Assembly: GCA_023819025.1 (NCBI GenBank)
Contig: JAMWDC010000001.1
Coordinates: 1-25,295 of the forward strand
Direction of reading: 5' to 3'
Length of the DNA stretch: 25,295 bases
From: Candidatus Omnitrophota bacterium
GTDB lineage: Bacteria > Omnitrophota > Omnitrophia > Omnitrophales > Aquincolibacteriaceae
Shown here: piece by piece, positions 1 to 25,295 of the stretch
Layout: the number at the start of each line of letters is the position of its first letter
How positions within the stretch are numbered: the stretch's first letter is position 1
Program-made: the position numbers and the translations under genes
Notes under the pieces: model-generated
The model's input: the letters and a program-made list of their open reading frames with translations, nothing else
The model's database searches: none
Told to the model about the DNA's origin: nothing

Positions 1-1
1 T

Positions 2-1309
2 GCTCATTACACCCTGTTCGAAGCATCCACGCTTGATAAGAAACGCGTCGTCTTGCAGGTTGCAGAACATATGGGGAAGAGTGATGTGCGTTGTATCTCC
101 TTGTCCGACACTCTCAATTTGCAGTTGAATGCATCGGTTGTCAACACACGGAAAACCGTAAAAATCCGCGTCGGCGACGAATTATTTGGCCGGATTATCA
201 ATGTCTTCGGAGAGCCCATTGATGGGATGGGGCCTCTCAAGTCTACGGAATTCAAAGTGACACGACGTCCACCACGCGAAGAAATATTTCAGATTAAAAG
301 TAAATATTCGGAAAAGGCCGAACTGTTAGAAACCGGCATTAGATATAGCGATGTGTTGTTTCCCTTGATCAAGGGCAGTAAGACGGGGGTTCTGGGGGGT
401 GCAGGGTGCGGCAAAAGCGTTGTGATTCTCGAATTGATCAATAACGTGGTTAAAAAGCACGATGGGGTTTGTGTTTTTGTCGGTATTGGCGAACGCATCC
501 GCGAAGGAAATGATCTTTTTAACGAACTCAGAGAAAACAATCTTCTCCCAAAAGTGAAGTTGGTTTTTGGTCAGATGAATGAACCCCCGGGCGCACGGTA
601 CGAATGCGTCAATACAGGGATTACTCTCGCCGAGGATTTGGCGGAACAAAATAAGGAGGTCCTCTTGTTTATGGACAATGTATTCCGATTTGTTCAAGGG
701 GGACAGGAAATCTCCACCCTGCTCGGGAGAGTCCCGGGAGAATCAGGTTATCAGCCGACCTTAGCGTCCGAAGTGAATTCCATCGAAGAAAGGATTCGTT
801 CGATCCACGGGGGAGGATCTATCACGTCTTATCAGGCCGTTTACGTTCCCGCAGATGATATGACCGATCCGGCAGTCGTTGCGCTTTTTAGCTGTTTGGA
901 CACAGTTTTGACCCTTTCTCGCGATCTCGCACAACGGGGTTTCTTCCCGGCGATTGATGCCCTTACCAGTTCTTCGTCCTTTCTTGATGCTCGCATTCTG
1001 GGCGAACGTCATTATAATGTTAGCCAGAAAATTATTGCACTGTTTGCAAAATATAATTCACTAAGGCGTATTGTTCAAGTTGTCGGTCTTGAGGAAATTC
1101 CGAAAGAGGACCAGATCGACTATAAACGCGGAGAAAAGCTTTTAAATTTCATGACGCAGCCCTTTACTGTTGCCGAGGCATTTACCGGAAAAAAAGGCGG
1201 ATTCGTTGCTCTAGAGGATGCTGTTTCGGATTGCGAAAAGATCCTAAATGGCGTCTATGATAAGTTGACTTCGCAAGATTTTTACTTGATCGGCCGAGCG
1301 CCGCACTAA
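2..1309 (+). CDS. atpD: F1-ATPase beta-subunit-like protein, divergent paralog; 5' end lies outside the window
   Basis: Frame is open from nt 2 (AHYTLFEASTLDKKRVVLQVAEHMG). Motifs: Walker A GGAGCGKS (395-418), GIGERIREGNDL, GQMNEPPGAR, FMDNVFRF, GYQPTL, YVPADDMTD, QPFTVAEAFTG. Not followed by atpC. Confidence 0.93.
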   Translation, partial: AHYTLFEASTLDKKRVVLQVAEHMGKSDVRCISLSDTLNLQLNASVVNTRKTVKIRVGDELFGRIINVFGEPIDGMGPLKSTEFKVTRRPPREEIFQIKSKYSEKAELLETGIRYSDVLFPLIKGSKTGVLGGAGCGKSVVILELINNVVKKHDGVCVFVGIGERIREGNDLFNELRENNLLPKVKLVFGQMNEPPGARYECVNTGITLAEDLAEQNKEVLLFMDNVFRFVQGGQEISTLLGRVPGESGYQPTLASEVNSIEERIRSIHGGGSITSYQAVYVPADDMTDPAVVALFSCLDTVLTLSRDLAQRGFFPAIDALTSSSSFLDARILGERHYNVSQKIIALFAKYNSLRRIVQVVGLEEIPKEDQIDYKRGEKLLNFMTQPFTVAEAFTGKKGGFVALEDAVSDCEKILNGVYDKLTSQDFYLIGRAPH

Positions 1310-1316
1310 GGTACTG

Positions 1317-3611
1317 ATGAATACTCCGATCGAGAGAACCGGCTATCGCATTGTCGCGGAATCCGGTTTTATCTCAAAAGAGGATTTAGATCGTATCTAT
1401 CGAGAATCAGAAAACTCGGATCTTACATTCTCCCAGCTCCTTGTCAGGAGTGGCCTCTTAAAAGAATCCGAGCTTCTTGGCTTGTACGCGAAACATCTGG
1501 GGATCCCCTTCATTAATTTGAAAACGCTTGTGATCGACAAAGCGATTCTATCCAAAGTACCGGTTAAATTTGCCGCCTATTACAAGTTCTTCCCCATGAG
1601 ATTGAACGACCGACGTTTAACCATCGCCATCTCAAAATTATTGGATGTCCATGTGTTGGATGAGATTCGTTTTGGCCTGGGATACGAGATCGAAACTGTG
1701 CTTGCTCCTGAAAAAGAGATTGAAGAAATGTTGAATCGTTACTATGGCTTGGGAGCCGATACGGTAGACAAGATCTTGACTCACGGTTCCGGTTTGTCTC
1801 CGGTTCCTTCCGAATCGATGTCAACACACGAAGTGGAGGATATCGAAACACTTGCAGAAACTCCCTCGGTTGTTCAACTGGTCAATCAGATTATTCTGGA
1901 TGCTTATAAAAAACGGGCAAGTGATATTCATTTAGAACCTTACCGTGACAAGGTCAGGTTGCGTTATCGCATCGATGGGCAGCTTTATGAACAAAACGTC
2001 CCACCTGAATGGAAGAAGTTTTTTATGTCCATTCTGTCGAGAATTAAGATCATGGCGAATCTTAACATTGTCGAACGGCGTTTGCCTCAGGACGGGAAAG
2101 CACGTGTCAAGACACAGGAACAAACTTTGGATTTGCGTATTTCATCGATTCCGACCCCTCACGGAGAAAGTATGGTGATTCGTCTTTTGCCGAGCCGGAT
2201 GATATTGAATCTCGATCAAATCGGCTTCCATGAGGAACATCGCAGGACATTCGAAGCTCTTATTCGGAAACCCCACGGGGTCATTTTCATGACGGGGCCT
2301 ACGGGGAGCGGGAAAAGCACCACGCTTTACGCCGGTCTGAATGCGTTGAATACCGTCGAGAGAAAAATCATCACAATTGAAGATCCTGTGGAATACGAAT
2401 TGGAAGGAATCGCCCAACTTCAAGTGACGCCGGAGATCGGGTTGACCTTTGCACGCGGTTTAAGAAACATGTTGCGTCATGATCCCGATGTGATGATGGT
2501 AGGGGAGGTTAGGGATTTGGAGACTGCGGACATTGCAATTCGAGCCGCATTGACCGGTCATTTAATCTTGTCAACCCTTCATACGAACGATGCGTCGAGC
2601 GGAGTCACACGGCTTCTGGATATTGGTGTTGAACCCTATTTGATTGCTTCGAGTGTGGTGGCATTTATTGCCCAGCGGTTAGTGCGTGTTGTCTGTCCCC
2701 ATTGTTCTCAAGAGAAGCAGGTATCTGCGGAGGTCCGGGCGATGATTGCGGCCGATCTTGAAATGTCCCATGACGAGGAGATGGTACTCCGGGCTGGGAG
2801 AGGTTGTGATGAGTGTAACGGTACAGGTTTTTGGGGGCGAACTGCAATCCATGAAATTCTCATTGTGAACGAAAAAATCCGTGAACTTATCTTCCGTCGT
2901 GCTTCATCGGAGGAGATTAAATTAAGGGCGCGCGAGTTGGGAATGGTAACACTCCGTCGGGATGGATGGCGTAAGGTTTTGAGCGGGCTGACCACCCCGG
3001 AAGAAGTTTTACAGCTGACCCCGGCCGATGAAGTGATGGAAAAGCAGTTATCCGCGCCCCCTCACTTGACTAAAAAAGAAGACGGAGAGGGTTTGTTGCT
3101 TTCCTCGATCGAAGCGGATCAAGGACCTCCACATGAGCGCGATGAAACTTCTCTTGTTCAGGATAAGCCTAAACGGCCAGAACGCGTGGGTCCGTCAGAG
3201 ACTAAGCAGATGCTTTCGGCGTTTACGGATCGAAGGAGTTATCCCCGGATCAAAATTGAAGCGTCGGTCAAGTTTCGAGTCATCGATATCAGTCAGGTGA
3301 TATCGGTTCAAGAAGGTTCCCCCCAATGGGACCAGATGGGCAAAACCGAAGACGTTAGTGCGAGCGGTGTTGCATTTTTAACCCATCATTTTCTGACTCT
3401 GGGAAATGTCCTAGAAATGACGATTCTACTTCCCGACAAACAGCAGAAAGAGATTCATTGCGTAGGTCGCGTGATTCGGGTGGTACGAGTGCTGGATTCG
3501 ACGCCACCCCGTGCAGAGTATGCGTACAAAGTGGCCGTCTCTTTTCTTGCGATTCCCAGTGATGACCGTTTACGGATCGAACATTTCTGCAAGGAGCAGG
3601 GATCGGGGTGA
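1317..3611 (+). CDS. gspE: GspE/PilB-family secretion/pilus assembly ATPase with C-terminal PilZ domain
   Basis: Walker A GPTGSGKST, TIEDPVE Asp box, VMMVGEVRD Walker B, LSTLHTND His box, CPHC...CDEC zinc motif. C-terminal RRSYPR and DVSASG are PilZ motifs. Confidence 0.95.
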   Translation: MNTPIERTGYRIVAESGFISKEDLDRIYRESENSDLTFSQLLVRSGLLKESELLGLYAKHLGIPFINLKTLVIDKAILSKVPVKFAAYYKFFPMRLNDRRLTIAISKLLDVHVLDEIRFGLGYEIETVLAPEKEIEEMLNRYYGLGADTVDKILTHGSGLSPVPSESMSTHEVEDIETLAETPSVVQLVNQIILDAYKKRASDIHLEPYRDKVRLRYRIDGQLYEQNVPPEWKKFFMSILSRIKIMANLNIVERRLPQDGKARVKTQEQTLDLRISSIPTPHGESMVIRLLPSRMILNLDQIGFHEEHRRTFEALIRKPHGVIFMTGPTGSGKSTTLYAGLNALNTVERKIITIEDPVEYELEGIAQLQVTPEIGLTFARGLRNMLRHDPDVMMVGEVRDLETADIAIRAALTGHLILSTLHTNDASSGVTRLLDIGVEPYLIASSVVAFIAQRLVRVVCPHCSQEKQVSAEVRAMIAADLEMSHDEEMVLRAGRGCDECNGTGFWGRTAIHEILIVNEKIRELIFRRASSEEIKLRARELGMVTLRRDGWRKVLSGLTTPEEVLQLTPADEVMEKQLSAPPHLTKKEDGEGLLLSSIEADQGPPHERDETSLVQDKPKRPERVGPSETKQMLSAFTDRRSYPRIKIEASVKFRVIDISQVISVQEGSPQWDQMGKTEDVSASGVAFLTHHFLTLGNVLEMTILLPDKQQKEIHCVGRVIRVVRVLDSTPPRAEYAYKVAVSFLAIPSDDRLRIEHFCKEQGSG

Positions 3612-4828
3612 AAAAATTTTGCTATCGGGCTAAAAAAGGGCCTCATGAAACGGTTGAAGGAATCGTAACTGCGGAATCCCAGGATGAAGCGATCGACAAG
3701 ATCAATCAGATGGGCCTTTTTGCAGTTGATGTCAAAGTCCAACGCCCCAACTATACCCCCCGGGGTTTAGTTTTCCGACTGAGAAGAAATAAAATGAAAG
3801 GGCGCGATATCATCGCGTTTTACCGACATTTAGGCCGGCTGACGCGATCCGGCGTGCCCATCTTACGGGCGCTGAATTTAATTACCGAGCAAATTCAATC
3901 CGAAACAGTAAAATCGATTTTGGAAGATATTCAAATGGCAGTCCGTCAGGGACATACGTTGTCTTCAGCCCTTGCGATCCACCCAACGATATTTTCTCCT
4001 TTTGATATTGCCATGATCCAAGCCGGTGAAAGCGCAGGACATATGGAAGAAGCGCTCATCAAGGTTGTGAACTATCGTGAACAGTTCGAGAGCCTGTCTT
4101 CCAAGGTCCGTTCAGCATTGGCTTATCCCTTATTGGTCCTTTCGGCAGGTATTTTAACTGCAGGCTTTATGTTGTATTATGTGGTACCCCGCTATATGCG
4201 GTTCTTTTCCGATTTGGGACAACAATTACCTTTGCTGACCCGGATTCTGATTGCCGTGAGTCAATGGATTACGACTTATGGGATATGGATTTTACTCCTA
4301 GGGATTTTATCTTCAATCGCGATAAGAAAGGTGTTGACTTTGAAATCGTACCGACAACGCTTCCACCAGATCCTGCTCGAAATCCCGCTTCTTGGAAGCC
4401 TCTTCATAAAAATTGAAACCGTTCATTTGACACGGACACTGGCGTTACTCGTGAAAAGCGGTATCCCGGTTCTGAACGCCGTGAAAATTGCAATTCCCGT
4501 CCTCAGGAATGAGGGCATGAAACACGAACTTGAACAATGCTATCAGATGATCGAAGATGGACGGTCCTTAAGTGAGAGTTTGCGACATTCAAAGTATTTC
4601 CCGGGGTTATTGATCCAGTTGGTGACTTTGGGTGAGGAATCCGGCCGGCTCGACGAGGCCTTAACCGAAATTGCGGATTGGTATGAGCGAGATACGGTCG
4701 AGGTAATCCATATCGGGACCCAGCTTTTAGAACCCGGCGTTATTTTACTGGTTGGATTATTTTTAGGGCTTGTGGTGATATCGGTTCTCTTACCCGTTTT
4801 CAGTATTCAGGCAACGATCGTTTCCTAA
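3608..4828 (+). CDS. gspF: GspF/PilC inner-membrane platform protein
   Basis: N-terminal FCYRAKKG, duplicated SGVPILRAL / SGIPVLNAV helices, AGESAGHM and LGEESGRL, LAYP, LEP, three TM segments. GTG start overlaps the gspE stop (GTGA). Confidence 0.93.
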   Translation: MKKFCYRAKKGPHETVEGIVTAESQDEAIDKINQMGLFAVDVKVQRPNYTPRGLVFRLRRNKMKGRDIIAFYRHLGRLTRSGVPILRALNLITEQIQSETVKSILEDIQMAVRQGHTLSSALAIHPTIFSPFDIAMIQAGESAGHMEEALIKVVNYREQFESLSSKVRSALAYPLLVLSAGILTAGFMLYYVVPRYMRFFSDLGQQLPLLTRILIAVSQWITTYGIWILLLGILSSIAIRKVLTLKSYRQRFHQILLEIPLLGSLFIKIETVHLTRTLALLVKSGIPVLNAVKIAIPVLRNEGMKHELEQCYQMIEDGRSLSESLRHSKYFPGLLIQLVTLGEESGRLDEALTEIADWYERDTVEVIHIGTQLLEPGVILLVGLFLGLVVISVLLPVFSIQATIVS

Positions 4829-4909
4829 GCAGAGAGGAGAAGGGAAGACGAAGATGATTCTCGTCGGGTGGTGGTTTAAAAACGCTGTGAGCATGGAATG
4901 GAGGCTTTC

Positions 4910-5350
4910 ATGAAAGTACGTCGTGCGTTGGTTTATGGAAGAAAAGGTTTCAGTTTAATTGAAATTTTATTGGTGGTGATTATCATCGGCACTTTATCAG
5001 CAATGGTTGTTCCAAGATTGTTGGGCCGATCCGACCAAGCCCGCATCACAGCAGCCAAAGCGGATATTGAAGTTAATATTCCCACCGCTTTGAAGTTATA
5101 CGAACTCGACAACGGATTTTTCCCCACGACCGAGCAGGGACTCAACGCGCTTTTAAAGAAACCGACCTCAAGTCCGGAGCCCCAAAATTGGAATGGGCCC
5201 TACTTGGAGAAAATACCGATGGATCCTTGGGGGAGGCCTTATCAATATCGATCGCCCGGGACTCAACGTCCGCACGATTATGATCTTTTCTCGAAGGGTA
5301 AAAATGACCGCGCTGAAAAGACTGACGACGATATTGTCAATTGGGAGTAG
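4910..5350 (+). CDS. gspG: Major pseudopilin GspG
   Basis: Class III signal G|FSLIEILLVV, LYELDNGFFPTTEQGLNAL, WNGPYL, DPWGRPYQYRSPG, C-terminal DDDIVNW. GGAGG at 4900-4904 favours ATG 4910 over the track start at 4898. Confidence 0.93.
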   Translation: MKVRRALVYGRKGFSLIEILLVVIIIGTLSAMVVPRLLGRSDQARITAAKADIEVNIPTALKLYELDNGFFPTTEQGLNALLKKPTSSPEPQNWNGPYLEKIPMDPWGRPYQYRSPGTQRPHDYDLFSKGKNDRAEKTDDDIVNWE

Positions 5351-5363
5351 CTCATCGCATCGG

Positions 5364-5756
5364 ATGAAAACCCAAACGGGCATGATTCTGCTCGAAATTT
5401 TATTGAGTGTGTTAGTGCTATCCGTCGGGCTTATCGCCGTCTATCGGCCTCTTTTGGCGTCTCTCAGTGCCCTCGATTATGCCGATACGCGGCTCGAAGC
5501 CCGCCATTTTATCGCAGACCGAATCTGGGAATGTCAACGCGCCATCCTTGAGAAGAAACGGCTGCCGACCATGGTCCAGAAGCAGCCGGTGGTATTGAAT
5601 AAACGGCAGGCTTATTATCAGGTGAAGATCATGCCTTTGAGTCCCGATAACCATTTGCTACGATTGAATCATGTGGTTTGGTGGCGCGCTGGCGGGCGTA
5701 TCAAAAATGTCAAACAATTCACCTACGTCAATCTGCCCTATGAGAAAAATTCGTAA
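5364..5756 (+). CDS. Minor pseudopilin, GspI/PilV-like
   Basis: MKTQTG|MILLEILLSVLVLSVGL: class III signal with Glu+5. The track ORF from 5193 over-extends into gspG; ATG 5364 is in frame. Confidence 0.75.
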   Translation: MKTQTGMILLEILLSVLVLSVGLIAVYRPLLASLSALDYADTRLEARHFIADRIWECQRAILEKKRLPTMVQKQPVVLNKRQAYYQVKIMPLSPDNHLLRLNHVVWWRAGGRIKNVKQFTYVNLPYEKNS

Positions 5757-6360
5757 TCAGTCGGGTTTAACCATGATGGAGATCTTGGTGGCTGTTTTAA
5801 TTATTTCTTTTTTGGCTGGAGTTCTCTATACTACTTTTTCTCACGGCATGGATGTATGGCGCCGAGCCGTGAGGGGATTTCCGGAATCAGATATGGATAT
5901 TTTTTTTGATAAAGTATCTACGGATTTGAGAAATGCCTTTGCCTTTTTGCCTAAATCATTAATGGGTACAACCCATTCCGTACAATTTTATACCCTCGTC
6001 CCCTCAGGGGATTTTACAGTAACCATCGTCAAAGAGCCCATGCAGGAGCCGGCTCGTGTTCGTTATGATTTCGATCGAGACCATAAGGCGATCTGGAGGC
6101 GTCAGGAACGGTACCCTCAAATTCTTTACGCCTACAGCGGACTCCAACCACGGGTCGCAAAGTTAGCCGAGGGCATTTCGAATATCGAACTTGAGTACTA
6201 TGCCTATGATGAAAACGCTAAAAAATTTGTCTGGTCTTCCGGTTGGGATAAGTCGTATTTGCCGTGTGCAGTGAGAATGAAGCTGACTTCTGAAAAGCCG
6301 TCGGCGAAAAAGGTGTTCATGCGTGTCATTTCGATCCCTGCGGGTATGACAGCCAATTAA
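5740..6360 (+). CDS. Minor pseudopilin, GspJ/PilW-like
   Basis: MRKIRNQSG|LTMMEILVAV, DKVSTDLRNAF, C-terminal LPCAVRMKL typical of GspJ. ATG 5740 is in frame with the track ORF from 5671. Confidence 0.78.
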   Translation: MRKIRNQSGLTMMEILVAVLIISFLAGVLYTTFSHGMDVWRRAVRGFPESDMDIFFDKVSTDLRNAFAFLPKSLMGTTHSVQFYTLVPSGDFTVTIVKEPMQEPARVRYDFDRDHKAIWRRQERYPQILYAYSGLQPRVAKLAEGISNIELEYYAYDENAKKFVWSSGWDKSYLPCAVRMKLTSEKPSAKKVFMRVISIPAGMTAN

Positions 6361-6370
6361 GGAGTTCAGG

Positions 6371-7870
6371 GTGGGTAAGGTACGGCTTCCGGTGTCGGGT
6401 TTGATTCCGTCGGGCCGCATGCGGGATTTGGTCGCTGTGGATTTATCATCCAGTTCGGTCAAAGTAGTCCACGCGACTCGGGGTCCGGAAGAATTGGTTG
6501 CCTTTCGTCATCTAAACACCAGAGAATTTGGTGAGAACGCCGATGATGAAATCAGTCAATATCTTGCGGGTTGCATTAAGGAATTCGGTGTCTCTTCCAG
6601 AGATATCTTATGCATGATCCCCTCCACACTTTTTATCTCTAAAAACGTCGATATGCCTTCCAGTGACAGGGAAGAGATCGATAAAATTATTGATCTGCAA
6701 GCAGGTCGCTATACGCCTTATTCCCGTGACGAGATCGTGATTGATTATGTCTGCATGGAGACGACCGGGCAACATTATACGAATGTCTTGCTGATCATCG
6801 TGAATCGGCAAGTGGTCGATCGCTATCTGCAGGTTGCGGGAAAGGCGGGGCTGAATATCGAGCGGTTTGTGATTTCTTCAGAAGGAATGGCGAATTGTTA
6901 TGATGCCATGGATGAAACGGGATCCGATTCGTATGCCGTCGGAGGAATCCATATTGAGGAGAATTTTTCCGACTTTACCGTCATCAACAATCATCAGATG
7001 GTATTTGTCCGGAATATACCGGTTGGGTTCAATCATTTCAAAAAGGATCGGGAGCATGCCCTCAACGATTTTTTGGGTGAGCTGGACAAATCCGTGGTTG
7101 CTTACCGGGATCAAGGCGTAGGGAAAACCATCAAGTCGATGATCGTTACGGGTTTGATCGACGGGCTTGCTTTTTTGGAGGAATCTATTCGAAAGACGAT
7201 CAACCGGCTTTACGGTCCGGGTGGCGAAGTGAAGTTCGTCCCGTACGCTACACTTTTCCAGGCCGAGAGTGATTTAACTCAGCGCCTAGAATCGGAACAG
7301 AAGAATTCTTTTTTCCCCCTGATGGCGTCTCTTTCGGCTTTATTGTTTTTAAAAATCGATTTGACCCCCAAAGAAATCAAGTTAAAAAGGCGCGTCCGGC
7401 AAGGCAGTAAAGAGGTGATGACCTTAGGCATTTTGATCATGGTATGTCTTGTCTTATGGTGCTTATATCTCGCAACAAAGATTTATATCAAAAGTGACAT
7501 TATCCAAAAATTGGATGAGATCCAATCTTCTACCGCGGAAGATGCGCGTCTTTTAGAACGAGCCTCAACGAAAACGCGTGTTGTCAAATCGTTGCTCAAG
7601 GACCGGGGAAAAGCGCTCTATGTCTTTGAAAGGGTGACGTCGTTAATTGGGAAAGAAATCTATTTGACGGATTTTAGCTACGATACGGCGGGGGATATTT
7701 TGCTTGTGGGGACGGCAAATTCAATGTCTCGGGTTTTTGCGTTTGTTTCCGAACTTGAGGAATCAAATTACTTTAGCAGCGTTAAAACCAAATCGACCAA
7801 GACGCGTCGTGTTGGACAAATGGACGTTGCCGATTTTGAAATTGAGTGCACATTGTCCGGGGAAATTTAG
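6371..7870 (+). CDS. PilM-PilN fusion (GspL-like assembly protein)
   Basis: N-terminal actin-like AVDLSSSSVKVV, internal IDLTP (PilN INLLP-like), one TM segment, C-terminal PilN-like domain (FVSELEESNYFSSV...DFEIEC). AAGGAG at 6359-6364 precedes GTG 6371. Confidence 0.78.
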   Translation: MGKVRLPVSGLIPSGRMRDLVAVDLSSSSVKVVHATRGPEELVAFRHLNTREFGENADDEISQYLAGCIKEFGVSSRDILCMIPSTLFISKNVDMPSSDREEIDKIIDLQAGRYTPYSRDEIVIDYVCMETTGQHYTNVLLIIVNRQVVDRYLQVAGKAGLNIERFVISSEGMANCYDAMDETGSDSYAVGGIHIEENFSDFTVINNHQMVFVRNIPVGFNHFKKDREHALNDFLGELDKSVVAYRDQGVGKTIKSMIVTGLIDGLAFLEESIRKTINRLYGPGGEVKFVPYATLFQAESDLTQRLESEQKNSFFPLMASLSALLFLKIDLTPKEIKLKRRVRQGSKEVMTLGILIMVCLVLWCLYLATKIYIKSDIIQKLDEIQSSTAEDARLLERASTKTRVVKSLLKDRGKALYVFERVTSLIGKEIYLTDFSYDTAGDILLVGTANSMSRVFAFVSELEESNYFSSVKTKSTKTRRVGQMDVADFEIECTLSGEI

Positions 7871-7878
7871 GTGTTTGG

Positions 7879-8616
7879 ATGATTGTTGAACAAGTCGAAA
7901 CGTTTTATTCCAAGCTGTCAAAAAACGGGCAATTACTTTTCATTATTGCCGTGATCTCTTCTCTGATGGCGCTCATGGATTTGCTAGTGTTAGGTCCTAT
8001 CCTGACCCATATCCATTCCATGGATTTGGATATAGCGGACAAAACAGCGGCGTTGAAGCGTGATTTGAGGATCTTATCGTTCCGGGATGGGATCTTGTCA
8101 GAATATAAGAAGTATCAATCTTATTTGGATTCCGGCGAGAAGACCCAAGAACAGATCGTGTCGGCTTTATTGAATAAGATCGAGTCCTTTGCGAAGGAAA
8201 AATCGGTATCGATATCAGATGTTCAACCCGGGGATATGACAGAAAGTTCCATTTTTCAGATCTATAAGACGTCATTATCGGGCGAAGGTAAACTCTTAGA
8301 TGTTTTGCAATTTATGGACATGCTTGAAGAATCCGATTACCTATTTCGGGTGATCAAGTTTACATTAACCCCGAAATCGAAAGGTGCCGACGTCATGAAA
8401 TTTACTTTAGATATCGAACGGGTCCTTGTGGCAGGTGAAGAGATCACTCTTGAAGTTGACAAGGAGGCCTCCGGTCTGTCTCTCGAAGAATCAGCGGAAG
8501 CGGCTGAGGAATCGACGAGTGAGACAGACGCAATATTGGATGAGGCCGGTTCCAACACAGAACTACCCCCGGATGAATCGGCAACCGAGGATGCGGCATC
8601 ACCCGCCGGTGTGTAA
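7879..8616 (+). CDS. PilO/GspM-like bitopic protein with acidic low-complexity tail
   Basis: LSKNGQLL followed by a TM segment, coiled coil and a ferredoxin-like pattern (SLSGEGKLLDVLQFMDMLE). Sits after the PilMN fusion. Start is uncertain (7846 or 7879). Confidence 0.68.
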   Translation: MIVEQVETFYSKLSKNGQLLFIIAVISSLMALMDLLVLGPILTHIHSMDLDIADKTAALKRDLRILSFRDGILSEYKKYQSYLDSGEKTQEQIVSALLNKIESFAKEKSVSISDVQPGDMTESSIFQIYKTSLSGEGKLLDVLQFMDMLEESDYLFRVIKFTLTPKSKGADVMKFTLDIERVLVAGEEITLEVDKEASGLSLEESAEAAEESTSETDAILDEAGSNTELPPDESATEDAASPAGV

Positions 8617-8675
8617 AGGTTCAAATTTGGACAGTACGGAAGAAGTTTTTTGGGGGAATCCGTCTGATTGTAAAC

Positions 8676-9413
8676 GTGAGGCACTATTCTTTCAAAACAT
8701 GCAGACCATTATTATGCGGTGATTCTGGTCGGCATCCATTCGCTTCCACGACACGGTTTCAAGGGGTGCTCAAAATCACAGTCATCATCGGGTTGGTATT
8801 GTTGATTTGGGCTCATCCCAGTTTCGGTAAAAGTGTCGAGGACTATTATAAGGCGGGGGTCCGATATTTAGATAAGGGTAAATATGCAAAAGCCATTCGG
8901 CAGTTTCAAAAGATTCTGCAAGAGAGGCAGGATCTCCCGCAAATTTATAATCTGATGGGTGTTGCCTATTTACGAGAGGGGAAATCCATCGAAAGCGCCG
9001 TTGGATCTTTCCAGGAGGCGGTAAGGCTCGATCCCCATTTTACGGAGGGGTATTATAATTTGGGGGTGACGTATGTGGGGCCAGGGGATAATCCTTCCTT
9101 AGCCGCGCAATATTTTGAAAAGGCTATCGAAACCAATCCAGATTTTTTTCCTGCTTATTTAGGATTGGGGTGGATTACGTTATCGATCAATAAGGATCCG
9201 GAAAAAGCCATTTTGTTATTCGAAAAAGCAATTCAATGCCCCGAAAAAAAGGCGGAGGCGTATTACGGGTTGGGCATGGCTTATGCCACGCTGGGCAAAA
9301 AAGAAATGACCCTGATGCCGATTTCAATGCTAAGGTCCATGAACCGGCTGGATCTTTCATCGATCGAGGAATCGATGATCAAGGAAAAACCCGGTCAAGG
9401 GGATGGCTCATAG
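8676..9413 (+). CDS. Exported TPR-repeat protein
   Basis: About 5 TPR units (YYKAGVRY, IYNLMGVAY, YYNLGVTY, AYLGLGWI, AYYGLGMAY). Signal-like ITVIIGLVLLIWAHPSFG. True start is probably downstream (e.g. GTG 8766). Confidence 0.82.
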   Translation: MRHYSFKTCRPLLCGDSGRHPFASTTRFQGVLKITVIIGLVLLIWAHPSFGKSVEDYYKAGVRYLDKGKYAKAIRQFQKILQERQDLPQIYNLMGVAYLREGKSIESAVGSFQEAVRLDPHFTEGYYNLGVTYVGPGDNPSLAAQYFEKAIETNPDFFPAYLGLGWITLSINKDPEKAILLFEKAIQCPEKKAEAYYGLGMAYATLGKKEMTLMPISMLRSMNRLDLSSIEESMIKEKPGQGDGS

Positions 9414-9465
9414 CGCAGGACTGAAGATTCGAAGACTCGAGACATGCCATATTCCGGGATGGTAT

Positions 9466-9846
9466 CTAACGCGGGTTTTTCGGGGATTGATGGGCTGTGT
9501 CCTGCACCGATTGTATCGTCCTGATTTCGTGTTCCAAAAGAGCAAGCGTTTGAGCTAAGGTTTCGGTACGGTTGTTTTGTTCATTGACATAGAGGGTTAA
9601 AAGGAGGCTTAGAAAAATAAAAGCAACGAGCAGGAGGAAAAAGACAAAATTACTCGGCAGTGAAAAACCGGTTAGTTCGGAAAGAGTGACAAGGATATTT
9701 TCGTTCAGGGATAACACGAGTCCTGAAAAGGAAGCCCCGAGCCAAAACATCGAATACTTAAAGGTCATTTTTTGCCGTCGGATTAGCTCCACGACGGTCA
9801 GGAGGATTAAAAGAGAGGTGATGATGACAAAAAGTTTGGTCTGCAT
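9466..9846 (-). CDS. DUF2304-like small membrane protein
   Basis: Three TM segments, ELIRRQKMTFKYSMFWL, GFSLPSNFVFF, C-terminal coiled coil LAQTLALLEHE. AGGAG RBS. Lies directly downstream of a GT2 gene, the usual context for this family. Confidence 0.8.
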   Translation of the reverse strand: MQTKLFVIITSLLILLTVVELIRRQKMTFKYSMFWLGASFSGLVLSLNENILVTLSELTGFSLPSNFVFFLLLVAFIFLSLLLTLYVNEQNNRTETLAQTLALLEHEIRTIQSVQDTAHQSPKNPR

Positions 9847-9854
9847 TTTTTCTC

Positions 9855-10562
9855 CTATTGTTTTCTTTTTAACGTGTCGATGAGAATGGCGAAGGTAACC
9901 TTGATCATGTAGTAAATGGTTGAAAAATATCGAATCGAAGAAGTCCCGCCCAGGCGTTTGCGCATGTTGACAGGGACTTCTCGAATTCGGGCTCCATACC
10001 GAGTGGCGATCTTAATGGCTTCAGGTTCCGGGAAATCGATCGGATAATAACGAGAAAAATGCTCAATGAGATGTTTGCCCGTTGCTCGAAAACCCGATGT
10101 CGGATCTGTCAAGTAGACTCTGGTAAGCCAGCCGAGGAGAACCGAGAAAAACCGGATGCCCATTCTTCGTAAAAAAGTTGATTTAAAGCGTGAGCGGTCC
10201 GACAAAAAACGGCTTCCGATACAGAGGTCGGCTTCATCGTTCAAAACCGGTGATAGAACATCTTTGAGATAGGCGGGGTCGTGTTGTGCATCTCCGTCAA
10301 TTTGGATTGCGATATCGTATCCTTTTTGATGCGCGTACTTGAAACCAGTTTGAACAGCACCACCGATGCCGAGATTATAAGGGAGTGTTACAACGTGGGC
10401 GCCGCCTTGAGACGCTTTTTGGGCTGTGTCATCGCGGGATCCGTCATTGATCACTAAGATTGTGTAATTCGGATAACGCTTTGAGATATCTTGAACCAAC
10501 CGTTTGATGACCCTGCCCTCGTTGTAGGCAGGGATCATGACGAGGATGCGCTTCTTTTGCAT
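9855..10562 (-). CDS. GT2 glycosyltransferase, DPM1-like (polyprenyl-phosphate sugar synthase-like)
   Basis: IPAYNE, VINDGSRD, NLGIGGAVQTG, IDGDAQHDP, DPTSGFRA, EVPVNMRKR. Confidence 0.9.
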   Translation of the reverse strand: MQKKRILVMIPAYNEGRVIKRLVQDISKRYPNYTILVINDGSRDDTAQKASQGGAHVVTLPYNLGIGGAVQTGFKYAHQKGYDIAIQIDGDAQHDPAYLKDVLSPVLNDEADLCIGSRFLSDRSRFKSTFLRRMGIRFFSVLLGWLTRVYLTDPTSGFRATGKHLIEHFSRYYPIDFPEPEAIKIATRYGARIREVPVNMRKRLGGTSSIRYFSTIYYMIKVTFAILIDTLKRKQ

Positions 10563-10599
10563 GATATTTCAATTTCGGATCATTTTGCCATAGACTTTA

Positions 10600-13305
10600 A
10601 TGATGGAAAAGGCTTCTCAGGTGATTCGGGCTGTGCGTCAGAAGATCGATGGGTTTCTATTGATGATTAAGCAGAAATTCCAAGAAGCCCATCTTGCCTA
10701 TGAAGGCTTAAACCTTCAGCAGGGATCCCCGAGATTGATTTTATTTGTTATATCCTTTTTGTTTGTAAGTAGTTACGCAATTTACTTTAGAACTTATAAG
10801 CTTCATCGATTCTTGAATTTGGAATACAACTTTACACGCACCCAAGCTGAGAAAATTGTGACCGAGAAAATGACCAAACAGCTGAGAAGCATCATCGATC
10901 TTCAATTCCCTCAGATGGCGGATCGTGAAAAATCTCTCTTAGCAGAAGAGCGCGTTAAGGCTGCAAAAAATTCCGAAAAGGATAAATTTGAAGAAGCTGT
11001 TCGGCAAACCCAAAGATCCATGGTTCCGAGCTGGTATATGACATCGTCCCCACCCCAATCACGACACTACCTCCTTGAAGCCGATCCGTATTATTATTAT
11101 TACTTCACGAAAAACCTCTGTGAAACAGGTAAACCAGGCCCACCTTTGGAACGGCGCGGTGTGGTTTTTAACCCCCTGCGGAGATTTCCGATGGGAATGT
11201 CTGAGAGCGCCCTCGGGCATTCCTATGTAGGGTACTATTGGTTTCGGGCTGCGCATTTTTTTAATTCTAAAATCGATTTGATGGAATCGCTTAATTATGT
11301 TCCCCTTATTTTGGTTGTATTGGTGATCTTTGTTTTCTTCGTTTTCTGCCGTGTTATGCAGTTGGGGCTCTTGGCAGCTTTTTTGGGGAGTCTCGCCTTG
11401 GTCGGCGCGCCCATTTTTATCCAACGCAGTCAGTTTGGGTGGTACGACACCGATCCGTACAACTATATCTTTCCCTTCAGTATTCTGGCAGTTTATTTAT
11501 GGGGAGTTGGGGGAGATAAACGATGGCTGCTAGGATCCGTTGCCGCGGGTTTTCTGACCGGGCTTTATTCTAATTTCTGGCCTGGTTGGCCGTTTATTTT
11601 TTATTACTTAAGTGTCAGTGGCTCGGTGATAGGATGTATTGTTTGGTTTTTTCGGCGAAAGTTTATGAATTCTTTTATCAAGAGCACCCTCGGATATATT
11701 CTAGCGGCTCTGTCTTTTCTCATGTTTTTTATGCCCTCGACTGTCTTATGGGCTGCACTCATGGAGCCGTTGAGGGCACTGCCATTATTTGCGAGCAAGA
11801 GCGGTGTTGTGAATTTATGGCCGAATGCACTCTTGGCCGTAGGCGAAACCAAAGAGGTCTCATTGAGAAAACTCGTGTATCTTATTGGGAATCAGCTTAC
11901 GTTGTGGTTAGCTGGGATGGGCGTTGTCCTTACCCTTGGAAGTTTTTTTGTGCGGCAGAATATTCTGTATATTAGTCAGTGGTTTCTTCTCATGGTTTTG
12001 ATTTTGCCTCTTTTGATGTTATCGCTAAATGTTGAACGTTTTACGCTTTTATTTGTCATACCCATGAGCATTTTTGTGGCGGCAGGTATTGAAAGGGCTT
12101 ATGAACTCCTTGGGCATTTATTTTGCCTCTTCATCAGAAACCGCCCCTTTCAACAAATTTTTCGAGTCATTTTGGGCGGTTCCATGCTGCTAATATTTTT
12201 ACCGGCGGCATCCATTACAGCCCATATTTCTGCTCAGATCGATCATACGATTATGAATGATACATGGTTTGATGCCTTAAGTACGATCCGTCAGAAAACC
12301 CCTCAACATTCAGTAGTTATCAGTTGGTGGCCCCCTGGACATTTTATCACTTCAGTTGCAGAAAGGGCCGTTTTTACAGACGGAGGATCCCAGCATTTGC
12401 GCGAAACCTATTGGGTGGCCAAAGGTTTGTTGGAAATGGGCGAGGACGTAGCTGTGGGAATTTTTCGAATGTTGAATATTTCGGGTGCATCTGCGACATC
12501 CTTTTTGGAATCTTTGGGATTTCCTCCCTCAAAAATAGTCGGGTTTATCCTTCAGATAGTTCCTCATTCGAAAGGAGTTGCCCTGAAGATGTTGGAGCAA
12601 TCATCCACCGGATTATCCCTGAGCCAAATGAAGCATCTTGTTGATTTGACCCATGGCAACACTCCACCACGTCCCAATTATATTTTAATGTACAATGATA
12701 TGATCGATCAGACTTTAGCCCTTACGTTTTTAGCTTACTGGGATTTTGACAAGGCCGAAGCCATCATGAAAGCACCGCGTACTTTTTTAGATTTCAAATC
12801 GTTTCCCTCTCCCTCTAAAGCGGGGCCCGTACAAAAAAAAACCAGCCTTCAACAGATCTTAGAATCTTCAGGATGCATTTTGAAGTATACCCCCGAAGCG
12901 GAGCTGGTACGGCGGGAGGGGGATAAGCTCTATTTTGGGAATGGCTTGATGGTGGATCTGACAACGATGGATTCCTACGTTGCCCTGCCTGAAAAGTTGG
13001 TGAGCGGTCGACCGATAAGCTTCTTTTACATGCAGGGTGGGCAGCTGGTTCAAAAGGAAAATGCCGGTGAACGGGTGGATGCTTCCGCGCTCTTGATCTC
13101 CCGAAACGGTCGCTATACCTCTGTAATTGCGGATCCGAAACTGATACGGTCGGTCTTGTTCCGCCTTTGGTATTTAAATGGAGCGGGGTTGAATTTTTTT
13201 AAACCGTTTTATGAAAAGGCGGATCCTGCAAATCAAACAAGGATTTTGGTTTTTGAAATCGACTGGCCGGCGTTTGAAAGATTTCAAGCCAACGAGGTAT
13301 TTTAA
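10600..13305 (+). CDS. STT3/PglB/AglB-family oligosaccharyltransferase, non-canonical WWPPG motif
   Basis: EADPYY (STT3 EFDPW equivalent), R-x6-DTD (RSQFGWYDTD), AVGE (TIxE/SVSE equivalent), ERF, many TM segments, then SWWPPGH...DGGSQH in a large soluble C-terminal domain. Confidence 0.85.
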   Translation: MMEKASQVIRAVRQKIDGFLLMIKQKFQEAHLAYEGLNLQQGSPRLILFVISFLFVSSYAIYFRTYKLHRFLNLEYNFTRTQAEKIVTEKMTKQLRSIIDLQFPQMADREKSLLAEERVKAAKNSEKDKFEEAVRQTQRSMVPSWYMTSSPPQSRHYLLEADPYYYYYFTKNLCETGKPGPPLERRGVVFNPLRRFPMGMSESALGHSYVGYYWFRAAHFFNSKIDLMESLNYVPLILVVLVIFVFFVFCRVMQLGLLAAFLGSLALVGAPIFIQRSQFGWYDTDPYNYIFPFSILAVYLWGVGGDKRWLLGSVAAGFLTGLYSNFWPGWPFIFYYLSVSGSVIGCIVWFFRRKFMNSFIKSTLGYILAALSFLMFFMPSTVLWAALMEPLRALPLFASKSGVVNLWPNALLAVGETKEVSLRKLVYLIGNQLTLWLAGMGVVLTLGSFFVRQNILYISQWFLLMVLILPLLMLSLNVERFTLLFVIPMSIFVAAGIERAYELLGHLFCLFIRNRPFQQIFRVILGGSMLLIFLPAASITAHISAQIDHTIMNDTWFDALSTIRQKTPQHSVVISWWPPGHFITSVAERAVFTDGGSQHLRETYWVAKGLLEMGEDVAVGIFRMLNISGASATSFLESLGFPPSKIVGFILQIVPHSKGVALKMLEQSSTGLSLSQMKHLVDLTHGNTPPRPNYILMYNDMIDQTLALTFLAYWDFDKAEAIMKAPRTFLDFKSFPSPSKAGPVQKKTSLQQILESSGCILKYTPEAELVRREGDKLYFGNGLMVDLTTMDSYVALPEKLVSGRPISFFYMQGGQLVQKENAGERVDASALLISRNGRYTSVIADPKLIRSVLFRLWYLNGAGLNFFKPFYEKADPANQTRILVFEIDWPAFERFQANEVF

Positions 13306-13340
13306 CGATGCGTTACCCCAAAAGTTAAGGAGAACGATTG

Positions 13341-13670
13341 ATGGAGATTCGAGTCAGCATTCGAGGAGGCATATTCGCATGTGGCTTGTCAATCATGTTT
13401 CTGACGGGTTCATTGCAGGCACAGGAGGATACGGGAGTCAAGAAACATGGGGTGGTTTATAATATTGCTGAAGATCGAGAACTGGAAAAAATCGGCGGGA
13501 TTTATGAACCCGAAGGCCTGGATAAGTATGTAAAAAGAAAATTTGACATGGTTCTCCAGAAAATGGACGATTTGGATGCAAGGATGACGAACGTTGAAAA
13601 AGAACTTGGAATTTTGCAATCAAAATTGGACACGGCTTTAAACCAAGATCAAAAAAAAATCAAACACTAA
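13341..13670 (+). CDS. Small exported coiled-coil protein of unknown function
   Basis: AAGGAG at 13327-13332. Signal peptide ends SLQA|QE. Heptad pattern VLQKMDDLDARMTNVEKELGILQSKL. Confidence 0.72.
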   Translation: MEIRVSIRGGIFACGLSIMFLTGSLQAQEDTGVKKHGVVYNIAEDRELEKIGGIYEPEGLDKYVKRKFDMVLQKMDDLDARMTNVEKELGILQSKLDTALNQDQKKIKH

Positions 13671-13755
13671 TCAGCCGATAGCGGATTCCATGGTCAAAAT
13701 GCCACGACCTGTCGGGGCGGGGTACGGCAGTTTGTATGATTGAGAAATTCCTTCG

Positions 13756-14805
13756 ATGATATTCTTTCACAACGGTAAGGGCAGTATTCTGATTCTGACC
13801 CTTTGGGTTCTTACGCTACTCAGTGTCTTTGTTGTTTCCGTTGGGTACTCAACGCGCCAGAGGTTGCGGAAGTTGCAGCACCTTGAAAACCGCGAAACGT
13901 TGCGCACCGTCGCCGATGCAGGCGTTCGGCAGGCTATTTATTTTGTGAACGCGACTCAAGGCAGACCTTTCACGCCGCATGGCTTTAGTGACCGACCGTC
14001 TCGAGGGGTAGCAAATTTCCAAGATGTCCTGATCGGGGATGCTATGTTTTCAGTGATTGTACTTGATGGTTCATTGGCCCCGGAGAAATCCCGCGATTCA
14101 GCTCACAGTTTCCGCTACGGAGTCGTTGATGAAGAGCGGAAGATTCATCTCAACCAAACTAACTCACCCCAGATTCTGAAGCGCCTCTTCCAACTTGCAG
14201 CGGGTTTAAATGAGGTTGATGCTCATACGATTGCTGTTTCCATACTGGATTGGCGGGACGAAGATGACTTTCCCTATGATCGAGGTGCCGAAAGCTTTTA
14301 TTACAAAAGCCGTAAGCCGCCCTATATCCCTAAAAATGCCGACTTTAATTCTCTGGAAGAGTTGTTGCTGGTTCGAGGTGTCTCCCCAGAGATCTATCGA
14401 AAGGTCCTTCCCTATCTCACCTTGGATAGTTCGGGAAAGATCAATATCAATACGGCGTCGCGTGTGGTGTTGGAAGCTGTGGGTTTTAGTGAGTCACTCA
14501 CATCAAAAATATGGCGTTATCGCGCTGGGAAAGACACCCGCGAAGGAACCCGGGACGACAAGTTTTTTAAAGATCTATCGACCGTAGCCGATAATATATC
14601 AGGTATATATTACTTAACGGATGATGAAAGGGGCAGTTTGGAAAGTTTTATCGGTTCGGGAATGATCATCGTTCGATCAGAAAATTTCTCGATTCATAGT
14701 ATCGCCCGATTTAAAAATCGGGCGAATCCGACATTGACCATTCATTGTGTTGTGACGCTTGATGGTCGGATCAAGCGATGGCAGGAATATTTTAACGTGG
14801 CCTAG
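13756..14805 (+). CDS. gspK: Minor pseudopilin GspK
   Basis: G|SILILTLWVL without Glu+5 (typical of GspK), DEERKIHLN, ILDWRDED, FNSLEELLLVRG, GKININTAS. Confidence 0.9.
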   Translation: MIFFHNGKGSILILTLWVLTLLSVFVVSVGYSTRQRLRKLQHLENRETLRTVADAGVRQAIYFVNATQGRPFTPHGFSDRPSRGVANFQDVLIGDAMFSVIVLDGSLAPEKSRDSAHSFRYGVVDEERKIHLNQTNSPQILKRLFQLAAGLNEVDAHTIAVSILDWRDEDDFPYDRGAESFYYKSRKPPYIPKNADFNSLEELLLVRGVSPEIYRKVLPYLTLDSSGKININTASRVVLEAVGFSESLTSKIWRYRAGKDTREGTRDDKFFKDLSTVADNISGIYYLTDDERGSLESFIGSGMIIVRSENFSIHSIARFKNRANPTLTIHCVVTLDGRIKRWQEYFNVA

Positions 14806-14837
14806 CTTTCTCTTTTAATCCATTGAATTAAGATCGA

Positions 14838-16052
14838 GTGTGGTTTAAGTTCAGTGCACCAAGTGCATCAATGACCCGATCCGGTATGATGATGAGTGGG
14901 AAACTCTTATTAATATTGATGGTTGTCGGATGTTTGTCTTTTGGGATTTGGCTTTTACCTATTTTCGCACAGGATGCAGGTCCCTCGTTCGATATTCTCG
15001 AAGAACTCAAACTTTATTCCAAGGCCTTGGGTGCTATTGTGCAAGGTTATGTCGAAGACAAAAACCCACGGGAACTATTCTACGATTCTGTGAGAGGGAT
15101 GTTGAAATCTCTTGATGAATACTGTGAGTTTTTCAGCCCCGATCAGTACGAGCTTGTCAAAATCAGCATGAAGGGGGAATACTCAGGGATCGGGGCCAAA
15201 ATCGAAATTGTCGATCACTATCCCTCCATCGCTGAACTCAAGCCGGATAGCGCGGCGATGAAGGCTGGCTTAGAGGTTCACGACCGCATTCTCAAAGTGG
15301 ATGGCGTGTCGATGATGGATAAAGCCGTCGGGGATGTTTCTTCGCTTCTCCGGGGCGATGTTGACACAGCCTTAGTCTTGACAATTTTTCGGGAGGCAAC
15401 TCAAAAAACATTTGATGTAAAGATTATCCGCGAAAAAGTTGTTCTTGAAGCAGTCAAGGATGTTAGGATGGTTGGACGCGCTTTGGGGTATATGAGAATT
15501 TCCGAGTTTCAGGAAAAAACTGCCGAACAAGCGAAAAAGGCCTTAAGGAAGCTTCACGGAAAGAAAATGGGTGCTTTAATTTTAGACCTCCGGGGAAATA
15601 TTGGGGGTTTGCTTCCGGAAGCGATCGAACTCGCCGAACTCTTCTTACCGGACGGAGTCAAAATCGTTACGGTGAAAAGCAAAATTCCGGAACAGCGGAA
15701 TGAGTATTATTCTAAGGCCAAAGAAGTCGAGCCGTTTTATCCCATGATTATTTTGGTCAACGAGGCAACGGCAAGCGCATCTGAAATATTTACAGGGGCG
15801 ATGCAGGATCACGGCCGTGCCAAGGTGATTGGTACTAAAACATACGGCAAGGCCTCGGTCCAGTCCGTGATTCCATTAGACGAGAAATCGGCCATGAAGA
15901 TAACAACAGCGCGCTATATTACGCCGAATGGACGCATCATCGATAAGGTCGGGATTGTGCCTGATGAGGTGATTGAAAATAAACCAGCCGGCACACCCGG
16001 TTATGACGTACAAACCAGTCGTGCCCTGGAGCTGTTTCAACAATACATTTAG
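14838..16052 (+). CDS. ctpA: S41-family carboxyl-terminal processing protease with PDZ domain
   Basis: YSGIGA (PDZ), LILDLRGNIGG, TASASEIFTGAMQD (catalytic Ser), GTKTYGKASVQ (catalytic Lys), TTARYITPNG. Start may be ATG 14886, 14889 or 14892. Confidence 0.92.
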   Translation: MWFKFSAPSASMTRSGMMMSGKLLLILMVVGCLSFGIWLLPIFAQDAGPSFDILEELKLYSKALGAIVQGYVEDKNPRELFYDSVRGMLKSLDEYCEFFSPDQYELVKISMKGEYSGIGAKIEIVDHYPSIAELKPDSAAMKAGLEVHDRILKVDGVSMMDKAVGDVSSLLRGDVDTALVLTIFREATQKTFDVKIIREKVVLEAVKDVRMVGRALGYMRISEFQEKTAEQAKKALRKLHGKKMGALILDLRGNIGGLLPEAIELAELFLPDGVKIVTVKSKIPEQRNEYYSKAKEVEPFYPMIILVNEATASASEIFTGAMQDHGRAKVIGTKTYGKASVQSVIPLDEKSAMKITTARYITPNGRIIDKVGIVPDEVIENKPAGTPGYDVQTSRALELFQQYI

Positions 16053-16175
16053 GGTCTCTAAGACTTGTAGCAAGTTGAGCCTGGGGAGAGATGTAGAGTG
16101 CTGTTGATGTTAAAAAAGTGGGGTTTGTTGAATTTTTTTTGATTGCAAACATAGCAACACATAGAGAGGTGAAAT

Positions 16176-16661
16176 ATGAGTGGAAAAAGTATTATTGTGG
16201 CAGGGATACTCTTATTGGTGACTAATGCCATGACGGCTGCGTTCTTTTCAAGCAAACAAGCCCTTCAACCAGCTGGTTCGGTTGAATCAGCGACGCCGAA
16301 GGAACCGGTTTCACCCAATCTCCCGTATATTATTGCGCAACTCAATCTTAACATGTTGAGTTGGCAGGATGTGCGACGCGTCGATCAGGTGGCTGCGGTC
16401 CAGGAAATGATACGTTTGTTCAAAGAACGTGAAAATTCAGCCATTTTAAACTCGGCCGAATTCTATACAGACCGGATTAATGAGATGATCACCGCAAATC
16501 CGACGGTAAAAAATGTAACATTGCCCACCCTCGTGAAGATTGTTGCGGTTATGGAGTATGACTTCTACAACGGTCAAAACAAAGAGGATTTGGCACAACA
16601 GATTTTGGGACCGCAACTGTACGAGCAGAACAAGATTAGACTTGGAAGGACAACTACGTAA
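16176..16661 (+). CDS. Hypothetical exported or membrane-anchored protein
   Basis: GAGGTG RBS at 16166-16171, N-terminal hydrophobic segment, plausible helical body. No family recognised. Confidence 0.75.
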   Translation: MSGKSIIVAGILLLVTNAMTAAFFSSKQALQPAGSVESATPKEPVSPNLPYIIAQLNLNMLSWQDVRRVDQVAAVQEMIRLFKERENSAILNSAEFYTDRINEMITANPTVKNVTLPTLVKIVAVMEYDFYNGQNKEDLAQQILGPQLYEQNKIRLGRTTT

Positions 16662-16897
16662 GTTTGCCATCTGTAGAAAGGATTGAAGCCCCATATCGGA
16701 AAGACAAATGTTGTGGTTTGCTTTTTCTCTTTGTCATATACCTTTGAAGGGTGATGGATTTCATTTTGTGCTCTCAAGGCAAACCCTTTTTTAAATCCTT
16801 TGTCTCCGGAATCGTAATCCGTTTGAAAATAATTCTTGCCCGATGTGGGGTTCTCGGCTGCCGTATCAGGTACTGTCGCTAACGGAAGGGTCCTGCG

Positions 16898-17599
16898 TTA
16901 GTTTTTTATCGCACGGAAGATCATATCGCCTGCCAATAGATTAGGCCACCACATCCTCGTCGCAGGGAGAATTCCAGCACATTGGGATTCCAAGATTTTA
17001 AACCCTTGGCCCTGCAAGAGCGTTTTCATCGTCGGATAAGTAAATCGGTGTAGAATTCCCCCCTCCCAGGCAGGAAATTTATTAAAAGTCGGCAGTTTGC
17101 CCAAAAGGGATTCCAAACGTCTTGGAAGATAGGCTACATTCATGGTATGGATAATCAGGACCCCCTGTGGGACAAGGATTCGGTGAAGTTCCTTCAGGAA
17201 AGCGAAAGGATCGAAGAGGTATTCGATCGTACTCAAACAAATGACAAGGTTGAATGAGTGGTCTTTAGAAGGAATGGGATCGTTTAAATTATGCTGAACA
17301 ACACTCAATTTGGGATTGGTTTTGAGGGATGCCGGGATTCCATCCAACCGGTAGGAGGAAATATCAAATCCCGTATAATGGCCGAACTGGTTAAGTTTTC
17401 GGACGGCGATTTGACAGGGGCCACAGCCGACGTCAGCGACCTCTGGATAGGTGTTGGTGCCGATCATCTGACAAGCGACGTCGATGCGCGTTTTAGCGAA
17501 GGGAAGTAAAAAGCGGTAAAAGGCGTGATCCATTGCCTTGGTCTCATCTCCATCAAGCAAGGCATAGCGGGCGTTATAAAAAGCTGCGGGATCCGTCAT
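16898..17599 (-). CDS. Class I SAM-dependent methyltransferase
   Basis: VADVGCGP motif I, GFDIS, DLVIC-like FNLVICLSTIEY, LHRILVPQGVLII. ATGA overlap with the upstream aminotransferase. Confidence 0.88.
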   Translation of the reverse strand: MTDPAAFYNARYALLDGDETKAMDHAFYRFLLPFAKTRIDVACQMIGTNTYPEVADVGCGPCQIAVRKLNQFGHYTGFDISSYRLDGIPASLKTNPKLSVVQHNLNDPIPSKDHSFNLVICLSTIEYLFDPFAFLKELHRILVPQGVLIIHTMNVAYLPRRLESLLGKLPTFNKFPAWEGGILHRFTYPTMKTLLQGQGFKILESQCAGILPATRMWWPNLLAGDMIFRAIKN

Positions 17600-18735
17600 G
17601 ACAATGTTGACCGGATAGTTGCAATCGTTTGACAGACTCGGTCAATTTCGTCGTCCGTAATTGCCAATCCACTCGGCAGATAACAACCGTTCTGAGAAGC
17701 GTATTCCGTATTTGGGAAAATTTCGGTCAACGTCAAATATTTTTGCAATACCGGCTGCCTATGCGGTGGATAAAATAAATCCCGTGAGTCAATCTGGTAA
17801 TCGCGAAGACGGATTCTCAGCTCGTCTTTGCTGATCCCAAATTTTTCTTTTTCGATCAGAATCACATACATCCAGTAAACATTTTTAACTTCAGGTCGTG
17901 TCACCGGTGTTCGGATACCCGGGATTGTTGTTAACTGGGATCGATAACGTTCCGCCATGGATAATTTCCGGGAAATCGACTGCTGAACATTTTCGAGCTG
18001 TCCAAGTCCAATGGCTGCCTGAATGTTGGTGAGCCGGTAGTTGTAGCCAATATCCTCATGGATAAACCGCCGTTGATCGGAATGATAAAGGTCTCGGATT
18101 TTCCTGAGTTTTTTTGCCAGGGCATCGCTGTTAGTGAGGATCATCCCGCCTTCGCCTGTGGTTACAATTTTATTGGCATAAAAACTGAAGCAGGCGATAT
18201 CACTCATCGCACCGCACTTTCGACCTTTGTATTCTCCTCCGTGTGCCTCCGCCGCATCTTCAATGACGAAAAGACCGAACCGCTTGGCGATCTCCAGGAT
18301 GGTATCCATGTCGCAGGAATGGCCGAAAAGGTGTACGGCCATCAGGGCTTTGGTCTTTCTTGTGATTTTTGCCTCAATTTGACGGGGGTCGATATTGAAA
18401 GTCTCCTGGTCGCAATCGACGAAAACCGGTTTTGCACCGGTATACAGGACGGCAAAGATCGTCGCCATCATCGTAAAGGCGGGAACAATGACTTCATCTC
18501 CAGGTTGGATACCCAGGGCACAAAGAGCGGCGTGGAGAGCCGCCGTGCCGCTTGAAACACTGATTCCATGTTTCGTTCCAATATAGTCGGCAAATGTTCG
18601 TTCGAATTTTTCGATATAGGAACCGGCCGAAGAGATCCACCCCGTTTCCAAACAATCCATAGCGTACCTTTTCGCGGCTTCCGAAATCAAAGGTTCATTG
18701 ACGGGAATGAATTTATTCTTTAAATCGTTTCGCAT
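17596..18735 (-). CDS. DegT/DnrJ/EryC1/StrS PLP-dependent sugar aminotransferase (perosamine synthase-like)
   Basis: SSGTAALH, VIVPAFT, IEDAAEAHG, FSFYANKIVTTGEGGM (PLP Lys), GYNYRLTNIQAAIG, CYLPSG. Confidence 0.92.
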   Translation of the reverse strand: MRNDLKNKFIPVNEPLISEAAKRYAMDCLETGWISSAGSYIEKFERTFADYIGTKHGISVSSGTAALHAALCALGIQPGDEVIVPAFTMMATIFAVLYTGAKPVFVDCDQETFNIDPRQIEAKITRKTKALMAVHLFGHSCDMDTILEIAKRFGLFVIEDAAEAHGGEYKGRKCGAMSDIACFSFYANKIVTTGEGGMILTNSDALAKKLRKIRDLYHSDQRRFIHEDIGYNYRLTNIQAAIGLGQLENVQQSISRKLSMAERYRSQLTTIPGIRTPVTRPEVKNVYWMYVILIEKEKFGISKDELRIRLRDYQIDSRDLFYPPHRQPVLQKYLTLTEIFPNTEYASQNGCYLPSGLAITDDEIDRVCQTIATIRSTLS

Positions 18736-19144
18736 ATTGGTCGCCCGGATAGGGCCCTTGCTTGACCTCGATCAGCCGGACCTCCTCAAGGACATCAAAG
18801 GAATGCCCTCCGGTGATCGAAAAGAAAAAATCGCCAGCATCGAGGATCGTTGCATAGATAACTTTCCAATCGGACGTATAAATTTTGACTTTCATCCTGC
18901 CCTTTTCCACATAAAGGAATTCCTGAGTTGTATTCACCTCATAATGCATGTCCCGATGCAGATGAGGCCGGAATGAATAGCCTTTTTTTCGTTCGATCAG
19001 CCCCAGCTGAAGGGGATAATCCGCAGGGGTCAAGAACTTGACGCCATCGCCCACGGCCAGTTTTTTACGAAAGATGTAAGCATAAAGTGTCCCTTCGTGC
19101 TCAATTCGTTCGATGGCAGTCATTTCAGGTTCATTCGTCATCAT
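18713..19144 (-). CDS. Cupin-fold protein of sugar-nucleotide gene clusters
   Basis: FRPHLH, TQEFLYVEKG, GGHSFDVLE, EVKQGPY. ATG 19144 overlaps the upstream TAA (TAATG); the track start at 19213 over-extends. Confidence 0.72.
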   Translation of the reverse strand: MMTNEPEMTAIERIEHEGTLYAYIFRKKLAVGDGVKFLTPADYPLQLGLIERKKGYSFRPHLHRDMHYEVNTTQEFLYVEKGRMKVKIYTSDWKVIYATILDAGDFFFSITGGHSFDVLEEVRLIEVKQGPYPGDQYAKRFKE

Positions 19145-20391
19145 TACGCTCTCCCATCTGACTGTTTTGCCTTCTCGAGGATCTCGAGGATCCGATCGAC
19201 CACCCGGTCCCAATTATACCTTAAAAGAACTTGTTTGCGAGCCTCCTCTCCGAATTTTTTTCTTAGGGGGTCATTCGTCAACAGTTCGGTCAGATATTTT
19301 TCAAGGGATCTCGTATCGCCTGCTCGGTAGAGAAATCCCGTGAGTTCATGCACGATCTCGTCCGCGGTGAAATCGGTACGGACTCCAGGTGTCCCACACG
19401 CCATGCATTCTAACACAAAAAGACTCGCAGCGCTGGCCCCACGGCCAATCCCGGTGTAAAGGGATACATCCGCCAAGGAATAATAATACGGCAAGTCGTT
19501 ATGGGACACGTGACCCACGAATTCGATATGATCGTTCAAGTCATGGTCTTGAACATACCGCTTTAACCGTGCAAGTTCTCTGGCGTTTTCAAATGACCAG
19601 GTAATGAGCAGTTTTAAGTTTGGGATTTTATTTTTGATGACCTCGATGATTTGAACGGCATCCCAGGTTTTTTTGAGCGGTGTAAAGTCCGTGCTGTGGA
19701 TGATAATCTTTTTCCCTTCGTACTTTCTGATCAAGGCCGGGTTTGGTTTCGGCGCAAAGAAATCGGTATCAACGCCCAGATAGCTGGGAATGGCGTCCCG
19801 GCAATAAATCTCGCGCGCCCAATCGGCGGTCCCACGGTTGATGGTCATGACGACCGTTGCTTTCTGAACGCCCTCAATATCCAGATTTTTATAGCATTGC
19901 GCCAGCACGCTCAGCAGAATTCTATCGAACATGGGGAAGCCGTGGATCATATCCCGGTCATGAAAGAAGGCAAAGGGTTCCATAACGTAAGACATGTAGG
20001 GATAAGCCGTTGCGCGATAAACGACGTAATTCATTGGAAACATGGACGTAATGAAAAAAGAGTAGCGACTTTTTAATTCCTGAAGTCTGCGAATATCTTT
20101 TTCAAGGTAAAATGGAAAAAAAAGCCAGTACCAGTGACTGGTGGACGAACGGTTGTTGATTTCAATCACCGACATACCTTCGCGGCGGTATCGTTCGTTC
20201 ATCTCCGGAGAACACCTTTCGACGATCATATCCACGGGTATCTTTTGATGCATTCTCCGGGACACCTCATAAACGAACTTTGTCCCACCCGCCCAGAGGA
20301 GAAAATGGGAATGCAGCCAAGCGATCCTCTTAATTTTCGCGTTTTTGACGGTTTCTTCTTTCACGTGTGTATCCAACTTCGTAATTTGCAA
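19144..20391 (-). CDS. GT4 (GT-B) glycosyltransferase
   Basis: GGTKFVYE, YLGVDTDFF, LKKTW, FVGHVSHNDLPYYYSLADV, LECMACGTP, YNWDRVV. Start is uncertain (TTG 20391 or GTG 20364). Confidence 0.9.
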   Translation of the reverse strand: MQITKLDTHVKEETVKNAKIKRIAWLHSHFLLWAGGTKFVYEVSRRMHQKIPVDMIVERCSPEMNERYRREGMSVIEINNRSSTSHWYWLFFPFYLEKDIRRLQELKSRYSFFITSMFPMNYVVYRATAYPYMSYVMEPFAFFHDRDMIHGFPMFDRILLSVLAQCYKNLDIEGVQKATVVMTINRGTADWAREIYCRDAIPSYLGVDTDFFAPKPNPALIRKYEGKKIIIHSTDFTPLKKTWDAVQIIEVIKNKIPNLKLLITWSFENARELARLKRYVQDHDLNDHIEFVGHVSHNDLPYYYSLADVSLYTGIGRGASAASLFVLECMACGTPGVRTDFTADEIVHELTGFLYRAGDTRSLEKYLTELLTNDPLRKKFGEEARKQVLLRYNWDRVVDRILEILEKAKQSDGRA

Positions 20392-20426
20392 TTCTTAGAA
20401 ATCGGTTTGAAAGGGAGTTCGAAACG

Positions 20427-22058
20427 TTATTTCTCACGCTTCAATTCCCAGATCTCGGTTCCCTCCGGCAAAGGACCGCCTTCGCGGTCGACATCGTTGT
20501 AAATCATATTCATGCGGTACCGGTATTTTGACTGATTCAGCTGGTGCATAATGTATTGGTGAAATTGGTCGATATGGGCGCGGTCGATTCCGCGCCGGCT
20601 CCAGAAAATGTAGTCGATCTTGTCCATGACTTCCTCGGAAATTTTATCGACAGAAACTATATTGTATCCTCCCCTCTGATAATTTTGAGCATATTCGGAC
20701 AGGGAGTAAATGGTGAGGTCTTTTCTTTGGAAAAAATCTTGGATAAACAAAATGGATGCCCCCGTGAGTTCCGGTTCGAGCTCAAAAACCAGGACATTGG
20801 CGTTGGCCTTGGCCTTCTGGCAAAACCACTGCATGGCATAAACGGGTCCTTTTGTTTTTCGAACAGGCTGGGTATAAAGACGTTTCAGGATATCCGGCAT
20901 TTGGGCAGAGGATGTATAGGCCAAGAAACAGGACAGGCACAAGGGGATGAGGGAAGTCAGTTTAAAAGGCAGGATCAGGCTCATGAGTTCCAGGGCCATA
21001 AAACCTGCAAAGAGAAAGTCCGAAACCAGTAAATAACGCCGGACATGTTCAGTCCACGGAAGATAAACGCCCCAAAAGGCGAGCCCCAACGCTAAAAATG
21101 CAAATTGCCACTGCTCGATCGGCCGCTTTCCAAGATGACCTCGATGTCTGTAAAGCCGGAGCAAATACGCCACCAAGAGCACCAAAAGGAGGTAATGCCA
21201 TTGCAATTCGAAGAAAAACATTTTTAAATTTTGCAAAATCAGACTGAAGGAAAATTGGTAGTGACTTGCATAGCCGGTTCGTGAAGGTGCACAAGCGAAA
21301 AACAACACGGTGAACAGCAGATTCAGGAAACTGAACAGCAGCCATTCCCGCCTTCCTTTTTTGAAACCGAGGCTAAGGCATAGCATGACCATGGAGAAAG
21401 GGAGCATGACCAAAGATGTTTCTTTCGAAAAATACAGAAGAAACAATACGACGGCGAGTAGGAGGTAGAGGCCAAGGGGTATTGTTTTAGATTGCTTTTT
21501 TGAAAAGATAAAATGGCCAAGGAGAAATAGAAATCCCAGCCAGAGAACCTGCCAAATTTCCTGAGTGGCGAGCCGTGAATAGTTTTCGATGGCATTGGCA
21601 CTGAAGATCCAAAGCAAACATCCGACAAATGCGACAAAAACGTTGCGGCTGATGAACTGAATGGTTAGGAAAAAGACGGTGATGGCGCATGCCAGATTGA
21701 CATAGTGAATGTAGACCCAGCCTGTGGGATTCAGCCCTGCGGGTAAATAGTAAAAAATAAAGCGCAGAATCCAGTATAATGGGCGGTATCGGCCGTCTCC
21801 GACCTCTCCGTGCAATCCACCTGTTTTGAGCCATCCGATGAAGTCAACTTGCATGGATCTGAAATATTTCAAATCGTGAGGGTCGTCAATCATCCCAAAA
21901 CTGGGATTGAGCAGTCTCGGCCATAGCCAGACGACGGGTAAGGCTAGTACCAAGAGCCATAAAAGCGCAGACCCGGGAATGAGCATTTTCTTATTTGACG
22001 TCGTTGGTACGGGTTCTGGCATTTTCTCGTGTCTTATGAACAGGTTCTTAAGATTCAT
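20427..22058 (-). CDS. Multi-pass membrane protein, probable GT-C-fold glycosyltransferase
   Basis: First loop MIDDPHD with GRYRPL, about 11 TM segments, FSKETS motif, soluble C-terminal domain. Confidence 0.6.
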   Translation of the reverse strand: MNLKNLFIRHEKMPEPVPTTSNKKMLIPGSALLWLLVLALPVVWLWPRLLNPSFGMIDDPHDLKYFRSMQVDFIGWLKTGGLHGEVGDGRYRPLYWILRFIFYYLPAGLNPTGWVYIHYVNLACAITVFFLTIQFISRNVFVAFVGCLLWIFSANAIENYSRLATQEIWQVLWLGFLFLLGHFIFSKKQSKTIPLGLYLLLAVVLFLLYFSKETSLVMLPFSMVMLCLSLGFKKGRREWLLFSFLNLLFTVLFFACAPSRTGYASHYQFSFSLILQNLKMFFFELQWHYLLLVLLVAYLLRLYRHRGHLGKRPIEQWQFAFLALGLAFWGVYLPWTEHVRRYLLVSDFLFAGFMALELMSLILPFKLTSLIPLCLSCFLAYTSSAQMPDILKRLYTQPVRKTKGPVYAMQWFCQKAKANANVLVFELEPELTGASILFIQDFFQRKDLTIYSLSEYAQNYQRGGYNIVSVDKISEEVMDKIDYIFWSRRGIDRAHIDQFHQYIMHQLNQSKYRYRMNMIYNDVDREGGPLPEGTEIWELKREK

Positions 22059-22104
22059 CTTATTTTTCTATCCGAGATGTTCTGTATAGCCTCCATAACC
22101 CGGT

Positions 22105-23526
22105 TTATTTCGTACCTAAAAGTCCTTCCGTGGGGGCATCTTTAGAAATTTTAGCCTTCGAAATATCGAATACCTTGTCCCACAGAAAAGACATCCCTAA
22201 AAATAGGATGAATGCATATGCTGCAAACTGTTGAAACATAAGCCTGGAAAAGGCGGTTTCCAGATGCCAGAGGAGCGGCAATTTTGTCGCCAGGAAGGCC
22301 AGGGCTACAAAACCGGAATATCCGAATATGGCCAGCCACAGAAACAGAAAAGCAATTCGTGATCGAGGAATGAATAAGGACGAAAGGATCGATAAAATCG
22401 CAGAGAGGGATAGGATGAGCGAATGTTCGCGACCATAGTTTGCAAAAAAGGGAGCAATATACTGCCAACGGTCCAAATTCCGGTAACAGGTCAAGATGTC
22501 TCTAAATGCATAAGCGTTACCAGGGATGTGCCCCGCGTTCATGTGATTGACAGTAAGCAGGATGGGCCAGAGAATAAGCAACGTCAAGGAGATTGTTAAG
22601 GAAGGTCCGATCTTGCGAATCCCGACGGCGAGGAACCAGTGCGTTTTTGAGACAAGGAGAGTGATGAGAAATGTCGCTGTCAGGGTAAGGTTCATGACCG
22701 ATCCTTCCATTTTAATGAGGCAGGATGATCCGGCAAAAAAGAATCCGAGGAAGAGGTCCGGTTCACCGGATGTTGGAGCGGACTCCGGATTTGAAAGGAG
22801 ATATTTCGTCAAATGGAGGAGGGCCATCCCACCCGTGACAGCAAGGAATCCGTCCTGGTACCCGTTGGTAAAAAGCCACTTATCGAAAAACACCAACCCC
22901 ATGAATAAGCCGACCCAACGGAGTATCTGATGCTTTTGAACGGGACCGATCTGATTCAGAGCCAGGATCCACATAAAATAAAAAGTTGGGAAGATAAGCC
23001 GCCCGAAATTTTCTAACGGCGCGCCCGTAAATTTCATCAGGAACATCTCGTAAACGGCACCGAGATGGGGATAATTGGCCATCTCGAATCGCGGGTACGG
23101 TAAAGCGTAAAAGGGAAGCCAATAAAACAAACCTTTGGCTTTGTTAAACCAAATGACCAGGGCGTCCCACGACATCGGATGGATCGGGTGGCTCAAGATA
23201 AATAGGTAAAGACAGGTAAGCAAAAATACGATCACGATCGAAGCAGGATGCGGGAATGAAAACGGAGGTTTTGTTGTTAAATCCTTCACCTGTTCCTTGG
23301 TCATTCCAATGATGCCCCAAAGGATAAGCATTCCTAAAAGTCCAAAGACGAAAATTTGGGGAAGGTGAAGGGCGTGAGTGACCAAGAGATAAAGTGAAGT
23401 AGCCAGGACGCCAAACCACCAGCGTGTAGCGCAGGGGACTCGGTTTTTTAACGCCAAGGTTCCCAGGATCCAAGGGAGTGCGAATAAAGGAATCAAAACC
23501 AGTAGCATTTGAACCCACTCAGACAT
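22105..23526 (-). CDS. Multi-pass membrane protein, probable GT-C-fold glycosyltransferase
   Basis: SWDALVIWFNKAK loop, NYPHL, NGYQD, LIKMEG, about 12 TM segments. Confidence 0.55.
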   Translation of the reverse strand: MSEWVQMLLVLIPLFALPWILGTLALKNRVPCATRWWFGVLATSLYLLVTHALHLPQIFVFGLLGMLILWGIIGMTKEQVKDLTTKPPFSFPHPASIVIVFLLTCLYLFILSHPIHPMSWDALVIWFNKAKGLFYWLPFYALPYPRFEMANYPHLGAVYEMFLMKFTGAPLENFGRLIFPTFYFMWILALNQIGPVQKHQILRWVGLFMGLVFFDKWLFTNGYQDGFLAVTGGMALLHLTKYLLSNPESAPTSGEPDLFLGFFFAGSSCLIKMEGSVMNLTLTATFLITLLVSKTHWFLAVGIRKIGPSLTISLTLLILWPILLTVNHMNAGHIPGNAYAFRDILTCYRNLDRWQYIAPFFANYGREHSLILSLSAILSILSSLFIPRSRIAFLFLWLAIFGYSGFVALAFLATKLPLLWHLETAFSRLMFQQFAAYAFILFLGMSFLWDKVFDISKAKISKDAPTEGLLGTK

Positions 23527-24433
23527 TTTTTATTCTCCCCAGGTATTTTTGCCAATCTTGCAGATCATTTCTTTCAATAGCGGTGAGAAAATCATTTTTC
23601 AGCGCGGTGAAACATTGTCCTTCCCGGTGGATGATCGTATAGCCGTTTAAGTTGACCTTGATTCCAATAACATCCACCTGAGAAATGCCTGGCGAAGTTC
23701 GGCCCTGGACCGGTCGGATGTCAATACCAATTACGAAGGGTAAAGATCCCCTGGAAAATGAAAACTGATGAAGGGCCTCGCTCAGTTTTAAAAAAGTCGA
23801 CTGTTGAAGCGATATCCTGTTCCAGGACCAACGTCCCAAGGCGGTTTGGTTGGAAGGCGAATAGAAAAGGGTCAGGCTTATATTCTGAGGATCCGGAGGA
23901 GGTGGTGAATCGAAGTGTAACTGAAACCCGGTAAGGGTATCAAAATCCAGCACGGTCACAAAGGCCCACATGGAACGGTTGGAGTTCGAATCGACCGCTT
24001 GATAAACGGATCGAGCCGGGGCGACATAATTTTCGATCAAATCTTCGGGCGGGAGGTCAATGCCGATAAGAATTCTGTCGTCGATCTTATATCGGTAGCC
24101 GGGAAAATAGAGATAGGCATTCTGGGTGTAGTTTCGATAACGCGTGACTGGGAAAATGGAAGGTTCTGGAATGCCGTCAACGATTTTTCGAAGATAGCCA
24201 TACCCGATACCTGTCAGATCTCCGTAAGTTTGAAGTTTCCTTTGTTCCAATGAGGTCGTGCGGAGAATTTCAAAATTTCGGATGAAATCATCGGTAATGG
24301 CCTTCAGATGGTCAAAACCGAGGGGACATAGGAGAAGGATTGCAATCGTCAGGCTGGAAATGATGAATCCCTGGATCAAGTCAGGCATAAGGTTTTTATG
24401 GATAACGGTGGCTAAAAAGTTCAGACGGGGCAT
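23519..24433 (-). CDS. Hypothetical membrane-anchored protein
   Basis: One N-terminal TM segment (GFIISSLTIAILLLCPLG) and a beta-rich soluble domain. Coupled to both neighbours (3-nt gap and 8-nt overlap). Confidence 0.72.
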   Translation of the reverse strand: MPRLNFLATVIHKNLMPDLIQGFIISSLTIAILLLCPLGFDHLKAITDDFIRNFEILRTTSLEQRKLQTYGDLTGIGYGYLRKIVDGIPEPSIFPVTRYRNYTQNAYLYFPGYRYKIDDRILIGIDLPPEDLIENYVAPARSVYQAVDSNSNRSMWAFVTVLDFDTLTGFQLHFDSPPPPDPQNISLTLFYSPSNQTALGRWSWNRISLQQSTFLKLSEALHQFSFSRGSLPFVIGIDIRPVQGRTSPGISQVDVIGIKVNLNGYTIIHREGQCFTALKNDFLTAIERNDLQDWQKYLGRIKNV

Positions 24434-24436
24434 GGA

Positions 24437-25132
24437 TCAAGATCGATTCAACAGCAGTTGAAAAAGTTCCCGAAATGCGCGAAGAATGACACGAGGATTC
24501 CCGCCGGTCTGATTTCCAGCAGGCCTTGGGTAATGCCTGACCGGTACTTCGCATACGTGGAGGCCTTTCTTTTGGGCATAATACAGGATTTCTGCATTGA
24601 TAAGGGCACCAGTGGATTTAAGAGGCAGGGTCTTCACCCCTTCGGCTTTGAACATTTTAAAAGCGCAGTTAAGGTCTTTGACTTTGACGCCCAAAAGCAA
24701 TCGGATGGCCAAATTCCATCCGCGGGAATAAAGCCATCGGGCAAAAGGATCCGCTCTTTTCTGGCGGTATCCGGTGACGATATCGTACGAGTGGATGTGG
24801 GGGAGTAATTGGCAGATTTCGCGTACGTCGAACTGGCAATCGCCGTCCGTAAAGAAGATAACGGAATACCGGGAGGCGCGTATGCCTGAACGGATTGCGG
24901 CACCGTACCCGAGATTTTTGGGATGGTGGACGACCCGTACCTCGGGATATTGCAGGGCGAGTTTTTCGGCCAATGCCTTAGTTCCATCCGCACTTCCATC
25001 ATCGACGATGATAATTTCGTATCGTCGGCTTACCTCGGACAGAACCTGCCGCAGCGCCGTGACCATGCGGGACAGATTACGTTCCTCATTGTAAGCAGGA
25101 AAAAAAGCTGAAATTTCCGCAAGCTGGTCCAT
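24437..25132 (-). CDS. GT2 glycosyltransferase, ArnC/DPM1-like
   Basis: FFPAYNEE, IIVDDGSAD, NLGYGAAIRSG, FFTDGDCQFD, DLNCAFKMF, EVPVRHYPR. Confidence 0.9.
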   Translation of the reverse strand: MDQLAEISAFFPAYNEERNLSRMVTALRQVLSEVSRRYEIIIVDDGSADGTKALAEKLALQYPEVRVVHHPKNLGYGAAIRSGIRASRYSVIFFTDGDCQFDVREICQLLPHIHSYDIVTGYRQKRADPFARWLYSRGWNLAIRLLLGVKVKDLNCAFKMFKAEGVKTLPLKSTGALINAEILYYAQKKGLHVCEVPVRHYPRPAGNQTGGNPRVILRAFRELFQLLLNRS

Positions 25133-25154
25133 AACCCATGAAAATAGTTACTTT

Positions 25155-25197
25155 TTAGTATTACTAATCATATCGAACTTTTCAGATAATATCTTAA
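25155..25197 (-). promoter_or_regulatory. Possible promoter of the minus-strand glycosylation operon with a palindromic site
   Basis: Very AT-rich segment. Minus-strand TATGAT at 25167-25172 could be a -10 box, with only a weak -35 (TTAAGA, 19-bp spacing). Perfect palindrome TTAGTA-T-TACTAA at 25155-25167. Confidence 0.3.
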
Positions 25198-25213
25198 ATG
25201 CGTTGCTCCAGTT

Positions 25214-25290
25214 ATTCCCTCCCTTTGTTGTGGAGGGGGCGAGGGAGGAGGTGACGAATCGCTATGCCTCCACCTTAAGGGAGGAGGAAT
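25214..25290. repeat. Imperfect nested inverted repeat, REP-like palindromic element
   Basis: Left arm ATTCCCTCCCTTTGTTGTGGAGG (25214-25236). The reverse complement of the right arm (25267-25290) is ATTCCTCCTCCCTTAAGGTGGAGG. Each arm also self-pairs: CCCTCC/GGAGGG and CCTCC/GGAGG. Confidence 0.6.
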
Positions 25291-25295
25291 CCTAT

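Follow-up and report, generated by a model that had tools for sequence, protein, structure and literature searches.

The window, the whole stretch of 25,295 nt that we analysed on the forward strand, is an entire contig (C271) of a Candidatus Omnitrophota MAG whose assembly is 82% complete. Its first gene is therefore cut by the contig end. The reading frame of this gene stays open right up to the 5' edge of the window, ends with a TAA stop at 1307-1309 and lacks about 36 N-terminal residues when compared with a 471-aa ortholog from the relative G002. The following features were assigned:

2..1309, + strand: F1 beta gene of a gspE-linked accessory F-type ATPase, 5'-truncated by the contig end
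1310..1316, + strand: spacer of 7 nt (GGTACTG) from the beta stop to the gspE start
1317..3611, + strand: GspE/PilB-family assembly ATPase of 764 aa with MshEN, T2SSE and PilZ domains, ATG at 1317
3608..4828, + strand: GspF/PilC inner-membrane platform protein (PF00482 8e-53; TIGR02120 338 bits, cut-off 424)
4898..5350, + strand: GspG major pseudopilin (TIGR01710 160.9 bits, passing the cut-off of 88.85; PF08334 8e-34)
5193..5756, + strand: minor pseudopilin-like ORF, a weak call (TIGR02523 1.2e-5, below cut-off)
5671..6360, + strand: GspJ-like minor pseudopilin (N_methyl 7e-6; weak T2SSJ/gspJ matches)
6371..7870, + strand: PilM-PilN fusion at the position of a GspL/GspM-type assembly platform (PF11104 5e-16, PF05137 9e-12)
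7846..8616, + strand: ORF of 256 aa with no family match, candidate PilO/GspM by position only
8676..9413, + strand: TPR protein resembling PilW or Tgl (TPR families; type_IV_pilW 52 bits, below cut-off)
13756..14805, + strand: GspK-like minor pseudopilin (PF21687 T2SSK_1st 9e-21)

The beta gene and the pseudopilus operon

The truncated ORF encodes an F1 beta subunit. A domain search returned PF00006 at 3e-65, and the product passed the cut-off of the atpD model TIGR01039 in spite of its truncation (485.2 bits, cut-off 462.85), while a full-length ortholog reached 527.6 bits with the same model. The P-loop (GGAGCGKS), the GERIREG motif and Walker B (LLFMDNVFRF) are intact, and a weakened DELSEED loop reads EEIPKED.

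The initial annotation had described a gap of 7 nt between beta and gspE with no terminator and no space for a promoter. Both the coordinates (stop at 1309, start at 1317) and a scan of the region agree, as neither a terminator-like site nor a promoter-like site on the + strand was found between 1165 and 4959. A Shine-Dalgarno-like AAGG element is located 9-12 nt 5' of the gspE ATG, overlapping the beta stop, and the start of gspF overlaps the end of gspE by 4 nt (3608-3611). The observation that no epsilon gene follows beta was likewise correct, gspE coming in its place, but epsilon is not missing from the system: a short ortholog belonging to the accessory ATPase is encoded at C190:3369-3640 of the same genome, unlinked to beta.

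The gspE product matched PF00437 (5e-130), PF05157 (4e-19) and PF07238 (7e-10), and its PF00437-type T2SSE superfamily match of 433.9 bits passed the Pfam threshold. An MshEN domain lies at its N-terminus (aa 61-145) and a PilZ domain, in which the RSYPR and DVSASG motifs are found, at its C-terminus (aa 638-759), so that the protein has two putative c-di-GMP sensors. Its scores lie under both equivalog cut-offs, that for GspE (TIGR02533, 567 against 630.25 bits) and that for PilB (TIGR02538, 559.2 against 675.65 bits). The ORF at 5193..5756 shows a prepilin/PilV-like N-terminus at residue 61, and its real start is probably near 5350. Glycosylation genes stand between the GspK-like gene and the main operon.

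The window shares with T2SS and type IVa pilus machines a GspE/PilB-family ATPase, GspF, GspG, GspJ- and GspK-like minor pseudopilins and PilM-PilN. In contrast to these machines, GspE possesses both MshEN and PilZ, and the operon type opens with a rotary ATPase. A profile search of the window ORFs scanned detected no secretin, no prepilin peptidase and no PilT. As part of what we regard as the best explanation, beta would be co-transcribed with this T2SS/T4P-type and seemingly c-di-GMP-responsive pseudopilus machine.

Phylogenetic position and conservation of the beta-gspE junction

The window beta shares 84% identity with each of the two G002 orthologs and 45% with the canonical beta of its own genome. 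The latter is part of a gamma-beta-epsilon set on a separate contig (C228), so that the canonical atp genes that the initial annotation had asked to be looked for do exist. In a beta tree, all gspE-linked betas including that of the window formed one clade (SH-aLRT 100) on a long stem (0.77), and the beta encoded on C228 fell into the canonical Omnitrophota clade. The window beta is thus not the housekeeping copy. The loci closest to the window (73-84% identity) all derive from Candidatus Omnitrophota MAGs, and the clade as a whole comprises Omnitrophota, Planctomycetota, Verrucomicrobiota, Kiritimatiellota and Lentisphaerota.

Loss of the beta-gspE adjacency in relatives would have spoken against a functional link as proposed initially. 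We found gspE directly 3' of beta in 67/67 scorable loci of the clade, across all five phyla and despite a rearranged order of the ATPase genes. Among 68 homologous junctions the median gap is 8 nt, 46 gaps measure at most 15 nt, and many junctions overlap as ATGA or TAATG. An arrangement of this kind lies well outside what chance would produce. GspE orthologs (identity of 50% or more) are confined to genomes with a gspE-linked beta, the exception to the cut-off being a beta-adjacent copy in G005 with 48%.

Loci of this type are known. Seymour et al. 2023 (Nat Microbiol, PMC10066038) described 'symbiotic' (non-respiratory) F-type ATPase/type-4a pilus loci in Omnitrophota, which bears out the report of extra F1 alpha/beta genes near pilus genes to which the initial annotation had alluded. 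The window is an instance of this locus type. Shared are the Omnitrophota host, a second alpha/beta set that is separate from the respiratory genes, the position beside a T4P/T2SS-type cluster and the vicinity of giant ORFs; the published co-location with a type IV pilus/T2SS-type cluster at a distance of up to 10 kb is seen here as gspE 7 nt past beta followed by gspF and gspG. The value of the window itself is consequently confirmatory. The subunit composition (no a; c and b-delta; short epsilon), the strict beta-gspE junction and the presence of the module in four PVC phyla besides Omnitrophota go beyond the main text of PMC10066038. The V. archaeovorus paper (PMC12583861) makes no mention of the accessory ATPase or of its expression.

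The module is patchy, being present in 20/40 relatives of the same order, and horizontal gene transfer and losses were reported for it (Seymour et al., PMC10066038). Both would fit an accessory atp remnant that hitch-hikes beside a pilus operon, the adjacency being functionally meaningless. We consider this extremely improbable, since the junction is kept at 67/67 loci in five phyla with overlaps or gaps of 1-15 nt, the catalytic residues are under purifying selection, and gain and loss of the ATPase go along with gain and loss of the GspE ortholog.

Subunit composition and relation to known F-type ATPases

The genes upstream of beta are unassembled in the host. Tblastn searches of the 82%-complete assembly with X, Y, alpha, c, b-delta and gamma of G002 and G030 gave no match, nor did this assembly contain a PF00119 match for subunit a. 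The composition of the accessory ATPase is for this genome extrapolated from orthologs at 73-84% identity. In relatives, the gene order from 5' to 3' is giant repeat protein, bitopic Y, alpha, (short epsilon), c, b-delta fusion, gamma and beta. Alpha passes the atpA equivalog cut-off (TIGR00962, 521 bits), c belongs to PF00137, the b-delta fusion to PF00430 plus PF00213 and gamma to PF00231. The short epsilon consists of the N-domain only (PF02823) and lies within the cluster in some relatives and unlinked in others.

Subunit a was not found in any of the orthologous clusters. Across five relatives with a completeness of 94-97%, PF00119 matched once per genome, always inside the canonical operon, and PF00137 matched twice. 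The 474-aa ORF that precedes alpha came into question as a divergent subunit a, but it was rejected, having only two TM helices and a periplasmic fold of beta-sandwich plus helical bundle. The orthologous loci display a subunit set that has no a gene of its own, catalytic residues that are intact, one evolutionary origin and a strict operon fusion with gspE. From them we infer a complex of alpha3beta3, gamma and short epsilon with a c-ring and a stalk of fused b-delta, which would lack a.

These results reshape the initial proposal of a repurposed F1-like motor tied to the pilus machine. The tie is strengthened by the non-housekeeping beta, the conserved gspE junction and the co-occurrence with GspE, and alpha and gamma are indeed present upstream in relatives. 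The F1-only part has to be given up, because Fo is not wholly absent: the clusters encode c and the b-delta stalk, and only a is missing. Equally, with no a in the clusters and a separate canonical set in the genome, the locus does not belong to a complete Fo+F1 operon serving as sole ATP synthase.

Among known systems, the Mycoplasma type 2 (gliding G1-ATPase of M. mobile, MMOB1660/1670) and type 3 (MSC_0618/0619) ATPases resemble the accessory ATPase in being extra, non-synthesis rotary ATPases of alpha/beta/gamma type whose genes are linked with surface machinery and with surface proteins of huge size, and for which mechanical work is proposed. Beven et al. 2012 are said to have described the Mycoplasma F1-like clusters as devoid of c and b/delta. 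The accessory ATPase, by contrast, has both c and b/delta, and it is partnered by a T2SS-like operon. The window beta did not reach the NCBIfam cut-offs for MMOB1670 (NF045858, 406.3 against 850) and MSC_0618 (NF045934, 366.8 against 570), and the scores for MMOB1660 (400 against 600) and MSC_0619 (270 against 520) likewise stayed below the cut-offs. In pairwise comparisons with the window beta, M. mobile G1 beta (PDB 9io5_A) scored 338 bits and the canonical betas listed 388-447 bits. Whereas Seymour et al. 2023 (PMC10066038) grouped alpha with Mycoplasma type 2/3, our profile and pairwise scores put alpha and beta nearer to canonical F1.

An N-ATPase (alternate F1Fo, TIGR03305) would also represent a second F-type operon with a b-delta-like fused stalk, and the best NCBIfam match of the b-delta stalk is alt_F1F0_F0_B, below its cut-off (60 against 225). 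This identity was rejected on the grounds of the TIGR03305 score of the window beta (433.4 bits, cut-off 752), gene order and tree position. N-ATPases carry a, AtpQ and AtpR, and a true N-ATPase beta of the relative G036 (895.9 bits) was placed outside the gspE-linked clade. With canonical F1Fo synthases the accessory ATPase shares the atpD and atpA equivalog scores, intact catalytic residues, a recognisable gamma, the epsilon N-domain and c. It departs from them in its separate long-stem clade, the lack of a, the fused b-delta, the truncated epsilon, the weakened DELSEED loop, a c subunit without the glycine motif in TM1, and gspE instead of atpC after beta.

A putative non-ion-pumping motor

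All gspE-linked betas preserve the P-loop, GER and Walker B motifs, and the Arg-finger position of alpha is R or K in all linked alphas. In the linked c genes, the TM2 Glu is kept in 51/55 and the RNP loop is retained; the carboxylate is lost in 4/55 as compared to 0/22 canonical c genes, and TM1 lacks the GxGxGxG motif. The four lineages without the carboxylate have otherwise intact operons.

The retained Glu and RNP loop, a rotor and stator set that is whole except for a, and the equivalog scores of beta and alpha would all suit a second ion-translocating F-type ATPase/synthase, for instance a Na+ or H+ pump that supplies membrane potential for secretion with a canonical or divergent a, gspE being adjacent for reasons of co-regulation. 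We regard such a pump as unlikely. The only PF00119 match of each near-complete genome sits in the canonical operon, which has its own c, and hydropathy scans of about 70 clusters revealed no polytopic ORF other than GspF. The loss of the carboxylate from intact operons, the loss of the glycine motif from TM1 of c and an epsilon without its regulatory C-terminal domain point in the same direction, and co-regulation alone poorly explains a strict gspE fusion in five phyla.

FliI/SctN are F1 alpha/beta homologs that work in export. Together with the giant proteins encoded directly upstream in relatives and a match of the window beta to the FliI/SctN model TIGR01026, they raise the idea that the alpha3beta3-gamma head is a FliI/SctN-FliJ-like unfoldase or chaperone-release ATPase which feeds the giant protein or pseudopilins to export, the c-ring and b-delta serving as anchors only. 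We find this improbable: the match of 191.1 bits is far from the cut-off of 379.5, a heterohexamer with non-catalytic alpha, gamma and a c-ring has the architecture of a torque generator, and no export-gate homologs were seen among the window ORFs scanned. Furthermore, T2SS substrates cross the inner membrane via Sec or Tat and not through an ATPase.

We favour a different reading, in which positions 2-1309 are the last gene of an accessory non-respiratory F-ATPase that probably acts as an ATP-driven, non-ion-pumping rotary motor working with the pseudopilus machine. The accessory ATPase would run in the hydrolysis direction only, and ATP hydrolysis would rotate gamma, epsilon and the c-ring relative to the b-delta stator. 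In bacterial F1 the C-terminal domain of epsilon inhibits hydrolysis. Its absence, the loss of the c carboxylate and of the c TM1 motif and the weakened DELSEED loop argue for a hydrolysis-only, non-ion use. Without the half-channels of subunit a, the torque would move no ions and might instead be handed within the membrane to a partner. The Glu kept in 51/55 c genes, on the other hand, speaks for a continuing role of ion or charge binding, and an unrecognised ion path or use of the canonical a is conceivable. Motor and GspE/GspF pseudopilus together may deploy, move or secrete surface structures for attachment or predation.

If an F-ATPase without a channel does perform mechanical work, it would be the second independent case of an ATP synthase used as a motor after Mycoplasma gliding, and the first such re-used motor to keep a membrane c-ring. 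Ultra-small Omnitrophota may depend on the accessory ATPase for attachment or predation, and it occurs widely in PVC bacteria. We also entertain, tentatively and with more doubt than confidence, a new class of envelope energy transducer, in which an a-less F-type motor passes c-ring/stalk torque to Y and the giant surface protein and/or to GspF. Such a class would be conserved through Omnitrophota and PVC phyla and play a role like that of GldLM or MotAB, powered by ATP.

Y, GspF and the giant protein are conjectural coupling partners, proposed from synteny and from the conservation of a TM helix. The best candidate may be the conserved bitopic Y, which is fused to or located beside the giant surface protein. 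Its structure was predicted with a pLDDT of 85; a Foldseek search of this model returned nothing at E <= 0.001 in the PDB and only uncharacterised orthologs in AFDB. The C-terminal TM helix is the most conserved window of Y (0.59 as compared to 0.40 overall).

The beta-gspE junction and the operon downstream

The window is an entire contig (C271, 25,295 bp) of G000, a Candidatus Omnitrophota assembly that is 82% complete in 327 contigs. It contains the following genes:

2-1309, +, F1 beta ORF, open from base 1, TAA at 1307-1309, about 36 N-terminal residues missing
1317-3611, +, GspE/PilB-family ATPase, ATG start, 764 aa, MshEN N-terminal, PilZ C-terminal
directly after gspE (4-nt overlap), +, GspF
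downstream of GspF, +, GspG, above the equivalog cut-off
downstream of GspG, +, two minor pseudopilin-like ORFs
downstream of these ORFs, +, PilM-PilN fusion
downstream of the fusion, +, ORF without an assigned family, then a TPR protein
farther downstream of the TPR protein, +, GspK-like gene

Despite its 5' truncation the beta ORF matches PF00006 (3e-65) and exceeds the atpD cut-off (TIGR01039, 485.2 vs 462.85 bits). Our reading of the ORFs agreed with the initial annotation in placing the beta stop at 1309 and the gspE start at 1317, separated by 7 nt (GGTACTG, with AAGG just 5'). As it had also described, a consensus scan found no terminator-like or plus-strand promoter-like site around the junction, and no epsilon gene directly follows beta in the window.

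Window GspE (1317-3611) has both MshEN and PilZ, with RxxxR and DxSxxG motifs intact, and a cluster in the most divergent Omnitrophota class (L093:5265-6143) holds a response-regulator-GGDEF diguanylate cyclase and an MA-family peptidase. The cyclase and the domains of GspE point to possible control of the module by c-di-GMP. The stretch separating the pseudopilus operon from the GspK-like gene encodes a 901-aa STT3/AglB/PglB-type oligosaccharyltransferase (10600-13305, +; PF02516, 1.7e-14). Around it lie genes for glycosyltransferases (GT2 and GT1), a DegT aminotransferase and a methyltransferase (9855-10562, 16898-20391 and 24437-25132, all on the minus strand). Together they may serve to N-glycosylate pilins or surface proteins.

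Two F-type ATPases and the accessory subunit set

G000 holds exactly two alpha/beta-family matches, the window beta and a beta on contig C228. The latter is 45% identical to the window beta, has gamma, truncated at the contig edge, on its 5' side and epsilon on its 3' side, and groups with canonical betas of related genomes, apart from the window beta. A separate canonical ATP synthase, which the initial annotation had proposed to look for, is thus represented on C228, and the window beta is not the housekeeping beta. Since alpha, a and c genes of neither ATPase were assembled in G000 (82% complete), the upstream part was read in relatives.

Of 40 genomes belonging to this order, 13 encode an accessory beta ortholog at 73-84% identity and 7 at 52-55%; these carriers also have a canonical beta, at about 45-47% identity. 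In the relative G030 the order is a giant repeat protein (X), a 474-aa bitopic protein (Y), alpha, c, a b-delta fusion, gamma, beta, gspE, gspF and gspG, a gene set repeated in 18/18 fetched contexts, and in a more distant class the ATPase genes run c-b/delta-alpha-gamma-beta. The upstream genes thus include the anticipated alpha and gamma and no a gene. The earlier picture of an F1-only motor has to be given up, because the relatives' clusters encode a c ring and a b-delta stalk and lack only a dedicated a. Nor is epsilon missing: a short form (about 92 aa, the N-terminal beta-sandwich alone) lies between alpha and c in some relatives (G012, G009) and is unlinked in others (G030, G023, G036) and in G000, where it is broken by a scaffold gap, a run of N (C190:3369-3640). 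The G000 ortholog adjoins a GAPDH gene.

GspF is the only polytopic membrane ORF in any of the clusters. Each of five relatives (94-97% complete) has a single match to the a subunit family PF00119, without exception located in the canonical atpB-E-F-H-A-G-D-C operon, and two matches to the c family. The accessory enzyme therefore combines a rotor ring with a peripheral stalk and lacks a dedicated a subunit.

Tandem pairs of alpha paralogs, both with full PF00006 and PF00306 domains, occur in Verrucomicrobiota, Kiritimatiellota and Lentisphaerota modules (L062-L085; e.g. L081:4577-6064 and 6027-7505), which suggests a heterogeneous alpha ring. The closest relative, G002, carries two near-identical full module copies (L034 on C53, L035 on C64), reflecting either true duplication or strain mixing, as this MAG has about 6% contamination.

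Conservation of the linkage and comparison with known systems

Scanning one genome per species, we found the module also in MAGs labelled Planctomycetales, Verrucomicrobiota, Kiritimatiellota, Lentisphaerota/Victivallales and 'PVC group'; versions outside Omnitrophota often have the two tandem alphas. In a maximum-likelihood phylogeny of 104 betas rooted with alphas, all gspE-linked betas came together in one clade (SH-aLRT 100; stem of length 0.77), which excludes the canonical betas as well as a verified N-ATPase beta (G036:C61, TIGR03305 895.9 bits), two of the sets against which the initial annotation had wanted beta placed. Synteny was conserved as well: gspE lies immediately 3' of beta in 67/67 clade loci reaching beyond the beta stop, the sole other locus (L072) ending at a contig edge. 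The beta stop and the gspE start are separated by a median of 8 nt, and by at most 15 nt in 46/68 gaps, ATGA and TAATG overlaps included. Only genomes with accessory beta have a GspE ortholog at 50% identity or more, and it adjoins this beta as far as contig ends permit; the adjoining gspE of G005 is 48% identical. As the junction outlasted rearrangement of the ATPase genes themselves, it is strong evidence, at the level of gene order, for functional coupling of the accessory ATPase with gspE. Of the proposal of a repurposed motor tied to the pilus machine, the coupling thus stands, and the subunit inventory needs correcting.

G036 carries three F-type systems. In its N-ATPase locus (L130, G036:C61:28000-32369) a pyruvate kinase gene precedes beta (TIGR03305), and a 2-hydroxyacid (D-lactate) dehydrogenase gene is inserted between beta and alt-epsilon.

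The window beta falls below the family cut-offs of N-ATPase (433/752), M. mobile MMOB1670 (406/850), MSC_0618 (367/570) and FliI/SctN (191/379.5). Against PDB entries it scores 388-447 bits with canonical betas vs 338 with the M. mobile G1-ATPase beta. The alpha ortholog scores highest with canonical bacterial alphas, passing the atpA cut-off and failing those of MMOB1660 and MSC_0619. Among described systems, the 'symbiotic' F-type ATPase/T4aP locus found in Omnitrophota comes closest; it adjoins T4aP clusters in 56/111 Velamenicoccia species and in every class, lying within 10 kb of them in 57/66 contigs (Seymour et al., 2023; PMC10066038). The initial annotation was right to mention reports of extra F1 genes near pilus genes; the association is already published, and this kind of locus is known but uncharacterised.

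State of the enzyme and the proteins encoded upstream

All linked betas keep the P-loop (GGAG[C/L/M]GK[S/T] or a GGAA variant), GERIREG and the Walker B Asp (GGAGCGKS, GIGERIREG and LLFMDNVFRF in the window), and every linked alpha has R or K at the Arg-finger position. The DELSEED loop is partly neutralised (EEIPKED in the window beta). The epsilon C-terminal helical domain inhibits hydrolysis in bacterial F1, and the accessory epsilon is without it. Linked c subunits keep the RNP loop, lack the TM1 GxGxGxG packing motif and carry the TM2 Glu in 51/55 genes; four loci that are intact in other respects have Thr or Met in its place (L038:6217-6468, L040:6002-6514, L075:6734-6952, L078:3694-3909), compared with Glu or Asp in 22/22 canonical c subunits. 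Taken together, these traits are consistent with ATP hydrolysis and rotation by the enzyme, and they suggest that ion translocation is not essential to it. The mostly retained c-ring Glu leaves room for translocation, and the main rival reading, which we consider unlikely, is that the enzyme truly pumps ions with a borrowed or hidden a subunit. We favour, as the probable reading, an ATP-driven, non-ion-pumping rotary motor: ATP hydrolysis would turn the rotor without pumping ions, and the motor would act together with the pseudopilus and giant-protein apparatus. L060 has a second c-like gene with Gly at the TM2 carboxylate position.

Y accompanies the ATPase in Omnitrophota and PVC phyla, and in one class is the C-terminal portion of a longer protein (about 2,000 aa or more). 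Its AlphaFold model (pLDDT 85) comprises an N-terminal helix, two beta-sandwich plus helical bundle repeats and a C-terminal TM helix, and matched no known fold in PDB or AFDB. This TM helix (TTWWIIxGIxxFLxxxSxxFYxxW) is the most conserved 25-column window of Y (0.59 vs 0.40 overall), and conservation of this degree suggests a specific partner inside the membrane, for which the c-ring or stalk would be the candidate. The protein encoded upstream of Y (L027:75-2093, L035:595-4413) reaches at least 1,600 aa in some loci and has spurious Pfam matches only. It consists of an 11-residue motif ('LSKAGVNWDDL') repeated in tandem dozens of times and, after it, a coiled-coil tail rich in Ser and Thr.

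Follow-up and report, generated by a model that had tools for sequence, protein, structure and literature searches.

The window, by which we mean the whole 25,295-nucleotide stretch of Omnitrophota DNA analysed here, carries a gene for an STT3/PglB/AglB-family GT-C enzyme among the genes of a T2SS/type-IV-pilus-like machine, with a putative sugar-donor module beside it and a glycan-type operon (16898-25132; methyltransferase, DegT aminotransferase, GT4, GT2) just downstream. The features are as follows:

1317-9413, plus strand: T2SS/type-IV-pilus-like operon
9466-9846, minus strand: DUF2304 membrane protein (GacJ/Rv3632 family; Pfam PF10066 at 3.5e-21), downstream of the GT2 gene
9855-10562, minus strand: GT2 of 235 aa (P0245), polyprenyl-phosphate sugar synthase type, divergent from the STT3-like gene
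10600-13305, plus strand: STT3/PglB/AglB-family GT-C enzyme, ORF of 901 aa (P0001), assigned from Pfam PF02516 and fold
13338-13670, plus strand: small exported coiled-coil protein (P0204), encoded after the STT3-like gene wherever a locus with the window's layout is complete
13756-14805, plus strand: GspK-like minor pseudopilin (Pfam PF21687 at 9.1e-21)
14838-16052, plus strand: S41 C-terminal processing protease with PDZ domain

The operon at 1317-9413 encodes a GspE/PilB-like ATPase with MshEN and PilZ, GspF, GspG, two further pseudopilins, a PilM-PilN fusion, a 256-aa protein and a periplasmic TPR protein (PilW/Tgl-like).

The product of ORF 10600-13305 is a member of the STT3/PglB/AglB family, the PF02516 oligosaccharyltransferases, which we take to be CAZy family GT66. 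Residues 155-493 match Pfam PF02516 with 54.6 bits against a cut-off of 24.5, and no families other than STT3-type ones were matched in the Pfam search of this protein. It has a GT-C multi-TM domain and a C-terminal periplasmic domain with the STT3 fold; the best Foldseek matches of its AF2 model (pLDDT 92.1, pTM 0.90) were the C. lari PglB structures 6gxc, 5ogl and 3rce (E 1e-18 to 1e-20, TM 0.67 over the target), the top 19 being PglB, AglB or STT3 (including STT3A/B), with far lower scores for DPY19, ArnT and PMT. Where translation begins is not certain, as the publicly called protein (P0002) is shorter by 7 aa; between the ORF start and the start of the divergent GT2 gene there are only 37 bp. 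The homologue set used throughout comprises 190 aligned full-length sequences of 25-43% identity, mostly from MAGs labelled Omnitrophota, and the gene is carried by 105 of 301 sampled Omnitrophota species genomes, about one third.

Catalytic and acceptor-site motifs

The motifs considered here lie within the STT3-like gene:

11083-11085, plus strand: D162 (EADPY), first DXD-type Asp, in EL1, equivalent to AfAglB D47
11425-11454, plus strand: R276 to D283-T-D285, second DXD motif, placed by alignment to AfAglB and STT3A
11836-11847, plus strand: A-V-G-E416, TIXE/SVSE-type motif in EL5, aligning to GE of AfAglB
12037-12039, plus strand: R480 (ERF), aligning to AfAglB R426 and to the STT3A Arg adjoining the donor phosphate
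12325-12342, plus strand: WWPPGH in place of WWDYG (TGG TGG CCC CCT GGA CAT, encoding W576 W577 P578 P579 G580 H581)
12379-12396, plus strand: D594-G-G-S-Q-H, DGGK-type motif with the Lys replaced
12694-12720, plus strand: N-D-M-I-D-Q-T-L-A, candidate DK/MI counterpart, from pattern and topology only

A sequence-only reading of this DNA had proposed that the metal and catalytic set (D162, R276, D283-x-D285 and E416) is intact, and each of these residues does lie where it had been placed and is invariant or nearly so among the 190 homologues (D162, D285 and E416 in all 190, R276 in 189, D283 in 188). The region of D162 aligns to GNDPWYYY of AfAglB and EFDPYFNY of STT3A, whilst the second DXD motif, with R276 encoded at 11425-11427 and D283-T-D285 at 11446-11454, aligns to ISRSVAGSYDNE of STT3A and QRSILGFNDHH of AfAglB. 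E416 (codon 11845-11847) ends a motif, defined elsewhere as TIXE/SVSE (PMC8342417), for which the family consensus is T-V-G-E, and R480 is invariant in alignment A1.

Although the residues for metal, donor and nucleophile are kept, the Ser/Thr-reading pocket appears from the alignment to have been rebuilt, with WWDYG becoming WW[P/S/C/A]PG and the Lys of DGGK being lost. In every STT3, AglB and PglB enzyme known to have been characterised, WWD serves to recognise a hydroxy residue at +2. The published account, in which WWDYG and DK/MI build the Ser/Thr pocket and the WWD Asp is conserved there in all three domains (PMC8342417), confirms the part in Ser/Thr recognition that the sequence-only reading had ascribed to WWD. 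That reading had also placed WWPPGH at 12325-12342, on which the codons, in the frame of ORF 10600-13305, and the HMMER alignment, pairing SWWPPGHF with SWWDYGYW/Q of P. furiosus AglB, A. fulgidus AglB and human STT3A, agree. Across the 190 homologues the consensus is WW[P/S/C/A]PG[H/Y]F, with W576 in 181, W577 in 188 and G580 in every sequence; the third column holds P in 141, S in 25, C in 8, A in 5, D in 5 and T in 4, and the fourth holds P in 186, such that the Asp of WWDYG is found in 5 sequences and its Tyr in none. P, S, C, A and T are all accepted in the third place, so no side chain is selected there. When the gene tree is rooted on the sister family that has WWD, the Asp-bearing members are scattered and require 4 changes. 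Sequencing error and private decay of WWDYG were both considered as origins of the motif and rejected because it is conserved in the family; WWxPG marks a large clade and not a private lesion, and the closest relatives, in which the sequence-only reading had allowed that WWDYG might turn up, carry none.

The DGGSQH that had been noted after WWPPG is present too, although its true span runs one base past the end it had been given. Where other OSTs have DGGK or DNXTZNX[T/S], the family form is D-G-[G/A]-[T/S], with D594 and G595 in 188 of the 190 homologues each, T (118) or S (54) in the fourth place, and Lys not among the top residues there. The candidate DK/MI counterpart follows strand 693-698 and has the family form [D/E]-L-I-[E/D]-x-N-L at 700-706, in which Lys occupies 703 in 14 of 190 homologues and the residue at the putative DK position is acidic; when residues 686-730 were compared with the PDB by phmmer, only chance matches came up. 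No description of a WWxPG STT3-like family was found in the literature, nor any text pairing Omnitrophota with STT3 or oligosaccharyltransferase, nor any with the motif WWPPG, WWSPG or WWxPG, and among the matches listed for N-glycosylation, PglB and AglB there was no mention of Omnitrophota.

Linkage to the pilus-like machine and to donor genes

Linkage was counted over the 37 loci with at least 8 kb of flank on both sides, 33 of which contain at least three of five core T2SS/T4P-like genes, the STT3-like gene lying in or against the operon. Two layouts are found, that of the window (type A, 24 loci) and a second (type B, 39 loci), and since these are one change apart on the gene tree the linkage has outlived a rearrangement. 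Of the 37 fully flanked loci, 19 have the S41 protease gene less than 10 kb away from the STT3-like gene, and in the five type-B genomes that were inspected the protease gene adjoins that of the GT2.

The best NCBIfam matches of the GT2 are PpgS (3.1e-31), AglJ (1.3e-23) and a Dol-P hexose transferase, all under their equivalog cut-offs, and its best PDB matches are Pyrococcus DPMS (5mlz, 1.2e-15), ArnC and GtrB; its DUF2304 neighbour belongs to the GacJ/Rv3632 family, the members of which activate polyprenyl-P-HexNAc synthases (bioRxiv 10.1101/180810). This pair adjoins the STT3-like gene in every one of the 24 type-A loci, whereas in type-B genomes (5/5) the donor genes are not adjoining it and lie instead in an operon that also encodes an S41 protease, a secretin and an AAA_22 ATPase of the ExeA-like type. 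Among the 301 sampled genomes, the STT3-like gene is present in 60 of the 63 with a GT2 orthologue and in 63 of the 74 with DUF2304. At the threshold used, 45 of the 105 STT3-like-positive genomes are missing the GT2 orthologue and 42 are missing DUF2304, so not every member of the family comes with the donor module. An extra GT2 follows the small protein in many type-A loci; it was not counted as a core gene, since the window has none at that place and since it and the GT2 from the type-B donor operon are not orthologues (26% identity).

Of the genes typical of three-component polyprenyl-P-sugar systems, a GT2 synthase and a DUF2304 activator are encoded with the transferase here; no dedicated flippase (GtrA, small multidrug-resistance-like or Wzx-like) was recognised at the locus, and the GtrA family (PF04138) had no match in the organism's own genome, which is 82% complete. 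Four PglC-type phosphoglycosyltransferases are encoded elsewhere in this genome, making a pyrophosphate-linked donor possible.

The exported proteins of the locus (GspG, the other pseudopilins, GspK, the small exported protein, hyp161, hyp256, TPR and S41) hold no positionally conserved N-X-S/T, the best sequon column being common to at most 11 of about 55 sequences, and their sequon density is 0.3-0.9 per 100 aa, compared with 0.5 in the cytoplasmic ATPase. The pseudopilin consensus displays nothing beyond a canonical GspG, and the pseudopilins yielded no positionally conserved motif. A complex prediction of residues 44-901 with mature GspG (18-150), run without controls, scored 0.00, which is not taken as evidence in either direction.

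Proposed activity and its rivals

As the STT3-like gene keeps company with a pilus/secretion machine and, in the lineage of the window, with a lipid-sugar synthase, this machine is probably what the enzyme glycosylates, under a rule other than the usual one. The analysis shows to which family the enzyme belongs, its fold, the state of its motifs, how its residues are conserved, and the synteny and co-occurrence of its gene; from these we infer activity, donor, acceptor and linkage type. The reading we prefer, and to which we would give about an even chance, is that of an active periplasm-facing transferase with a polyprenyl-monophosphate donor and an acceptor in the pilus/secretion machine, making no check of the +2 hydroxy residue. 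In the window's lineage the donor would most likely be a mono- or short oligosaccharide on polyprenyl monophosphate, made on the cytoplasmic face by the PpgS/GacI/AglJ-like GT2 with its GacJ-like DUF2304 partner and then flipped to the periplasmic side, where the STT3-like transferase would glycosylate an acceptor of the T2SS/type-IV-pilus-like machine, most likely a (pseudo)pilin or other exported component. The acceptor may lie in extended form against the T-V-G-E strand that the family has kept, the +2 hydroxy residue not being needed. There is precedent in AglJ, which charges dolichol monophosphate, and AglB, which transfers from the same carrier (PMC3871713); archaellins and pilins are glycosylated by AglB (PMC5131992). 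Counted against this preferred reading are the GT2/DUF2304 gaps, the want of a GtrA match, the PglC-type genes, the lack of a conserved pseudopilin motif and the fact that known GacI/GacJ-type modules serve polysaccharide decoration, not proteins. A polyprenyl-P-linked donor and a pilus/secretion target, both favoured by context, had not been part of the sequence-only finding.

The retention of both Trp residues (W576 in 181/190, W577 in 188/190), the T-V-G-E strand and the full catalytic set, together with a closest fold of PglB and PglC-type initiating enzymes in the genome, would also suit an ordinary N-X-S/T-reading N-oligosaccharyltransferase with general periplasmic targets, in which the Trp pair and other residues contact the Ser/Thr, and with both Trp and the TIXE-type strand in place some residual N-X-S/T reading is possible. 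However, we consider such an enzyme quite unlikely, as the WWD Asp, part of the Ser/Thr pocket in all three domains (PMC8342417), is here P, S, C, A or T, the DGGK Lys is gone and the putative DK position is acidic. The exported locus proteins, moreover, hold no conserved sequon and have a density like that of the cytoplasmic ATPase, and the tight linkage to one machine speaks against a general system.

The donor genes raise another alternative, namely that a side-chain sugar passes from polyprenyl-P-sugar onto a glycan or lipid such as LPS, capsule or wall polymer in the manner of GacL/Rv3779, the pilus link being indirect. All characterised GT2+DUF2304 modules (GacI/GacJ, PpgS/Rv3632) feed polysaccharide-decorating GT-C enzymes (bioRxiv 10.1101/180810), and the glycan-type operon at 16898-25132 is just downstream; a non-protein acceptor nevertheless seems unlikely to us, given that the peptide-pairing TIXE-type strand is kept, its Glu, which contacts the acceptor amide, being invariant (PMC8342417). 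The T2SS/T4P-like linkage is found, furthermore, in two unrelated layouts, and the donor genes, when apart, are in a secretin operon. We know of no STT3-family member with a non-protein acceptor, which also counts against it. Loss of the canonical acceptor motif and linkage with the structural genes of the machine could be taken to indicate a catalytically dead scaffold or assembly factor with an STT3 fold, but this is highly improbable when the alignable metal-, donor- and nucleophile-contacting residues are (near-)invariant at only 25-43% identity and a dedicated sugar-donor synthase co-occurs.

The Omnitrophota are ultra-small bacteria, as yet uncultured and believed to live on other cells, and in other systems pilus glycosylation influences assembly, adhesion and phage resistance. 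The pilus/F-ATPase loci of Omnitrophota have been proposed to mediate attachment in a study which nowhere mentions glycosylation (PMC10066038), and to these loci the STT3-like gene would add a glycosylation module. A large natural family that keeps the OST chemistry whilst dropping the WWD hydroxy check would show the rewiring of acceptor choice in an ancient enzyme and may offer glyco-engineers a sequon-free transferase. We tentatively suggest, as a broader picture that is possible rather than probable, that here, for the first time, a bacterial STT3-type enzyme follows a new acceptor rule, placing a polyprenyl-P sugar, with no or another sequon and perhaps not on Asn, onto pilus-like filament subunits in ‘symbiotic’ F-ATPase/type-IV-pilus loci, that the WWD sister family of Clostridia N-glycosylates ribosomal peptides, and that together they form an unrecognised, substrate-dedicated OST branch.

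Comparison with known systems

The best structural match is PglB (C. lari/jejuni; single-subunit N-OST, GT66; Foldseek E about 1e-19), with which the STT3-like enzyme shares a single subunit, a multi-TM region with periplasmic domain, both DXD-type motifs, the TIXE-type Glu, the phosphate-binding Arg and the DGG of DGGK. However, it has WWPPG and not WWDYG, the Lys of DGGK is replaced, the identity is 14-15%, there are an extra EL1 helical hairpin and a helical insert of ~65 residues (about 629-692) in the periplasmic domain, and the context is a pilus/secretion operon, not a pgl cluster. The best PDB sequence-profile match is AglB (A. fulgidus AglB-L structure, E 1e-17), and the GT2 matches AglJ, which in the Haloferax AglJ to AglB pathway builds the donor on polyprenol monophosphate (PMC3871713); the natural targets of AglB include type-IV-filament subunits (PMC5131992). 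Yet AglB keeps WWDYG and DK/MI and needs N-X-S/T (PMC8342417), whereas the present family is bacterial and without the Asp.

A short soluble GT2 and a DUF2304 protein beside a polytopic GT-C are found likewise in GacI/GacJ/GacK/GacL of S. pyogenes and PpgS/Rv3632/Rv3779 of M. tuberculosis, but the GT-C partner here is STT3-type, the acceptors of GacL and Rv3779 are polysaccharides, and no flippase gene was recognised here. TfpW of P. aeruginosa (group IV pilins) is a GT-C encoded beside pilin genes which glycosylates pilin via a polyprenyl-monophosphate sugar pathway (bioRxiv 10.1101/2020.04.19.049825); it belongs to the Emb-like type, carries a DDX motif and a TPR domain and is not STT3-like, so that the likeness is a functional analogy only. 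With PilO/TfpO, PglL and TfpW, there being no Wzy_C-type or Emb-like match, the likeness lies only in the gene neighbourhood and in the role proposed. Of the WWD-bearing relatives that were found, the nearest is an STT3-like family of Clostridia/Oscillospiraceae MAGs (P0096, P0206-P0241), which aligns over its full length in profile-profile comparison (probability 100, E 1e-115) and shares the RMLNxSG...LTH helical insert. This family keeps the Asp (WWDDG in 28/37, WWDYG in 5/37), and its genes lie in radical-SAM/PqqD/small-peptide/ABC-transporter clusters rather than in pilus operons.

The WWPPG family and its relatives

The single long ORF at 10600-13305 (+) encodes a 901-aa protein in which W576-W-P-P-G-H is specified by bases 12325-12342, with DGGSQH downstream at 12379-12396. 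It matches the Pfam STT3 family (PF02516, 54.6 bits, cut-off 24.5), the STT3/PglB core-domain profiles giving sub-threshold matches only, and in HMMER alignments SWWPPGHF falls straight onto SWWDYGYW/Q of P. furiosus AglB, A. fulgidus AglB and human STT3A. The residues that the sequence-only reading had listed as an intact catalytic set, D162 (EADPY), R276, D283-x-D285 and E416 (AVGE), were confirmed in their places. The same reading had named a sequencing error and private decay as possible refutations; neither holds, as the motif is common across a diverged family. A word-indexed search returned 95 clusters, 28-43% identical, in nearly all of which the motif is WWPPG; when 1.84 billion representatives were searched exhaustively with HMMER, 620 clusters reached E <= 1e-30 and 1154 reached E <= 1e-10.

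When 190 full-length members were aligned, the third motif column was P in 141, S in 25, C in 8, A in 5, D in 5 and T in 4, and the fourth was P in 186; W576 was found in 181, W577 in 188 and G580 in every member, thus defining the family motif as WW[P/S/C/A]PG[H/Y]F. D162, D285, E416, P408 and R589 are shared by all 190 members, R276 by 189 and D283 by 188, and R480 is invariant in an 87-row alignment. By profile alignment this conserved set matches D47, the R...DxH stretch, the TIXE Glu and, beside the donor phosphate, R426 of A. fulgidus AglB, the functional roles of the AglB/OST motifs being taken from PMC8342417. Since catalytic residues would otherwise be lost over such divergence, their retention argues that the chemistry is in use; unlike them, the position of the WWD Asp tolerates any small residue. 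The D-G-G of the DGGK motif is retained, with T or S in place of the Lys. Following the strand at 693-698 in the family alignment and AlphaFold2 model is [D/E]-L-I-[E/D]-x-N-L, in which Lys is rare and which, by its position, looks like a candidate DK/MI helix.

Only one sequence outside the family, P0096, was matched in the first homologue search. It heads a sister family, found in Clostridia/Oscillospiraceae MAGs, that retains the Asp (WWDDG in 28/37, WWDYG in 5/37) and can be aligned end to end with the Omnitrophota family, helical insert included (hhalign probability 100, E 1e-115). In a tree rooted with this sister family, the outgroup forms one clade (support 100). Asp-bearing sequences are few within the ingroup and lie scattered over it, requiring 4 changes; one of them, P0094, sits on a long branch with the outgroup. 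Read most simply, this points to loss of the Asp at or close to the base of the Omnitrophota family. The sister family itself occurs in RiPP-like clusters of radical SAM, PqqD, small Cys-rich ORF and STT3-like gene (L092:8018-14131 and L093:7625-12613, on Clostridia/Oscillospiraceae MAG contigs), L092 also having an ABC transporter. A YEK.VM.VV leader is common to the small ORFs (L092:9675-9920, L093:9530-9730), which bear the sequons NES, twice, and NHT; here a ribosomal peptide may be N-glycosylated by an STT3-type enzyme.

Among GTDB species representatives, a relative is encoded in 205 stretches, their record titles being mostly Omnitrophota, some generic or Planctomycetales, and one 'Patescibacteria group'. 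A member is present in 105 of the 301 species genomes sampled from the phylum, with many families represented, and in 85/248 of the high-quality subset. The genome from which the window comes (2.09 Mb, 82% complete) has no other STT3-family gene.

The protein carries two sequons, N626-I-S (12475-12483) and N553-D-T (12256-12264), both inside conserved motifs, which may be self-glycosylation sites or simply part of those motifs; RMLNxSG occurs in 57/89 locus homologues, the sister family likewise having MLNESG, and IMNDxW in 40/89. Only 37 bp separate the annotated start from that of the divergent GT2 gene (10562-10600; 14-65 bp in loci L001/L002), most homologues have no counterpart of the first 43 residues, and the public gene call is 7 aa shorter; the true start and promoters are thus uncertain.

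The pilus/secretion gene neighbourhood

The STT3-like gene lies inside a T2SS/type-IV-pilus-like operon.

Features of the operon in the window, in order
1317-3611: GspE/PilB-like ATPase with MshEN and PilZ domains
GspF
GspG
two more pseudopilins
PilM-PilN fusion
256-aa protein
periplasmic TPR protein, PilW/Tgl-like
9466-9846 (-) and 9855-10562 (-), opposite strand: DUF2304 gene and GT2
10600-13305 (+): STT3-like gene
small exported coiled-coil protein
GspK
S41 protease
161-aa protein

Annotation of 84 homologous loci with jackhmmer profiles built from the window proteins found at least 3 of 5 core machine genes in 33 of the 37 loci with 8 kb or more on both sides. Two layouts were distinguished: type A (24 loci), which includes that of the window, and type B (39 loci), in which an operon E-F-G-pseudopilins-K-PilMN-x-TPR has the STT3-like gene convergent with its TPR end. 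On the locus-protein tree these are one change apart, type A being a single clade (support 100), so the linkage to the machine has survived both rearrangement and divergence to 28-43% identity. This is good evidence that the STT3-like gene is functionally tied to the machine.

The ATPase combines two types of c-di-GMP-binding domain, MshEN at the N-terminus and PilZ at the C-terminus, as in L001-L003 and not L004. Directly 5' of the operon is an F1-ATPase alpha/beta-family gene (2-1309), and such a gene is found within 10 kb in 18/37 fully flanked loci. The arrangement agrees with the F-type-ATPase/type-4a-pilus loci described as a putative symbiosis trait that is widespread in Omnitrophota (Seymour et al., 2023; PMC10066038), a paper whose text has no words starting glycosyl or oligosacchar. 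Five secretin genes are on other contigs of the window's genome (C104, C248, C53, C286, C151).

Proposed sugar donor and acceptor

Polyprenyl-phosphate sugar synthases are the best matches of the GT2 (235 aa): in NCBIfam the models PpgS (3.1e-31), AglJ (1.3e-23) and dolichyl-phosphate hexose transferase, all under the equivalog cut-offs, and among solved structures Pyrococcus DPM synthase, ArnC and GtrB. Its downstream partner belongs to the GacJ/Rv3632 family (DUF2304), of which GacJ and Rv3632 bind to the polyprenyl-P-HexNAc synthases GacI and PpgS and stimulate them (bioRxiv 10.1101/180810). The pair adjoins the STT3-like gene in 24/24 type-A loci; in the type-B genomes an orthologous pair is elsewhere, in a conserved operon, in 5/5 examined (GT2 E 1e-74 to 1e-85). 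In one of these (L100:1590-11816) the operon comprises an S41 protease, an OSCP(delta)-like 121-aa protein, GT2, DUF2304, a methyltransferase, a second GT2, an ExeA-like AAA_22 ATPase, an unknown, a secretin and a 640-aa TPR protein, and those of L101-L104 are like it. This operon makes up the outer-membrane half of a machine of the same type, and links the sugar-donor genes with its secretin side.

In the sample of 301 genomes, the STT3-like gene is found in 60/63 with a GT2 orthologue (E <= 1e-67) and in 63/74 DUF2304-positive genomes, counts which include related, non-independent genomes and therefore give odds ratios that are too favourable; the GT2 orthologue is missing from 45/105 genomes with the STT3-like gene. 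The pattern fits a GT2 product consumed by the STT3-like enzyme, with other lineages supplying the enzyme differently. There is precedent in the Haloferax Agl pathway, where an AglJ-type GT2 charges the polyprenol monophosphate from which an STT3-family enzyme draws its glycan (PMC3871713). Downstream in the window, a glycan-type operon (16898-25132, -) encodes a methyltransferase, DegT aminotransferase, 166-aa protein, GT4, 304-aa protein, two large proteins of 543 and 473 aa without a Pfam or NCBIfam match, and another short GT2, again of polyprenyl-P-sugar synthase type. Four PglC-type phosphoglycosyltransferase genes are elsewhere in the genome.

The acceptor is the weakest link. A protein is favoured because the STT3 family is known only for protein acceptors, the T-V-G-E strand is conserved and there is no variation in the Glu and Asp holding the acceptor amide; in AglB the acceptor peptide, in extended form, pairs with the equivalent strand (PMC8342417). 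A non-protein acceptor is a serious rival, as all characterised GacI/GacJ-type systems have acceptors of that kind. On comparison of locus homologues, none of the exported proteins encoded there has a positionally conserved sequon, and the major pseudopilin, a canonical GspG, indicates no particular site. For the protein acceptor, synteny favours a component of the pilus/secretion machine, with precedents in archaeal AglB, where pilins are glycosylated by an enzyme encoded beside the pilin genes (PMC5131992), and in the GT-C enzyme TfpW of Pseudomonas, likewise encoded beside pilin genes and glycosylating pilin (bioRxiv 10.1101/2020.04.19.049825).

Comparison with known oligosaccharyltransferases

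The AlphaFold2 model built from the family alignment (pLDDT 92.1, pTM 0.90) has C. lari PglB as its top Foldseek match (E ~1e-19 to 1e-20, TM 0.67 over the target), followed by A. fulgidus AglB and eukaryotic STT3A/B, with DPY19, ArnT and PMT far weaker. Relative to PglB, AglB and STT3A/B, its first external loop contains an additional long helical hairpin, and its periplasmic domain an additional helical insert of ~65 residues (about 629-692).

In the library searched, not one paper deals with this Omnitrophota STT3-like family, which is real, large and unexplored, and for which the functional hypothesis is clear and testable; its chemistry and target are what we infer. The protein is homologous to PglB/AglB and would work like them, the features of catalysis and donor binding all being present, whereas the WWDYG and DGGK features of the STT3/PglB/AglB oligosaccharyltransferases are absent and DK/MI has only a candidate counterpart. 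On these features it is filed as a divergent subfamily of the STT3/PglB/AglB family rather than as an N-X-S/T oligosaccharyltransferase.
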